From NCBI GenBank assembly GCA_027306505.1, contig DAHUZP010000001.1, forward strand, positions 120,932 through 184,931: a DNA stretch of 64,000 bases. Direction: 5' to 3'. The notes beneath the pieces are model-generated. The model saw nothing but the letters and a program-made list of their open reading frames with translations, had not been told where the DNA came from and searched no databases. The position numbers and the translations under genes are program-made. Source of the DNA: Thermoplasmata archaeon. Lineage in GTDB: Archaea; Thermoplasmatota; Thermoplasmata; Lutacidiplasmatales; UBA184. Below, in pieces: positions 1 through 64,000 of the stretch. Positions within the stretch are counted from its first letter, which is position 1. Each line of letters opens with the position of its first letter.

Positions 1-2967
1 TCGACGGTCGCGGAGACGGCGAGCTTCGATGTGCTCTCGGTCCCTGTCGTCTCGGCCCCGACGCCGAGCGTGCCCTCGGTCGACCTAGGACAGTCCGTCC
101 TCTTCTCCACCACCGCTTCGGGGGGTACCGGCACCTATCCGACCTACACTTGGTCCGCGTCTTCGGTCTTCATGGGGTGCACGTTCGCCAACGGTCCCTC
201 GATCAGCTGCGCGCCCTTCCGGGTCTCGGCGGGCTACACCGTCTCGGTGTCCGTGACGGACTCCGGAGGCAGGACCTCGGCGACGGCGATCTCATCGGCC
301 TTCACCGTGTACGCGGATCCCGCGCTCTCCACGCCCTCGGTCCAGGTGAACGGGACCGTGGCTTCCCAAGCTGACCAGGGAGAGACGCTCCTCTTCACGG
401 CCTCGCTCACCTCCTCAGGGAGCGGAGGGATCTCGAGCTACGGTTGGACCGCTCTTCCCCCTGGGTGCGCCGGAACGGGGAACACCGTGACCTGCACCGC
501 CTCCGCCGCGGCGATCGGGACCTACTCGGTCTCCGTGAGCGTGAGGGACTCCAACGGCGTCAGCGCGACCAGCGCCTCCGCGAGCCTCTCGATCTTCGCG
601 GACCCCACCCTGACCGGCTACGCCCTCCATCCATCGGCCGACGTGGGTCAGGGCGGGTACTTCGTCGCCCTACCCGCCGGAGGCTCGGGGACCTACACCA
701 ACTACACTTGGTCCGGGCTCCCCGGTCCGGAGTGCTTCCGCACCCTCTACTCCTCCACCGCGCACTGCGTCTTCTCCGTGTCCGACCTCGGGACGCTCAC
801 CGTGTCGTTGCGGGTCACGGACTCCACCGGCTGGGTGGTCTACGCCGGGCCTAGCAACTTCGCCTTCACGGTGTACGCGGACCCTTCGGTCTCCACCCCC
901 GCGATCACCGTGAACGGGACCGCGGGCAATACCGCCGACGCGGGCCAGACGGTCGGCTTCGCGACCACCCTAGTCAATCCGGGCAGTGGAGGGTTCTCGC
1001 AGTACACCTGGACGGGACTTCCCACCGGGTGTGCGGGGACGACCGCCTCGCTCACCTGCAAGCCCACCTCGACCGGCACGTACCTCGTCCGGGTGAACGT
1101 GACCGACTCCAACGGGGTCACGGCGACGAGCACCCAGGTCTCCCTCACGATCTTCCCATCGCTTGTCGTCCCCGGCCCTGGCCTTTCGGTGAACCCCGTC
1201 CGGGTCGGCCAGAGCGTCGACCTTTCCGTTACGCCGTTCGGAGGGGCGACCCCGTACGCGACCTACCTATGGAGCGGTCTTCCCTCCTCCTGCACGGGGG
1301 TCACCACCGCGACCCCGGTCTGCACGGCGGCTCCCTCAGACGTGGGGTCGCACGCGGTCTCCGTCCAGGTCACGGACGCCCTCGGCTGGAAGGGCGGCTC
1401 GCTCGGTTCGACCCTGCTCATCGTGGTCACGGGCAGCTCCTCCCCCACCGTATCCACGCCCATCGCGAACCGTTCCTCAGCGGACATCGGGCAGTCCGTC
1501 TCGTTCAGCGCCCAAGCTTCGGGAGGCAGCGGCGGTTACGTCTATGCCTGGAGCGGTCTGCCCGCGTCCGGCTGCACCGGGACCACCTCCGCGACGGTCA
1601 GCTGCGCCCTCACCGCCGCGGGGAAGCTAAGCCTCTCCGTCGTGGTCGCCGATTCCAGCGGAGCGAGCTCCCCGGCGAGCGGAACGCTCTCGTTCACCGT
1701 CTATGCGCTTCCCTCGCTCGCGGTCCCGACCGCCTCCCTCGCCTCCGGGGGGCTCGATGCCGGCCAGGGCGTCGACTTCACGACCACGATCACCTCCACA
1801 GGCTCGGGTGGCGCGGTCGTGGTCTGGACCTCGTCCTCCAACCTGCTCTCCTGCTCGTCGAACCCTTCGACACCGACCTTGCTCACCTGCCTCGCCACCT
1901 CCAGCGGGAACTACACCGTCACGGTCGAGGTCACCGACTCGAACGGGGGCAGGGCGAGCGCGCTCTCAGCGTCCGAAGAGGTGCTCTCCGACCCGACCGC
2001 CCCTGCGCCTGGCGCGAACCCCTCGACGGTCGACGTGGGAGCCTCCTCGACGCTCGCGACGGCGCCGTACGGCGGTGCGGGTGGCTTCTCGGTCCAGTGG
2101 GTCGGGCTCCCTGCCGGTTGCTCGGGCACGACGGCCTCCATCTCCTGTGCCCCTTCGACCGCGGGGACCTACCCGATCTGGGTCCAGGTGACGGACGCGA
2201 ACGGCCTCCAGGTCACCTCCCTGCCGGGGGCGCTCACGGTGCATGCGACCCTCGGGGTCAGCGCGAGCGCCTCCCCAACGCAGTCCACGGCGGGCGAGCC
2301 GGTCGCCTTCGCTGCGACCCTCTCGGGAGGGACCGCCCCGTGGTCGATCGCTTGGAACTTCGGGGACGGTGGCCGGGGGACGGGCGCGGGGGCGAGCCAC
2401 ACCTACGCAAGCCCCGGGACCTACACCGCTCGGGTGTGGCTCAACGACTCCACCGGAGCTTCCGTGTCGGCGACGGTCACCGTGACAGCGGTCGCAGCGA
2501 GCACCACCTCCACCCCGACCACCGGGGGAAGCGGCCTGTCCTCCAACATCCCCCTCTGGTGGTTGGTCCTCGTCCTCGTCGTGATGCTGGTGGCCCTCGC
2601 CGTCGCACTCCTGGCAAGCAGGCGCCGAGGGAGCGGGGCGGCCGGGGCCGCAGCGGCAGGCGAGGTCGGCGCGGAGGCAGAGCCCTCCGCCGAGGGAGGG
2701 GAGAAGGCCGTCGACGAGAGCTCCGAGACCGAAGCTCCCGCCGAGACCTCCAGCGAGACCGAGGCGGAGCCTTCCACCGTTGCCACGGAGGAGGGCGCGG
2801 CAGAGTACTCCGAGCAGAACGAGCCCACCGAGACCACCCCGGCCTCCGACCTCAGGGAGGGTCGAGCGGTCGAGGTGGACGAGTCGAACGATGGCCAGGC
2901 TTCCGAGGGGCAAGGCGCGGGCTCGGACGAGGTCACGGTGGACGAACCGCCCGAGGAAGGACCTTGA
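1..2967 (+). CDS. Cell-surface protein, 5'-partial, with about 10 tandem ~95-aa PKD/Ig-like repeats, a C-terminal TM anchor and an acidic cytoplasmic tail
   Basis: The reading frame is open from base 1. The repeat signature Y-x-W-x-GLP-x-GC ... GTY-x-V-x-V-x-V-x-D-S-x-G recurs, and the last repeat carries the PKD-like WNFGDG..HTY..PGTY motif. A hydrophobic helix LWWLVLVLVVMLVALAVALLA is followed by a Glu/Ser/Thr-rich tail. Confidence 0.6.
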   Translation, partial: STVAETASFDVLSVPVVSAPTPSVPSVDLGQSVLFSTTASGGTGTYPTYTWSASSVFMGCTFANGPSISCAPFRVSAGYTVSVSVTDSGGRTSATAISSAFTVYADPALSTPSVQVNGTVASQADQGETLLFTASLTSSGSGGISSYGWTALPPGCAGTGNTVTCTASAAAIGTYSVSVSVRDSNGVSATSASASLSIFADPTLTGYALHPSADVGQGGYFVALPAGGSGTYTNYTWSGLPGPECFRTLYSSTAHCVFSVSDLGTLTVSLRVTDSTGWVVYAGPSNFAFTVYADPSVSTPAITVNGTAGNTADAGQTVGFATTLVNPGSGGFSQYTWTGLPTGCAGTTASLTCKPTSTGTYLVRVNVTDSNGVTATSTQVSLTIFPSLVVPGPGLSVNPVRVGQSVDLSVTPFGGATPYATYLWSGLPSSCTGVTTATPVCTAAPSDVGSHAVSVQVTDALGWKGGSLGSTLLIVVTGSSSPTVSTPIANRSSADIGQSVSFSAQASGGSGGYVYAWSGLPASGCTGTTSATVSCALTAAGKLSLSVVVADSSGASSPASGTLSFTVYALPSLAVPTASLASGGLDAGQGVDFTTTITSTGSGGAVVVWTSSSNLLSCSSNPSTPTLLTCLATSSGNYTVTVEVTDSNGGRASALSASEEVLSDPTAPAPGANPSTVDVGASSTLATAPYGGAGGFSVQWVGLPAGCSGTTASISCAPSTAGTYPIWVQVTDANGLQVTSLPGALTVHATLGVSASASPTQSTAGEPVAFAATLSGGTAPWSIAWNFGDGGRGTGAGASHTYASPGTYTARVWLNDSTGASVSATVTVTAVAASTTSTPTTGGSGLSSNIPLWWLVLVLVVMLVALAVALLASRRRGSGAAGAAAAGEVGAEAEPSAEGGEKAVDESSETEAPAETSSETEAEPSTVATEEGAAEYSEQNEPTETTPASDLREGRAVEVDESNDGQASEGQGAGSDEVTVDEPPEEGP

Positions 2968-3081
2968 TCTGGGAGCCGAAGGGGGGTGCCTTCCCCCCGG
3001 CCGTCGCCGCCCCTTCTCCCCTTGGGGCCGGGTCACCCTGAGCGAGGGAGGGCCGATGACGCCCATCCTCAGGCATAGCAA

Positions 3082-3096
3082 GTTCCAATTTGGAAC
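3082..3096. promoter_or_regulatory. Perfect palindrome GTTCCAA-TT-TGGAAC in the intergenic region upstream of the hypothetical-gene/purQ pair; candidate operator
   Basis: The inverted repeat is seen directly in sequence and lies inside an AT-richer spacer (3060-3168). Confidence 0.3.
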
Positions 3097-3189
3097 GTGC
3101 ATGTCTCATTTTCGCGACATCCGTAACGCCGGGCTCACTACGGTAGGTCTCTCTTCAGCCTCTATCCCTTGGACAACGGGGAGAGAACC

Positions 3190-3687
3190 ATGACAGCCGC
3201 TGGAGCTTTTTCGATGGACGGACCGAGCCCGAACACGGCCACCGCTTCCCTATACCTATCGGAGACCCACCCGACACCGAGCCCTACCTTCCGGGCGGCG
3301 GTGACCTCGATCCTGGTGGACCGGGGCCGATGTGTGCTCTTCGTGGGCACCCCCGAGGCGCTCCTCGCGCTAGAAGAGGACCCTGAGGCGCGAGAGGCGG
3401 TCCCCCCCCGGCAACGGTGGGCGGGTCGCCCCCTCAAGGCGATCGCCCGGAGCGCGCGCAAGGGGTTCGACGAGCTCTTCCGGTCCGGCTGCAAGGACCG
3501 CTCCGTGCTGGGCGTCATGGCTCTGCCAGAAGAGGTCGTACAGGCGATGCTCTCTCCAGGGGGGCACGGCCGCTATGCCCTCGTGGTCGAAGGAGTGGAC
3601 CCCACCGATCCCGAGGTAGAGTTCGCGCTGAGCGGGATCCGTGCGCTCACCGAGCGGTCCGGGACCCTCCTCGCGACCTTTCCCTGA
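3190..3687 (+). CDS. Hypothetical protein encoded immediately upstream of purQ
   Basis: The ORF begins at an ATG at 3190 preceded by GGAGA and ends 55 nt before purQ. No recognisable PurS motif (LANPVIE-Y) is present. Confidence 0.4.
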   Translation: MTAAGAFSMDGPSPNTATASLYLSETHPTPSPTFRAAVTSILVDRGRCVLFVGTPEALLALEEDPEAREAVPPRQRWAGRPLKAIARSARKGFDELFRSGCKDRSVLGVMALPEEVVQAMLSPGGHGRYALVVEGVDPTDPEVEFALSGIRALTERSGTLLATFP

Positions 3688-3741
3688 GCACGTGGGGAGG
3701 AGGGCGAGAAACCCTCTTCCCCCGCTCCGGTTCCACCGGGC

Positions 3742-4575
3742 GTGGCCGAGAAGGGCAGTCGGATCGCGATCCTTTCCATCGAGGGGACGAACTGTGACGA
3801 GGAGCTCGCCCGGGCCTTCCGTCTCCTGGGGGCCCGCCCGGAGATCGTGCACCTCAAGCAGTTCGAGGGCCGGGATGTTCCCACCGAGAAGCTCCGCCGC
3901 CTGCACGACTATCGGGCGCTCATGGTCCCTGGAGGGTTCTCCGCCGGCGACTACGTGCGCGCCGGCGCAGTGCTCGGAGCGCGCGTGAAGAGCGTGCTCG
4001 GCAAGGACCTCGCGGACTTCGTCCGGGCCGGGAACTTGGTCGGAGGGATCTGCAACGGGTTCCAGGTCCTGGTCGAGATGGGCCTCTTGCCGGGCCGGAT
4101 CGGTGGGGCCGTGGGGGCTCCCCAGGCCGTGCTCAACACCAACGATTCCGCTCACTTCGAGTGCCGACCCACCCTGTGCCGCTGGGAAGGAGGGAACTTC
4201 CGCCCGATGAGCGGCCGCTTCCCGAAAGGCACCGTGTTCTACATCCCCTCCGCCCATGGCGAGGGCAAGCTGATGCTCGCCGGAGGAAAGGGGGCGAACC
4301 TTCCCGAGCTGGAGGAGAACGGCCAGATCCTCTTCCGCTGGGTCGATCCGGACGGGCGGACCGGGGGCTATCCCTGGAACCCCAACGGTTCGGAGGGGAA
4401 CGTCGCCGGGCTCTCCAACCGGGAGGGGAACGTCTTCGGTCTCATGCCCCACCCTGAGCGGTCCATCTCGGTCCTCCAGTACGCGGACCGCACCCGTCGA
4501 GGGGCCACGGACGGCCCTGGCGACGGTTGGAAGTTCCTCGAGTCCTTAGTACGCTATACCGAGCGTAACACCTAG
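3742..4575 (+). CDS. purQ: Phosphoribosylformylglycinamidine synthase I, glutamine amidotransferase subunit PurQ
   Basis: The product has a class-I GATase fold with a GICNGFQ catalytic Cys motif and a C-terminal HPER motif, and is PurQ length. The start codon is GTG. Confidence 0.85.
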   Translation: MAEKGSRIAILSIEGTNCDEELARAFRLLGARPEIVHLKQFEGRDVPTEKLRRLHDYRALMVPGGFSAGDYVRAGAVLGARVKSVLGKDLADFVRAGNLVGGICNGFQVLVEMGLLPGRIGGAVGAPQAVLNTNDSAHFECRPTLCRWEGGNFRPMSGRFPKGTVFYIPSAHGEGKLMLAGGKGANLPELEENGQILFRWVDPDGRTGGYPWNPNGSEGNVAGLSNREGNVFGLMPHPERSISVLQYADRTRRGATDGPGDGWKFLESLVRYTERNT

Positions 4576-4582
4576 GAGATCC

Positions 4583-5257
4583 ATGACAGAGGGACGGCCG
4601 GGCCCCAGGCTCCCGGGATCGTCGCTCGACGTGCGGAGGAACTGGTCCGCCACGTACCGTTCCACCGCCTTCGAGGACCTCCCGTGGTTCCGCCGTGAGG
4701 CGACCCCATGGATCACAAGGGCCCTCCGTGAACGGTGGATCGACCGGAAGGGGACCCACCTGGACGTAGGGTGTGGGGCCGGCAGCAACGTGCTCTATCT
4801 CGCTTCGCAGGGGTTGCGAGCGGTGGGCACGGACCTCGCGCCTGAAGCGATCCGCGCCGCGTCGGACCGCCACGCGAAGCTCCCGCGAGCGAAGCGGGCG
4901 CGCTTCGTGGTCGGGGACGCCCTGGAGCTTCCCTTCGAAGAGGCCGCCTTCAGCTCATCGAGCGACATCGGATGCTTCCATACGCTTCCCCCCGAGCGGA
5001 GAAAGGACTACGCCCGGGAGCTCTCGCGCGTGGTCAAGCCCGGGGGTCGGCATCTCCTGAGCTGGGCGGCCCGGGAGGAGACCGCAGAGCCTGGACCGCG
5101 CCACCGGCTCTCCGTCCAGGAGGTGGTCGAGGCGATGGAGGAACACTTCCAGTGCCTGCGCGTGGAGTACCAGATGCACCCCCGACAGTGGAAGGGTCTC
5201 CACACCTACTGCGCGGTCCTCGAGCGCCGCTCCGTGCCCCAGCCTGCCCCGCGATGA
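4583..5257 (+). CDS. Class I SAM-dependent methyltransferase
   Basis: It carries the motif I sequence LDVGCGAGSN and an acidic residue after beta-2 (VGTDLAPE), and is about 220 aa. Confidence 0.7.
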   Translation: MTEGRPGPRLPGSSLDVRRNWSATYRSTAFEDLPWFRREATPWITRALRERWIDRKGTHLDVGCGAGSNVLYLASQGLRAVGTDLAPEAIRAASDRHAKLPRAKRARFVVGDALELPFEEAAFSSSSDIGCFHTLPPERRKDYARELSRVVKPGGRHLLSWAAREETAEPGPRHRLSVQEVVEAMEEHFQCLRVEYQMHPRQWKGLHTYCAVLERRSVPQPAPR

Positions 5258-5270
5258 GCGGACGCCGGGG

Positions 5271-5963
5271 TCACCTGGCCTGCCCTGTCTGCCTGGATGA
5301 GGGAGCGGCTGAGCGGGCCATGAGCTCGAGCACCCAGAGGGTCTCCGCGGGAAGAACGCGGTCACCGACCAGGTCGACCACCTGCACCCTTGGGGCGGGA
5401 ACGGGCAGTCCTCGGGTCCGGATAGGGGCGCCGGGTAGAGAGGCCACCAGCAGGTACGCACGCCCTCCAGGGAGAAGGTGGTCCGGGAGGTCGGAGAGGA
5501 AACCTCGGACGAAGGCGAGCCCGTCCGCTCCCCCGTCGAGAGCGAGGTCGTGCCAGGGATCCGGGTCGTGGTCCTCTTCCCCCGTCGGAAGATAGGGAGG
5601 ATTGCAGGCGACCACGTCGAAGCGACCCAACCCGGCAAACAGGTCGGCCCGTACCGCTTCCACCTGCAGGCCCCGAAGCTTCGCTGACGATCGGACCGAG
5701 GCGAGCGCGTGGGGGTTCACATCGGAGCCAACGGCCCTTGCCCCGGCCCGGGCGGCGGTCAACGCGGAGAGGCCGAGCCCACAGCCCACCTCCAAGAATC
5801 GCTCCCCTGGACGGACCGAGAGGGAGGAAGCTAGGAGGACCGAATCCTCCCTCAGCGGGTAGACGTGAGGGGTCGGAAGCAGGTCCAGGTCACGGAGCGG
5901 CACCAGGGGGGAAGGACGACCCGGGGCCGCTTTAGCCCCTCCCCCCCTCCCCTCGGTCCCCAC
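5271..5963 (-). CDS. HemK/Mtq2-type N5-glutamine (release factor) methyltransferase
   Basis: It has the SAM motif LEVGCGLG and the NPPY catalytic tetrapeptide (VVACNPPYLP). Confidence 0.7.
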   Translation of the reverse strand: MGTEGRGGGAKAAPGRPSPLVPLRDLDLLPTPHVYPLREDSVLLASSLSVRPGERFLEVGCGLGLSALTAARAGARAVGSDVNPHALASVRSSAKLRGLQVEAVRADLFAGLGRFDVVACNPPYLPTGEEDHDPDPWHDLALDGGADGLAFVRGFLSDLPDHLLPGGRAYLLVASLPGAPIRTRGLPVPAPRVQVVDLVGDRVLPAETLWVLELMARSAAPSSRQTGQAR

Positions 5964-5989
5964 GCAGCGACCGAGAGAAGGGAAAGGGG

Positions 5990-7117
5990 ATGGAGGAAGC
6001 CACGTTGGAGGGCGGGGTCACGACCCAGCGTAGGGTGCAGGAGGGAGGGACCACCTTCCTTCTGCCGGGCTCGGGGCGACGCGCAGCGGAGAGGGGCCCC
6101 GCGCATCGGGCCCCCGTCTTCTACAATCCCGCGATGGCGATCTCTCGAGACCTCCACCTGTGCGTCGTGCAGGCGCTCCATCAAGCCGCCGGACGGCGAC
6201 TGACCATCTGGGACGCCCTCGCCGCTTCAGGGATCCGGGGCGCGCGGACCTTGGGGGAGACGTCCGCCGTCGAACGTCTGTTGTCGACCGACCTTCAGCC
6301 GGAGGCGGTGGGATGGTTGCAGAGGAACCTCTCACACATCGACCCCGAACGGTCGGTGGCACGGAAGGCGGACGCGCTCGAGGTCCCTCCGGAGGCCCCC
6401 TTCGACCTCATCGATCTCGACCCGTACGGGACCCCGATGCCCTTCGTGGACACCGCCCTCGCTGCGGTGCGACCGGGGGGAGTGCTCGCGGTCACGGCGA
6501 CGGACATGGCGGTGCTCGCGGGTCCCGAGAGGGAGGCCTGCCAGCGGCGGTACGGCGGGAGGCCGCTAAGGAACTACCTCTGCCGGGAGGCCGGGCTCCG
6601 GATCCTGATCGCCGCCATCGCCCGAAGGGCCTCGCTCCGGGGAAGAAGGGCGGTGCCGCTGCTGAGCTATGCGCGGGACCACCATGTGCGCAGCTACCTC
6701 AGGATCGACGTGGCGCGCGGGGAGGACGAGCCTCCGGTCCGCGCCGTGCCCTTCGAAGGGTACGACGGGCCTCCGCTGCTCCACGGGGTCAAGGGAGGAC
6801 CCCTGTGGACGGGCCCGCTCCATGACCGGACCATCGTGGAGCGCATGACCGCCATCGGATCCGCCGCGAGACCCAAGGAGCTTGACGCATGGCTGGCTCT
6901 GCTCCATGAAGAGTCAGGGTTGGACCTGCTCTTCTACTACGAGGCGGGAGCCGTGGGCAAATGGTTGGGACTGGACCGGCAACCGCCCTTGGCCGACCTG
7001 CTGGCCGCACTACGGAAGAGGGGATGGCTCGCCTGCCGAACGTCGATGGAACCCTCCGGCTGGAGGACGAACGCACCGTCGATCGAAGTGGCGAGGCTGC
7101 TTAGGGAGCTGGTTTGA
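5990..7117 (+). CDS. trm1: tRNA (guanine26-N2)-dimethyltransferase Trm1
   Basis: The hallmark motifs FYNP..M..SRD and DLDPYGTP are present, and the length is about 375 aa. Confidence 0.85.
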   Translation: MEEATLEGGVTTQRRVQEGGTTFLLPGSGRRAAERGPAHRAPVFYNPAMAISRDLHLCVVQALHQAAGRRLTIWDALAASGIRGARTLGETSAVERLLSTDLQPEAVGWLQRNLSHIDPERSVARKADALEVPPEAPFDLIDLDPYGTPMPFVDTALAAVRPGGVLAVTATDMAVLAGPEREACQRRYGGRPLRNYLCREAGLRILIAAIARRASLRGRRAVPLLSYARDHHVRSYLRIDVARGEDEPPVRAVPFEGYDGPPLLHGVKGGPLWTGPLHDRTIVERMTAIGSAARPKELDAWLALLHEESGLDLLFYYEAGAVGKWLGLDRQPPLADLLAALRKRGWLACRTSMEPSGWRTNAPSIEVARLLRELV

Positions 7118-7240
7118 GGACTTCCGCCGTCGGACGCCTTTCCTGACCATGTCGGCCGCAGGGTCCGAGGGGCGGGCATCATGTCGCGGGGCTCAAATAG
7201 TGCTTCCCGATGGAACTCGCCGTCCTTCATCGGGTCGGTC

Positions 7241-7315
7241 GGGACTGTGGGCTAGCTTGGTCTAGACTTGGGCGTTCGGGACGCTCAGACTCCGGTTCAA
7301 ATCCGGACAGTCCCA
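7241..7315 (+). tRNA. tRNA-Pro (anticodon CGG)
   Basis: The acceptor stem GGGACUG/CAGUCCC is perfect, and the T arm is UCCGG-UUCAAAU-CCGGA. The anticodon stem GGGCG/CGCUC carries a UUCGGGA loop with anticodon CGG at 7277-7279, the discriminator is A, and CCA is not encoded. The D stem is weak, with wobble pairs and one mismatch. Confidence 0.65.
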
Positions 7316-7679
7316 TACTGACATACGTTAGAGTCCCCCCCTCCTCACCCCGAGGGGAGGGGGGGCGCGTCTCGCCCTATGGCGAGTGCCGCCCATCGAG
7401 GACCGGCTCTTGGTGGCTTAGGTTGATCTTGAAGGCGCTGCTGTAGAGGCGAAGAGGAAGTCACGGTTTCAGGGGGCGGGTGAGCGCCCCCTGATACCGT
7501 GGCGCCCGGCCCGGCGGATCCGCGTAACGTTCTTGTCCTCGCCCGCCTACCGAAACAAGGCGAAACCAAGGTTCGGGACCATCGCGCCGTCTTGGCCCTT
7601 GAAAGGGCACCCATCGTTCCTGTCGGTGGGAACAGGACCCTGAGAAGGTACCGAGCTCCTGAGAGCCCATGGCCGTAGG

Positions 7680-9035
7680 ATGATCCGTCTCTGCATCAGC
7701 ACCCAGACCCCACCGATCCGTCCCCTGCCCGGAGCCCCGACCAGCCCGCATGCTACATGGACGCTCAACCGCGACTACGTCCCGCAGGTCGGGGGTGTGG
7801 TCCCGATGATGCGCGCGCTCCTCGGCGAAGGAAGCGGCTCGTGGATCGCTCCCAACCCACGATGGGTAGCCCTGGGCTCTCCGGGCATTCCCGAACATGC
7901 CCGAACCTCGGAGGGCTACGTGGTCGAGACGGTGCGCGTCCCGCCCAAGGAGCTTCAGCTCTACGGGAGGTTCAAGGAGCGGGTGTGGAGGTCGTTCCAC
8001 GGACCTGGGTTCCCCCAGTTCGTCCCCGAGGAATACCGTGCCTTCGTCTCATACAGCCACGCCACCGCTGACGCGCTGCTCGGCCACCTGGGTGAGGTCG
8101 ACCTCTACTACATCAACGACTTTCAGCAGATCCTGTGCGGGGCGATGATCGGCTCCGCCGCTCCTTCCCTTCTCCGCTGGCACATTCCCTTGGAGTTCAG
8201 GGGATACCCCGAGCCGGTACGACGGTTCTTCCTGCGCTTGATGGAGGACTACGACGCGATCGTCGTGAGCACCCGCTCCGCGCTCGAAGAGCTCATCCGG
8301 GCGGGCTTCCATGGCCGGGCCTTCCAGGTCTACCCGTACATCAATCCCGCCGAGCACAAGGTCGCCACCGCCGCCGAAGTGCAGGCGTTCAAGGATCGTC
8401 AGAAGTTGGGGGACGGCCCGATCCTGCTCTCCGTTTCACGTCTGGACCCGGTCAAGCGACAGGACACGCTGATCGAAGCCTTCGCCCGCGTCCGACGACG
8501 CTTCCCCGACGCGAAGCTTCTCCTGGTCGGGGGAGGTAGCTTCTCCACGCGCCGGCTCTCCCAACACGGTCTCCCCTCCAAGGCCGTCTTCTGGGAGGCT
8601 CGTCTCCGCGCTCTCGTCCACCGCCTTCGCCTGGACGATGCCGTGGTCCTGACCGGTGAGCTGAGCTCGGAGGACCTCCGTGCCGCCTATTCCTCGGCGA
8701 CCGTGTTCGTGCATCCAGCCCCATGGGAGGGTTTCGGCCTCGTCGTCGTGGAGGCCTGGCTCCGAAAGATCCCGGTGGTCGTGAGCCGAGGTGCCGGTGT
8801 AGGGGAGCTCGTGAACGACGATGTCAACGGCTACCTCTTCCCCCCGGGGTCCGTCGCGAGGCTCGCCTCGCGCCTGACCCGGATCCTCGCCCACCCCGCC
8901 CATGGGGAGCGAATGGGCGACATCGGGGCCCTGACCGCGCAACGTTGCTCTGTCCGTCGAGAGGCACCTAAGCTTCGCAGGATCTTCGAGCATTCGATCC
9001 GCAAGTACCGGCGCAGCGGTCTCCTTTCCTCGTAG
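7680..9035 (+). CDS. GT4-family (GT-B) glycosyltransferase
   Basis: The C-terminal GT1/GT4 signature is present (PVKRQDTLIEAF...LLLVGGG...E-x-FGLVVVEA). The true start may be the MMRALL codon near 7806. Confidence 0.75.
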   Translation: MIRLCISTQTPPIRPLPGAPTSPHATWTLNRDYVPQVGGVVPMMRALLGEGSGSWIAPNPRWVALGSPGIPEHARTSEGYVVETVRVPPKELQLYGRFKERVWRSFHGPGFPQFVPEEYRAFVSYSHATADALLGHLGEVDLYYINDFQQILCGAMIGSAAPSLLRWHIPLEFRGYPEPVRRFFLRLMEDYDAIVVSTRSALEELIRAGFHGRAFQVYPYINPAEHKVATAAEVQAFKDRQKLGDGPILLSVSRLDPVKRQDTLIEAFARVRRRFPDAKLLLVGGGSFSTRRLSQHGLPSKAVFWEARLRALVHRLRLDDAVVLTGELSSEDLRAAYSSATVFVHPAPWEGFGLVVVEAWLRKIPVVVSRGAGVGELVNDDVNGYLFPPGSVARLASRLTRILAHPAHGERMGDIGALTAQRCSVRREAPKLRRIFEHSIRKYRRSGLLSS

Positions 9036-9052
9036 CGGCGGTAGAAGCATCG

Positions 9053-9811
9053 ATGGCGGAGGAGGGCGCTCCAGTCCGGACGACCGCGACGCTTCGCGGG
9101 GTCACGGTCGACTTTTGGCACACGCTGGGTTACCTCAGGCCGCAGGCACGGCTCAAGCTCGAAACGGCTCGCCAGACCATCTGGACCGAACACCTTCGAG
9201 CTTCGGGGCTGGGCGATCGTGAGGCGGAGCGGTGGACCCGGTGGATCGTGCGGACCGATCACCGGTTGGAAAGAGAGGGGCGTGCGCCTTCCATATCCGG
9301 CCAGGCCCGGTTGCTCGAAGGAGCCGCGGGGGTCCGGGTGGACCGGAGCGCCCTGTCGGAGGCCCTGGACGGGGCGCTCCTCGGTTCTCCCGTACGACCT
9401 CTCCCCGGCGCCGTGGAGGCCCTTCGGGGCATGCGGTCCCGCGGGCTCGAGCTCGCGCTCATCTCGAACGTGGTCTTTGAGAGCCCACGCGCGAGCGTCC
9501 GGGTCTTGGAACGTCTGGGGATGGCACGCTACCTCCCCGTGCTGGCCTTCTCTGCGGAGCACCCGTGGTCCAAACCAGATCCCCGCATCTTCCGGTGGGC
9601 GCTCCGGGAGCTCGGGGTCCGTCCCGGCGAGGCCCTCCACATCGGAGACCTTCCGTTGGACGTGGCGGGAGCCCTGGACGCCGGGATGGACGCGCTCCGG
9701 CTGACCTGGGAGGAACGTGCCCGGGGGGTCCGAAAGGACCTGGGGCCCCGCGACGTCAGGAACTGGCGGGAGGCCTTCCGACGGGTTCTGGCTCGCAGGT
9801 CCGAAAGCTGA
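9053..9811 (+). CDS. HAD-superfamily hydrolase with atypical motif I
   Basis: HAD motifs II (ISN), III (K at KPDP) and IV (GD..LD) are present. Motif I reads VDFWHTL instead of DxDGT, so the second Asp is missing, as in 2-haloacid dehalogenases. Confidence 0.6.
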   Translation: MAEEGAPVRTTATLRGVTVDFWHTLGYLRPQARLKLETARQTIWTEHLRASGLGDREAERWTRWIVRTDHRLEREGRAPSISGQARLLEGAAGVRVDRSALSEALDGALLGSPVRPLPGAVEALRGMRSRGLELALISNVVFESPRASVRVLERLGMARYLPVLAFSAEHPWSKPDPRIFRWALRELGVRPGEALHIGDLPLDVAGALDAGMDALRLTWEERARGVRKDLGPRDVRNWREAFRRVLARRSES

Positions 9812-9855
9812 CCCCGTAGACCGGGCGGAGAGACGCTGGGAACCTGGCGAGGGCC

Positions 9856-12738
9856 TCAATCCCAGAACGCGCGGGTCTGGGCGAAGTTCCGCTCTGCCCG
9901 CACCAGATCGGTGAGGAGCGCGTCCTCTCCGCGGTGGTGGCCCGCGAGGATCCGCCGGGCGGTCTCGGGCCCCACCCCCCGCGCCGCGAGGGCGAGGAGC
10001 GCGGCCTCCCCGTGCACCGCCAGCAGTTCCGCCGTCATGTAAGCGGCCCGCATGACCTTCTTCTCGAGGGGGGTGACCCGGCTCGTCGGACGGTCTCCCC
10101 TACGTTTCCGGGCCCTAAGGTACTTCCGCAGGACCTTCAGTTCCTCTTCTCTGCGTGGGGACATCACGGCGGAGAGCGCGCCCTTGCATAGGCGGCACGC
10201 CGACCCTCCGCTCGCCTTCCAGCCTTCGGCCGTGACCGTCCGTTCGAAACCGCATCGAACGCACACCAACAGGAGCGGCTCCTTGCGGAGACGCTCCTTG
10301 ACGGCCTTGAGCAAGGTAGGGGGAGGGACGTCACCGATCTGCTGCCAGCGCAGCCGCTCGAGGACCCGGCTCCCCAGGGAGCTAGGAAGCGGAAGGACAC
10401 GAACGAAGCGGAGCTTTCCATCCCGGCGGAGTCGGAAGACCTCGCGCGCCCGGGCCAGGTCGTAGCGGTCGTGCAGCGTCTTCTCGAGCGCCTCTTCCCC
10501 TAGGGGTGTCCCCTGGCTCGTCTCCAAGAGCGGCTCGAGGGTCCGAAGCTGACGCGCGTCCGCCCCCAGCGGGAGCAGGCCGAACTTGCGGGCAACGGTG
10601 GTGAAGGTCCAACGGTATTCCATGCCGGTGGGGACGAGACGGCGCAGGAGGCCCTCCACTGTGTCGGGGTCCACGTCCCAGAGCGATTCCGCCTCCGCCG
10701 GGGAAGGGAGGGAGGGAAGCCCAATGACGAACCATGTCGGTTCGATGAGCAGGACGTCCGACCGTACCCCGAAGCGGGACGTGGCGAGACCAGAGAGCAG
10801 CGTGGCCAGCGTCGCGTTCGCCCGGGTGCCGAAGCACGCCCCCACCACCATGAGACGCCCGTGCACCTCGAGGGTCACGGTCCGGTCCGAAGGGAACTCT
10901 GGCAGGGCTCTCAGGTCGCGGTTGCGACGCGAGAGCCTAAGGGCGGCCTCGTCCGCGAGAGGGTAGCTCCCCGGCTCCCCTTCGCGACGTAGTCGTCCGA
11001 TCTCCTGGGCGACCTCGAAGGGCACGGGGATGTCCTCACCGGCCCATCGAGGCTCCTCGCCGATCTCCTGGACCGCCTCCACCAGCAGTTCCTCTTCACG
11101 GAACTCGACCACCCTCCAGGTCGTCCCGTGCAGCAGGAAGGCGAAGGACGGGTTCGCGAGCACCTGGGTCACCACGAACCGCTCGTCCAGGGTGCCGATC
11201 ACCCGTCGAGAGCCGAGGTCGCGTAGCGGGTAGGTCTTCTCCTCCGGGATGAGCGAGAGCGTGGCGTAGAATCGCTGGAGCGTCCCTCGACCGGCGCGGA
11301 GGCGTGGCCCCTCCTGGCGCAGGGAGCCCAATCCCTCCAGAAAGGACGCGAGATCGCGAACCTCCTCCAGCTTGAGGTCACGAGTCGGCACGGAGGCGAG
11401 CAACGTCGAGAGGGTCGCGTCGGTAGGGACCTCCCGCTCGGCCCGAAGCGTCGCGATGAGCTGCTGGGCGAGGGCGAGCCGGTTGCGAGGCCGGATCGAG
11501 ATGTTCTCGACCTCTCGGGAGAGCACCCGCCTTCCGAGGACCGCCGCCTCCTCCAGGTCCTCGTCGTCCAGCGCGATCACGGTCCCAGAGGAGACCGCGC
11601 CCCTCCGATGGCCGGACCTTCCGATGCGTTGGAGCAGCCGTGCCGCCTGGTGCGGTGAGCCGAACTGGACGACGTGGTCCGCGACCCCGATGTCGATGCC
11701 GAGCTCGAGCGAGCTGGTCGCGACGAGCGCCCTCAGCTCACCCCGCCGGAACCGCTCCTCCGTCTCTTCTCGGACCTCTCGGGAGAGCGAGCCGTGGTGG
11801 ACCGCGACCGGGAGGTCGGGGACCAAGCGGCGCAGCCGTGCGGCGAGCGATTCTGCGGTGGGCCGGGTGTTGACGAAGAGCAGCGTCGACCGGTGCTGAC
11901 GCACCTCCTCGACCACCGCGAGCAGGGCCGCGAGGAGCCCCTCGTCGGCCTTGAGGTCCGCACGCAACGTTGCGGGGATCGCGGCGACGGCCTCAGGACC
12001 CGCGGGGGTCCTGATCGACACGGCGAACTCCTTCTTCGCCGCGACGTTCAGCACCTCCACATCGCTCCGGGGGGACAGGAACGTGGCGACCTCCCTGGGG
12101 TTCCCCACGGTCGCGGAGAGCCCTATACGCCGGACGTGATGCCCAACTAGCGCGTCTAGCCGGTCCAGCGAAACGGCGAGCTGGGCCCCACGATCGTTCG
12201 AGGCGAGCTCATGGATCTCGTCCACCACCACCGCCCGCAGCTGAAGCAGGCCTCGGCGGAGCTGGCGGCCGACGAGGAGCAGTTGCAGGGTCTCGGGGGT
12301 GGTCACCAGGAGCTCGGGCGGCTTCGCCGACTGCTTCGTCCGTTCGTGCGCGGGGGTGTCGCCATGACGGACCGCCGCCCTCCAGCCGAGCGCTTCCATC
12401 CACCCGACCAAACGTCCATCGAGGTCGCGGTTTAGCGCACGCAGCGGGGTGATGTAGAGGAACGCGATCGCTGGACCTGGCCGGGTGGAGAACTCGCTCA
12501 GCAGGGGGAGCAGGGCGGCCTCGGTCTTGCCGGTCCCCGTCGGCGCGACGAGGAGGGCCTCCGCCCCCTGCGTCAGGCGAGGCCAAGCGAGCTCCTGGAT
12601 CTCGGTCGGCTCGAGCAGCCCCTTGTTCAGGGCGACCTCTACCACCCGGGGATGCAGTCCGAGCTCGATGCCACGGTGGGGGGATCCATCCTTCACGGTC
12701 TGACGGTAGGCCATCCTTCCACCAACACGGGACCGCAA
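9856..12738 (-). CDS. lhr: Lhr-type large ATP-dependent helicase (superfamily 2, DEIH)
   Basis: It has motif I APTGTGKTEA, motif II VVVDEIHEL, a helicase C domain and a long Lhr-like C-terminal extension with a CxxC...CxxC zinc ribbon, totalling 960 aa. Confidence 0.8.
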   Translation of the reverse strand: MRSRVGGRMAYRQTVKDGSPHRGIELGLHPRVVEVALNKGLLEPTEIQELAWPRLTQGAEALLVAPTGTGKTEAALLPLLSEFSTRPGPAIAFLYITPLRALNRDLDGRLVGWMEALGWRAAVRHGDTPAHERTKQSAKPPELLVTTPETLQLLLVGRQLRRGLLQLRAVVVDEIHELASNDRGAQLAVSLDRLDALVGHHVRRIGLSATVGNPREVATFLSPRSDVEVLNVAAKKEFAVSIRTPAGPEAVAAIPATLRADLKADEGLLAALLAVVEEVRQHRSTLLFVNTRPTAESLAARLRRLVPDLPVAVHHGSLSREVREETEERFRRGELRALVATSSLELGIDIGVADHVVQFGSPHQAARLLQRIGRSGHRRGAVSSGTVIALDDEDLEEAAVLGRRVLSREVENISIRPRNRLALAQQLIATLRAEREVPTDATLSTLLASVPTRDLKLEEVRDLASFLEGLGSLRQEGPRLRAGRGTLQRFYATLSLIPEEKTYPLRDLGSRRVIGTLDERFVVTQVLANPSFAFLLHGTTWRVVEFREEELLVEAVQEIGEEPRWAGEDIPVPFEVAQEIGRLRREGEPGSYPLADEAALRLSRRNRDLRALPEFPSDRTVTLEVHGRLMVVGACFGTRANATLATLLSGLATSRFGVRSDVLLIEPTWFVIGLPSLPSPAEAESLWDVDPDTVEGLLRRLVPTGMEYRWTFTTVARKFGLLPLGADARQLRTLEPLLETSQGTPLGEEALEKTLHDRYDLARAREVFRLRRDGKLRFVRVLPLPSSLGSRVLERLRWQQIGDVPPPTLLKAVKERLRKEPLLLVCVRCGFERTVTAEGWKASGGSACRLCKGALSAVMSPRREEELKVLRKYLRARKRRGDRPTSRVTPLEKKVMRAAYMTAELLAVHGEAALLALAARGVGPETARRILAGHHRGEDALLTDLVRAERNFAQTRAFWD

Positions 12739-12936
12739 GAGGATGCCCTCTGTACCCGCTGATCACGAGGGGGGGCGCCCGCCCCCGACGGGCCTGTCAG
12801 GGAGGACGATTCCACCCCCTCTCCTCCCTTCATCCCCCCCGGGCGCCCCTACGGCCTGATGCCGTGCTCACCCGCCGCCCGGCGTGCAGCGGGGGCGCAC
12901 GACAACCTCTTGGACTGCAGCCCCCTGGCAGCTTCG

Positions 12937-13839
12937 ATGCCGGACGTGTCGTCTCCCGATGACCTAAGGGTCCGGCTCGAGAGCACCCTCCGACCCCTCG
13001 GGTCGGTCGTCGTGGCCTTCTCCGGGGGGGTGGACTCCGCCGTGGTCGCGGCGGGCGCCTTTCGGGCCCTGGGCGAGCGCGCCGTCGCGGTCACGATCCG
13101 GGGGCCCGCGGTCGCCCGGGAAGAGGGGGAACGGGCGCGCCGGGCGGCCCGGCAGATAGGCATACGTCACCTGGAGGTCGAGCTCGATCCCGTATCGGAC
13201 CGACGGTACGCCTCGAACCCCTCCGACCGCTGTTACTTCTGCCGCTCCATGGAGGGGGATGCGCTCCTCTCCATCGCTCGAAGGCAGGGCCTCGAGAACG
13301 TGGTCGACGGCATCCATCGGGACGATCTCGGCGATGACCGACCCGGGCTCCGGGCCATGAACGAGCGGAAGGTCCACCACCCTCTCCTCGATGCCGGGCT
13401 GGGGAAGGCGGAGGTTCGAAGCCTCGCGCGTCTCTTCGAGCTCCCGAACGCGGACGCTCCCTCCAACAGCTGCCTCGCTTCCCGTGTCGCCCACGGCGAG
13501 CTCATCACCGTCGAACTGCTCGCGAGAGTGGAGAGGGCGGAGGAGGAGCTGCACCGGCTTGGGTTCCGGCAGGTCCGGGTCCGGACCTCGCGGGGCATCG
13601 CCCGTGTCGAGGTGGGCCCCGAGGAGGTCTCCCGCCTTCTCGAGCCGAGAACGCGGGCGGAGGTCGAAGAGCGACTCCGCAGGGAAGGGTTCTTGGTGGT
13701 GGAGATCGATCCCCGGGGCTACCACCCTTCCGGGGCGCCGCGTCCCGTTTCACGGTCCGAGGTGCAGGAAGAGGGCCCGGTCCCGCCCTCGGGCTCGAAC
13801 ACGTTCCAGAGGTCCGCTGCGACGGACCCGGGAGGGTGA
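12937..13839 (+). CDS. PP-loop ATP pyrophosphatase, LarE-like (TIGR00268 family)
   Basis: The PP-loop SGGVDS lies near the N-terminus with Cys residues downstream. The start is placed at the ATG at 12937 (MPDVSS). Confidence 0.7.
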   Translation: MPDVSSPDDLRVRLESTLRPLGSVVVAFSGGVDSAVVAAGAFRALGERAVAVTIRGPAVAREEGERARRAARQIGIRHLEVELDPVSDRRYASNPSDRCYFCRSMEGDALLSIARRQGLENVVDGIHRDDLGDDRPGLRAMNERKVHHPLLDAGLGKAEVRSLARLFELPNADAPSNSCLASRVAHGELITVELLARVERAEEELHRLGFRQVRVRTSRGIARVEVGPEEVSRLLEPRTRAEVEERLRREGFLVVEIDPRGYHPSGAPRPVSRSEVQEEGPVPPSGSNTFQRSAATDPGG

Positions 13840-15905
13840 GCTTGCCCTCCGCAGCGCGGGGGGGAGCCTCGAGCTCCACGACGGCCCCGCAGGAAGAGCG
13901 CGCCTTGGCCCCTCAACCCCTCCCCGGTCGATTCCTGCTCGAGAGCCCGTTGCAGCCGCGAGGGGACCAACCTGGAGCGATCCGCAAGCTCGTGGAGGGC
14001 CTTCGGAACGGTGACCGGTACCAGACCCTTCTCGGGGTGACCGGATCCGGCAAGACCTTCACCATGGCCCACGTCATCGAGGCGCTCCAGCGCCCGACGT
14101 TGGTCATCTCGCCCAACAAGACCCTGGCCGCTCAGCTGGTGAGCGAGTTCCGGGACGTGTTCCCTCACAACGCGGTGGAGTACTTCGTCAGCTACTACGA
14201 CTACTACCAGCCCGAGGCCTACGTCCCTCAGATCGACCTCTACGTGGAGAAGGACGCCTCGGTGAACGAGGAGATCGACCGCCTTCGGCACCGGGCCACG
14301 CAAGCCCTCCTCACCCGGCGCGATGTAGTGATCGTCGCCTCGGTGAGCTGCATCTATGGGCTCGGCTCTCCGGAGGACTACCGGGCCCAGACGCTCCTGC
14401 TGGCGAAGGGATCGACCTGGACCCGGCGCGATCTCTTCCAGAAGCTCATCGCCATGCGCTACCAGCGGAACGACATGGAGCTCAAGCGCGGCCGGTTCCG
14501 GGTCCGGGGGTCGACCATCGACCTGCTGGGAGCGGCGGAGAGCGGTCACCGATTGATCTTCGATGGAGACACGCTCTCGGACATCCTCTCCTTCGACCCT
14601 GTCACCGGTGAGGACAGGGAACCCGTCGAGCAGCTCCAGGTGTTCCCGGCGACGCACTTCCTGACGCCTCAGGAGACCTTGCAAGATGCCCTGTCCGACG
14701 TGGAAAAGGAGCTCCAAGCGCAATACGCGGAGCTCCAGTCGTCCGGGAAGATGCTGGAGGCCCAGCGACTCAAGAGCCGCACCGAGTACGACCTCGAGAT
14801 GATCCGTGAAGCGGGCTACTGCAACGGGATCGAGAACTACTCCCACCACCTCACGCGCCGTCAGCCGGGAGAGGCCCCTTACACGCTCATCGACTTCTTT
14901 CCGAAGGACGCGCTGTTCTTCGTGGACGAGTCCCACGTCACCCTGCCGCAGGTCCGGGGGATGTACGAGGGCGACCGGAGTCGCAAGGACAACCTGGTGG
15001 ACTTCGGGTGGCGGCTCCCCTCCTGCCGGGACAATCGGCCGCTCAAGTGGACCGAGTTCCTCGCTCGGACGCACCAGATGATCTTCGTGTCGGCGACCCC
15101 CGGCCCTATCGAGCACAAGCTCGCAGGCGACCGCGTCGCGGAACAGATCATCCGACCGACCGGGCTTGTCGACCCCCCGATCGAGGTGCGGCCCATCCGC
15201 GGTCACATGGCCGACCTGGTCCAGGAGCTCCAGGCCCGGGTCGACAAGGGCCAGCGCAGCCTGGTGACGACGCTCACCAAGTCCACGGCGGAGGAGCTCG
15301 CGAACTACCTCTCAGGACTGCACCTCAAGGTCCGCTACCTGCACAGCGACGTCGAGACGCTCAAGCGGGTCGAGGTCCTTCGTGACCTCCGGCTCGGGCG
15401 CTTCGATGTCCTCGTCGGGATTAACCTGCTCCGGGAAGGGCTCGACCTCCCTGAGGTGAGCCTCGTCGCGATCCTCGACGCCGACAAGGAAGGCTACCTC
15501 CGCTCCGAGACCGCGCTTATCCAGACCTCGGGACGCGCCTCCCGCAATCTCGAGGGGAAGGTCATCCTCTACGCGGACCGGATGACGGGGTCCATGGAGC
15601 GGGCGATCCGGGAGACGGACCGCCGGCGCGCGAAGCAGGTCGCCTACAACGAGGCGAACGGGATCGTCCCGGCGACGATCGTGAAGGAGGTCCACAGCCT
15701 GCTCGAAGGCGACGACGCGGCGGAGAGCGGAGAGCTCTCTACGAGCGGCCTCGGCAAGAAGTGGAAGGAGCGCCTTCCGCTGCTGCTCGCGAACCTGGAG
15801 GAGGAGATGCGGCTCGCGGCCGATCGGCTCGAGTTCGAGAAGGCCGGAAGGATCCGGGACCGCATCCGGGCGCTCCAGAAGCGGGCCGGCCTCTCGCCCC
15901 GGTAG
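13836..15905 (+). CDS. uvrB: Excinuclease ABC subunit B
   Basis: The sequence reads GDQPGAI..L, GVTGSGKTFT (Walker A), YYDYYQPEAY, a beta-hairpin region, helicase motifs, and a C-terminal UVR domain (EFEKAGRIRDRIRAL). Confidence 0.9.
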   Translation: MSLPSAARGGASSSTTAPQEERALAPQPLPGRFLLESPLQPRGDQPGAIRKLVEGLRNGDRYQTLLGVTGSGKTFTMAHVIEALQRPTLVISPNKTLAAQLVSEFRDVFPHNAVEYFVSYYDYYQPEAYVPQIDLYVEKDASVNEEIDRLRHRATQALLTRRDVVIVASVSCIYGLGSPEDYRAQTLLLAKGSTWTRRDLFQKLIAMRYQRNDMELKRGRFRVRGSTIDLLGAAESGHRLIFDGDTLSDILSFDPVTGEDREPVEQLQVFPATHFLTPQETLQDALSDVEKELQAQYAELQSSGKMLEAQRLKSRTEYDLEMIREAGYCNGIENYSHHLTRRQPGEAPYTLIDFFPKDALFFVDESHVTLPQVRGMYEGDRSRKDNLVDFGWRLPSCRDNRPLKWTEFLARTHQMIFVSATPGPIEHKLAGDRVAEQIIRPTGLVDPPIEVRPIRGHMADLVQELQARVDKGQRSLVTTLTKSTAEELANYLSGLHLKVRYLHSDVETLKRVEVLRDLRLGRFDVLVGINLLREGLDLPEVSLVAILDADKEGYLRSETALIQTSGRASRNLEGKVILYADRMTGSMERAIRETDRRRAKQVAYNEANGIVPATIVKEVHSLLEGDDAAESGELSTSGLGKKWKERLPLLLANLEEEMRLAADRLEFEKAGRIRDRIRALQKRAGLSPR

Positions 15906-16109
15906 AGGTCCAGGGGAAGGGCGGCTACCCGACCGGGAGGGCCCGAGGCAAGCCTCTTAGCGCCCCGTGCGTGGGGAAGGGCGCTGGGGGAGCCATCTTG
16001 CGGCTGAGAGGACAGATGTCATCTGTCGACCCCTCGAACCTGATCCGGGCAATGCCGGCGAAGGGAAGACGATGGCCAGCATAGGGAAGGCTCCCGCACG
16101 CGGCGGGAC

Positions 16110-17327
16110 ATGAGCACGGAGAGCACCCTGGAAACGGCGCCAGCCACAACGGACGATGGACCTTCCCCTGAGGGCCCTCCGGGCGGGAAGGGACCTCCTC
16201 CTGCGCGAAGGCGCGTTCGGCCGAGATGGTCGGTCTGGCTCGCAGTGGCGATCATCCTCGGCGCGGCCATCGGAAGCTATGCCGCCTACCACCTCCTGAC
16301 CACCCCGCACCCTGCCCCAACGACCCTGACGATCTGGACCTACGACGGGCTCTTCGGAGGAGGGAGCGACCCGAACCAGACCCGGGCGGAGGTCTTCGGG
16401 GGCTTCACGAACATGACGGGCATCTCGATCCATCTGGTCTACATCGCGGGCGACCTTGCGCAGGCGCTGAGCGACGCGAAGCCGGGCGCACGACCCGACC
16501 TCGTCATGGGCCTGGATGAGCTCGAAGCGCCGCTCGCGGACCAGGCGGGACTCCTGGTACCTTACACCTCCCCGGAGCTCTCGCAGGTGAACGCTTCGGT
16601 GGTGAACGCGATCGCCCCGGACCGCTCGGTCACTCCCTACGAGTTCGGTTACCTCGGACTCGACTACGCCCTGACCCTCCCGACCAACGCCACGTCCACC
16701 TTCTCAGGAGGAGACTTCTTCCAAGCCATGGCGGTGAACCCCTCCCTCGCGAAGGACCTCTACTACCCAGACCCGGTACAGGGGGACATCACGGGCGAGG
16801 AGTTCCTCGCCTGGCAGGTCGAGTATTACACCCATGTGCTCCACCAGAACTGGACGACCTTCTGGAAGAGCGTAGCCCCCTACGTCCATCCCCAACCCGA
16901 CTGGACCTCCTGCTGGAACGCGTTCACGGCGAGCGTGGGCGCCTCCCCGACCTGTCTCAGCTATACCTCGGACCCGGCCGCTGAGGCCTACTTCGGGTCG
17001 CCCGGATGGATGAACACCTCCGTGGTGCACCAGGGGGGACACGCCTGGAGCTGGATGACCGTCTACGGCACCGGGATCGTACAAGGGACCCCCCATTTGT
17101 CCGCCGCAGAACGCTTCGTGGACTGGACGCTGGACCCCAAGGTCCAGGCGCTGGTCCCGACGAACGAGTGGATGTACCCCGCGAATGGGGCGATCGGTCT
17201 GCCATCGTGCTACAACTGGACCGACCCGCCCTCCGCGCTGACCCCGGTGAACCAGTTCACGACGCCCGCCCAGAGCTCCTCGGAGATGACCGGTTGGGTG
17301 CTGCAGCTCGCGACCATCCTGGCCTAG
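16110..17327 (+). CDS. ABC transporter periplasmic-type substrate-binding protein (thiamine/Fe3+ family-like)
   Basis: An N-terminal TM/signal anchor is followed by an SBP fold (TIWTYDG...), and the gene lies upstream of a cognate permease and ATPase. Confidence 0.7.
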   Translation: MSTESTLETAPATTDDGPSPEGPPGGKGPPPARRRVRPRWSVWLAVAIILGAAIGSYAAYHLLTTPHPAPTTLTIWTYDGLFGGGSDPNQTRAEVFGGFTNMTGISIHLVYIAGDLAQALSDAKPGARPDLVMGLDELEAPLADQAGLLVPYTSPELSQVNASVVNAIAPDRSVTPYEFGYLGLDYALTLPTNATSTFSGGDFFQAMAVNPSLAKDLYYPDPVQGDITGEEFLAWQVEYYTHVLHQNWTTFWKSVAPYVHPQPDWTSCWNAFTASVGASPTCLSYTSDPAAEAYFGSPGWMNTSVVHQGGHAWSWMTVYGTGIVQGTPHLSAAERFVDWTLDPKVQALVPTNEWMYPANGAIGLPSCYNWTDPPSALTPVNQFTTPAQSSSEMTGWVLQLATILA

Positions 17328-19196
17328 ATGCCGGAGCAGCCGGGGAGCTCCCCGCCGGGAGGGCTCGTGGAAGGCATGACGGGCGGCCCTCTTGGCGAAG
17401 CGGGGCCGGGAAGGAGCGGAGCTCGAGCGGGGCCCCCCACCGTCCCGCGGACTCCCCTCCCTAGGACCTCCCTTCGAGCGCTCGGCGATCTCGGAGGCCT
17501 GGGGCCGGCCCTCGTCTTTATCGTGCTGTTCTCTTTCCTTCCGCTGTCCGCGCTGGTCGTCGAGGCCTGGTCCTCGCAGGGCGGAGCGACGGGTCTCGTC
17601 TCCGTGCTCTTCGACCCGGGCATCGTCGGACAATTGGTCCGACAGGGGCTTGTGAACTCCCTCGTGCAGGGGCTTCTGAGCGCGGCCTTGGCCTTCGGCT
17701 GGGGGCTGCCGGTCGGAGTCCTGCTCGGCCGCCTTCGCTTCCGCGGTCGCGGGTTCCTCCTCGCTTTCCTACTGGTCCCCTTCCTCCTGCCCGCTCTCGT
17801 CGTCGTGCTGGGCGTTCAGGAGCTCTTCAATCCCGGGGGCCCTGGCACTTCCGCGGGGTTCCTCTCGGCAGTGTGGGCACCCGCCGGGAGCCTGGGCACG
17901 GGACTGCCCGCCATCCTGACGGTGAACGTCTTCTACAACACCTCGATGGTCGCGCTCTTCACCGTCGCGGGAACGACGCAGTCCTCCCCAAGCCTGGAGG
18001 ATGCCGTCGCGACGCTGGGAGGGTCCCCTTGGCGGGGCTTTCGCGATGTCTGGGGGCGTCCTGCCCTGCTGGGAGCTTCGGCGGGGGCCCTGCTCACCTT
18101 CCTCTTTTCGTTCCTCAGCTTCGCGCCCCCGCTCGTCCTCGGGGGGGAGAGGACCTACACCGTGGAAGACTGGATCTACGCGTTCTTCCATTTGCGGCCG
18201 GGGGTCCCGCTAGGCCTCTCGCTGGGACTCTCTCTGTGGACCATGCTCCTGCTGCTGCTGCCGAGCCTGCTCTACCTCCTGCTCGCCCGACGTGTGCAGC
18301 TCTTCTCTCCGTCCTCGGGAGCCTCCTCCTCAGGACGCAGGACCATCTTCTGGGGGTCCTTGCGACCCTTCCGCCCATCCTGGGACCTGCCGTTCGTCGC
18401 CTTCACGGCGGCCCTGGTGGGTTTCGTGGGCCTGCTCCTGGGGGCGGTGATCGTCGGCTCCTGCCTCACTTTCCCCATGGGAGGGTCGCCCTGGGGACAC
18501 CTGGGTCTCGAGGATTGGCAGTTCCTCTTCTCCGACCGGGCGACCCAGGCGTTGGGAGGGACCTCGACGGTCGAGGCGATCGGGAACACGCTCTTCTTCG
18601 CCAGCGCCTCCACCCTCCTACTGCTCCTGGTCGGGCTCACCGCCGGCTTCTCGCGTCTCAGGCACCCCCGGGCCGGGATGTGGACGGACCTGCTGTCGTT
18701 CGTTCCGTTGCTGTCCTCGCCGGTCATCCTGGCCCTCGCGCTCTGGAGCTTCTATGGCGACACGCTCTACACGCCGACCCTGCTGTGGGTCCTCATCCTC
18801 GGGGCGCAGGCCGGGCTCGCCCTCCCCTTCGTGCTCCAGACCGTGAGCACGGCGTTCCGGGCGAACTCGCCCGCCGGCCGAGAGGCCGCTCAGCTCCTCG
18901 GAGCGAGCCGGTGGAGGGCCTTCCTAGACGTGGACGTCCCGGCGACCCGGGGAGCGCTGCTCGCCTCCTCGCTCTTCTCCTTCGCGTTGTCCCTGGGCGA
19001 GTTCACCGCGACGAACTTCCTCTATACTCCCCCGTACACGACCCTCGTGGTCGAGATGTACTTCCTGACGGGGGGGCGCCTCCTCGGAGCGGTGGGGGCC
19101 GCGGCCGCCCAGGCGCTGGGAGGGCTGCTGGTCCTCGTGAGCCTAGCCTCGTTCCTCGTGATCCTGGAGGTGGGTCGACGTGCCGGAAACCGCTGA
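17328..19196 (+). CDS. ABC transporter permease with two fused transmembrane domains (ThiP/FbpB-like)
   Basis: There are about 12 predicted TM helices with two EAA-like loops. The gene is translationally coupled to the ATPase gene. Confidence 0.75.
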   Translation: MPEQPGSSPPGGLVEGMTGGPLGEAGPGRSGARAGPPTVPRTPLPRTSLRALGDLGGLGPALVFIVLFSFLPLSALVVEAWSSQGGATGLVSVLFDPGIVGQLVRQGLVNSLVQGLLSAALAFGWGLPVGVLLGRLRFRGRGFLLAFLLVPFLLPALVVVLGVQELFNPGGPGTSAGFLSAVWAPAGSLGTGLPAILTVNVFYNTSMVALFTVAGTTQSSPSLEDAVATLGGSPWRGFRDVWGRPALLGASAGALLTFLFSFLSFAPPLVLGGERTYTVEDWIYAFFHLRPGVPLGLSLGLSLWTMLLLLLPSLLYLLLARRVQLFSPSSGASSSGRRTIFWGSLRPFRPSWDLPFVAFTAALVGFVGLLLGAVIVGSCLTFPMGGSPWGHLGLEDWQFLFSDRATQALGGTSTVEAIGNTLFFASASTLLLLLVGLTAGFSRLRHPRAGMWTDLLSFVPLLSSPVILALALWSFYGDTLYTPTLLWVLILGAQAGLALPFVLQTVSTAFRANSPAGREAAQLLGASRWRAFLDVDVPATRGALLASSLFSFALSLGEFTATNFLYTPPYTTLVVEMYFLTGGRLLGAVGAAAAQALGGLLVLVSLASFLVILEVGRRAGNR

Positions 19197-20256
19197 GCTG
19201 GGGCGTCCCTCCCCTGTGCTGACGGTCCGCGGCCTGGAGCGGCGCTACCCGGGCTTCCGCTTGGGCCCGGTCGACCTCACCCTGGGGAAGGGCGAGACCC
19301 TCATGGTCCTGGGTCCCAACGGTTCGGGGAAGTCGACGCTGCTCCGGCTCCTAGCGGGACTGGAGCCCGCGGACCGCGGAGAGGTCCGGCTCGCGGGCAG
19401 GGACCTCTCCCAGGTCCCCCCCCACCGGCGCGGGATCGGGATGGTGTTCCAGGACCTTGCGCTCTTCCCGACGAAGAGCGTCTGGGACAATCTGACCTAC
19501 GGCCCTTTGGTCCAGGGATGGACCCCGCGGACGGTGGAGGCGCGAGGTGAGGAGCTGCTTCGACAGTTCCGCCTGGAGAAGCTCGCGGACCGCCGCCCTC
19601 CCGAGCTCTCCGGTGGCGAGCGGCAACGGGTCGCCCTCGCCCGAGCCCTCGCCCCGAGGCCCTCCTTGCTCCTCCTTGACGAACCGCTCTCTTCGGCGGA
19701 CCCCAGGAACGCGGGGGAGCTCCGTAGCGAGATCCAGACCTTCCTTCGGGAGGCGGACATTCCCGCGATCTACGTCACCCACGACCTCGACGAGGGATTC
19801 TTCCTGGGGCACCGCATCGCGCTCATCCAGGACGGTGCCTGGGTCCAGGAGGGCCCCTCGGACCAGGTCTTCGACCACCCCGCCAACGCCTTCGCGGCGT
19901 GGTTCCTGGGCTACAACGTCCTCCCCGACCCGGGAGCCGAAGGCGGACACGGTGTCATCGCGGTCCTGCCGAACCGGATCTCCCTCGCGCCGCCCACATC
20001 CCCCGGCGTCCTCCCCGGAGTGGTCGAGTCCTCTGGAAGGAGCGGCGCGCTCTTGCGTCTCTACGTTCGGCCCTCCACCCGCGCCGTTGGGGAGGGGGCG
20101 CCCCGCGTCGAAGTGGTCGTTCCGCGGGAGGCCCAGGCCGAGCTCCCTGGTGTGGGGGAGAAGGTTGGCCTGCTCCTGGAGGGAGCGATCCATCTCCCAG
20201 GGGACCTCCCCCCCGGCGGCTTCATGAAGGGCCCCTCCTCGGGGAAGGGCAGGTAG
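19180..20256 (+). CDS. ABC transporter ATP-binding protein with a C-terminal TOBE-like domain
   Basis: It carries Walker A GPNGSGKST, the signature LSGGERQRVALARAL, Walker B LLLLDEP and an H-loop. Confidence 0.85.
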   Translation: MPETAELGRPSPVLTVRGLERRYPGFRLGPVDLTLGKGETLMVLGPNGSGKSTLLRLLAGLEPADRGEVRLAGRDLSQVPPHRRGIGMVFQDLALFPTKSVWDNLTYGPLVQGWTPRTVEARGEELLRQFRLEKLADRRPPELSGGERQRVALARALAPRPSLLLLDEPLSSADPRNAGELRSEIQTFLREADIPAIYVTHDLDEGFFLGHRIALIQDGAWVQEGPSDQVFDHPANAFAAWFLGYNVLPDPGAEGGHGVIAVLPNRISLAPPTSPGVLPGVVESSGRSGALLRLYVRPSTRAVGEGAPRVEVVVPREAQAELPGVGEKVGLLLEGAIHLPGDLPPGGFMKGPSSGKGR

Positions 20257-20261
20257 GACCG

Positions 20262-20648
20262 ATGACCGCCGCAGATACTCCCCCAGTGCTCTTGGTCGGT
20301 GGACCGGAAGCGGAGCGAGAGCTCCTCAAGGGCTTCCTTGTCCGCAACGGTGTAGGGGTCCTCGCTTCCGTCGCGCAACCGCCGGACGCGCTCACGCATC
20401 TCACCTCTCGGCCGGATTGCACCTTGGTGCTCCTGCGGCCCGCGGAGGCGGTGCAGACCGGGGGCTGGGTCAATGAGCGAAGGACCCAAGGATTCCAGGG
20501 CCGGGTCGGGGTGATCGTGCGACCCGAAGAGATCCGCACCTACATCTCGAAGGGCCGGTGGAACGACTTCGCGCTAAAGGTCCCTGTGTCCGAGCCGGAC
20601 CTACTGGGGGCCGCCCGTTCGGCCTCGCGCTTGTCCGAGCGCATCTGA
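20262..20648 (+). CDS. Stand-alone CheY-like receiver fold lacking the acidic phospho-acceptor residues (pseudo-receiver)
   Basis: A beta-1 strand VLLVGG replaces the usual hhhDD. The beta-3 end reads TLVLLRP where the Asp57 equivalent is expected. The conserved K-P is retained (FALKVP), and the protein is 128 aa. Confidence 0.5.
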   Translation: MTAADTPPVLLVGGPEAERELLKGFLVRNGVGVLASVAQPPDALTHLTSRPDCTLVLLRPAEAVQTGGWVNERRTQGFQGRVGVIVRPEEIRTYISKGRWNDFALKVPVSEPDLLGAARSASRLSERI

Positions 20649-20687
20649 GGGCACCCTTATCTCGGTACTGCCTCCTGCGGAGGGGCG

Positions 20688-21371
20688 ATGCCTTCCCCGG
20701 TCGTGGTCGAGGGACGCGACGTCTGGAAGGTCTACGCTTCCGAGGCGGGGGACGTCCCGGCCCTCAAGGGCCTCGAGGTCGCGATCCGCAAGGGCGAGAT
20801 GGTGGCGGTCATGGGGCCTTCCGGCTGCGGGAAGACCACGTTCCTCAACTGCTTCTCCGGTCTCGACGACATCACCAAGGGCACGATCCGAATCGAGGGA
20901 AAGGACCTGCGCAACCTCTCGGACAACCAGCGCAGCGAGTACCGCGCGCTCCGCATGGGGTTCGTGTTCCAGGCCTACAATCTGCTGCCCGTGCTGACCG
21001 CCCAGGAGAACGTCGAGCTGCCGCTGCTCGTCGCGGGGGTTCCGCCCAAGGAGGCGCGACAGCGCGCGGTCCTATGGTTGAAGGAGCTCGGCCTCAAGGG
21101 CCGGGAAGAACACCGGCCGAGCGCGCTCTCCGGTGGGGAACAGCAACGCGTCACGCTGGCCCGCGCCCTCGCGAACCGGCCCGCCATCGTGTGGGCCGAC
21201 GAACCGACGGGGAACCTCGACGAGGAGAACAGCCGGGCGGTGATGGAGCTCCTGCGGGAGCTCAACCGCGAGCACCACCAGACCTTCGTCGTAGTTACCC
21301 ATGACCCGTCCGTCGCGGGGGCCTGCGACCGGACCATGAGGATGCGAGATGGCCGCATCGTCACGGACTGA
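20688..21371 (+). CDS. ABC transporter ATP-binding protein, MacB/LolD type
   Basis: It has Walker [10 protein letters not shown], a Q-loop, the signature [15 protein letters not shown], Walker [13 protein letters not shown], and the length is 227 aa. Confidence 0.85.
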
Positions 21372-24300
21372 ACCCACGAGGTCCGGGAGGGCCCGCTCCG
21401 GGCGCTCCTCCAGCGGAACGCTCCCCGGTAAGGCCTCCGATGCCCAACGCCGGGGCCGGCTCGCGAACCAGGTCCTGCTCATCGGGACCGCCCTCGGGCT
21501 CGTGATCATCGGGACCAGCCTTTGGCTCGGCACGACCGCGGGCAGTGAGCAGGCGGTGACGGCGCTCTCCACCCTGGGGGCGGGGGACCCCGTCGTGGGC
21601 CTCCTCGTGCTCATCGTGGTCATCGTCGCCCTCTTTTCCCTAGTCCTCGGGCTCAAGGACCGCGTCATCGCGAAGATCGGACTGCGGAACGTTTCGAGGG
21701 CGCGCACCCGGACGGTGGTCCTGCTCTTCGGCCTCCTCATCGGAAGCACGATCATCTCCTCGTCCCTGGTGATCGGGGACACCGTCAACACCCTCTCGGT
21801 CCACTTCACCTACATCGCGGACGGCACCGTGGATGAAGCGGTCTGGGCACCGGCGCAGTCACTCGGCGGCCTCGGGACCTCCTCGCTCACCTACGCACCG
21901 TTCCCTTCCAGCGTGTTCACCTCGATGAATTCGAGCTTGCCGGGGAGTCCGGAGGTCTCGGGCCTCGCCCCCATGCTGCTGGGGACCGCCTCCGCCTTCG
22001 ACCTCACGCGCCAGGTCGCCCAGCCGGGTCTCACCCTCATCGGGGCGGACGCCTGGACCAGCGCGACCCTGGGCGGCTTCACCTCGGTCAATGGCTCGGC
22101 GGCCAACGGCCCGTTCTCGGGCCAGGTGCTCCTCAACCCGACCGCGGCCTCGGAGCTCTCGGCGTCGGTGGGTGACCGGATCAGCCTCAGCGGGGCGGCC
22201 GCCTCCCCCACGACCTACACCGTAGCAGGGATCGTCCGTGCGGACACACGTGGAGGTTTCCAGGACGGGGGCTTCGGCGACGTCTTCGTCAACCTCGCCG
22301 GCGCTCAAGCCCTCTCGGGCATCCCGGGCCGTGTGAACTTCATCGCGGTGACCAACGTAGGAGGGATCAGCGGAGGACCCTCCCACACCCACACCGTCTG
22401 GCCCCAGCTCAACGCGTCGCTCGCCTCGGCGGGAGGTCAGCGGTACGGCTTGACCGTCCACTCCATGCTGCAATCGGACCTGCTCTCCGCCGAGGCCAAT
22501 TCCGCCTCCCTCACTCAGCTCTTCCTCGTCCTCGGGCTCTTCTCCATCGGAGCCGGCTGCGTCCTCATCGTCGGGATCTTCGCCATGCTCGCAGAGGAGC
22601 GACGCGGAGAGATGGGGGTCGCCCGGGCGGTGGGGATGCGCCGAGGGCAGCTCATCCGGGCCTACTACTTCGAGGGCCTCGCCTACTCCGCCGGCTCCGC
22701 CCTCCTCGGGACGCTCCTGGGCGTGGTCGTGGGCTGGGGGATGATCCAGGCCTTCGCGAACGTCTTCGGTGGGGGCGGGGGCAGCGAAGCCCAGGCGATC
22801 GTGGAATCGTTCTCCTTCACCACCCGGAGCCTCGTCCTGGCCTACGCGGCGGGGTTCCTGCTCACCCTGGGGACGGTCACGGTCACCTCAGCCTACGTGA
22901 GCCGAATGAACATCGTTCGGGCGATCCGTAGCCAGCCGGAGCTCGTTGAGCGGGCCCGCTCCCAGCGCCTGCTGCTCGCCTCCGGGGTCCTCCTTGCCCT
23001 GCTGGGCGCGGCCCTCTACCACGTGGGTGCGCCCTCCGGCACGGACATGGACATCGGCTACCTCGGGGTGAGCCTCCTGCTGCTCGCGGTCGGCCTGATC
23101 GCGGCCTTCCGGCTGCCGTTGCGCTGGACCTTCTCCCTATCGGCGGTGGGGCTGCTCATCTTCTGGTCGGACCTCTCGCTGCGGAACGACCTCTTCCCGG
23201 GCCCGCACACCGGGACCATCTTCGTGTTCTTCCAGGAGGGGGTCTTCCTCATCCTCGCCGCGGTCATCCTCTATGTCTTCAACTCCGACCTCATCGTTCG
23301 GGCCCTGACCGGCCTCTCCCGGAGCGGGTCGAGGAACCTCCCGGTGGTGCGCCTCGCGTTCTCCTATCCCGCCCACCGCAAGTTCCGCTCCGCGATGACC
23401 ATCAGCATCTTCGCGATGGTCCTGTTCACGATCACCGCCATCGCGGCGATCGGCAACGGGATCTCCTCCGGGGTGTCGACCAGCATCGCTACGCAGTCCG
23501 GAGGTTACGAGTTCTACGGGGTCTCCCCGAACCCGATCACCGACATGTCCGGAACCGTCCAGCAGAACGCGACCCTGAGAGCGGACGTCTCGACGTTGGT
23601 CCCGTTGTACTCGGGAGGGGTGATGGTCAACGCACGTCCAAGCGCCCCGTGCAGCGCCACCAACATGTGCTTCGGCTACGGCGCTGCAGCGGCGCCCACC
23701 GGCCCTTCGGTCCCCACCTGGCAGAACTTCTATGGCACCAACCACTTCAACTTCACCGCGACCGCGCCGGGGTACTCCCCCTCGCAGGTCTGGCAGGCGC
23801 TCGAGTCGGACCCGAACGTCGCGGTGGTCGATGGGAGCTTCCAATCCAACATCATCTCGGAGTTCCAGGGCAACGGACATCCCGGGGTACGCGCCGGGGA
23901 CGGCATGAACCTCACGAGCCTCGCTTCGGGCTCGACCGTCACGGTCCGGGTCCTGGGCATCCTCAGCGAGCAGTCCGTCCCGGTCGTGCTCGTCAACAAC
24001 CAGACGATGGTCGAGACCCTGGGATACTCCACGCAGAACATCTTCCTCTTCACCGCTGCCCCCGGGGTTTCGGCACGGACGGTCATCCAGAACTTCCAGA
24101 CCCACTTCTTCGCCGAGGGGCTCCAGGTCTACGATTTCGCAAGCGAGCTGTCCAACGCTTTGCAGTTCACGGACGCGTTCATCAATCTCCTCGAGGTCTT
24201 CGTGGCCCTCGGCCTGATCGTCGGCATCACCTCGCTCGGGATCCTCGCCCTTAGGGCGGTGGTGGAGCGGCGCACCCAGATCGGGGTCGTCCGGGCGGTG

Positions 24301-24570
24301 GGGTTCCGGCGCTCTCAGGTGCTGGCGGTCTTCCTGACGGAGTACTCCTTCCTCGCGCTCATGGGCATCGGCATCGGAGCGGTGATGGGCCTCGTGCTCG
24401 CCTACAACCTGAACCAGGCGATCGGGGGCTTCTTCTCCTTCGCGATCCCGTGGGCGAACCTGGCCTTCGTCCTCGCCACGAGCTACGCCCTGACCCTCGT
24501 CGCGACCGGGATGCCGTCGTTCCGCGCCTCGCGCATCCCTCCTGCCGAGGCGATCCGCTACAGCGAGTGA
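21349..24570 (+). CDS. ABC transporter permease with tandem FtsX-like domains and large extracytoplasmic domains
   Basis: Two 4-TM FtsX/MacB modules are each preceded by a long soluble domain, and the ORF overlaps the upstream ATPase gene. The true start may be downstream of 21349. Confidence 0.75.
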
Positions 24571-24666
24571 GCTTCCGCGCGGTCACTGGACGCCGGTCAA
24601 GGGAGCGAGCTCCGCTCCCATCTCCGAGCCTAGCGTAGAGGGCGCCGACAAGGCGATCTCGAGCGA

Positions 24667-25615
24667 CTAGAGGTCCCGAGCGCTGGAGAAGGCGACCGCG
24701 ATGCAGACGAGCGTCGCCAACCCGTAGAGAGAGTAGATGGTCCCGATGATGAGCGTGCCAGCGACGAAGGAGGTCCCGACCACCGCGACCGGGGAAGGGG
24801 CGATCCATAGCGCCCCGAGGAGCGTGGAGACGCGTCCGAAGGCGCCTCGAGGGATGCGGGATGGCAGGAAGGTCCGCCAGGGCACGAGGTTGGTCTCCTG
24901 GGAGGCCCCTATCCCGAGGGCGACCAGCAGGGCTAGCCACCAGAGATGGAGGAGGCCGAGCGCGAAGATGCCGATCCCTTGGCCGACGAGCCCCAGCGGA
25001 ATGAGCCGACCCGCCCGGATCCTGCGCGCCCAGTGACCCACCGCAAGGCCGCCGCCGATCGAGCCCAGGGCGAAGCACGAATTGCACAGGCCGTAGGGCG
25101 CGGTTCCGCCGCCGAGGTCGCGCTGGATGTACGGGGCGTAGAGTCCCTGAAGACCCATCGCGAATAAGCTCGCGAGGGAGCCGAGCAAGGCGAGCCGGAG
25201 CAGCAGCCGGTCCTCCCGAAGGCACCGCGCTCCCTCTTGGAGGTCCCGCAGGAGGGACCGGGACCCTCGGGGCGACCCCTCGCTCCCGGCACCCCGTGGG
25301 GGCGTCCCCGCTGCTCTGGGGAGGAGCGCGATGAGGAGGAGCGGAAGGAGGAAGGAGATCGCATCGTACTCGGAGGGGACCTCGGACCCCAGCAACGCCA
25401 CGGGGAGCCCTCCAACGCCCGAGCTCAGGATGGAGTTCGCGGACGCGGAGGAGCGATCATGTCGTCGTCAGCACGAACCAGATGGCCGCGAGGTTGAACA
25501 CGACGTCGCCGGAGAAGGACGACATACGGTCGATCCACAGGACGAGGAACCGTGGGTTCCGACCGACCGTGGCATAGGAACCGACCCGAGCGGGTGTGGA
25601 GGAGGGTGCGGACAT
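24667..25615 (-). pseudogene. MFS transporter disrupted by a frameshift, with central TM helices apparently missing
   Basis: An MFS-like N-terminus (MSAP...RNPRFLVLWIDRMSSFSGDVVFNLAAIWFVLTTT) is encoded at 25615-25457 and ends in TGA. The MFS-like continuation (SSGVGGLPVALLGS...) lies in the +1 frame and runs to 24667. The combined length of about 316 aa is too short for a 12-TM transporter. Confidence 0.4.
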
Positions 25616-25980
25616 GGGATGGCAACGCTCGCCCCAGGCTTTTCGGGATGAGGAATCGACCGGAGGGTTGCTCGACGCATCGCTCGCTCGTGCCCGGTAC
25701 CAAGATCGAGCGTTCCGAGAGCTCCCTGAGGAGGGGCTTCTGCCTCCCTGGCCGTGCTAGCGGAGGACCGGACCACTCGAGGTTGGGTGGGATGGGGAGC
25801 ATGCGAGCCGCACAAATACTCCGGTTTCCATGGATAGGACAACCGGCGGCGGGGACCTCCCGCCGAGGACGACACGGGAGGGGTGCTTCCCCGTTCGGCA
25901 AGGGGGGCGCGCCTCCACCCTATCCGCCTTAAGTAGCACCCTCTTACCGTTCCAAGACGCCGCGTCGCCCATCGGAGTCC

Positions 25981-28911
25981 ATGCCAAAACGGAAGTCCCC
26001 TCCCCGAACGCTCCCCGCTGCACCGGACGGTCAGGTGGAGGGCTCGTGGCCGGGGTCCTCCGACGGTAGGGGGGCCTCCTCCCGCTCCGCAACCTCGGCC
26101 CAGAGCGCCTCTGCCCCCGCGGAGGAGACCTCCTCGAGGCGCCGCGCCCAGATGACCGTCCCCACCGTGGTCGACATGCGGAAGGCGCGGGAGGAGGCGC
26201 TCTTCCAGCTTCGGCTCGGCCGCCAGTCCCTCGCCTTCGGGTTCCTGGTCGGTCTGCTCCTGGTCGTCGATGCCGCCATCGCGCTCTTCGTGGGCACTTC
26301 CTCGCTCTCCTCGGTAGGCACGGTCGGTGCCTTCCTCCAGTCCGTCATCAACAACCAGCTCGCGCTCGCCCTACCCCTCGCGGCGGGGCTCTTCCTCTCC
26401 ATCGCGGTCTTCCTGGAGAAGTACGACACCTACGGGTTCTGGCCGTTCGAGGACCACTTCGCGATCACGATCGCCTCCCTCGCCCTCTCCGTCGCCCTCG
26501 CGGTGATCTACGCCCTCCACCTCGTCAACCGCGGTCCGGACATCCTCAAGACCCTCTCCTGGACCGTCTACGTGCTGGTCTTGATCGCCATCTCCCTCGG
26601 GATGGTCTCCCTGGGCACGACCTGGAGAGGGTGGCCCTGGCGGAAGGTCGCGAGCCTGGTGTTCGCGGTGCTGCCTCCGGTCCTCGCGGTGCCGCTCCAG
26701 TACTCCCTTGCTTCGCTCAACAGCCTCGGGGCCCCCGGCGGTTATGGGGCGTTGAACCTCTCGCTGTCCATCAGCTTCGGCTTCGCAGCCTTCCTCTACA
26801 TCGCGAGCGGTGCTCAGCTGCACCTCATGGCGAGCGCGACGCGCGCGCAGGAGCGCGAGGTGGTCGCCGGTAGCCACGAGAAGCTCTTCGCCCTCGCCCA
26901 GGAGCTCAGCACCCGGAACGAGGCCGCCATCTTCCGGGAGGAGGCGCTCTCCCGCCGCGAGGCCGACGTGGAGGCCCAGGAAGGGACCCTCGTGGAGCGG
27001 GCCCGTTTCCTCGAGGACCGCCGCCAGGAGCTCGAGACCCTGGACCGGCACCTCCGCACGAAGGGGGACGAGGTCGGTGGGCGCGAGCAAGCCCTGCTAC
27101 CCCGTGCCGCCGAGGTCACCGCGGCCGAGGCCTCCCTGAAGGAGCGGAACGCCCAGGTCACGGCCCGGGAGCATGAGATGCAAGCCGGCTTCCAACGGCT
27201 GGGGGACCGGGAGAGGAACCTGCTCGAGCGCGAGCAAGCGACCCGTCAGAAGGAGCTCGAGCTCCAGAACCGGGTGGCCGAGGTCGCCCGCTCGGAGGCC
27301 CAGGCGCGCGCGGTGGAGCAGAGCGCCCAGCAGCGTCTCGCTGAAGCTCAGCAACGCTTTGCCGCGGCGACGGGCCGAGAGGCCGAGATCCGTGCCCGGG
27401 AGTCCAGCATGCAGCTCCCGCCCGATGCGAGGGCTCGTGTCCAGACGAAGGAGGCCGAGATCGCACGGCGCGAGGCCACGATCGAGTCCCAGCGGGCGGA
27501 GATCCAGGACCGGATCGGAGCGGCCTCCGTCAAGGAGCAGGCAGCGGAGCGTCGCCGCGTCGAGCTCCAGCAGGTCGCCTCGACCATCCTGGAGCGGGAG
27601 AAGAACCTCGCCTCCCGAGAGGCCGCCCTCACGGCGAAGGAGAAGCAGTACGAGATCGAGCTCGACCTCCTCAAGGGTGCGACGAAGCGCCACGAGGACG
27701 AGATCCGAAAGTACTTCGACGCGACCAAGAAGAGCACGCTGGTCGAGAGCCAGTCGAGCCTCATGATGAGCCAGCTCAAGGAAAAGGAGACGGGGGTCTC
27801 CGTCCGGGAGCAGAAGGTCCAGGAGCGGGAGCGCGAGATCCAGGGACGGAGGGAGGAGCTCGAGCGCCAGACCCAGGAGGTCACCGCTCAGCGGCGGTCC
27901 GCGGAGGCCCAGTTGGCGGACCTTCGCATGCGCAGCACCCGGCTGGAAGAGGCGGCGGCCCGCCTCGCCCCGAGCCGCAGCGAGGCCGACGCCACCCTCA
28001 CCCGGGCCCTGCAGGACCGGGAGAAGGCGATCGAGCTACGCGAACGCCAGCTGGCCGATCGGGAGCAGAAGGTCCGTTCGATGCAGTACGAGCGGGACCG
28101 CCAGGCGACCGCGGGAGCGGTCGCACAGGAAGAGGCGGGATCGCTCACGGGGGTCGGTCCGACCCCCTCGCTCCGGCGCCCCGGGAAGGTCTCGACCGGG
28201 ACCCCCCGCTTGGACGACCTGCTCCTGGGGGGCTTCCCCGAGAAGGGACATGTCGGGTTCGTGGGACCGGCCTTCGTGGGGAAGGAGGTCGCGATCTACG
28301 CCTTCCTCGCCGAAGGGCTTCGCAAGGGGGAGGGCGCGCTGGTCATCGCCGCGAGCCGGTCTCCCTCCGAGACCGCCCGCGAGATGGGCGTCGTGATCCC
28401 TTCGCTCATGGAGTACGAGGGCGCTGGGCGTCTCATCTGGATCGATGCCTCCAACCCGGCGGGCGTACCGGCAGGCGATGCCCGTAGCAAGGCCGGGACC
28501 ACCGTCAAGGGTCCGGGGGACCTCGTCGGCATCCTCCAGGCGGTGAGCCGCCACTCTGCCGAGCTTGAGAAGACGAGGGCCGGCTTCCGGGTGGCGTTCC
28601 TCTCCCTCTCCTCGTGCATCACCCAGACGGACGAGCGGGGTGGCGCAGCCTTCGTCCAGAACATCCTGGGCATCCTCCGCCCCAAGGGGAGCCTAGGGGC
28701 CTACAGCATCGATCGGGGCATGCACAGCGACCAGCAGGCCCAGGCGATCATCTCGCAGATGGACGGGGCCGTCGAGTTCCGCACGGAGCGGGGAAAGACC
28801 CAGCTCCAGGTCGTGGGGCTGGGAGAGGTCCAGGCACGCCAGTGGGTGGACTACCGGTTCACGCAGCGCGCGCTCTCGCTCGGGAGCTTCACGCTCGAGA
28901 GGATCCGTTAG
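25981..28911 (+). CDS. Membrane protein with about 8 N-terminal TM helices, a ~400-aa coiled coil and a C-terminal KaiC/RecA-like domain with a degenerate P-loop
   Basis: Hydrophobic helices lie at the N-terminus. A long heptad-like Glu/Arg/Ala/Gln segment follows (REEALSRREADVEAQEG...). The C-terminus reads GTPRLDDLLLGGFPEKGHVGFVGPAFVGKEVAIYAF, with GxxxxGKE instead of GKS/T. A better start may be the ATG near 26152. Confidence 0.6.
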   Translation: MPKRKSPPRTLPAAPDGQVEGSWPGSSDGRGASSRSATSAQSASAPAEETSSRRRAQMTVPTVVDMRKAREEALFQLRLGRQSLAFGFLVGLLLVVDAAIALFVGTSSLSSVGTVGAFLQSVINNQLALALPLAAGLFLSIAVFLEKYDTYGFWPFEDHFAITIASLALSVALAVIYALHLVNRGPDILKTLSWTVYVLVLIAISLGMVSLGTTWRGWPWRKVASLVFAVLPPVLAVPLQYSLASLNSLGAPGGYGALNLSLSISFGFAAFLYIASGAQLHLMASATRAQEREVVAGSHEKLFALAQELSTRNEAAIFREEALSRREADVEAQEGTLVERARFLEDRRQELETLDRHLRTKGDEVGGREQALLPRAAEVTAAEASLKERNAQVTAREHEMQAGFQRLGDRERNLLEREQATRQKELELQNRVAEVARSEAQARAVEQSAQQRLAEAQQRFAAATGREAEIRARESSMQLPPDARARVQTKEAEIARREATIESQRAEIQDRIGAASVKEQAAERRRVELQQVASTILEREKNLASREAALTAKEKQYEIELDLLKGATKRHEDEIRKYFDATKKSTLVESQSSLMMSQLKEKETGVSVREQKVQEREREIQGRREELERQTQEVTAQRRSAEAQLADLRMRSTRLEEAAARLAPSRSEADATLTRALQDREKAIELRERQLADREQKVRSMQYERDRQATAGAVAQEEAGSLTGVGPTPSLRRPGKVSTGTPRLDDLLLGGFPEKGHVGFVGPAFVGKEVAIYAFLAEGLRKGEGALVIAASRSPSETAREMGVVIPSLMEYEGAGRLIWIDASNPAGVPAGDARSKAGTTVKGPGDLVGILQAVSRHSAELEKTRAGFRVAFLSLSSCITQTDERGGAAFVQNILGILRPKGSLGAYSIDRGMHSDQQAQAIISQMDGAVEFRTERGKTQLQVVGLGEVQARQWVDYRFTQRALSLGSFTLERIR

Positions 28912-28995
28912 GGTCCCCCTGTACCCGCCTCGGCGACGCAGGGGAACCTCATCTCCTCCTCGGGACCCACCCCTTCTGACGGGAGGGAGCGGTCG

Positions 28996-29712
28996 ATGGG
29001 GGAGGAGCTACAGGACGTGGCCACGACCCCTTCGGGAGCCTCCGTGACCTCCGCGCCCGCCTTGGCGGGGCGGCTCCACGACCTGTGGAGCTTCGTCCGC
29101 CCGTGGGTCCCCTTCCTCGCGGTCTTCCTCCTCCTCTCCCTGGGCTGGGGCGCGATGGCCACGCGGTTCGCGGAAGGCGCGGGTCAGCCGCTCTCGGCCG
29201 CGACCGGACCCACCCAGGGCGAGTACATTGACGCGTTCTGGCACCTGGGCACGGGGTTCCTTCTCGCGCTTCCGACCAGGGACCGACGGCTCCTCCTCAT
29301 CACCCCATGCATGTCGCTGGGGCTGGACGCGGACCACGTCTTCGGACTGTTCCTGCCCAGCGCGGTCCCCCGACCGGACCATTCGCTGCTCTTCGCTCTC
29401 CTCGCGGCCGCGGTCGCCTACGCGTGGAAGGGGCCCCTCGCCCGGGGCGCGACGATCGCCGCGATCTTCACCCACTTCGCGGTCGACGGCGGCACCTTCC
29501 CGTTCCTGGACCCCCTCACCTTCGCCCGATGGCCGCTCAGCATCCCGGCGTCCGCGGCCCTCCTCCTCGGCTGCGGCACGCTCCTCCTCCTTCTCCAAGG
29601 CACGCCCCGCGGCTGGAGGGACACCCGGGCATGGGTCGAGCTGGCGGTCATCGTCGCCGCCCTCACCGGGTTCCTGGTCTGGATAGGCCCGGTCTCGTGG
29701 CTGCGGACGTAG
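28996..29712 (+). CDS. Membrane-bound metal-dependent hydrolase-like protein (DUF457/YdjM-like)
   Basis: It is a polytopic membrane protein with His/Asp-rich loops (LGLDADHVFG, FTHFAVDGG). Confidence 0.45.
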   Translation: MGEELQDVATTPSGASVTSAPALAGRLHDLWSFVRPWVPFLAVFLLLSLGWGAMATRFAEGAGQPLSAATGPTQGEYIDAFWHLGTGFLLALPTRDRRLLLITPCMSLGLDADHVFGLFLPSAVPRPDHSLLFALLAAAVAYAWKGPLARGATIAAIFTHFAVDGGTFPFLDPLTFARWPLSIPASAALLLGCGTLLLLLQGTPRGWRDTRAWVELAVIVAALTGFLVWIGPVSWLRT

Positions 29713-29940
29713 CGTCCCAATACGACAGACCCCCGGCCCATGGCGGCGGGGTCCTCGTGAAGGGACCACTAGGGGAGCGGGACCGGCCGATCTGGCCGGG
29801 AAGCGGCGTTGCATGCCCCAGGCCCCCGGAGAGGCCCGCGGTCAAGGGCCCCGCAGGGCGAGAGCGGCAGGCGGGGATGCCCAATCGCCCTCGCCCCTCG
29901 AGGTAACCCTTAAGAACGAAACGGAAGTGACATGCCGCAC

Positions 29941-30174
29941 ATGGGCAACATCCGCCAGACCTACATCAAGCGCGTCGCCATCGAGCTCGTCAAGCTCCAC
30001 CCCGACGCGTTCTCGGCGGACTACAAGCACAACCACGTGAAGGTGCTGGAGCTCACGGACCTGGTCGAGAAGGGGCCCACCGGCACCGACCGGGTGAAGT
30101 TCAAGAAGCTCGCCAACCGGATCGCCGGTTACGTCACCTGCTACTACAAGCGCCAGAAGCGCGCGGTCGCCTGA
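29941..30174 (+). CDS. rps17e: 30S ribosomal protein S17e
   Basis: It reads MGNIRQTYIKRVAIELV...KKLANRIAGYVT. The start is placed at the second ATG. Confidence 0.85.
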   Translation: MGNIRQTYIKRVAIELVKLHPDAFSADYKHNHVKVLELTDLVEKGPTGTDRVKFKKLANRIAGYVTCYYKRQKRAVA

Positions 30175-30299
30175 GAGGTGACCCCGCCGAGCGCGGGGTA
30201 GTCGGCGCGGACTTCGCGAGCGAAGAGCGGGAGAAGGTCCCTCCCACGAGGGGGACCACCCGAAGCTGAGGTGGGCCTAACGTGGGGAGCGGCTCTCGC

Positions 30300-30965
30300 T
30301 CAATCGAAGATCTGGAGCCCCTCTTGGAGGTGGACCAGTTCCACGGGCGTCGTAGGGTCACCGACGAGGACGCCCCGGGAGTTCGCGACCAGGCAGGCCC
30401 CGACGAGCGGGATGCCGAAGTTGGCGGTCGAGCGGTGCACCTTGACGCCCAGCACCTCTTCGATCGTCTCGACCTCCTTAGGGGTGGCCCGAGGATGCAC
30501 GACGACCCCGCGGTTCGTCGCGACCGCGGCCATGCCCACGGTGCCAAGCCCGGCGACGGTCCCAGGCACCACCGGCACGCCGAGCCCCTCGGAGAGCTGG
30601 TGGCGCTGCTCGGAACTGAACTCCGGATGGCAGAGCGCGCCGCGGTTGTTCGCGAGGACGATGTTCCCGAGAGCGTTGAGCCGGCTGCGCACGACCGTGA
30701 CGCGTAGCTGCTCCTTCAGGTGCTCCATGTCCTGGGGGGGAAGCTCCTCGGAGAGCACCACCCCGTGGTCGTTGAGCGCGAGGAAGGAGCCGACGAGCTC
30801 GCTGTCCCCCACGCGCAGGCGGATGGACCTCACGCCGAGCGTGTGCTCGCTCGCGCGGACGAGGTCACCTGGGCAGGTCGTGGGCACCAGGGCCAGCTGT
30901 TCGCCGGCACGCAGGTACACCCCGAGGTAGGGGCTGCCGGAGAAGGTGGACTTACCGACGGGCAA
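30300..30965 (-). CDS. eif6: Translation initiation factor 6 (aIF6)
   Basis: A five-fold pseudo-repeat carries the motif GNIVLANNRGALCHP, the protein is 221 aa, and the gene lies next to rpl31e as in most archaea. Confidence 0.85.
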   Translation of the reverse strand: MPVGKSTFSGSPYLGVYLRAGEQLALVPTTCPGDLVRASEHTLGVRSIRLRVGDSELVGSFLALNDHGVVLSEELPPQDMEHLKEQLRVTVVRSRLNALGNIVLANNRGALCHPEFSSEQRHQLSEGLGVPVVPGTVAGLGTVGMAAVATNRGVVVHPRATPKEVETIEEVLGVKVHRSTANFGIPLVGACLVANSRGVLVGDPTTPVELVHLQEGLQIFD

Positions 30966-30994
30966 ACCCGGCCCAGCCCCCGGGGAATCCCCCT

Positions 30995-31291
30995 CTAAGC
31001 CCCTTCTTCGACGAGGTCCACTTCGACGAGTCCATCCTCGAACCGTATGGCCTTCACGCGGACCTTGGAAGGTACGTGGGTGATGGACCGCTCCCAGAGG
31101 AACTCGTTGAGCCTCGGGTCGATCCAGATGTCCTTCATCTCGCCCTTCATGTGCTGCACCATGAAGCGCTTGATCGTCAGGATGGAGTGGCTCGCGCGCT
31201 CTCGGAGGGGAGGCGCGTGCTGGCTCGCGCGGAGCGGAACGATGAACTCCCGCTCGAGCTCCTCGACCCGTGTCTTCTCTTCCTTCGCCAT
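30995..31291 (-). CDS. rpl31e: 50S ribosomal protein L31e
   Basis: It is 98 aa with an L31e-like sequence (ILTIKRFMVQHMK...). Confidence 0.85.
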   Translation of the reverse strand: MAKEEKTRVEELEREFIVPLRASQHAPPLRERASHSILTIKRFMVQHMKGEMKDIWIDPRLNEFLWERSITHVPSKVRVKAIRFEDGLVEVDLVEEGA

Positions 31292-31318
31292 GTTGCTACC
31301 TAGAACTCAGGCCCGTCC

Positions 31319-31477
31319 TCAGAGCTGAAGGTGCCCGCGGCGCCAGGAGCGGCGCTTGGGGTGCTTCGTGAAACGTCGCGAGGTCCGCTGCATGACCCAG
31401 GCCGGCACGCGACGGTTCGACTTCACCGCGCGCAGGAGCCGGAGCTTCCGGGCAAAGGGTTTGTGACGGCTTGCCAT
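31319..31477 (-). CDS. rpl39e: 50S ribosomal protein L39e
   Basis: Hand translation of the minus strand gives [52 protein letters not shown] (52 aa). This ORF is not in the supplied track. Confidence 0.8.
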
Positions 31478-31524
31478 GGTCCTTACCGCTGCCCTCCGTC
31501 CACGTCCGGGTATATCTCGTTAGC

Positions 31525-31884
31525 TCACCGTCGGGTGATCTTGATCTCGCGCTTGTCCGGCGTCAACCGCTCCAAGATCTGCCTGAGGGTCTCGTCGTCG
31601 ATCTGACGGCGGAGCCGACCGGAGGCCGCGAGCTGGATGACCTGCTGCTCCACCGCCTGGGCCACGTCGGGCTTCGCGAGACGGATCCTCCCGAGCCGCT
31701 CTCGGGCCTCCGGAGTGAGCAGACGACGAAGCACCTCGCGCTGCTCCGCAGAGCGCCGCTCCATCTCCGCCTGTTGCGCAGCGACGACGCTGGGGTCCAT
31801 CTGGGAAGCTCCGAGCTGGGACTGGAGCGCGGTCATCCGGCGACGACGGAGCTCATCGAGCTCGGCATCCTGTTCCGAGGGCAT
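31525..31884 (-). CDS. PDCD5/TFAR19-like dsDNA-binding protein conserved in the archaeal rpl39e-rps19e cluster
   Basis: It is 119 aa, helical and Arg/Glu-rich, in the conserved gene neighbourhood. Confidence 0.7.
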   Translation of the reverse strand: MPSEQDAELDELRRRRMTALQSQLGASQMDPSVVAAQQAEMERRSAEQREVLRRLLTPEARERLGRIRLAKPDVAQAVEQQVIQLAASGRLRRQIDDETLRQILERLTPDKREIKITRR

Positions 31885-31938
31885 GGCCTACGATCCTCCT
31901 GCTGGTCCGCGAACGGGGTCCCTGTGGGTGGGGAGCGC

Positions 31939-32394
31939 TCAGAGGTATTTCTTGAGCGACGGGTCCTTCTCTGCGAGCGTCTTGAAGGTCTCCGTAGCGA
32001 CCTTGCTGAGGAGCTTCTGGCCCTGGGGCGAGAGGGCACGGCCCCGCAGGCGCACCTGCTGGACCAGTCCCGCCTTCTCGAGCTGCTGGAGGATCTCGCG
32101 AGACACCGAGCGGCTTCCCTTCCGGGCATGGTAAGGGGCGCTGCCCCTGTCACGTCGGCCGCCGAACTCGGCGGAGAGGTTGCTAACGCCGCAGGGACCG
32201 CGGGTGTGGAGCTTTCGGAGCACGGCCGCGCTTCGGAGGTACCACCAGTCCGCCTGGACCGGGGCTTTCTCGGTGTGGACGCCGGTGCGTGCGAAAGCGG
32301 CCCAGGCCGGGGGCTTGATGGACGCGTGGTTGCGAAGCTCGGCCGCGAGGCGGGGCAGCAGGTAGCTGGGAGGCACTTCCTTCGGGTGGGTCAT
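31939..32394 (-). CDS. rps19e: 30S ribosomal protein S19e
   Basis: It reads IKPPAWAAFARTGVHTEKAPVQADWWYLRSAAVLRKL. The start is placed at the internal ATG (MTHPKE). Confidence 0.85.
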   Translation of the reverse strand: MTHPKEVPPSYLLPRLAAELRNHASIKPPAWAAFARTGVHTEKAPVQADWWYLRSAAVLRKLHTRGPCGVSNLSAEFGGRRDRGSAPYHARKGSRSVSREILQQLEKAGLVQQVRLRGRALSPQGQKLLSKVATETFKTLAEKDPSLKKYL

Positions 32395-32437
32395 GGGGTC
32401 GCTCTGAACGGGGAGGCGATTCAACGAGGTCGGCTAT

Positions 32438-32719
32438 TTAAGTTCGGCCTGGGCCTTCGCGGTCCCCGTCGTCCCCCGCGCTGGAGGGGGTAGGGGGCTC
32501 CTGGACGGGCCGCAGCGCGGGGTCCGTGCCCTTGGGCGAAAGCGCGCTGACGGAGGGAGGGGCTGCGGCCTTGGGAGGCCGCTTGGGAAGCCCCGCGAAC
32601 CCGCTCGAGGGGGCCCTCGAGACGCGCCGGGCGTAGCGGAAGAGCAGGAAGACCAACGCCAGCAGGGCCGCGACGATATCGAGGCCCAGGAACAAGGCGA
32701 GGATGAGCGAGGCATCCAT
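32438..32719 (-). CDS. Possible small single-pass membrane protein with a Pro-rich tail
   Basis: An N-terminal hydrophobic helix ILALFLGLDIVAALLALVFLLF is present. There is no homology evidence, so the call is weak. Confidence 0.25.
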   Translation of the reverse strand: MDASLILALFLGLDIVAALLALVFLLFRYARRVSRAPSSGFAGLPKRPPKAAAPPSVSALSPKGTDPALRPVQEPPTPSSAGDDGDREGPGRT

Positions 32720-32779
32720 GGTCCGTCCTGCACCTCTCCGTCTTCAGGGCTCGCTCGGGCCCCGGGAGAAGGCGCGCAT

Positions 32780-33748
32780 CTATCGGGAGAGCTTCGAGAG
32801 CATCCGGCCGGCACGGAAGAGGTGGTGCAGGGCGTAGCGCCGCTTGAACACCGTCTCGTCCCGGTCGACCTCGAGGGAGATGAGCGTGAGGTCGTCCATC
32901 TTGAGGACCCCGCCTCCCTGGAGGGGGACCAGCATCTCGAAGAGACCGTCCGCGACCTCGCTGAAGCGCTCGCGGTCGAGGAGCACCCCGGGCCACTGGA
33001 TCAAGAACTTCGCAAGCGCGTCTGTCGCTCCCCACAGGTGCGTCCCGGTCTCGAGCCTCCCCTCCTGCAGGAGCGGGGTGGGGGTGGAGCCCTCCTGGGT
33101 GCTGACCAGAGGAGGGGTGGTGTCGAAGTCCGACGCCTTCTCTACGGGCCAGGAGAGGAGCTTCGCCTTCGAGTCCCCGGAGTTCCGCAACAGGCAGGAG
33201 TCGCCCACCGTGATCGCGCGCCAGGTACCCTCGATGGGGTTCGCCTCGATGCCGAGGAACGTCGCCCAGGCGCCCTGGTCCCTCTTGCGGACCGCGCGCG
33301 CGTTCGCGAGGTCGAGCAGCGGTTCGGTCTCCTTCCTCCACAGCTGGGAGAGCTCGGGGAGAGCGGCGAGGAAGCTGTCGGCGGAATCGGCGGGGAGCGA
33401 GCCCGCGACGAAGGCGTCCGTCAGGATCTGGGCCCACATGCCGGACCACGAGGACTCGGTCGCCCCGTCCGAGATCGCGACGCGGATGATCTCCTCCTTG
33501 CGGCGGAACGTCCCCGCTTCGAGCACCCGATGCTCGTCCGCCGAGGCGACCCGGACGTACTTGTCGAGCGGCGAGTGCGCGACCCGGTCGTCACACTCGG
33601 CGAGAGGCCCCTTCGAGATGACCATGCTCTCGAAGAAGGTGAAGAGAGGGGCGGATTTGCTCGGCATGCCGCAGATTTCCTCTGGGGAACGGGACCTCTG
33701 TAGCACCCGGTGGACCGAGCGCTGTTGGTCCACGGAGGACGATGCCAC
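32780..33748 (-). CDS. PP2C-family (PPM) Ser/Thr phosphatase-like protein
   Basis: PPM motifs are present: VAISDGATES (DG), ITVGDSCLL (GDS) and KMDDLTLISLEV (the DD metal-binding motif near the C-terminus). The motif after the first DG is degenerate. Confidence 0.6.
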   Translation of the reverse strand: MASSSVDQQRSVHRVLQRSRSPEEICGMPSKSAPLFTFFESMVISKGPLAECDDRVAHSPLDKYVRVASADEHRVLEAGTFRRKEEIIRVAISDGATESSWSGMWAQILTDAFVAGSLPADSADSFLAALPELSQLWRKETEPLLDLANARAVRKRDQGAWATFLGIEANPIEGTWRAITVGDSCLLRNSGDSKAKLLSWPVEKASDFDTTPPLVSTQEGSTPTPLLQEGRLETGTHLWGATDALAKFLIQWPGVLLDRERFSEVADGLFEMLVPLQGGGVLKMDDLTLISLEVDRDETVFKRRYALHHLFRAGRMLSKLSR

Positions 33749-33880
33749 CTACAAGAAGCCGTAGGTAGGCGCGAATCCTCCCGCGACCGGTTCCCCTCAA
33801 GGAGCGCCCCTCCGGTCGGCCTACGCGCCCTAGCGGGTGCCCCACTGTCCCATGCCGTTCCCATTCGGCCGAGGGCACCA

Positions 33881-33886
33881 TTTATA
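33881..33886 (+). promoter_or_regulatory. TATA-box-like element (TTTATA) about 34 nt upstream of the vWA gene start
   Basis: It is the only AT hexamer in the 170-nt divergent spacer between the PP2C and vWA genes. Confidence 0.3.
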
Positions 33887-33919
33887 GGGGGAAGATGTTC
33901 GGAAGCTCGAGGGATACCC

Positions 33920-34774
33920 TTGGTCGAACCCTACACCGAAGAAGTCAGCGTCACCCACAACCAGCCTGGTTGCATCATCTTCCTGATTGATCAGAGCGGT
34001 TCGATGAAGGCGGAGATCCGGGGCATGCCCGGGGTCCGCAAGTGCGACTTCCTCGCTGACCAGATCAACGGCATCCTCGACGACCTGCTCCTGCGCTGCA
34101 CGAAGAACAACAAGGTGGTCCCCTACTTCCACAGCCAGATCATCTCCTACGGGTTCCAGGGCGACCTCGTCGCCCCGATCGTGGGCAGCCAGCAGGACCC
34201 GCTCATCCTTCCGCTCGACCGGATGGCGGAGTGGACCGACCAGAACAACGGCTGGGCGGACGGGCGCCTCCAGGTGATCCGACCGGTCGCCGAGGGCCGT
34301 ACCCCCATGACCCAGGCCTTCGCCCTCCTCGAGGAGCCGGTGAAGGAGTGGGTGGCGACCAACCCCAACAGCTACCCGCCGATCATCCTCAACATCACGG
34401 ACGGCATCCCCGAACCCCGTACCCAGGAGAACTGGCAGGCGCTCGTGGACATCTGCACGCGCCTCAAGCGGGTGACCAACGCGAACGGCTCGATGGTCCT
34501 CATCTTCAGCCTGCACATCGGGGACTCCGACACCTTCCCTCCGGCGATCTTCTGCAACGAGCAGGAGGCGCCCCAGACCCCGGAGGCCCAGTTGCTCTTC
34601 CGCTGCGCGAGCCACCTGCCGCCATCGATGGCGGCCGAGGCCCAGCGCGTGGGGCTCCCGGTCTCCCCGGGCCTCCCTAAGTGCTACGGGTACAACATCG
34701 GTGGCAAGGAGCTCATCAAGATCCTCCAGGTCGGGACGCGGACGGGGCCCATGGTGGCCCCCCCCGTCGCCTGA
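33920..34774 (+). CDS. von Willebrand factor A (vWA) domain protein with a MIDAS motif, TerY-like
   Basis: It reads IIFLIDQSGSM (DxSxS), with downstream Thr and Asp residues (ILNITDGIPE) and a Rossmann-like alternation. The start is placed at the in-frame TTG at 33920, because the supplied ORF overlaps the PP2C gene. Confidence 0.65.
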   Translation: MVEPYTEEVSVTHNQPGCIIFLIDQSGSMKAEIRGMPGVRKCDFLADQINGILDDLLLRCTKNNKVVPYFHSQIISYGFQGDLVAPIVGSQQDPLILPLDRMAEWTDQNNGWADGRLQVIRPVAEGRTPMTQAFALLEEPVKEWVATNPNSYPPIILNITDGIPEPRTQENWQALVDICTRLKRVTNANGSMVLIFSLHIGDSDTFPPAIFCNEQEAPQTPEAQLLFRCASHLPPSMAAEAQRVGLPVSPGLPKCYGYNIGGKELIKILQVGTRTGPMVAPPVA

Positions 34775-34913
34775 GGCGGGCCGAGACCCCTCTTCTCCAC
34801 CCCTCTCCCCTGCCCACCGCCCTTCGACCGTCCCTATCGAGGAGCGAAGGAGCTCCCGAGGCCGAGGGGCTCGCGCTATCCGTGGGCGAACAGGCCCGGC
34901 GCCCTGGGCGCGC

Positions 34914-37900
34914 CTAGGGTCGGTTGGGCAGGGGAGGGGAAGCTCCTTCGTCCGCCCCTGAGACGACCCTTGGGGGAACGGGAGCCCGCTCCTTGGGCGA
35001 TGAGGACCGGGCCAACCGGGGGGCGGAGAGCTTTTCGCCGAACTTCGCGCCGAGCGGCGTCAGGGAGATCCGCTCCCCTCCGCTCAGCCGGTCCCGGTCC
35101 CTCATGACCAGTCCCGCGTCGGTGAGAGAGGCGAGCACGATGTAGAGACGACCGTCGGGGATCCTCGTGTCGCGCTGAAGCTCCCCGGCGGGAAGAGGGC
35201 CCACCCCGAGCGCGCCTAGGACCAGGTGGTAGTCGGTAATCTCCTTCGACCCCAGCTTGCGGAGCAGCGCGGAGAAGACCTCGTCCCCCTCCGTAGCAGC
35301 TGGGACGGTGGGGGCGGCGGCCTCCGCCGCAGCGTCCATCGGTGACCAGGCACTGGTCGCCGACATGGGTGTCGCGGTGGCCCCCTCGGCAAAGGCCTCC
35401 GAAGCCTCGGGAGCGGCCTCGGGGGGCATCGGCGTGCTCGCGGGCAGCACCTGGGCCTCGGGGAACAGCGGGGATGGCGGCGGGGCGCCTACGAAGGCGG
35501 CCGACCCTGCAGGGTCCGGTCCCTCCATCGGAGGCCCTGGGACGACCTCCTGCCCTGGGAAGAGCTCCTCCGACGGCGCCTGCTGCCGTGCACGTCGAGA
35601 GCGCGCCGCGAAGAGGACGAGGGCCGCGACCACCAGCGCAACGAGGACGAGCAGGAGGGCCAGCCCGACGAAGAAGGGCAGGCCCAGCAGCGTCGAGCCG
35701 GGGGAAGGTGCCCCTCCGCTTCCGCCGCCCCCCCCACCACCACCGCCTGTCCCTCCGCCGGGGCCACCACCGACAAGGGCCGGAGCGACCACGATCGCCA
35801 GGGAACTCGTGCCGGCGGTCCGTCCGGCGGCATCGGTGAACCAGGCGCGGTAGGTGTAGGTCCCGGGGTGCAGGAAGGTCGGAGTGGTCCAGCGAAGGGC
35901 GGTCTGGGTGGTGTTGGTACCGTTCTCGGACCAGACCACGCCGTAGGGCGAGGTGCCTCCCCAGGCGGAGGCGTTGAGCACCACCGAAAGGCCGACACGG
36001 GACGAGGTCGTGTTCGCCGTGGCGAAGGCACGGAGCTGGACGATCCACGGGAACCCAACCACCCAAAGCTCGTGGTGGGCCGATACGTGCTCCCCCAGCG
36101 TGTCCGTCTCTTCGAGCGTGAAGGTGTAGTTCGCCTCTCCCGAGGGCGTGAAGGACAGCGAGGAGAGGGAGGGGTTCGTCGTGAGGTTCGTGCTCGAGTT
36201 GAGGAGCCAGAAGTAGCTCACCGGCCCGTATCCGCCCTTCACCGACGCGGAGATCGAGACCGGGACCGAGGGCAGGGTCCCGTTCGCCGAGAAGGTGAAG
36301 TCCGGGCTCAACGGGGCGACCACCTGCAGGGTCACCTGGGCGACCGCCGAGCTCCCCCGACTGTCGTTGGCCCAGGCCGTCGCGTTGTACCAGCCCGGTG
36401 AGGTGTACCTGTGGACGGGAGTGGTGCCCGCCCCCGCCTGCCCGTCGCCGAACCTCCAGGAGATCAGGACGGGGGCCGTGCCGCCGGTGGTGACGGAGGA
36501 GAACTGGAAGATGAGCAAATCGGTGCCCCGCGTGGGGCTCGCCGAGACCTTCAGGGTCGGGAGCGAGTTCACGACCAGCGAGACCGGCCCGGCGAAGGCC
36601 CGGGAGCCGAAGGTGTCGTTCAGCTGGAGCCGGATGGAGTAGGTCCCGGGGGCGGACGGACGGCAGGGCAGGCTGCTCTGGTTCGCGCTCGCGCAGCCGG
36701 GGGGGAGCCCCTGCCACCAGAAGGTGTAGATGCCCGAGCCCCCGGAGGCGTTCGCCTGCAAGAGCGTCGACGATCCCACGTCCACCGTGGAAGGGCTCGC
36801 TCCGAGCCCCGAGAGCACGGGGGGAAGCCCCACCAGCACGGTCTCGTTGACGAGGGCGGAGGCGCCGAGCGTGTCGTTCGCATAGAGGCGGACGATGTAG
36901 CTTCCGATGGTCGTGAAGGTGTGGGAGACGTTGCCTCCTGAGACGCTAGGACTGCCGTCCCCGAACCGCCAGGTCGAACTGACCGTGCCCGTCCCGGGGT
37001 GCGCGAAGCTCGAGAAGTACACCGTGAGCGGTGCCGGTCCGCCCAGCGGGTGGGCGGTGACGTTCGCGGTCGGCCAAGGGTCGACCAGGATGAAGAGGGT
37101 CGCGCTCGCCGTCACCGCCCCGTCGGTGACCGTGACGGTAGGCGTGTAGGAGCCGGCCGCGTTGGGAGCGCAGGTGAAGATGGGCGCTCCCGTGTTCGGG
37201 CACCCCGGGGGCAGACCCGACCAGGTGAACGAGGTGAAGATCCCCGAGCCGCCCGAAGCGACCGCGCTGAACGACGCAATCTGGCTCGCATCGATGATGA
37301 GCGGAGAGACGCTCGCCGTCACGGTGAGGGAGGCCGGGAGGCCGTAGCTCCACATGTCCCCCAGGGGCACCGTGTTCCAGCCCCCGAAGATGAGGACGTA
37401 GCCGTCCGCCTCATCATAGGCGACGTTCGGCCCGTCGCGAGGCGGTGGTGCGACCGAGCCGGTGACGTTGGTCCACGTTCCGGCCTTGTAGGCCCAGGTG
37501 TCGTTGCCCCACTGCGAGCATGCCGACCCCGTGACGAAGGCCAGGCATCCGCCGAAGAGGTAGACGAACCCGTCGCCGCGGTCGTACACCATGCCGGGGA
37601 AGGAGGCCGCGGGGGGGTCCCCCGAGGGCTGCGTGCGGTTGGTCCAGGTCCCCGCGTGGTAGGACCAGATGTTGTCCGAGAGCCAGCACTGGAGCGGGTT
37701 GCTCGTGGTCTGGACGCAACCGTCCACCATGAGCACGTAACCGTCGGAGGCATCGTAGGCCAGGCCCTCCTGGGACCTCGCGGGGGGGCTCGAGGGGGAG
37801 GAGGTCTGCGGCGTCCACTGCCCGCCGACGAACGACCAGGTGTCGCCCAGGTTCCCGTTGGAGTTGCCTCCGCCGAAGAGCAGGGCGTAGCCGTCGGAGG

Positions 37901-39716
37901 CGTCCCAGGCCATCTCCATACAGCAACGCGCGGAGGGAGAAACCGTCGGAGCGAGGGCGGTCCAGACGCCGGCCCGGTAGCTCCAGGTCGCGCCGAGGGG
38001 TCCGTTGGACTGCGTCCCTCCACCGAACATGACCACGTACCCATCGTAGAAGTCGTAGGTCATCGCGGCGCAGCACAGGCCGCCCGGCGGCGAGGAGGAG
38101 CTCACCAGGTGCCAGCTCAAGTTCTGGTAGGTCCAAGTGGCGGCGAGGTGGGTGTTCCCCGTCGTTCCGCCACCGTAGAGGAGCACGTAGCCGTCCGCAT
38201 AGTCGTAGGTGATCGCGGCGTTGACCTCCTCGGTGGGGGTCCAGGAGGTGGGCAGCAGTCGCTGGTACACCCCTGGCACCACCTGGGTGCCGAAGAACTG
38301 CCACGTGTCGCCGTACAGGGTCGAGCCGAGGGTGCCCCCGAAGAGGACCACCAGCCCGTCGGTCGGGTCGAAGGTCATCGCGGCCTGCGACCGGAGGAGG
38401 GGAGGGGTTCCCACGAAGGCGGTGATGTTGGTCCAGTACCCCCGCTTGAACGCCCACGTGTCCGAGAGCCCGGACGCGGTCGCGGGCTGGCCTCCGAAGA
38501 GCAGGACCTCACCCTCCACCGCGTCGTAGGTCATCGAGAGCCCTTGCCTGGGCGATGGGGCGTGGGGGGAGTGCCAGGTCAGATCGGTCCAGGTGTCGTT
38601 GCTGAAGGTCCACGTCTGGTTGTCCGAGATACAGGGGCCCTGGCGCGGGCCCATGCAACCTCCAAAGAGCAGGGCGTACCCGTCGGCCGAGTCGAAGGAC
38701 ATGTCGAGGCCCATGTGCGGCGGAGGGGAGACGCCGCCCCGAAGGCTTCCCGTGATGTTCGTCCAGACCCCGCCCTGGTACGTCCAGGTGTCGTTGTAGT
38801 AGCTGGTCGAGCCACCGCCGAAGAGCAGCACTTTCCCGATACCGGCATCGAAGGTCATCGCCGCATCGAAGCGAGGGCCCGGGTTGCTGGTGGGGCTGAG
38901 CTGGGTCCAGATCCCTCCGGCGTAGCGCCAGGTCTCGGAGCTGAAGGTGCCTGAGTTCGCGCCACCGAAGAGCAGAACGTACCCATCCGCCGCGTCGTAG
39001 GCCATCGAACTGCAGCAGAAGATTGGGGGATGGGTCCCCGTGACCTGGGTCCAGGTGTTCGAACGATAGTACCAGGTCTGCTGGACGAGGCCCGCGCCCG
39101 TGCTCCCGCCCCAGAGCAGCACGTAGCCGTCATGGTTGTCATAGACCATGTCGGCGCCTGAGGTCGCGGGGACCGCCCCCGAGGGCGAAGTGGACTGCCA
39201 GATCGGAGCGGTGCCCGAAGGCCGATAGTCGGCGAGCTCGGTCGACCGGGAGGAGCAGTGGAGGCTCCCCGTTCCCGACCCGCAGGTCCACGGCACCCCT
39301 CCCGCGGGCCCGCCACCGGATTCGAGCGAAGCCGTCGCCGAGCGCAGGGCCTGCTCCGGACCGAGAGGGGGGGGTCCGTTCTCGGGGGGCTCGGGAGCCG
39401 CCTGGGGTAACGACACCGATGGGGAGAGCTTCGGCCCAGAGGCCATGTGCGGGGCCCCTACGAGCAACAGGAGGCAGAGGACGCCCACGACGACCGCGAG
39501 AGCGGAGAGCGGGCTTGAACGGGGGCCATGAGGGAGCGGTTTCGGCGCGGCTCCACCTCCTTCCTGACTCCCCGTGCCCGGGGGGGACCGGCTGACCGCT
39601 CGAGGGCCGGACCACGGGCGGGGGGACTCACCCGCCTCACTTCGGAGGAGCGCTGCTCCGTTCTCGCGGGGCTTGTTCCTCAGGTAGTGACGCGTGGACG
39701 GACCGACGATCTCCAT
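34914..39716 (-). CDS. Giant type-I membrane protein: a signal anchor, about 14 Kelch-type beta-propeller blades, four PKD domains, one TM helix, a Pro/Ala-rich cytoplasmic linker and a C-terminal TrmB-like winged helix
   Basis: The blade motif DGYVLLFGG...W.Y/F...W is repeated. PKD motifs of the form WxFGDGxxxxGxxxxHxYxxxGxY are present. The TM helix is LLGLPFFVGLALLLVLVALVVAALVLF. The C-terminus reads ITDYHLVLGALGVGPLPAGELQRDTRIPDGRLYIVLASLTDAGLV. Confidence 0.7.
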   Translation of the reverse strand: MEIVGPSTRHYLRNKPRENGAALLRSEAGESPRPWSGPRAVSRSPPGTGSQEGGGAAPKPLPHGPRSSPLSALAVVVGVLCLLLLVGAPHMASGPKLSPSVSLPQAAPEPPENGPPPLGPEQALRSATASLESGGGPAGGVPWTCGSGTGSLHCSSRSTELADYRPSGTAPIWQSTSPSGAVPATSGADMVYDNHDGYVLLWGGSTGAGLVQQTWYYRSNTWTQVTGTHPPIFCCSSMAYDAADGYVLLFGGANSGTFSSETWRYAGGIWTQLSPTSNPGPRFDAAMTFDAGIGKVLLFGGGSTSYYNDTWTYQGGVWTNITGSLRGGVSPPPHMGLDMSFDSADGYALLFGGCMGPRQGPCISDNQTWTFSNDTWTDLTWHSPHAPSPRQGLSMTYDAVEGEVLLFGGQPATASGLSDTWAFKRGYWTNITAFVGTPPLLRSQAAMTFDPTDGLVVLFGGTLGSTLYGDTWQFFGTQVVPGVYQRLLPTSWTPTEEVNAAITYDYADGYVLLYGGGTTGNTHLAATWTYQNLSWHLVSSSSPPGGLCCAAMTYDFYDGYVVMFGGGTQSNGPLGATWSYRAGVWTALAPTVSPSARCCMEMAWDASDGYALLFGGGNSNGNLGDTWSFVGGQWTPQTSSPSSPPARSQEGLAYDASDGYVLMVDGCVQTTSNPLQCWLSDNIWSYHAGTWTNRTQPSGDPPAASFPGMVYDRGDGFVYLFGGCLAFVTGSACSQWGNDTWAYKAGTWTNVTGSVAPPPRDGPNVAYDEADGYVLIFGGWNTVPLGDMWSYGLPASLTVTASVSPLIIDASQIASFSAVASGGSGIFTSFTWSGLPPGCPNTGAPIFTCAPNAAGSYTPTVTVTDGAVTASATLFILVDPWPTANVTAHPLGGPAPLTVYFSSFAHPGTGTVSSTWRFGDGSPSVSGGNVSHTFTTIGSYIVRLYANDTLGASALVNETVLVGLPPVLSGLGASPSTVDVGSSTLLQANASGGSGIYTFWWQGLPPGCASANQSSLPCRPSAPGTYSIRLQLNDTFGSRAFAGPVSLVVNSLPTLKVSASPTRGTDLLIFQFSSVTTGGTAPVLISWRFGDGQAGAGTTPVHRYTSPGWYNATAWANDSRGSSAVAQVTLQVVAPLSPDFTFSANGTLPSVPVSISASVKGGYGPVSYFWLLNSSTNLTTNPSLSSLSFTPSGEANYTFTLEETDTLGEHVSAHHELWVVGFPWIVQLRAFATANTTSSRVGLSVVLNASAWGGTSPYGVVWSENGTNTTQTALRWTTPTFLHPGTYTYRAWFTDAAGRTAGTSSLAIVVAPALVGGGPGGGTGGGGGGGGGSGGAPSPGSTLLGLPFFVGLALLLVLVALVVAALVLFAARSRRARQQAPSEELFPGQEVVPGPPMEGPDPAGSAAFVGAPPPSPLFPEAQVLPASTPMPPEAAPEASEAFAEGATATPMSATSAWSPMDAAAEAAAPTVPAATEGDEVFSALLRKLGSKEITDYHLVLGALGVGPLPAGELQRDTRIPDGRLYIVLASLTDAGLVMRDRDRLSGGERISLTPLGAKFGEKLSAPRLARSSSPKERAPVPPRVVSGADEGASPPLPNRP

Positions 39717-39824
39717 GCCGCTGGTTCCCCTCGAGCGGCGGAACCTCGTGACAGGGGGATGAAAGGTCGTGCAAGGGGGACCACACCTCGATGCACCGAT
39801 TGCTAGGACGTGTCACCCACGTCG

Positions 39825-41195
39825 CTAGCCGGAAGGCTGGTGGGGTCCGGGCGCGGGGCCCCCAGGAGGAGCGGGGTAGCCCCCGTACGCGGCGAACTGT
39901 CCCCGGTGCGGGAAGTCGACCCGGGGCGGGGGCTCGCGGTCGATGGCCGCCCTCGCATCCGGGAGCAGGAGCTGGCTCAAGGGCAGGCAGGTGGCCAGAT
40001 GGTCGTTGCACCCCTTCACGAGGATACCGGCGAGCCGCCGCACGCCGGCATGCGGGTGGCCGAGCAGCCGGACGAGCTCGCTCTTCCTGTTGTAGAGGGA
40101 AGCCCGCTCGAAGTCACGGGACGAGAAGGCGGGCTTGGTCCGGCCCACCATGCGCCAGAACTGCGGGTCGACCCGGTTCAAGGTGAGGAGCAGCGTCAGG
40201 ACGAGGAAGGCGAAGGAGTCCCCTATCGCTCCGCGGTCGGGCTTCTTGGGCCATTTCGCGCGTCCACTGATCACGTCGGGGTGCTGGAACTCGGGCTGCC
40301 CGACGATGGGGGAAGGGGGCAGGTCGACCCCACGGATCCACAGGCTGTCGTAGTCGACGAGGTGGATGTCGTCCTGGCTGTCGATGAACAGGTTGTCGAA
40401 GCTGATGTCGCCGTGGGAGATCCCCAGTTCCTGGAGATGGTCCGCGAGGGAGAGCACGTTCTGGGTGAGGCGGCGGTACCTCCAGTCGCGCTCGGCCGGC
40501 TCCAGGGTGTCGAGCATCCGCATGTGCTCGTCGAGCGAGGTCCCGGAGGCCCGCTCCATCACGAGGGCGGGGAACCACTCGGCCCGCTTCTGGCCGTTCG
40601 CCCCGGTGAACATGATGTGGGCCCCTTGGTGATAGTACCAGGTCCCGACGAAGACCCCCTTGAGCGAGGAGGAGGTCTGCCAGACCCAGCGCGTGATCGC
40701 AGAGTAACGGGCGTCCGCTGCCGGTAGCCACTGGGTGTGGTAGAGCCGAAGGATCATCGGCGTGGGGTTGTTGTGGCCGAAGAGCAACTGGAAGACGATG
40801 GCGTATCGCCCGCAGGAGCGCCAGGGTGGGCGCGAGGGGTGCGGGAAGGTCATGGGCCGGAAACGGACGTCCAACGGGATTGCCCCCCGCAGGGGGGGAG
40901 CGGCCGTGTGGGGGAAATGGGTCAGCGCCTGGACCACCTCGGAGGGGGAGGGCATCTCCCGACCTGGCACCTGGACCGGTCCCTTCCGACGGAAGAGCCC
41001 CCCTCCGAGCCCCCGGCGCTTCTTCGGCGGAGCGGCAGGTCGGGGGCCCGCGGGCCTCACGGCCGCCGGCGGGGGCACCGGTGGCGGACCGGCGGCCGGT
41101 GGCCCGGCCGGAGGGTGCCCGTAGGGTCGTGCGGGCGGACGTTGCGGGGGTCCCCCCGCAGCGGGCTGCCCGGTCGCCTGTTGCCCCGCGGACAT
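39825..41195 (-). CDS. Atypical protein-kinase-like protein with a Pro-rich N-terminus
   Basis: A catalytic-loop-like ISHGDISFDNLFI (HGD...N) is present, and LVDYDSL sits at the DFG position. The first ~70 aa are a Pro/Ala/Gly-rich low-complexity region. Confidence 0.55.
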   Translation of the reverse strand: MSAGQQATGQPAAGGPPQRPPARPYGHPPAGPPAAGPPPVPPPAAVRPAGPRPAAPPKKRRGLGGGLFRRKGPVQVPGREMPSPSEVVQALTHFPHTAAPPLRGAIPLDVRFRPMTFPHPSRPPWRSCGRYAIVFQLLFGHNNPTPMILRLYHTQWLPAADARYSAITRWVWQTSSSLKGVFVGTWYYHQGAHIMFTGANGQKRAEWFPALVMERASGTSLDEHMRMLDTLEPAERDWRYRRLTQNVLSLADHLQELGISHGDISFDNLFIDSQDDIHLVDYDSLWIRGVDLPPSPIVGQPEFQHPDVISGRAKWPKKPDRGAIGDSFAFLVLTLLLTLNRVDPQFWRMVGRTKPAFSSRDFERASLYNRKSELVRLLGHPHAGVRRLAGILVKGCNDHLATCLPLSQLLLPDARAAIDREPPPRVDFPHRGQFAAYGGYPAPPGGPAPGPHQPSG

Positions 41196-41321
41196 GCTTC
41201 TGGTCCCCTGACCCCCCTGAGGCCCTCTCGATAGGAAATCGAACAGGTCTTTGAAGCCTGGGGACGGACGTGCGGCCGTTCCCCCTCAGGGTTCATCCAC
41301 CCCACCCGCCTCCTGGCCCTC

Positions 41322-41963
41322 GTGCCGGCAGGGGTGGTGGTCGCCGCGGGGGCCTCCACGCGCACGGGGGCCCGACCGAAGGCGCTCCTTCCCCACCCGG
41401 AGGGAGGAACCGCGCTGGGCCGGGTCGTGCGGACCCTGGAGGCCGCCCGGTTCTCCCCGATCGTCGTGGTCCTGGGGGCGCACGCCGATCTCCTCCGTCC
41501 TGAGGTCGAGGTGACCTCGGCCCGGATGGTCCTGCATACGGGCTGGGCGCGAGGACGCACCGGCTCCGTGAAGCAAGGCCTCCGGCAGGTTCTCGACCCC
41601 GGGGCCACGGTCCTCCTCTGGCCGGTGGACCACCCCTTCGCCTCGATAGCTACGCTCAGGGCCCTTGCGGCAGCGGCCCCCGGGGGAGAAGGCCCCCCCC
41701 TCCGCTGCTGGGTCGTGCCCGTCCATGAGGGGCGGAGGGGCCACCCGGTCCTCCTGGGAAGGGGAGCGGCGCAGGAGGTCCTCCATCTGGGCGACGACGA
41801 ACCCCTTTTCCGCTACCCCCGCTCCCATCCGCAAGACGTGGTCGAGGTACCGGTGGACGACCCGGGGGTGTTGGAGAACGTGGACACGCTCGAGGCGTTC
41901 GAACGGGCCGCGTACCGACGTCGTAGAGAACTCCCTCGAGACCCGCCTGCGGGAGGTGGCTGA
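41322..41963 (+). CDS. mocA: Molybdenum cofactor cytidylyl/guanylyltransferase (MocA/MobA family)
   Basis: It reads VVAAGASTRTGARPKALL and sits upstream of xdhC and the Mo-enzyme subunit genes. Confidence 0.7.
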   Translation: MPAGVVVAAGASTRTGARPKALLPHPEGGTALGRVVRTLEAARFSPIVVVLGAHADLLRPEVEVTSARMVLHTGWARGRTGSVKQGLRQVLDPGATVLLWPVDHPFASIATLRALAAAAPGGEGPPLRCWVVPVHEGRRGHPVLLGRGAAQEVLHLGDDEPLFRYPRSHPQDVVEVPVDDPGVLENVDTLEAFERAAYRRRRELPRDPPAGGG

Positions 41964-42822
41964 AGTGGACCGACGTGTGCTCCGAGAGGCGCTCCTCCTC
42001 AGCGAGCGGCATGTGCCCTTCGTGCTGGCCACGGTGGTCGACGCCCACGGCTCGGTGCCGGGAAAGAAGGGCACGACGATGCTGGTGAAGGAAGATGGGA
42101 GCCTCGTGGGGACCGTGGGGGGGGCCGGCCTCGAGGAGAAGGTCAGGTTCTTAGCCCGGCAAGCGCTGCGCCAGCGCGAGGGAGGACTGCAACGGTTCGA
42201 TCTCATGGCCTGGAAGCCAGGGGGACTTCCAAGCCTGTGCGGAGGCAGCGTGGACATCTCGCTCCAGTATGTGGCAGCCCGCCCCCACCTCTTGCTCTGG
42301 GGCGGCGGTCACGTCGCCCTCGCGCTCTCCCGGCAGCTCGCGCTCCTGGACTACGACTACTCCGTCGCCGACGATAGGGCCGATTACACCACGACCGAGC
42401 GGTTCCCCTCGGCGAAGCACCGGTGGAGCGTCGCCCCTTCGGAGCTCCTGGGCGCGATCGAGGCGTCGGGGGACCGCTTCAGCCACGCTTATCTTCTCGG
42501 CTACGACGCGAAGAAGGACGAGGAGGTGGCCTTCCGGTTGTTGCCGAGCTTCCCCGGGCACGTGGGGCTCATCGCGAGCCGTACGAAGCGCGAGCTCACG
42601 CTCAAAGCGCTCCGGGCACGCGGGCTCCCCACCGAGGTCGTCTCCCGGTTGCGATGCCCGGTGGGCGTCCCGCTGCGTGCGGAGACCCCCGAGGAGATCG
42701 CGGTGAGTATCGTCGGAGAGGTCATCCAGGACGTCCACCCCGCCCCCGAGCGCGGAACGGCCTCATCCAAGGCGGAGGAGGCCGCCCCGGCCCATGTCGA
42801 AGAAGGTCCCGGTCACGCTTAG
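41956..42822 (+). CDS. xdhC: XdhC/CoxF-family Mo-cofactor insertion chaperone
   Basis: The N-terminal XdhC_CoxI domain reads FVLATVVDAHGSVPGKKGTTMLV, with a Rossmann domain at the C-terminus. The GTG start at 41956 overlaps the mocA stop by 8 nt, and an alternative start cannot be excluded. Confidence 0.7.
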   Translation: MAEVDRRVLREALLLSERHVPFVLATVVDAHGSVPGKKGTTMLVKEDGSLVGTVGGAGLEEKVRFLARQALRQREGGLQRFDLMAWKPGGLPSLCGGSVDISLQYVAARPHLLLWGGGHVALALSRQLALLDYDYSVADDRADYTTTERFPSAKHRWSVAPSELLGAIEASGDRFSHAYLLGYDAKKDEEVAFRLLPSFPGHVGLIASRTKRELTLKALRARGLPTEVVSRLRCPVGVPLRAETPEEIAVSIVGEVIQDVHPAPERGTASSKAEEAAPAHVEEGPGHA

Positions 42823-43282
42823 GGTGAACGGCGAGGAGCACGAGCTCCATCTTCCGCCCCAGCGGGTGCTCCTGGATGTGATCCGGGAGGACCTCAACCT
42901 CACAGGAACCAAGCGAGGATGCGACCTCGGTACGTGCGGCTGCTGCGCGGTGCTGGTCGACGGCCAGCCCGTCCTCTCCTGCCTCGCCCTCGCGAAGCTG
43001 AGCGAGGGCCACGAGGTCACGACCATCGAGGGGATCTCCGCCCCCGGCGCTCTCCATCCGGTCCAGAAGGCCTTCATCGACCTCGGGGCGACCCAGTGCG
43101 GGTTCTGCACCCCGGGGTTCATCGTGACCGCGGTCGCCTTCCTCCGCGACCACCCGAGCGCGACGAGGGAGGAGATCGCTCGGGCCCTCTCGGGGAACCT
43201 GTGCCGATGCACCGGCTACGTGAAGATCCTGGACGCGGTCGCCTCGGCCGCCCGATCGATGGCCCCTTCCGGGGAGGCTTGA
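42794..43282 (+). CDS. Mo-hydroxylase-family small subunit, (2Fe-2S)-binding
   Basis: It has the plant-type C-x4-C-x2-C motif (CDLGTCGCCAV) and a second CxxC...C...C cluster (QCGFCTPG, CRCTGY). Confidence 0.85.
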   Translation: MSKKVPVTLRVNGEEHELHLPPQRVLLDVIREDLNLTGTKRGCDLGTCGCCAVLVDGQPVLSCLALAKLSEGHEVTTIEGISAPGALHPVQKAFIDLGATQCGFCTPGFIVTAVAFLRDHPSATREEIARALSGNLCRCTGYVKILDAVASAARSMAPSGEA

Positions 43283-43285
43283 ACC

Positions 43286-45739
43286 ATGGCGGGTGGCCGG
43301 AGCGAGGGTCGCGCCCGGCGCCTCTCCAGCGATAGCGAGGGAGGACGCGACCTCGTGAAGGAGGTCGAGGAGAGCCGGGCGGCCGCGGGGTACCACTGGA
43401 TCGGGCAGCGGGTGCCCCTCATCGACGCGGCGCTCAAGGTGACCGGCAGGGCGGAGTACACGGACGACCTCAAGCGGCCGGGCATGCTCGTGGGCCGCCT
43501 GCTCAAGTCGACGCAGCCGCACGCGAAGCTCCTCGCGGTGGACGTGGCGGAGGCCCGGCGCCTGCCCGGGGTCGCGGCGGTGCTCACCGGTGAGCGCTAC
43601 CCCACGCCGTTCGGGGTGCTCCCGATGACGCACGACGAGACCGCCCTCGCGCTGGGGAGGGTTCGCTTCCTGGGGGAGCACGTGGCCGCCGTCGCCGCCG
43701 TCGATGAGGAGACGTGCGAGAGGGCCTTCGGGCGGATCCGGGTCGAGTACGAGCCCCTGCCGGTCTACGATGACCCCAAGGTCTCCCGGGAGAGCGTCAA
43801 GGTCCAGATCCACGCCCGGGCCCTTCGCGACACGAACCTCCAGAAGGAGGTCTTCCAGCACTTCGGCGACGTTCCCGGGGAGATCGCCAGGGCCCCGTTC
43901 AAGGTCAAGGTGAGCGGGAAGTACCTCGGAGTGACCCACGGCTTCACCGAGCCCCACTGCACCATCGCCGAGTCCACCCCGGACGGCCGTCTCACCGTCT
44001 GGTCGGCGACCCAGGTCCCGCACTACCTTCACCGCTCGCTCTCCGAAGTGCTGGGGATCCCGATGCACCGCATCCGGGTCGTCAAGCCCGAAGTTGGCGG
44101 AGGGTTCGGGGGCAAGAGCGACCCCTTCCCCCACGAGATCGCCTGCGCCGCGCTCGCGATCGAGACCGGGCGGCCGGTGAAGGTGCTCTTCGACCGTGAG
44201 GATGTCTTCTATCTCAACCATGGGCGGCACCCGACGCTGAACCAGGTGACCATCACGGCGGGCGAGGACGGGGGCTTCCGCGCGATGGACCTCGAGGCCC
44301 TTATCGACGGCGGGGCCTGGAGCTCCTTCGGGACGGTCTCGACCTACTACAACGGCGTCCTCGCGATGGGCCCCTACCGGTTCGACCACTTCCGCTACCA
44401 CGGTTGGCGGGCCTACACCAACCATCCCCCCTCCGGCGCGATGAGGGCCCACGGCGGGACGAACCTTCGCTACACGGTGGAGAGCGCGGTCGACGAGCTT
44501 GCGGTGGAGCTCGGCTGGGACCCCATCGAGCTCCGCCTCCGCAACTTCCTGACCCCGAACTGCAAGACGATCAACGAGTTCCGCATCACCTCCAACTCGG
44601 TGCGCCAGTGCATCCTCGCGGCCCGGGAGCGCTCCGGCTGGGACCGGAAGTTCCGCCAGCTGCCCTACGGGAGGGGGATCGGCGTCGCCTGTGGCTTCTA
44701 CATCTCCGGGTCCAACTCCCCCATCCACTTCACCCCGGTCTTCCCCCAGTGCACCGTGCACCTCAAGGCGGACATGGACGCCGGGATCACCATCCACTGC
44801 GGGGCCGCCGACATCGGCCAGGGCTCGAAGACGGTGCTCGCCCAGGTGGTCGCGGAGGTGCTCGGGATCCGCATGGACCGCTGCCGGGTCGCCCCCGTGG
44901 ACTCCGACACCGCCCCGGTCGACCTCGGGTCCTACTCGAGCCGGGTCACGTTCATGATGGGCAACGCGGCGCGCTCGGCCGCCGAGAACCTGAAGCTCCC
45001 GTTGCTCCAGGCCGCCTCCGAGCTGCTCGGCCACCCCGTCGAGGCGTTGGAGGCCTCCCAGGAGAGGATCCACCTGCGAGGCAGGCCCGAGGTGGGCGTC
45101 CCGTTCGTGCAGGCGCTCCACAAGGCGATCGAGCGCCGGGGAGCGCTCGTGGCCTCAGGGGCCTACTCCACCTCCCCGCTCGGGGGCACCTTCAAGGGAG
45201 CGAAGGCCGGGACCGCACCCGCCTACTCGTTCTCCGCGTACGTCGCTGAGGTCGACGTCGACGTGGAGACGGGCTTCGTCAAGGTGGAGAAGGTGTGGGC
45301 CGCCTTCGACTGCGGTCGTCCCCTCAACCCGCTCTCCGTCGAGGGACAGATCGAGGGCTCCATCCACATGGGGCTGGGACAGCTCCTCTCCGAGGGGCTG
45401 AGCTACCGAGGGGCGCGTCTCATGAACCCCTCGTTCCTGGACTACAAGATCCTCACGCCCCAGCAGATGCCCGAGGTCGAGTGCCTGCTGGTCGGGGAGG
45501 ACGACCCCGAGGGACCCTTCGGGGCGAAGGAGGCCGGGGAGGGCCCCCTCGTCGCGGCCCTTCCCGCGGTCGGGAACGCGATCTACGATGCGATCGGCCT
45601 GCGGTTCCTGGACCTCCCGATCACGCCGGACAAGGTGGTCCGGGCGCTGGAAGGGCAGCAGAAGAAGGGGGGCGGAGTCAAACCCGCGCCTCCCACGCGG
45701 CCCTCATCCGTGGGTCGGGGGACCTCCGGTTCCGCCTAG
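43286..45739 (+). CDS. Mo-hydroxylase-family large subunit (molybdopterin-binding; xanthine dehydrogenase/aldehyde oxidoreductase type)
   Basis: It is 817 aa with a GGGFGGK motif and the active-site region AMRAHGG. The form-I CODH signature AYRCSFR was not seen. Confidence 0.85.
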   Translation: MAGGRSEGRARRLSSDSEGGRDLVKEVEESRAAAGYHWIGQRVPLIDAALKVTGRAEYTDDLKRPGMLVGRLLKSTQPHAKLLAVDVAEARRLPGVAAVLTGERYPTPFGVLPMTHDETALALGRVRFLGEHVAAVAAVDEETCERAFGRIRVEYEPLPVYDDPKVSRESVKVQIHARALRDTNLQKEVFQHFGDVPGEIARAPFKVKVSGKYLGVTHGFTEPHCTIAESTPDGRLTVWSATQVPHYLHRSLSEVLGIPMHRIRVVKPEVGGGFGGKSDPFPHEIACAALAIETGRPVKVLFDREDVFYLNHGRHPTLNQVTITAGEDGGFRAMDLEALIDGGAWSSFGTVSTYYNGVLAMGPYRFDHFRYHGWRAYTNHPPSGAMRAHGGTNLRYTVESAVDELAVELGWDPIELRLRNFLTPNCKTINEFRITSNSVRQCILAARERSGWDRKFRQLPYGRGIGVACGFYISGSNSPIHFTPVFPQCTVHLKADMDAGITIHCGAADIGQGSKTVLAQVVAEVLGIRMDRCRVAPVDSDTAPVDLGSYSSRVTFMMGNAARSAAENLKLPLLQAASELLGHPVEALEASQERIHLRGRPEVGVPFVQALHKAIERRGALVASGAYSTSPLGGTFKGAKAGTAPAYSFSAYVAEVDVDVETGFVKVEKVWAAFDCGRPLNPLSVEGQIEGSIHMGLGQLLSEGLSYRGARLMNPSFLDYKILTPQQMPEVECLLVGEDDPEGPFGAKEAGEGPLVAALPAVGNAIYDAIGLRFLDLPITPDKVVRALEGQQKKGGGVKPAPPTRPSSVGRGTSGSA

Positions 45740-45805
45740 GACGTTCGGGAACAGGGAGCGAAGGTCGGACGCCGAGATAGCGCGGTCGATAGGAGGAAGG
45801 TCAGG

Positions 45806-46789
45806 ATGCATCTCGATGCCTTCGAGCTCCATCAGCCCGCGACGGTGGAGGAGGCCCTGGCGATCGCGAGCGCCCACCCAGGCCGCTTCGATTTCCTCGC
45901 CGGGGGCACGGACCTGCTCCCGAACTACAAGATGCACCTCAACCTGCGGCCCCAGCTCATCTCCCTGGACCGCGTCCAGGAGCTGCGCGCCTTCCGGCCC
46001 GAGCAGGGTTGGATCGGTTCGATGGTCCGGCTCCGAGAGCTGGAGAGCTCGCCGACCCTTCGGGAGCGCCACACGGCGTTGGCACAGGCGGCTTCCGAGG
46101 TCGCGACCCCCCTCGTACGGGCGAGCGGCACGGTGGGCGGGAACCTGCTCGTCGAGACCCGTTGCTTCTTCTTCAACCAGTCCCAGCCCTGGAGGGAAGC
46201 GCTGGGGTTCTGCCTCAAGGCGGACGGCGACCGGTGCCACGTGGTACCGCAGAAGGAGCGTTGCTACGCGACCTTCTCCGGTGACCTCGCTCCCGCGCTG
46301 ATGGTCCTCGGGGCTCGAGTGGAGGTGGCCGGGAGCTCCGGCCGCCGGCGCCTCCCCGTCGCGGAGCTCTACGACCCCAAGGGCGATGGGATCCGCCGCA
46401 CGCTCCTCGCCCCGGGCGAGGTCCTGGTCGGCGTGGAGGTCCCCAAGGGCGATGGACGGGAGCGCTCGAACTACGCGAAGCTGAGGGTACGTCCCTCCTT
46501 CGATTTTCCGGAGCTCGGGGTCGCGGCCGCGCTCACGATGAAGGACGGGAGGGTCGAGCGGCTGGAGATCGCCCTGGGAGGCCTCGAGGCCCGCCCCCGG
46601 CTCATGAGGAAGGAGACCGAGCCCCTGGTGGGAGAGCGTCTCACGGAGGAGAGGGTCCGAACCCTCTCCGAGGAGGTCCGACGGTCCGTGCGGCCGGTCC
46701 ACAACACCTACCTCGCACCGGACTACCGAAGGAAGATGACGGGGGTGTTCGTGCGCAGGGCGCTCCTTGCCCTGCGCCCTTCCACTTGA
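45806..46789 (+). CDS. Mo-hydroxylase-family medium FAD-binding subunit with a 4-Cys insertion (HcrB-like, putative extra [4Fe-4S])
   Basis: The FAD-binding fold (AGGTDLLP) is followed by the insertion C-x15-C-x7-C-x8-C (CFFFNQ..FCLKADGDRCHVVPQKERC), which is absent from CoxM/XdhB-type subunits. Confidence 0.8.
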   Translation: MHLDAFELHQPATVEEALAIASAHPGRFDFLAGGTDLLPNYKMHLNLRPQLISLDRVQELRAFRPEQGWIGSMVRLRELESSPTLRERHTALAQAASEVATPLVRASGTVGGNLLVETRCFFFNQSQPWREALGFCLKADGDRCHVVPQKERCYATFSGDLAPALMVLGARVEVAGSSGRRRLPVAELYDPKGDGIRRTLLAPGEVLVGVEVPKGDGRERSNYAKLRVRPSFDFPELGVAAALTMKDGRVERLEIALGGLEARPRLMRKETEPLVGERLTEERVRTLSEEVRRSVRPVHNTYLAPDYRRKMTGVFVRRALLALRPST

Positions 46790-47274
46790 CGCGAGGGAGC
46801 GGGAAGCGTTCCAGCTCCTCGAGGGCCTCCTCACCCTCCCGACCCGCTGCGCCGAGGGCACCCGACGGCACGGAAGAGGTCGCCTTCGAGCTCATCGAGA
46901 TCGAGAAGCTCCGGCCCCACGAGCAGGTCGAGCTCGAGGTGGTGGACCGGGTGCACGCGGACCTACAGAAGGAGGGACGCATCCGCGAGCCGATCCTGGT
47001 CTCCAAGGAGGAGTTCGTGGTCCTCAACGGGCACCACCGGGTGGCCGCCCTGACCCGACTGAGGGCCCGTCGGGTGCCCGCCTGGGTCGTCCGGTACATG
47101 AGCGAGATGGTCGAGCTCGACCGCTACCCCGGTTCGACCTACCCGGGGTCCGTGACGAAGAAAGAGGTCATCGCGCACGCCCTTTCCGCACGGCTCTTCC
47201 CACCGAAGACGACCCGACACCGCCTGCGCAAGGGCCTGCCGGACCGGCACACCGACCTCAACGACCTGATGTAG
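46786..47274 (+). CDS. ParB/sulfiredoxin-like N-terminal domain protein
   Basis: The motif reads IEKLRPHEQV....VLNGHHRVAALTRL. The ORF overlaps the stop of the FAD-subunit gene. Confidence 0.5.
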   Translation: MTRGSGKRSSSSRASSPSRPAAPRAPDGTEEVAFELIEIEKLRPHEQVELEVVDRVHADLQKEGRIREPILVSKEEFVVLNGHHRVAALTRLRARRVPAWVVRYMSEMVELDRYPGSTYPGSVTKKEVIAHALSARLFPPKTTRHRLRKGLPDRHTDLNDLM

Positions 47275-47395
47275 CCCCCCTCGGCACCATGGAGGGGCCG
47301 ATGTGGGGCTTGCGGGTGAGGCGACCTCCCATGCACCCCCGAGGGCCTCCATCCCCCCAAGGCGGGCCGAGGGAGGACTCACATAGCTCCCGCAT

Positions 47396-48226
47396 GTGAG
47401 GAAGGACCGAGCCGTGACCCCCTCCACCCCGTCCTCACCCGCGGCGGCTCCCGCGCCCGCCGCTGGGGACCCCCAGCGGGCCGCCTCCGGACCGGAGCCC
47501 AGGTTCGCCGTGGTGGTCACGGTCAAGAACGGAAGGAAGTGGATCGAGGAAGCGATCGGCTCGATCGCCCCCGCGCTCAGCCCCGGGGGCGAGCTCGTCG
47601 TCGTGGACGCGGTCTCGACGGACGGGACGACCGAGTACCTTCGGGGCCTCACCGTACAGCTTCCGCTCCGTCTGGTCGTCGAACCCTGCAGCATGGGCAA
47701 GGGACGGGACCGGGGCGTTCGAGCGACCCATGCTCCCGTCGTCGTGACCCAGGCGGATGCGGACGTGCGCTACCGTTCCGAGGCGTTCCGGGAGGGTCTT
47801 CGCACGCTCGACGAGCACCCTCGCGCGGGGCTGGTGCTCGTCATCGGCCGGCACGATCCCGACCCCGATGGGACGAAGCTCTTCGTGTGGCGACGGGAGT
47901 TCTACCTCTCCACGCCCGGGTACCCCGACGCCAACATGGCGGACGACGTGGTCGCCCTGCGCCAGGCGCTGCAGCGGGGGAAGGTCGCCCGCTGCCTCGT
48001 CGATCGCGTGGGGGATGACCTTCGTGTCGCGAGCCGCGCCTATGTCGCGGTCCAGGACCCGTGGAAGAAGGGTCCGGGCTTCCTCCGCCTCTCCCGTCGC
48101 CGTTACACCCAGGGGTGGAACTGGCGGACCTACGTGCGTTTCCTCTGGGCCACCCGACGCACCCTCCCGCGCTTCCTCGCCGGCTTCGCCCTGGCGAGCG
48201 TGGCCCGGCTCGCGCCCGCTCCCTGA
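47396..48226 (+). CDS. GT2-family glycosyltransferase
   Basis: It reads FAVVVTVKNGRKWIEEAIGSI...VVVDAVSTDGT (GT-A, DxD region). Confidence 0.7.
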   Translation: MRKDRAVTPSTPSSPAAAPAPAAGDPQRAASGPEPRFAVVVTVKNGRKWIEEAIGSIAPALSPGGELVVVDAVSTDGTTEYLRGLTVQLPLRLVVEPCSMGKGRDRGVRATHAPVVVTQADADVRYRSEAFREGLRTLDEHPRAGLVLVIGRHDPDPDGTKLFVWRREFYLSTPGYPDANMADDVVALRQALQRGKVARCLVDRVGDDLRVASRAYVAVQDPWKKGPGFLRLSRRRYTQGWNWRTYVRFLWATRRTLPRFLAGFALASVARLAPAP

Positions 48227-49159
48227 TCAGGGAGCGTTCGCGCCGGGGCTCTTCAGGGGTCCGGGCCCCACCGGTGCGTGGGCCCGGCCCCTCTGGAGGA
48301 GCAGGAGCCCTACGAGGATCGCGGCAAAGCCTCCCAACTGGACCCACGCGTACTGTTCCCCCAAGAGGCTCACCCCGAACACGACCGCCGCAGCAGGGCT
48401 GACGAAGCTCACCAGGTTCGCCCGCCCCGGACCGACCCGTCGGTGGAGCTCGAAGTAGATCGCGAACCCCAGCGCCCCCGCGACCCCGGCGAGGTAGACC
48501 AACGCGAGGATGGGCCAGGGCCCTGGGGGAAAGTACGGGTGAGGCTCGAAGACGAGGACGAAGGGGAGGGCGAAAGCTCCACCCGCTAGGAACTCCACCC
48601 CGGCGCCCCAGTACCCTTCCCCGCCCTTCCTCCACTTCCGAAGGAGGACCGACCCCAGAGCGAAGACGAAGGCGGCCCCGAGCACCGACAAGAGCCCGAG
48701 CACGGAGGAGCCCTGCTCATGGAGGAGCTCCGGCTCGAACAGCAAGGCGACTCCGAGGAAGCCTACCCCGAGACCCAGCGCACCTGTCCGCCCGAACGCC
48801 TCGTGCCGCAGAAGGGCGAGGGACAGGACGGCGGTGAGGAGCGGGGAGGCCGCGACCAGCACTCCTGCGAGCCCTCCCGTGATGTACTGCTCCCCCCAGA
48901 AGAGCATCACCTGGTACCCTCCCATCACGAACGCCCCGCCGAGGAGTGCGGAGATGAGCAGTTCGCGCGGTGGAGGGAGGCGCTCCCGCCGGGCCAAGGC
49001 GAACCCTCCCATCAACGCCGAGGCGAGGAGCATCCGGGCCATCACGAAGAAGAAGGGCGTGGCCCCGTCGCTCAGGACGAACCGGATCGCGATGAAGGCC
49101 GAGCCCCAGACGATCCCCAGGAGGACCAGGAGCCCCATATAGGAACGCTCGGAAGTCAC
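48227..49159 (-). CDS. EamA/DMT-superfamily transporter
   Basis: It has about 10 TM helices in two EamA repeats. Confidence 0.7.
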   Translation of the reverse strand: MTSERSYMGLLVLLGIVWGSAFIAIRFVLSDGATPFFFVMARMLLASALMGGFALARRERLPPPRELLISALLGGAFVMGGYQVMLFWGEQYITGGLAGVLVAASPLLTAVLSLALLRHEAFGRTGALGLGVGFLGVALLFEPELLHEQGSSVLGLLSVLGAAFVFALGSVLLRKWRKGGEGYWGAGVEFLAGGAFALPFVLVFEPHPYFPPGPWPILALVYLAGVAGALGFAIYFELHRRVGPGRANLVSFVSPAAAVVFGVSLLGEQYAWVQLGGFAAILVGLLLLQRGRAHAPVGPGPLKSPGANAP

Positions 49160-49293
49160 GGGACCGGACCTAGGACCGGTGAAGGAGAACCGTGGACCTC
49201 ATGAGGTCCATCCCAGGACGACCCGGAGGAACGCGCGGGGGGGGTACGGTGCGGGCCTTGAGGGGGGGAGGGGGCTCCGGACCTCGGGCGCCC

Positions 49294-49791
49294 CTAGGGC
49301 CAACCGAGCAAGAGCGGCACCGCGAGGAAAAGCGTGCCCCGGGTGAGACCGGCGAAGAAGTTCGCGCTGAGGAACGGCAGCCACGCGATACGACGCTCGC
49401 CCTTGGGAGGATTGAGGAGGGCGAAGGCATAGATCGGCAAGGTGTCCGTCATGAACGGGATCGACAGGATGGCGTAGAGAGCATAGGCCCCATAGCGTCC
49501 GACCAGCCCTTGGAGCCTATCGAACCAGGGTGCGAGCCACGGTAGCCTCTCCACCCACCTCGTGGTCACCCGGCCCAGCCGGTCCCCCAGTGGATAGATC
49601 AGGGCCGCGCCGATGGTCTTTCCCACGGCGAGGATCAGGACGAGCAGGTACCACGGCAGGAACGGGTCGAGCAGCCCCACCTCCTCGGGGATCGGGAGGA
49701 AGACCGTCGCGGCGATGGTGTAGAGGAGCAGGACGGGGCCGTAGGTCCAGGGGTCCCCCAGGAACGAGTCCAGGAAGGAGGTGAGGTCCAT
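49294..49791 (-). CDS. DedA/VTT-domain membrane protein
   Basis: It reads YGPVLLLYTIAATVFLPIPEEVGLL. The start is placed at the ATG at 49791. Confidence 0.6.
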   Translation of the reverse strand: MDLTSFLDSFLGDPWTYGPVLLLYTIAATVFLPIPEEVGLLDPFLPWYLLVLILAVGKTIGAALIYPLGDRLGRVTTRWVERLPWLAPWFDRLQGLVGRYGAYALYAILSIPFMTDTLPIYAFALLNPPKGERRIAWLPFLSANFFAGLTRGTLFLAVPLLLGWP

Positions 49792-49895
49792 CGCCACCGC
49801 TCCTCCCGACCATCTACCCGCGCCCCGTCGTGGATGTCCGAAGTGACGCGGAGCCCCTCCGAGTTCGATGGTCGCGCCGAACGATGGGCACGGTC

Positions 49896-50606
49896 TCACC
49901 CTCGAGGGCCACCGGCCGGAGGGGCTGCCCGCACCGGGACTGGGTAGGGCAAGGGGAGCTCACGTCGGCAGAAGCGGCCGAGCACCTCGACGAGCAGCTC
50001 ATGCTCCAAGGGCCGCTGACGGTCGGCGAGTTCCGAGGGGGTCTCCCCCGCACGGACCTCGATCTCCGTCTTGGCGAGGATGGGCCCCCGGTCCACCTCC
50101 TCGGTCACGACGTGCACCGTCGCCCCTGTCCGAGGGTCTCCAGAAGCCAGGACCGCGGCGTGCACCCTCGTCCCGTACATCCCGGGGCCAGAGTGGCGGG
50201 GAAGCAACGAGGGGTGGAGATTGATGATCCGACCGGGGAAGCGTTCGAAGAAGGGGGGACCCAGCACGCGGAGGAACCCCGCCAGCACGACGAGGTCCGT
50301 CCGCAGCTCCTCCAGTCGAGCGACGAGCCGCCGCTCCCATTCCCCCTCGGGCCCTTCCCGTGGCAGGAAGGTCTCACAAGGGATCCCAAGGCGCCGTGCG
50401 CGTTCGACCGCGGGCGCCTTGGAGCGGTCCGAAGCGGCGAGGACGATCGTCGCGCGGAGCTCGCCCCTCGAGACCGCTCGAGCGACGGCGTCCATGGTGG
50501 TCCCTTCTCCCGAGACCAGGATCGCGATCCGCAGGGGTGGAGGGGTGTCGGCGGTCAACGTCGGGGCTTCCTCCTCAGCTCCGTGATGGGGCCTTGAACG
50601 GCGCAC
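49896..50606 (-). CDS. purN: Phosphoribosylglycinamide formyltransferase
   Basis: It reads IAILVSGEGT, IINLHPSLLP, and has the Asp in the TVHVV.EEVDRGPI region. Confidence 0.8.
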   Translation of the reverse strand: MRRSRPHHGAEEEAPTLTADTPPPLRIAILVSGEGTTMDAVARAVSRGELRATIVLAASDRSKAPAVERARRLGIPCETFLPREGPEGEWERRLVARLEELRTDLVVLAGFLRVLGPPFFERFPGRIINLHPSLLPRHSGPGMYGTRVHAAVLASGDPRTGATVHVVTEEVDRGPILAKTEIEVRAGETPSELADRQRPLEHELLVEVLGRFCRRELPLPYPVPVRAAPPAGGPRG

Positions 50607-50677
50607 GCCCGAGCCGGGGTTCCCCGCAGGAGCGGAGCGGTCCCGGGGCGGGTAGAGGGGCGGTCATGGCAAGGCCT

Positions 50678-52189
50678 TCAGAAGCTCGTCCCGCTGGTGA
50701 AGGTGAACGATCGGGAGACGAGGGGCGAGAGGACGGGGGAGGTGAAGGCCCGTTCGTCGGCGAAGCAGCGCCGGTCCTCGCCCACCGCCTCCACGCCCGC
50801 AAGCGTCTCCAAGATGCTCTCGGTGAAACGTAGGTTCCGGATGGGGTGCTGGACCTCTCCGTTCTCCACCCAGTAGGTGCCGTCCCGCGTCATCCCGGTG
50901 ATGATCGTCCTGCCGGGGTGCACGGCCCGGACGTACCAGAACCGGGTCACGACGATCCCCTGCTTGAGCTCCTTGAGGAGCTCGGTCCGGTCGTGGTCCC
51001 CCGGGGCCATCGTGAGGTGGAGCGGGAGGGGCCCCATCTCCCCGAAGTGCGCCTCAGGAGGAAGGGCATTGCTCGTCGAGGGCACCTTCGCCCGGGAGGC
51101 GGTCAGGTGGTCGTGCGCCGCCCCTTGGGCCACTCCCTCGTGGAAGATGGGACGGGCTCGGTGCGGCATGCCCTCGAAATCGATCGAGGAGGGGACCCCC
51201 ACGGAACAGAAGGGGTCGTCGGTGAGCTCGAAGCTCGGCGCGACCAGGGACCTTCCACGGCCTTCCACGAGGAAGCTCCAACCTTCCTCCACCGCGTGGG
51301 CCCCGAGGCCGAGCCAGGCGAGGTGACCCATGAGCTCGGAGACCGCGGGTCCCATGAGCAGCACCCGGTACTTGCCCGGCTCCACCGCTCGCGGGGCGAC
51401 CCTGGGGGTCGCCGCGACGGCCTCCCGGGCCAAGGCGACGAGGTCGACCTTCGCGGGGTCCCAGTGGGCCCCCTCGGACCATCCCGAGACGGGAGGGTCA
51501 CGATCGGGCAGCTCCGTGAGGAGCGAGGCCTGGGCGGCGCTCCGGAGGAACCCGCGGCGGAGGCCGCGAGAGTTCGCGACCGCGAGCAGGCTCGCCCCCT
51601 GGTTGAACACCCCGGAGATCCGGGCCGGGCCGAGCGACTCCTCCACGACCGAGAAGGCGCCCGCAAGACGGTCGCCGAGCCGCTCCAGGTCCTCGTCCAG
51701 CACGCGACGGGAGAACGGCACCGAGGGAGTGGGGCCCTTCACGTCCTCCGCGAACCCGGGGAAGCCTTCGACAGGCGGCGCGACCGACGCCAGGGCCTTC
51801 GCCCCCTCGGCGAGTCGGCGCAGTCCCTCGGGCGTTAGGTCCGTGGTCGTCGCGACGCCCAGCCGACCGCCGCTCAGCGCGACACGGAGAGAGACCGCCT
51901 TGGTCAGCTCCGCATGGGGCTGGTAGAGACGGGAGTCCGCGCACCGCAGCGTGATCCACCGGTCGTCGTAGTACCGGGCGTCCGCGTCCCCCCCGACGAG
52001 GTCCAAGACCCGGTCCAGCACCTCGAGGCCAGCCTTCAGGTCGGGTTGGGAGGGGTCCTCGCGAGGGGAGGGGCGTGCTCCGCGCGGGGCGGGCCTGGAA
52101 CGGGCGGGAGCGGGGCGACGCGAAGAGCGCCGGGCCCGGTCGAGCGCCGGCTTCTTGGGGGCCGCGCGCCGACGGGCGACAGGGCTCAT
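50678..52189 (-). CDS. pmbA: TldD/PmbA-family metalloprotease (PmbA/TldE paralogue)
   Basis: The PmbA_TldD fold is present. The start is placed at the ATG that overlaps the tldD stop by 4 nt (ATGA). Confidence 0.75.
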   Translation of the reverse strand: MSPVARRRAAPKKPALDRARRSSRRPAPARSRPAPRGARPSPREDPSQPDLKAGLEVLDRVLDLVGGDADARYYDDRWITLRCADSRLYQPHAELTKAVSLRVALSGGRLGVATTTDLTPEGLRRLAEGAKALASVAPPVEGFPGFAEDVKGPTPSVPFSRRVLDEDLERLGDRLAGAFSVVEESLGPARISGVFNQGASLLAVANSRGLRRGFLRSAAQASLLTELPDRDPPVSGWSEGAHWDPAKVDLVALAREAVAATPRVAPRAVEPGKYRVLLMGPAVSELMGHLAWLGLGAHAVEEGWSFLVEGRGRSLVAPSFELTDDPFCSVGVPSSIDFEGMPHRARPIFHEGVAQGAAHDHLTASRAKVPSTSNALPPEAHFGEMGPLPLHLTMAPGDHDRTELLKELKQGIVVTRFWYVRAVHPGRTIITGMTRDGTYWVENGEVQHPIRNLRFTESILETLAGVEAVGEDRRCFADERAFTSPVLSPLVSRSFTFTSGTSF

Positions 52190-53643
52190 GCGGCACCTCC
52201 GATACGGGTCTTCCGGAACAGCCCCAGCGGCGCCCCGTGTCCCACGTGGCCGATCTGGCTGGGCTGACCCTTCCCGCAGTTGGGCAGGCCCCACAGGTGC
52301 CAGGTGGAGCGGTCGGAGGTCGCCTCCAGGGTGTTCCAGAAGATCGGGGTCATCCCGGAGTAGAGGGGGTTGCGGACGAGCTCCCCCAGCTCACCGCGAA
52401 CGATGCGCCGGCCGAGCTCGCATCCGAACTGGAAGTTGAGCCGCTTGTCGTCGATCGACCAGGAACGGTTCGTCTCCATGTACACCCCGTCCTGGACCCC
52501 GCGCAGGAGCTCCTCCCTGGAGCGGTCACCGGCGGTGAGATTGATGTTGGTCATGCGGATGAGCGGCGTCCTCGCCCATCCATCCGCGCGGGCCGTGCCA
52601 CCGGACCGGGGGAGGCCCTGTCGGGCCGCCGTCTCCCGAGAGGAAAGGAAGCCCGCAAGGACCCCCTTCGAGACCAGCGGGTAGCTGCGACCAGGCACGC
52701 CCTCGTCGTCCCAAGGGAAGGTCCCGAGCCCTCCAGGGGAGGTCGCGTCCGCCTCGATGGTCATCGCGGACGACCCGTAGCGGAGCTGCCCCACCTCGGA
52801 CGCCCGGACGAAGCTCGTCCCGGCGTACCCCGCCTCGAAGGCCATCACGCGGTCGAGCTCCGTCGCGTGGCCCACCGATTCATGGACCTGGAGAGCCAGC
52901 TGGTCGCTCGCGAGCACGAGGTCCATCTCCCCTCGGGGACAGGAGGGGGCCGTGAGCAGGGCGTTCGCGGTCCGACCGCATTCCACCGCGTGACCGGGAA
53001 GGTCCATCTCCCGCAGGAACTCGAAGCCCGCCTGGGCGAAGTCCCCTCCGAAGCTCGTGGGGTACGACCGCCTCTGGACCTCGCCTTCCCCCACGGCGGT
53101 CGCCTCGATCCCCCCGCCCACGTGCGTGAGGCGGGTACGGTAGCTCGCCCCCTCGATGGACCGGTACCACTTCTCCTCCTGCCAGAGGGTGAACGAGGCC
53201 TTCCCCGACCGCACCGACGGATGGGTGTGGAGCGCGGCCTCGGACTCCTTGAGCAGACGGACCTTCTCCTCCGTGCTCACGGCGAAAGGGTCCTCGCGCA
53301 TCGGCGTCTCGAAGTGACGGCCCTTGGGGAGCTCCGTCTCCTCCGCGAACGGGACGCTCTTGCGCGTGGTGCGCTCGGCGGCCCTGGCGAGGCGCTCCGC
53401 CCGCTTCGCCGTGAGCCGGACGGACGCGAGGGAGGCCTCACTGGTCGCGGCGAAGCCCCAGCCTCGCTCCCGGAGCACGCGGACGCCGATCCCGGCCTCG
53501 AAGGAGTCCGTGAGCGCTTCCGCGGAGCCGTTCTTGACCGCGAAGCGCTGGTAGCGACGGGGGCCCACGTACCGGACGTCGGCAAAGCGGACCCCGGGTC
53601 GTTCAGCAGCCTCCAGCGCGGCCTCGAGAAGATCCTCGACCAT
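52186..53643 (-). CDS. tldD: TldD-family metalloprotease
   Basis: It contains an HExxxH-type motif (VHESVGHATELD) and is 485 aa. It pairs with pmbA. Confidence 0.85.
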   Translation of the reverse strand: MVEDLLEAALEAAERPGVRFADVRYVGPRRYQRFAVKNGSAEALTDSFEAGIGVRVLRERGWGFAATSEASLASVRLTAKRAERLARAAERTTRKSVPFAEETELPKGRHFETPMREDPFAVSTEEKVRLLKESEAALHTHPSVRSGKASFTLWQEEKWYRSIEGASYRTRLTHVGGGIEATAVGEGEVQRRSYPTSFGGDFAQAGFEFLREMDLPGHAVECGRTANALLTAPSCPRGEMDLVLASDQLALQVHESVGHATELDRVMAFEAGYAGTSFVRASEVGQLRYGSSAMTIEADATSPGGLGTFPWDDEGVPGRSYPLVSKGVLAGFLSSRETAARQGLPRSGGTARADGWARTPLIRMTNINLTAGDRSREELLRGVQDGVYMETNRSWSIDDKRLNFQFGCELGRRIVRGELGELVRNPLYSGMTPIFWNTLEATSDRSTWHLWGLPNCGKGQPSQIGHVGHGAPLGLFRKTRIGGAA

Positions 53644-53682
53644 GTCCTCGTCCGAACCTCGCCCGAACGATCGGGAGGAGGG

Positions 53683-54651
53683 TCAGAGAGCGACCTTGAG
53701 GTTGAGCTTTTCGGTGAGCTCCTTGTAGCGGTTGCGGATTGTGACCTCGGTCACGCCCGCCACCTCTGCGACCTCGCGCTGCGTGCGGCGCTCCCCGCAC
53801 TGCAGCGACGCGATGTAGATCGCGGCCGCCGCGACGCCGGTGGGCCCGCGCCCGCTCGTGAGCTCGCGCTCCGTCGCGTCCTTGAGGATCTCGTTAGAGC
53901 GGGTCTGGACCTCGCCCTTGAGCTTGAGCTCGGAGCAGAAGCGCTGCACATAGTCCTGGGGGCGCGTGGGGAGCAATCGGAGCCGGAGCTCCCGGGTCAT
54001 GAACCGGTAGGTGCGACCGATCTCCTTGCGGCCGATGTGGCTCTTCGCCGCGATCTCGTCCAGCGTCCGGGGAACGTTGCACTGGCGGCAGCTCCCGTAG
54101 AGCGAGGCTGCGACGACCCCTTCGATGGAGCGCCCGCGGATCAAGTTGCGGTTCACGGCCTTGCGGTAGATCATCGCGGCCGTCTCCCGAACGTTGCGGG
54201 GGAGGGCCATGGCGCTCGCGATCCGGTCGAGCTCCGCCAAGGCGAAGGCGAGGTTCCGCTCGGTCGCGTTCGAGACCCGGATGCGCCGCTGCCACTTCCG
54301 CAGCCGGTAGAGCTGGGCCCGGTTGCGCGTGGGGATGCTCTTGCCGTAAGGGTCCTTGTTCTTCCAGCCGATCTCGGTGGAAAGACCCTTGTCGTGGATG
54401 GTGAGCGTGCTGGGAGCTCCGGCCCGGGCGCGCTTCTCGCCCTGCTCCGCGTCGAAGGCCCGCCAATCCGGACCCTGGTCGATCATGCTCTCTTCGAGCA
54501 CCAGGCCGCACTCGTCACAGACGAGCTCGCCCCGGTCGTAGTCCTTGGTGAGGTGGTTCGACCCGCAGCTCGAGCAGCGGACCGGCGCGCTGGTCTCTCC
54601 CTCGGGAGCGGCACCCGCCGCCCCGGGGGAGGGACGTCCATCAGTGCTCAC
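53683..54651 (-). CDS. tfb: Transcription initiation factor IIB (TFB)
   Basis: It has an N-terminal zinc ribbon CSSCGS...CDECG, a B-finger, two cyclin-fold repeats and a C-terminal HTH ([20 protein letters not shown]). Confidence 0.9.
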
Positions 54652-54937
54652 GGCGCCGCACCTCCATCAAGAGCTCCGTGCCCACAAGGGCCAAGGCCTC
54701 CTCCGCTGGGAGGGAGCGCCGGGGGGCGATCGAGAGGTAAGGGTGGGCGACCGGTCCGAAGACCCGGACGACCCGGCCCCGGAAGCGTCCGGAGGGGTCC
54801 GTCACGATGGTGCCCTCATCGACGACACGCTCCGCCCGGACCGTGAACGTCCCCCGTGCGGAAATGGAGCAGACCCGGCCGACCTCACGCCGCTCCGAGG
54901 CGGTGAGCGGTCCCGCGGGTCGATGAGGGCTGGACAA
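54641..54937 (-). CDS. gar1: H/ACA ribonucleoprotein subunit Gar1
   Basis: It reads [17 protein letters not shown] and is 98 aa. It starts with TTG, and the gar1-tfb adjacency is conserved in archaea. Confidence 0.75.
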
Positions 54938-54962
54938 GGGGTATTAGCGACTTACGATACAG

Positions 54963-54970
54963 GTATAAAG
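54963..54970 (-). promoter_or_regulatory. TATA-box-like element for gar1-tfb (reads CTTTATAC on the coding strand)
   Basis: The AT octamer lies 26-33 nt upstream of the gar1 TTG start in an otherwise GC-rich spacer, which implies a leaderless transcript. Confidence 0.35.
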
Positions 54971-55068
54971 CTTGTTGGCGCCGGCGCGCCCTCTGGCCCT
55001 CTGGCCCTCAGACATCCCATGACCGTCATCGAGCCGGAGGCCCCGGTCCCACGTTTCTCGCTGGAGGA

Positions 55069-56228
55069 TTGACCGAAACCTACTTACTACCATACCCACC
55101 ACTATGGGTGAGTATGTCCTTCATCAGGACCGTCATCAAGGGGGGGCGCAAGTACCGCCAGCGGGTCGAGTCGTACTGGGACCGGAAGGCCAAACGGTGC
55201 CGGACCCGTGTCCTCGAGCATCTGGGACCGGTGGACCCGGTCTATCCTCGGGCCCGGACCACCCTGCTCCAGACCCTCCCTCTGGAGACGCCCCACTTCG
55301 GTCTCCTCGCCACCCGCATCATGAGCGGAACCCTCACCCTCGCCCACATCGTCCAGGCGGTCCACGACATGGGGGAAGAGATGCCCCTGGGCGATCTCGA
55401 GGCCGTGGGCATCCGCTTCGAGCTCGACGCCAAGAAAAGGCCTCGCCTCGCGCTCCTCCTCTGGCCCGCGCCTCCCTCGCCCTCCCCCCGCCCTGCCCGG
55501 TCTGCCAGACACCCCGGGAGGTCCAGCGCCAGCGCGAGCCCACCTCCCTCCTCCCCCTGGACGGGCCCGCCGCCGTAGCGCTCCCCGTCTGGGGGTGCCC
55601 GAACGACCACCCCCATGACAGTTGGGTCCTCTGGACCTCCTCCCTCCGCGAGACCCTCGCCCGCACCTACCCCGTCCTCGGCATGGACGGGATGATCGCG
55701 GTGGGGCTCGCGCGCTTCGGCCTCGACCTCGACCTCCCGGAGAGGAGGGTCCAGGCTCTCTTCGAGGACGGGTGTACCCTTCCCCTCGCCCAGAGCACGG
55801 TCTCCCGCCTCTCCGTCGAGTTCCTGGTGCGCTGGCGGATGCTCTGCGAGGCACGGCTGCCGAAGGTGGTCCGAGCGCTCGGGGGGCTGGTGGCCCAGTT
55901 CGACGGAACGGGGGAGCCTTCGGGAGGGAAGCGCGTCACCTACCGTGCCCGGGAGGGCCGCCACGGGTTCACCCTGTGGTCCGACCCCCTGGTGTCCGAG
56001 AGCGAGGACGAGGTCGCCCGTCAGGACCCTGAGGAGGTGGCTCGGCGGATCGAGGCGCTGCCCAAGGAGGGGAGGCGGCCGAGCGTGGAGCTGAAGAAAG
56101 GGCGGGAGGAGGAACAGCTCGAGGGATTCCTACGGGCGTTGAGGGGTCCTGGACCGTTCGACTCCGAGGTCATGGCCTGGGCGATCTCGGTCGGGTGCGA
56201 GCCCCAGGGCGAGGTCACCCCTCAATGA
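55069..56228 (+). pseudogene. IS1634-family transposase-like remnant split across two frames
   Basis: The N-terminus MSFIRTVIKGGRKYRQRVESYWDRKAKRCRTRVLEHLGPVD resembles the conserved IS1634 transposase N-terminus (V.L..NVWDPEKGR....V.YNFGR). The continuation shifts frame near 55440-55470 (…CPVCQTP…). The total is about 385 aa, against about 550 aa for intact enzymes, and there is no clear DDE motif. Confidence 0.3.
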
Positions 56229-56314
56229 CGGTTATTGGATACGAGAGCTCTGGCCCCCCTCTGGAACCTCCCCTCGCTCGCGACGTAAAACGCATCCCCC
56301 GATCAGGCCGGAAC

Positions 56315-58009
56315 TCACCCCTCCGGCAGCTCCTCGCGGATCTCCGCGAGCTTCGCCTCCGCCTCTGCAGCCTTCCCTGCCTTGACCAGGACCGTGAGCT
56401 CCTTGAGCAACGAGCCGGCCTTGCCGATCCGCTGCTTCTTCTTCTGGCGGTCGCGGACCTGAACCCCCAGTTCCCGGGCCTCCGCGATGATCTGGGCGAG
56501 GGAGCGGGGCGGAGCGGGCGCGTGCTCCTCGCCCGTCTCGGGGGCCGAGGGCTCGATGTGAGCCTCGGAAGTGACCCCGGAAGCAGGGGTGGAGGTGGGT
56601 TCGGCCGAAGATGCGCTCCCAGAACGGGACGGGGAGGGTTCCGAAGCCGAGGGGGCCTCCTGCGCACGGTCGGAGGTCGTCGAGCCGGCCGTCGGTACCG
56701 CCTCGTCCCCCTCCGAACGGCCCATGCCGGGGCCTGTGGGAAGCTCACCGGAAGACGGGGGGGACGCAGCGTCGCCCGCGTTCGCAAAAGCGGAAGCAGG
56801 GGCCTCCGCCGAGGTGGCGGAGGACACGCCCTCGGAACTTGCGGGCACGGAGGGGGCCGGCTCGGTCGTGCCCGCCTCGCCTGCTTCGGATGGGGCTGCG
56901 CCGGGGTCCGAGGAGGGACGCGCGGGGGAGAGGAAGCTCCCACGGAAGTCGATCATCTCCTCGCTCGCCTCCTTGAGCCGTCCCGCCCGGGCGTGCCCAA
57001 GGATCGCCTTGAGGTGCGTCTCCGCCTTCTCCCGCTCGCCGGGGGGAGGGGGATGGGCCCTCAGGCTACGGATCGCCTGCTGGCCCAGGAGAGCGATCTG
57101 GTTGCGGACCTGCTCGTGAAGGAGCACCAAGGCCGCCGAGGCCTGCGTCCCGGCCTCCTGCAGGGTCGCGGCGGAAAGGCTCGGCTCCGCGAGCGTCTCG
57201 CGGACCTGTCCCAGACGCTCGTCGGCCTTGGACATGTCCATACCGAGCTTCATCCCGGTCTCACGCAGGCCGTCCACCTTGTGGAGGGTGTCCTTCACCT
57301 GCTTCCACGCGCCCTCGAGCTCTGCGAGGGCACGTTGGGCCCGGGTCAGCACCTCTACGGCCTCGATACGGGCCCCCTCGGCGAAAGCGGTGCGCGAGCG
57401 CGAGACGTCCCGCGCCACGTCGGCCGCGATCCCGTCCTCCCGCAGGCGACCTTCCTGCTCCTCGAGCTGGGTCGCGAGGGATTCGAAACGCGAGCCGAGC
57501 TGCGGTTCGAGCTGGTCGTAAGCGTCCCTGAGGACCTTGAGGCTCTCGTCCATCGCCCCCCTGGCGGCGGCCATCGCCGCCGCGGTGAGGGCGGAGGCGA
57601 CATCGCCCGTGTCCAACCCCATCAGCTGGGCCACCTTGAGCGAGGCTTGGAGCGCCACCGCGGTCTGCTCCATGTTGAGCCCGGAAGCCGAGGAGGGCGG
57701 GACCTCCGGCCCCGGTTCGAGGATCGGGAGCACCACCGGCGTCGGCTCGATCCCCCCAGGTGTCGACGTATCCGAACGGGGGAGAGCTCCTCCACCCTCC
57801 GAGACGGGGGTGGGCTGCGCTACCTCCTCCTGGACGGCCTTTCTGGCCTCAGGTAGGAGGGCGGTCGGGAACCCGCATGACGGGCAGCGGGAGGTCTCCG
57901 AACCCAGCGCGCCGTCACAAATGGGGCAGGTCTCCCCTCCGACCTTCCCCTCGGTGCTCGTGCTCACCACCACGCTCGGTCCCCCTACCCCGCCTCCACT
58001 AGAACGCAA
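56315..58009 (-). CDS. Hypothetical protein: N-terminal zinc ribbon, a central helical region, a Ser/Pro/Ala/Glu-rich disordered region and a basic C-terminal helix
   Basis: It reads CPICDG...CPSCG near the N-terminus and has a long low-complexity tract. The C-terminus reads QVRDRQKKKQRIGKAGSLLKELTVLVKAGKAAEAEAKLAEI. Confidence 0.5.
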   Translation of the reverse strand: MRSSGGGVGGPSVVVSTSTEGKVGGETCPICDGALGSETSRCPSCGFPTALLPEARKAVQEEVAQPTPVSEGGGALPRSDTSTPGGIEPTPVVLPILEPGPEVPPSSASGLNMEQTAVALQASLKVAQLMGLDTGDVASALTAAAMAAARGAMDESLKVLRDAYDQLEPQLGSRFESLATQLEEQEGRLREDGIAADVARDVSRSRTAFAEGARIEAVEVLTRAQRALAELEGAWKQVKDTLHKVDGLRETGMKLGMDMSKADERLGQVRETLAEPSLSAATLQEAGTQASAALVLLHEQVRNQIALLGQQAIRSLRAHPPPPGEREKAETHLKAILGHARAGRLKEASEEMIDFRGSFLSPARPSSDPGAAPSEAGEAGTTEPAPSVPASSEGVSSATSAEAPASAFANAGDAASPPSSGELPTGPGMGRSEGDEAVPTAGSTTSDRAQEAPSASEPSPSRSGSASSAEPTSTPASGVTSEAHIEPSAPETGEEHAPAPPRSLAQIIAEARELGVQVRDRQKKKQRIGKAGSLLKELTVLVKAGKAAEAEAKLAEIREELPEG

Positions 58010-58094
58010 GGACTACTTGGGTGGTGCGCCACCCGTCTTCGACCCGAGAAAGGGCTCCCCTCCTGAGGATTCCGTTGTCTCGCTCCCATCGACC

Positions 58095-58322
58095 TCAACC
58101 TCCCGAGAAGCTCCGGACGATCTCGAGGTCCCCGGGTCCAGGCACCGGCAGGTCGCTCGGAACGGGCTCACCGTTCCAGAAGAGGACGGTCCCTTCGGGG
58201 GGAAGGCCTAGGGTCTGAAGCAGGGCCTTCAGGGGGCTCCCAGGGGAGACGGAGACCGACGTGGGCTCCCGGCCTTCGAACCCCGAAGCGAAGATCAATC
58301 GGACCTCCACGGTGGGGGCCAC
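58095..58322 (-). CDS. Small ubiquitin-like beta-grasp protein of the MoaD/ThiS/SAMP family ending in Gly-Gly
   Basis: The C-terminal 72 aa read TVEVRLIFASGFEG...LFWNGEPV...GDLEIVRSFSGG-stop. The longer supplied ORF (to 58553) overlaps tRNA-Ser, so the start is placed at the internal GTG, which is uncertain. Confidence 0.5.
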   Translation of the reverse strand: MAPTVEVRLIFASGFEGREPTSVSVSPGSPLKALLQTLGLPPEGTVLFWNGEPVPSDLPVPGPGDLEIVRSFSGG

Positions 58323-58513
58323 CGTGGCGGGGGCCGGTGTGGGGCCCCCCTTGTAGGAGCCCTGCGATGCTGAGCGAGCGGGCGGAGCTCGAGGTCCCGG
58401 TGGAGGGGAGGTCTCCTTGCCGCGCGTTCGGGGCGTCACTTCCTTCCTCGGTGCTCCGGTTCGAACGTAGGTGCGGGATGGGGTGGGGGTCCTCGGTCTT
58501 GGAGAGGCGGGAG

Positions 58514-58597
58514 CGCTGAGGGGGAGATTTGAACTCCCGAGGGGTTGACCCACCGGTTTTCGAGACCGGCGCCTTGACCGGGCTAGGCTACCTCAGC
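58514..58597 (-). tRNA. tRNA-Ser (anticodon CGA), class II with a long variable arm
   Basis: The acceptor GCUGAGG/CCUCAGC is perfect, the D stem is GCCU/AGGC, and the anticodon stem CCGGU/ACCGG carries the loop CUCGAAA. The variable arm is UGGGUCAACCCCUC, the T arm is GGGAG-UUCAAAU-CUCCC, and the discriminator is G. CCA is not encoded. Confidence 0.8.
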
Positions 58598-58624
58598 ACC
58601 TCGAGGGCGCGAGACGGGAGGGTT

Positions 58625-59668
58625 CTATACTCTTGCGGCGCGGGCCGCAGGCGGAGCCGAGAGCGTCCGCTTCATCCGGTCGATCCCCATGATCGGGACC
58701 GGGTCGACCCCTCGCAAGCGGGCGGACCAGAGCGTGACGTAGTCCGCGGCCCAGAGGAGGTCAAGAAGCTCCGCGAGCGCTCCACGGGAGGGGGAGGCAT
58801 AGGTCTCGACCCCGACGCCCTTCTCCCGTAAGGCGCGCTCGAGGTACTGGGCCCGGCCATCCGCTTCCGGTCCCTCCCCGCCGCCGCGCAGGAGGACGAC
58901 GAAACGGTCGCGGGCCCGCTCGGGGGCCAGGACCTCCCAGGGCACGATCGCGTTGTGGAGGAGCTCAGGGAAGGTGTCGAAGTGGGAGAGCACCTTCGCG
59001 TTCTCCTCGGCCTGGGTCTTCCAGCGACGCGCGACCGCGGCGAGAGCGTCCGGGGCGTAGACCCAGAGGTCACGAGCACCCCCCCAAGCTTCCGCGATGG
59101 CCCGGGGCCTACCGGACCCTCCGGAGAACTCCTCCGCCCGCGCATCCAGCGACTCGGAGGCCCGGGGAAGGTCCCGAACCGTGCCAGGTAGTGCTTCTCG
59201 TAGGACACCAGCGAGGGCGCCCATGAGGTAGCCCAGGCTGGCTCGCGGAGGCTGTCCTCCCGGCACTTGGACCTGGAGCAGACCCTCCTTCTTCGCGAGC
59301 TCGCCCAGGCGCCCGCCTGAAGCGACCACCGCCCGCTCCACCCCCCGCCGTCCGGCCTCTTCGAAGGAGGCGAGCGTCTCCGCCGTGTCTCCGGAGTAGC
59401 TCACCGCGACCAGAGGGACCGGGGGCCGCACCCAGGTCGGGAGGTGCGAGCCGCGGACCGGGAGCAACGGGGTTTCGCTCTCCCGCGAAGCGAGCGACGC
59501 GAGGAGCTCTCCGGCGATCCCGCTCCCACCCATCCCCGCGACGGCGACCGGGACACCGGGGCGGAGCGCGAAGTCGTGGCGAGGGACGCTCCTGAGACCG
59601 TCACGAAGCTGTCGGGGGAAGGCGGCGGCCAAGGCCCACATCCGGCCCTCGCCCTCGGGAGCGGTCAC
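58625..59668 (-). CDS. Bifunctional phosphoglucose/phosphomannose isomerase (SIS-domain, archaeal PGI/PMI family)
   Basis: It reads VAGMGGSGIAGELL...VAVSYSGDTAETL and is about 347 aa. Confidence 0.75.
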   Translation of the reverse strand: MTAPEGEGRMWALAAAFPRQLRDGLRSVPRHDFALRPGVPVAVAGMGGSGIAGELLASLASRESETPLLPVRGSHLPTWVRPPVPLVAVSYSGDTAETLASFEEAGRRGVERAVVASGGRLGELAKKEGLLQVQVPGGQPPRASLGYLMGALAGVLREALPGTVRDLPRASESLDARAEEFSGGSGRPRAIAEAWGGARDLWVYAPDALAAVARRWKTQAEENAKVLSHFDTFPELLHNAIVPWEVLAPERARDRFVVLLRGGGEGPEADGRAQYLERALREKGVGVETYASPSRGALAELLDLLWAADYVTLWSARLRGVDPVPIMGIDRMKRTLSAPPAARAARV

Positions 59669-59980
59669 GCCCCGTCCAAGGGGTGGCCCTAGATAGCTCT
59701 TCGACCCGAGGTGGCACGCCCCGTCGGACCGACCCCACGGCGCGCGAGGGCGAGACCGCGCCCGGGGGACCCACCGAGGGGGGCGGCCCGCTGGGGCAGC
59801 TCTGCCAAGGGGGGATCCGGCGAAGTACCCTGCCCCTATCGGGCGGTAGCCTTAACAGCCCTCTCTACCCTCCCTTCCCCGAGCGATCTTGCGGCCTGCC
59901 CTTTCCCCATTCTCCCGTCGTTCCCGGTCCACATCTCCCTCGGGAACTTGGCTCGCGGAATAGAGAGGGCGGCATAGCGG

Positions 59981-62900
59981 ATGCAGCGGGCGTTCCTGGG
60001 ACCCCACATCAAGATCCCGACGGGGATCGATGGGTTGGACCGGATGCTCCAAGGCGGCGTCCTGCCCGGACGCCCATACCTCGTGGTGGGCCCTCCCGGG
60101 AGCGGGAAGACCACCCTCGCGCTGGAGTTCCTTCTACGGGGAGTTCGACAGGGCGAGGACGTGCTCTACGTCACGCTCGAGGAGCCCCCGAACGAGCTTC
60201 GGGAGAACTTCGCCGGTCTCGGCGAGGGGCTCGACAAGATCTGGGTCTTCGACGCGATCCCCGACATCATGCGCTACGAGAAGACCCCGTTCAAGGACAT
60301 CGCGGCGGTCCGCAGCGCGACGCGCCTGGGGGATATCCCTACCGAGATCCGGAAGACCGGGGAGTTCACCAGCGTCGAGATCACTTTCAGCGCGCTGATG
60401 CAGACGCTCAAGATGGAGACCGTCCGGCGGCTCTACAGCCGGATCGTGATCGACTCGCTCACGGCGCTCCAATACTTCTGCATGAAGGGCTTCGACGAGG
60501 CCCAAGGAGCCCAGGCCTTCCTCCGTTTCCTCTCGGACCTCAGGATCACCTCGCTGCTCACCGTCGAGGCTCCCGAGAACGGACGACCGACCGCGGAGCG
60601 CCTCCTCGCCCGAGGGGAGATCCACCTCTTCCGTTGGGACATCGCCGGAAGCATGGTGCGGGCAATCGGGATCGAGAAGATCCGCGGGAGCCCCCACGAC
60701 CACCGGTTGCACCCCTTCCGGGTCTCCTCGCACGGGCTCGACGTGGACACCAGCGTCGCGATCTCCCGCAACACCCGGACCGTGGTGTCGGTGCCTTCGG
60801 AAGAACCGGAGGCGACGACCGAGCCCTCGGAGACCGAGCTCATGATCGAGGCGCGTCGGGCCATCCTCACGATCCAGGAGGATGTCCAGGACCTCCTCGA
60901 CGTGGGGGTCGACGTGGACATGGTCCGGGAGCTGGTCCAGCAGGCCCACGGAGCGCTCTCGCGGATGCAGACCCGAGAGTCGCTGCGCCTCCTTCTCGAG
61001 GCCCGTCAGCTGGTGAACCACCTGGTGCTGGGCTACCAGGTGTCCCAGGAGTTCGCCGCGAAGGGGGCCCAGGCGAGCTGGCCTTCCCTTGCGATGCGTA
61101 GGCAGGTGGAGGCTACGCTGGGTCGCGTGGCCACCACCGCACCCGACTCAGGCACCGCGCCGAAGGCCGCCCCCGTCGCCGCTTCTCCCTCGGTCGCCCC
61201 GGTCGGACCAAGCGTTCACGGCCCGAGCGGACCTGGGGTCGGGGAGACCACGGCGCCGCCACGTCCGGCGACGTCGCCGCTCCCCGCGCTGTCGCAAGCG
61301 ACTCGCGAGTCCGCGGCGAACCTGCTCCCGCTCCTCACCCGTCTCATGGGCGCGCTGGGGAGCAAGTCGAACAGCAGCATCGCCGAGAACCTGCCGGCGG
61401 CGCTCATCCAGCGGGCGGCCGCGGTCGCCGGTGCTCAGAACATTCCGGGCCTCCTCCCGCCGCCGGAAGCGACGACCGCTCCCCCCCCAGCACCCACCCC
61501 CGCGACACAGGACGCGCCTGCGACCCACGCGGCCGAGCCTTCGGTTACGTCTGGAACCGGAGGGGCTGGCGCTCCCCCCACGAACGCCTCGGCCCCCGCG
61601 ATCACCGCCCGCTCTGAGCGTTCGGTTCCCGCGCCCTCTCCTGTGGCCCCCCCACCCCCCGTGACGCCCGCGGTCGTGGCCCCCGCGGCCGCTCCTGCTC
61701 CTCGCTCCCCAGCGCCGGCCGCTCCGAGCGCTCCACCTCCGGTCGGCCAACCCTCGCGGGCGGTCGTCGGCGCGGCGCAGCATCCGTCGGCCACCGGCCC
61801 GGCCTCCCCTGCGACTCCAGCGTCGGAGACCCCTGCACGTCCGGTGGCGGGGCCTGCTTCACCCATGGGAACGAGTCCCACCCCGCCGACCTCACCTCCC
61901 CCGGTTCGGCCTCCCGTCGGCCCGCCCGCCAGCCAGACTTCCCCTACGACGGCTCGACCCTCGGCGCCCTCTTCTTCGACTGCTTCCGTTCCTGGGGTTC
62001 CGCGACCCGCCGCCTCCGCGCCTGAACGACCCGGTGCCCCGTCCGGGGGAGGGGTTCCGCCCGGGCCGTCGTCGGCCCCTGGAGCGACGCCGGTCCCTCG
62101 AGCGACCCCCGTCGCTTCCCAGGCTCCGCAACCTCGCCCGGCTCCCTCCGCGGCAGCCCCACCTGCAGCTCGGGGGCCCGCGAGCGCGGTTCCCCCTTCG
62201 AACCCTCAGCCTCGCCCTACCCCCTCCTCGAGCACGGGTCCAGTTCCCTCAGCGGCGCGACCGCAGCCGGGGAACGTTCCACCGCAGGCCCCCCGCGCCC
62301 CGGGGACGTCACCCCTACCCCCAGCGCCGAAGATGCCCGGTTGGGCCCCCCTGCCACCCGTGCCGAAGATCCCCAGCCTTGCCCCCAATATCGCGAAACC
62401 TCCTGCAACATCTCCGAACCTATCCGGCGACCCCGCCGCAGCCCGTGCTCCGGGCGCCTCCAGCGGGTCGACCGAAGGGAAGCCTGCGTCACCTTCCGCA
62501 GCGCCTGCAGCGACCCTGCCGCCAGCAGCCTCAAGCCCGGGCCGCGAACCTGTCGCTGCGCAGACCCCTTCGGCCCCGACGGCGAGACCCGCTTCCCAGG
62601 CAGTTTTCCCCACCAGTCCTAGGGCGCCCTCCCCTACGCCCGCGGGCCCGGGCCCATCGGGGGTTCCGGCCCCCGCCCCGACCCCTCGCTCCACCGCGTC
62701 AGAGTACTCGGCAACGACCCCCACCGGCGAGCGCACGCTGCCTGGTGCCTGGTCCAACGCCCCGCCGCGAGCCCCTTCCACCGGCCCCACCCCAGCACCT
62801 GGTCCCGGGGGCGCACCGCCGTATTCCTCCACGGCACGAACCACGCTTCCCCCGAACAGGACCACCGGTGGTCCGCAACCGAGCGAGGGGCCGTCCGGCC

Positions 62901-63928
62901 GGGTGGGAGCTCCTGTGACCCGCCCGAACCAGGTCCCGCCCCAGCGTGCAGGACCGCTGAGCGGTTCCGGAAGGATCGGGCCCTCCACGTCGCCACCCAC
63001 CTATCGTCCGCCCGCGGGCAGTGGGATCCGGGAGGTGACCCGTCCGGCGGGCCCGACCACCGGCGCGGGGACTCCTGTGGACGCGAGGCCGCACTCCCCT
63101 CCCGGCAGCACGGGACCTGCCGCCGTCGCGACAGCCGCCCCCGTGTCTCCACCCGCCGCGCCTCCTCCGGAACCGAGCGTGGCCGCACCCGTTCCTCCAC
63201 CGCCCGAGGCTTCCCCCCCATCCGCTCCACCCGCTCCCGCTGCGGAGCCCGAGCCCGCGCCGCCTTCACCACCGCCGCCTCCGCCACCCCCTCCTGAGGG
63301 AACCCCGGCACCAGAGGTGCCCATCACCCCTCCGGGGCTGCCACCTCCGCCGGCCCAGGAGCCGCCGTCGGTGGCCCCGGACGTCGCCGAGGCCGACTCG
63401 GGCCCGGCAGCGCTCGCTCGAGCCCCGATCGACCGCGAGCTCGTTCAGGACGCCGCTCCGAGCCCATCCGAGGAGCCCGAGCAGCCCCCCAACTCCGTCG
63501 AGCCCCCCGCTCAAGCTGAGCCGACTCGAGAGGGCAGCCTCCCCGCCGACCACCCAACGGAAGCCCAGGTCGACTCCGCGGAACCGTCCTTCGCTCAGGC
63601 GCCCGCCCGGACGGAAGGTGCCCCTGCTGAGACCCCTCAGGCCCCCGAGACCAGGCCCGCGGACGAGGCGGCCGCACCGACCTCACCGGAAGGGCCCGGG
63701 ACCGAAGAGGCATCGCGTCCGAAGGCGCGCAAACGGAGGTCCACGGGCACCCGCTCGAAGCGACGCAAGAAAGGCGCCTCCATCGAGGAGAGCGTGTCGA
63801 GCGCCGCAGTGAAGACGGCGGACGGAGAGGCCGCCCCCGAAGCGGAGGAGGTCGCCGCTCCAGGGCCTGGTTCGGACGAAGGAGACCCTTCCTCGGAGCC
63901 TTCGACCCGCGAGGACACGGGGAGCTAG
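59981..63928 (+). CDS. KaiC/RecA-superfamily ATPase fused to a ~900-aa Pro/Ala/Ser/Thr-rich disordered tail, an acidic segment and a basic C-terminal patch
   Basis: The N-terminus reads GIDGLDRMLQGGVLPGRPYLVVGPPGSGKTTLALEFL (Walker A) with a Walker B-like IVIDSLT. From about aa 380 to 1200 the sequence is low complexity. The C-terminus reads RPKARKRRSTGTRSKRRKKG. Confidence 0.7.
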   Translation: MQRAFLGPHIKIPTGIDGLDRMLQGGVLPGRPYLVVGPPGSGKTTLALEFLLRGVRQGEDVLYVTLEEPPNELRENFAGLGEGLDKIWVFDAIPDIMRYEKTPFKDIAAVRSATRLGDIPTEIRKTGEFTSVEITFSALMQTLKMETVRRLYSRIVIDSLTALQYFCMKGFDEAQGAQAFLRFLSDLRITSLLTVEAPENGRPTAERLLARGEIHLFRWDIAGSMVRAIGIEKIRGSPHDHRLHPFRVSSHGLDVDTSVAISRNTRTVVSVPSEEPEATTEPSETELMIEARRAILTIQEDVQDLLDVGVDVDMVRELVQQAHGALSRMQTRESLRLLLEARQLVNHLVLGYQVSQEFAAKGAQASWPSLAMRRQVEATLGRVATTAPDSGTAPKAAPVAASPSVAPVGPSVHGPSGPGVGETTAPPRPATSPLPALSQATRESAANLLPLLTRLMGALGSKSNSSIAENLPAALIQRAAAVAGAQNIPGLLPPPEATTAPPPAPTPATQDAPATHAAEPSVTSGTGGAGAPPTNASAPAITARSERSVPAPSPVAPPPPVTPAVVAPAAAPAPRSPAPAAPSAPPPVGQPSRAVVGAAQHPSATGPASPATPASETPARPVAGPASPMGTSPTPPTSPPPVRPPVGPPASQTSPTTARPSAPSSSTASVPGVPRPAASAPERPGAPSGGGVPPGPSSAPGATPVPRATPVASQAPQPRPAPSAAAPPAARGPASAVPPSNPQPRPTPSSSTGPVPSAARPQPGNVPPQAPRAPGTSPLPPAPKMPGWAPLPPVPKIPSLAPNIAKPPATSPNLSGDPAAARAPGASSGSTEGKPASPSAAPAATLPPAASSPGREPVAAQTPSAPTARPASQAVFPTSPRAPSPTPAGPGPSGVPAPAPTPRSTASEYSATTPTGERTLPGAWSNAPPRAPSTGPTPAPGPGGAPPYSSTARTTLPPNRTTGGPQPSEGPSGRVGAPVTRPNQVPPQRAGPLSGSGRIGPSTSPPTYRPPAGSGIREVTRPAGPTTGAGTPVDARPHSPPGSTGPAAVATAAPVSPPAAPPPEPSVAAPVPPPPEASPPSAPPAPAAEPEPAPPSPPPPPPPPPEGTPAPEVPITPPGLPPPPAQEPPSVAPDVAEADSGPAALARAPIDRELVQDAAPSPSEEPEQPPNSVEPPAQAEPTREGSLPADHPTEAQVDSAEPSFAQAPARTEGAPAETPQAPETRPADEAAAPTSPEGPGTEEASRPKARKRRSTGTRSKRRKKGASIEESVSSAAVKTADGEAAPEAEEVAAPGPGSDEGDPSSEPSTREDTGS

Positions 63929-64000
63929 AGCTCCCGGGAGGTTGTGGGACGAATGGTGGTAGGGCGAGGCCGACAGGACGGACGCGCGGGCTCCGGCATC

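Follow-up and report, generated by a model that had tools for sequence, protein, structure and literature searches.

Locus and domain architecture

The window (the whole stretch of 64,000 nt analysed) comes from a Thermoplasmata archaeon that is uncultured and GC-rich (about 69 %), and carries, close to its end, a complete CDS at 59981..63928 for a KaiC-like ATPase with a very long tail (1315 aa plus stop); all features described here are on the + strand. In the ORF list its ATG is the first codon after the upstream stop, orthologues begin with MQRxF, and the orthologue in an independent assembly (L002; Logan SRR22746116) is also 1315 aa long.

The KaiC/RecA-superfamily ATPase domain spans aa 12–256 (60014..60748) and matches Pfam KaiC (PF06745) with E 4e-36 and 125 bits, against a cut-off of 26.6. 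KaiC chains are its best matches in a PDB sequence search (E 5e-33). The Walker A motif GPPGSGKTT (aa 37–45; 60089..60115) has G37, G40, G42, K43 and T44 invariant in a 20-sequence family alignment, and GK[TS] is present in 80 of 80 relatives. LEEPP (aa 66–70; 60176..60190) places a Glu pair at the catalytic-glutamate position of KaiC; E67 is invariant and E68 nearly so in the same family alignment, and in the PDB alignment the pair falls on the ‘TFEE’ region of KaiC. Walker B is VIDSLT (aa 156–161; 60446..60463), with D158, S159, L160 and T161 invariant. Within the domain lies a family-specific insertion, VFDAIPDIMRYEKTPFKDIAAVR (aa 89–111; 60245..60313), nearly all residues of which are invariant across the family, while against KaiC it is mostly gapped or poorly aligned in the PDB alignment. 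Judged from these motifs, aa 12–256 is a catalytically intact domain of the single-domain KaiC/RecA type, in keeping with the intact KaiC-like ATPase reported in an earlier note on this DNA.

The helical linker also described in that note is likewise recovered, as a domain at aa 284–384 (60830..61132), with three confident AF2 helices at aa 284–362 (pLDDT 89–96) and a weaker fourth beyond. Further on, a conserved helical island, LSQATRESAANLLPLLTRLMGALG...NLPAALIQRAAAVAGA (aa 437–485; 61289..61435), is embedded in the tail; AF2 models it as four short helices (pLDDT 66–75), and it is kept in relatives down to 58 % N-terminal identity.

Coding reality of the long frame

ORF 59981–63928 is a genuine protein-coding gene. 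The opposing view, that the long ORF is an artefact of annotation or assembly (a chance GC-rich frame, a collapsed repeat or a frameshift fusion) and that the protein truly ends after the helical linker, is effectively refuted already and has almost no probability left. Spurious long ORFs do arise in GC-rich DNA, and shuffles of the tail DNA reach open frames of up to 805 codons; moreover, the usual third-position GC signature is missing from the tail, at 0.72 compared with 0.90 in the ATPase and 0.86 expected from the codon usage of the window. However, an open frame of at least 915 codons occurred in 0 of 1000 shuffles, and the other five frames of the tail contain 5–11 stops each. A frame-blind DNA alignment with the L002 orthologue shows 23 gaps, of which 19 are multiples of 3 and the remaining four pair up (13+2 and 2+1), with compensation within about 30 nt. 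The start of the next gene lies 25 nt past the stop codon, and likewise in relatives. No tandem or dispersed repeats were found at the DNA level, so that the collapse of repeats, a concern raised in the earlier note, is not an issue.

The dN/dS values against L002 are 0.04 for the ATPase, 0.07 for the linker, 0.15 for the helical island, 0.30–0.38 for the Pro-rich tail and 0.30 for the basic end; estimates from low-complexity alignments are rough, yet those for the tail lie below 1, as expected if it is selected as coding sequence. Orthologues ending shortly after the ATPase and stop codons in related frames, both named in the earlier note as signs of an artefact, are not seen: the L002 frame is open at equal length, and a Pro-rich tail continues in frame in 54 of 54 complete genes from other genomes.

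Composition and predicted disorder of the tail

The tail proper (aa 489–1315; 61445..63925) consists of 27 % P, 19 % A, 11 % S, 8 % T and 8 % G. Its description as made almost entirely of these five residues captures a real low-complexity region and overstates it, as they sum to about 75 % in aa 401–1170 (P 28 %, A 19 %, S 11 %, G 8 %, T 8 %). In the AF2 run with an alignment that gave the linker a pLDDT of 89–96, aa 489–1315 have zero secondary structure and a pLDDT below 50; that alignment has 13 sequences, and low pLDDT is compatible with disorder without being proof of it. A charge-hydropathy test classes the Pro-rich part as ‘folded’, a test judged unsuitable for Pro/Ala-rich sequence. 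Composition, the AF2 model and dN/dS together outline a Pro/Ala-rich segment of ~830 residues that is predicted to be without fixed structure, and the headline of the earlier note, an intact KaiC-family ATPase with a very long, translated, disordered Pro/Ala/Ser-rich tail, is supported in this form.

Two subsidiary suggestions do not hold. PxxP-like periodicity is not detectable in the tail, with 61 occurrences compared with 61.3 expected from shuffled sequence and a lag-3 z-score of -0.06. GC pressure, offered as a possible contributor to the proline tracts, does not drive the proline content: tail Pro fraction and flanking GC are uncorrelated among 54 relatives (rho -0.04), and third-position GC is below, not above, its expectation. 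Pro-rich segments elsewhere in the window, also mentioned in the earlier note, are found in part. The kinase-like protein has about 60 Pro-rich residues at its N-terminus followed by a KKRR patch, and the giant protein has about 100 past its TM helix, but the ~150 aa in question in the zinc-ribbon protein are acidic and rich in Ser/Ala/Pro/Glu, not Pro-rich. All three stretches are an order of magnitude shorter than the tail.

Several short motifs interrupt the low-complexity sequence. The first, LPPAPKMPGWAPLPPVPKIP (aa 779–798; 62315..62374), has the consensus [WF][AT]P[LI]PPVPK[IMV]P and is kept between diverged flanks in five species-level relatives; the partial protein P0001 ends in an aligned, related Pro-rich stretch (...PKAPAFAPIPP). 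PR...EYSATTPTGERTLPGAWS (aa 902–925; 62684..62755) and GSGRIGP...YRP...GIREVTRP (aa 995–1022; 62963..63046) are conserved in a five-way alignment, and the short-tailed relatives P0002–P0005 have a G[LI]ER[VI]RL motif at a place comparable to the latter.

The C-terminus is charged, in the order given by the earlier note. An acidic block (aa 1134–1245; 63380..63715), with 24 D/E and 8 K/R counted in aa 1133–1250, precedes a polybasic patch, RPKARKRRSTGTRSKRRKKG (aa 1246–1265; 63716..63775), and an acidic tip follows (aa 1266–1315; 63776..63925; 11 D/E and 2 K/R in the last 44 residues). The acidic block is the fastest-evolving part (dN/dS 0.59 over aa 1171–1250, against L002). Identity to the L002 orthologue then rises to 75 % in aa 1251–1314, compared with 45–53 % in the flanking tail, and the acidic tip is near-identical.

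Distribution in Thermoplasmata

Among GTDB species representatives of Thermoplasmata, the tails of the 54 complete genes are 244–818 aa long and 18–37 % Pro (mean 28 %). Close relatives, of 884–1315 aa, have an equal layout. Nearly every complete relative has one or two K/R patches close to its C-terminus; the family consensus is KRRRR..APRKK and KPKRRxVRKRKAPPV. Comparison of these proteins shows an ATPase, a linker, a Pro-rich tail and a terminal basic motif to be the family norm in Thermoplasmata. Across the family, tail length ranges from 244 to 915 aa, i.e. four-fold, and both sequence and length evolve fast; reading frame and composition are kept nonetheless, as is, in nearly all complete relatives, the terminal basic motif.

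The partner gene and a fused paralogue

Downstream of the stop codon, a Shine-Dalgarno-like GGAGGT (63937..63942), also present in L002, lies 10 nt upstream of a second start at 63953. The window end cuts this gene after 16 codons, MVVGRGRQDGRAGSGI (63953..64000); of the 16 residues encoded, 15 agree with the N-terminus of the 268-aa KaiC-domain protein encoded downstream of the L002 orthologue. Of 57 complete loci, 56 have a short KaiC-like partner (~256–276 aa in the family) in the same orientation, at -28 to +63 nt from the stop. Gene order at these loci shows a conserved two-gene unit at operon spacing. The earlier note overlooked the context that weighs most, namely the short KaiC partner and a terminal basic motif common to the family.

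In the clade of the tailed gene the Walker A lysine of the partner is replaced by arginine. A fused paralogue, P0010, carries an N-type domain, the same helical linker with its homologous three helices, and a partner-type domain in one chain. Identity to the partner is 52 % for its C-domain (E 6e-83) and 30 % for its N-domain, which in turn is 47–48 % identical to the tailed protein. P0010 and a split pair co-occur in one assembly. For the fused form, AF2 gives a pTM of 0.45 and an uninformative domain arrangement.

Comparison with known systems

Single-domain archaeal KaiC-like ATPases (Pyrococcus PH0284 / PDB 2dr3 and PH0186 / 2zts, Sulfolobus SSO2452 / 2w0m; NCBIfam TIGR03877, TIGR03880 and TIGR03881) share with the tailed protein one KaiC/RecA domain of ~245 residues together with Walker A, the Glu pair and Walker B. 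The PDB match to 2dr3 covers aa 11–258 (E 1.5e-17), and TIGR03877 aligns over aa 11–257. The tailed protein nevertheless scores far under every NCBIfam cut-off, e.g. 74 vs 307 bits. Whereas the archaeal ATPases stop after the ATPase domain, at 235–251 aa, the tailed protein adds the insertion at aa 89–111, the helical linker, the ~830 disordered residues and the basic motif.

The best sequence and fold matches are to cyanobacterial circadian KaiC, a fused CI-CII protein. Its two fused domains have counterparts in the tailed gene and its partner, which are likewise KaiC-type modules, and the lineage also contains a fused two-domain paralogue; here, however, the modules are separate genes, and the inter-module connection of KaiC is replaced by a helical domain and a giant disordered tail. 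Unlike KaiC, the partner has Arg for the Walker A Lys in the clade of the tailed gene. KaiC equivalog cut-offs are far from reached (103 vs 408 bits), and neither kaiA nor kaiB was found near the tailed gene in the loci examined.

In architecture, the C-terminal linker and C-terminal peptide of FtsZ are an analogue. There, a disordered and frequently Pro-rich linker, whose length and sequence differ widely among species, extends from a globular NTPase, and a conserved, sometimes basic, short terminal peptide serves as an anchor. The fold of FtsZ, a tubulin-like GTPase, is unrelated to that of the tailed ATPase; its linkers are usually 50–300 aa, and its partner and anchoring target are known. 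The likeness to the C-terminal scaffold of RNase E, a long non-globular region with short docking motifs and Arg-rich segments, and to the Pro-rich spacer of TonB, which is polyproline-II-like and spans a fixed distance, is one of design only; both are bacterial, their catalytic domains are unrelated and no homology was detected.

Possible functions of the tail

Our preferred reading, to which we give somewhat better than even chances, is that the pair represents a split KaiC-like ATPase in which the former inter-domain linker region has become a long tether with short motifs and a polybasic anchor. The two gene products would cooperate as a two-module ATPase, probably ring-shaped as in other KaiC/RecA-family members; gene order and the one fused paralogue suggest that they interact physically. 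Given the Lys to Arg change in the partner Walker A, a picture of two active rings may be wrong.

Rather than a passive tether, the tail might be a multivalent scaffold or condensate region, or a Ser/Thr-rich phospho-acceptor for a KaiC-type autokinase, with the ATPase pair regulating the assembly state of a hub. This is unlikely, though it draws on several observations: the conserved short motifs bear aromatics (W788, Y909, W924 and Y1008) spaced along the tail, aa 489–1315 contain 160 Ser/Thr, and the tail ends in oppositely charged blocks. Autokinase activity is a property of KaiC-family proteins, and a role as signalling hubs has reportedly been proposed for archaeal KaiC-like ATPases. However, the tail has very few aromatic and charged ‘stickers’, with F+W+Y+M amounting to about 1 % of it, and the canonical KaiC phosphosites belong to the CII domain, which would correspond to the separate partner here.

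We consider it rather improbable that the tail is translated but essentially functionless filler, a short linker that has expanded by tolerated slippage and indels and drifts in length and sequence, with nothing beyond the ATPase, the linker and possibly the terminal basic patch being of importance. Between the gene and its L002 orthologue, the tail protein is 51–56 % identical where the ATPase is 98 % identical, and indels are many. Synonymous divergence in the tail exceeds that of the ATPase 2–3-fold, well-aligned runs included, and third-position GC falls from 0.90 in the ATPase to 0.76 in the tail, a relaxation seen in 54 of 54 relatives; the four-fold length variation points the same way. 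Against this, tail dN/dS, at about 0.35, is well under 1, no relative among the 54 complete genes has lost the tail (minimum about 244 aa), and the Pro fraction stays within its range whatever the GC. Additionally, conservation of the internal motif islands and of the basic patch at the far end demands that the tail stay in frame throughout, and two close species pairs, although separated by 9 and about 21 in-frame indels, have genes of exactly matching length within each pair (joint chance about 0.007).

That the tail is an extracellular or envelope Pro/Thr-rich linker, as in secreted and S-layer-associated proteins, is scarcely credible: the Pro/Ala/Ser/Thr-rich composition resembles secreted linker regions and several relatives have a GT4 glycosyltransferase gene downstream, but that gene is on the opposite strand and absent from some loci, the N-terminus leads straight into a cytoplasmic P-loop ATPase, and neither a strongly hydrophobic 50-residue block (composition profile) nor a long hydrophobic run (translation read by eye) is seen.

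In the split-ATPase reading, the tail sits where the inter-domain connection formerly was and would act as a long, flexible, polyproline-II-rich spacer that keeps the polybasic anchor and a few docking motifs at a distance from the ATPase. The idea of a spacer arises because motif islands are conserved amid diverged filler and lengths are equal in the two species pairs; the four-fold variation across the family argues against a precise ruler function. From its charge we infer that the basic patch may bind nucleic acid or membrane. The anchor could thereby tether the ATPase to a polyanionic partner, either nucleic acid or an anionic membrane surface, or it could recruit clients. For this previously unstudied family of soil Thermoplasmata proteins with a shared tail design, the spacer sequence would be nearly free to drift, while selection would keep its presence, its composition, its approximate length in the short term and its terminal motifs.

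Coding status of the tail

The open reading frame at 59981–63928 (+) begins with the ATG at 59981, the first codon past an in-frame stop, and ends with the TAG at 63926–63928, giving a product of 1315 aa. An earlier note had read it as a KaiC-family ATPase with a very long disordered tail, a main reading that Pfam, AF2 and comparative coding evidence uphold, and had proposed codon-position GC, Ka/Ks and the state of the frame in relatives as checks on the tail. GC content at codon positions 1, 2 and 3 is 0.76, 0.79 and 0.72 in the tail versus 0.64, 0.44 and 0.90 in the ATPase domain, within a window of uniform GC content (about 69%). The usual GC3 signal is thus missing in the tail, and the frame was therefore not accepted at face value; its coding reality was drawn from comparative data. 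Neither TRF nor a direct-repeat search found substantial tandem or dispersed repeats in the tail DNA, and repeat collapse was rejected. When the tail DNA was shuffled 1000 times, no shuffle produced 915 open codons (maximum 805); chance on its own is an unlikely, though not absurd, source of so long a frame.

The possibility that the tail is a pure artefact is effectively excluded by comparison with an orthologue in an unrelated public assembly (locus L002, Logan SRR22746116). This protein is also 1315 aa long, with its frame open throughout, and its first 400 residues share 97% identity with the window protein. Nucleotide alignment of the two genes without regard to frame gives 23 gaps, 19 of them multiples of three. 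The other four form local pairs (13+2 and 2+1) that compensate each other, and therefore the frame is never lost between the two. Nei–Gojobori dN/dS against L002 is 0.04 in the ATPase domain, 0.07 in the linker and 0.15 at aa 451–500, rising to 0.30–0.38 in the Pro-rich part and 0.59 in the acidic block, with 0.30 in the basic patch and tip. In a further relative that is 88% identical (L001), the frame is open up to the contig end. Taken across assemblies, this comparative evidence is decisive for reading the tail as coding.

Family assignment of the ATPase domain

The KaiC model PF06745 matches aa 12–256 with an E value of 4e-36 and 125 bits against a cut-off of 26.6, covering profile positions 1–227 of 231. 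Walker A (GPPGSGKTT, aa 37–45), the Glu pair (LEEPP, aa 66–70) and Walker B (VIDSLT, aa 156–161) are in place, and their key residues do not vary among relatives in the family alignment. Among solved structures, the best matches are to KaiC chains and to single-domain KaiC-like proteins from archaea, PH0284, PH0186 and SSO2452. The tailed protein belongs to the KaiC/RecA superfamily, with all of the defining features that could be tested present. By analogy with the behaviour of the family, it would assemble as a hexameric ring with ATP sites between subunits. Pfam finds one PF06745 domain in the window polypeptide and no second; the second module is a separate downstream gene.

Known KaiC-like and RecA-like families were rejected because curated cut-offs are missed widely and the expected gene context is absent. 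A circadian KaiC is excluded by the single domain, by scores far below the equivalog cut-offs (NF006799, 103 versus 408 bits; TIGR02655, 62 versus 546 bits) and by the absence of any KaiB or KaiA Pfam family among the called neighbours at loci L002–L007; upstream in the window lie a phosphoglucose isomerase (PGI)-like gene and a tRNA-Ser gene. ArlH/FlaH was likewise rejected (NF004723, 21.7 versus 194 bits), with no arl genes among the called neighbours at the same loci; an ArlH model matched only the downstream partner, at 24 versus 215 bits. RadB and ‘RAD55 family ATPase’, the latter a name carried by some NCBI records of relatives, fall short at 23.4 versus 172 bits (TIGR02237) and 26 versus 278 bits (NF006861), and GvpD at 18.8 versus 24 bits (PF07088), in the P-loop region alone. 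A PADLOC anti-phage defence ATPase was rejected, as the one match, to mad8, is a partial one at the P-loop (32.6 bits, aa 28–157), and the synteny of the locus (TFIIB, PGI), which is stable and housekeeping-like across the class, counts against a defence-island context. For the linker/tail segment (aa 254–506), no match to a named family in NCBIfam, PADLOC or Pfam exceeds its cut-off. A literature search combining KaiC-like, disorder and Thermoplasmata found nothing on the family, and the window protein has no exact match in the protein collection searched.

A family of tailed KaiC-like ATPases in Thermoplasmata

All of the matches listed by the first homologue search were shorter than 700 aa, and those from Thermoplasmata had Pro/Ala-rich C-terminal regions with K/R patches at the end. 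An exhaustive search of representatives returned close relatives of 884, 966, 1005, 1107, 1120, 1143 and 1315 aa with the same layout. MAGs of relatives come from peat and acid soil. A scan of one genome per species then gave 80 loci, all from Thermoplasmata except one assembly titled ‘bacterium’; the gene is complete at 57, and 54 complete genes entered the tail analysis. The family, unnamed, unstudied and defined in this analysis, is delimited by five features: an N-type ATPase in which the VFDAIPDVMRYE..PFKDI insertion is present, a linker of helices, a tail rich in Pro, K/R patches at the C-terminus and a short KaiC partner encoded downstream. All five are found in the window gene and in nearly all complete relatives. 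What the earlier note had singled out as one odd protein is the extreme member of this family.

Tails of the 54 complete genes range from 244 to 818 aa (median 379), with 18–37% Pro and about 13% hydrophobic residues. Nearly all complete genes carry one or two K/R patches, roughly 100 residues or less from the C-terminus. Of the members seen, the window protein and the L002 orthologue are the longest. Atypical tails occur at L025 (1271–5929) and L055 (5893–8571), with many K/R patches along their length and less Pro and Ala (PASTG 0.46–0.49); the L025 product is 1552 aa, and no downstream partner gene was detected there. These two may represent a different tail flavour or a gene fusion.

Composition and organization of the tail

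Residues 401–1170 consist of 28% P, 19% A, 11% S, 8% G and 8% T. AF2 modelling of aa 250–1315 from a 13-sequence alignment gave three confident helices at aa 284–362 (pLDDT 89–96), a weaker helix at aa 370–384 and four short helices within a conserved island (aa 439–484; pLDDT 66–75), with no secondary structure from aa 489 to the end (pLDDT <50). The linker is folded, and the tail is predicted to be disordered. A charge–hydropathy test called the Pro-rich part ‘folded’, however this test was judged unsuitable for Pro/Ala-rich sequence, so AF2 and composition were used for disorder instead.

The PxxP-like periodicity claimed by the earlier note is not borne out: the tail holds 61 PxxP motifs against 61.3 in shuffles, and its Pro autocorrelation equals that of shuffled sequence. 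The acidic stretch and Lys/Arg patch that it described are present, at aa 1134–1245 and as the polybasic patch RPKARKRRSTGTRSKRRKKG at aa 1246–1265, and are followed by an acidic tip; the tail thus ends in a polybasic element with acidic segments on both sides. A five-way alignment of species-level relatives revealed conserved motifs at aa 788–798 (WAPLPPVPKIP), at about aa 908–924 (EYSxxxPTGxRxLPGxW) and at aa 995–1022 (GxGRIGP...RP...GIRExxRP), and the basic patch is also an island of conservation amid diverged filler. Thus, the tail is a series of short motifs strung on a compositionally constrained spacer.

Similar Pro-rich segments had been proposed for other genes of the window. Such stretches exist, but they are about 60–150 residues long and of mixed character. 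The kinase-like protein at 39825–41195 (−) has about 57 Pro/Ala/Gly-rich N-terminal residues followed directly by the basic patch PPKKRRGLGGGLFRRKGP; its N-terminus (~75 residues) repeats in miniature the Pro-rich-plus-polybasic layout of the KaiC tail.

Base composition and synonymous sites

GC bias as the chief cause of the proline content, a contribution also raised previously, was rejected. GC3 of the tail falls below the value expected from codon usage in the window, and the share of Pro does not track flanking GC across relatives (rho −0.04), and therefore mutation pressure is no explanation; the Ala fraction climbs weakly with GC (rho 0.37). In all 54 relatives the tail has a lower GC3 than the ATPase domain (mean 0.76 versus 0.90; in the window, 61181–63925 versus 59981–61180). 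Avoidance of C runs was rejected as the cause, as the C3 fraction is 0.36 with or without a following CCN codon. In well-aligned identical runs, four-fold-site divergence from L002 is 0.46–0.63 in the tail and 0.20 in the ATPase domain and linker; dS of the neighbouring PGI-like gene is 0.43. It seems that synonymous sites of the tail are less constrained or have a higher mutation rate, and relaxed selection on them is the favoured explanation of the GC3 drop, to judge from these comparisons. CCG makes up 34% of the Pro codons in the tail. A tRNA-Pro(CGG) gene is located elsewhere in the window at 7241–7315 (+), and the tRNA-Ser(CGA) gene at 58513–58597 (−), just downstream of the PGI-like gene.

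Partner gene and locus organization

A short KaiC-like gene directly follows the tailed gene. In the window its start (MVVGRGRQDGRAGSGI) is at 63953, behind GGAGGT at 63937–63942, and the gene is cut by the window end; at L002 a 268-aa KaiC-domain gene starts 25 nt past the orthologue. Of the 57 complete loci, 56 have the partner at −28 to +63 nt of the tailed gene, and its start codon often overlaps the stop codon before it. At L002 (5404–6210) and L008–L014, the Walker A Lys of the partner, the gene whose first part lies at 63953–64000 in the window, is replaced by Arg, reading GPNGSGRT, or GDSGSGRT in L014. This variant is found in 7 of 55 partners, which are exactly the clade nearest the window (all with at least 63% N-terminal identity); GK[TS] is retained in the remaining 48. 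In this clade, the partner may be a non-hydrolysing subunit.

A fused form with two KaiC domains and the same helical linker, without the disordered tail, is represented by proteins of 584–627 aa (P0009–P0016; L088, 6877–8727). In one of these, P0010, the N-domain is 47–48% identical to the tailed protein and is followed by the same three-helix linker; the C-domain is 52% identical to the partner (E 6e-83) and only 30% to its own N-domain type. P0010 adjoins an APH-type kinase gene in assembly GCA_050011075.1, which also holds a split pair (L060) at a different locus, and P0010 is therefore a paralogue. Its AF2 model is of moderate confidence (pLDDT 62.7, pTM 0.45) and no guide to domain arrangement; Foldseek matched it to KaiC domain by domain, with a TM of about 0.3. 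From this type of fusion, the tailed protein and its partner are inferred to act together like the halves of a double-domain KaiC. The comparison also shows the tail to lie exactly where the fused form runs on into its second domain.

The upstream synteny (window ~50678–59668) is kept in relatives of only about 47–68% N-terminal identity. At L003–L006 it comprises TFIIB, a small ORF, one or two unknown proteins of about 330–450 aa and a divergent PGI-like SIS-domain gene; L007 has a variant of this order. The PGI-like gene of the window is confirmed by Pfam, and PmbA/TldD genes are found in L001, L003 and L004 too. The 564-aa zinc-ribbon/coiled-coil protein at 56315–58009 is taken, by its position, as a putative member of the conserved unknown genes. 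A GT4 glycosyltransferase gene is located downstream on the opposite strand at L003–L006 and is not found at L007. Between the divergent PGI-like gene and the tailed gene, GGCGGTAGCCTTAACAGCCCTC at 59842–59863 falls within a block of many invariant columns shared by four relatives, with flanks that have otherwise diverged. This element may act in regulation, as a promoter (TATA/BRE-like TTAA core) or otherwise.

Possible roles of the tail

From these features we infer that the pair functions as a tethered oligomer. The tailed protein and partner would form a KaiC-like oligomer, from which the tail would extend as a flexible, polyproline-II-rich tether, keeping a polybasic anchor and a few docking motifs away from the ATPase; the anchor would bind a polyanion, either nucleic acid or a membrane surface. 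In design this resembles the linker plus terminal peptide of FtsZ and, more loosely, the RNase E scaffold or the TonB spacer, as analogies only.

A tail serving as scaffold, condensate or phospho-substrate overlaps with the tether and is compatible with everything seen; sequence cannot separate the two. Tolerated filler fits in part, as the tail evolves fast and its GC3 is relaxed, but leaves its universal retention, GC-independent composition, motifs and terminal patch unexplained. An extracellular linker is unlikely because the N-terminus is continuous with a cytoplasmic ATPase, and neither the composition profile nor a reading of the translation shows a conspicuous hydrophobic segment.

A spacer role for the tether may also be hinted at by length. 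Gene lengths are exactly equal in two independent pairs of close species, the window gene and L002 (1432–5379; 1315 aa) and L009 and L010 (3585 nt), despite about 21 and 9 in-frame indels, respectively. With random indel direction, the chance of zero net change is 0.055 and 0.125 (joint 0.007), a post hoc figure from two pairs. Short-term selection on tail length may be at work; tail length varies four-fold across the family, so any such constraint would be local.

The most far-reaching form of the tether reading is a split KaiC-like ATPase in which the former linker would have become a selected, length-controlled entropic tether of up to ~830–915 residues that organizes nucleic acid or membrane, with the K-to-R partner as a pseudo-ATPase in this clade; as a whole this is improbable in our estimate. 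If the protein is a hexamer, each ring would bear six polyproline-rich arms with a polybasic anchor at the end of each. Were this form true, the arms would have a contour length of roughly 250 nm (our estimate, at about 0.3 nm per residue) and would, across a sizeable part of the cell, arrange nucleic acid or membrane, as a eukaryote-style disordered scaffold in an archaeon.

Archaeal proteomes contain few long disordered regions, and what these do in archaea is almost unexplored. The present case is unusually clean because the tail, shared by the whole family, is under purifying selection, its motifs are conserved and its length varies alongside a tail-less control. The tail sits on a well-understood ATPase fold, with conserved terminal and internal motifs, and the four-fold natural variation in length comes with a built-in control in the fused paralogue. 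Additionally, the GC3 and synonymous-site contrast offers a handle on codon-usage selection in folded and disordered parts of one gene. Such an architecture is uncommon in archaea and lends itself to experiment: what a polyproline-rich spacer does, whether its length is selected and how KaiC-like modules work once split between two genes could all be tested in a prokaryote.
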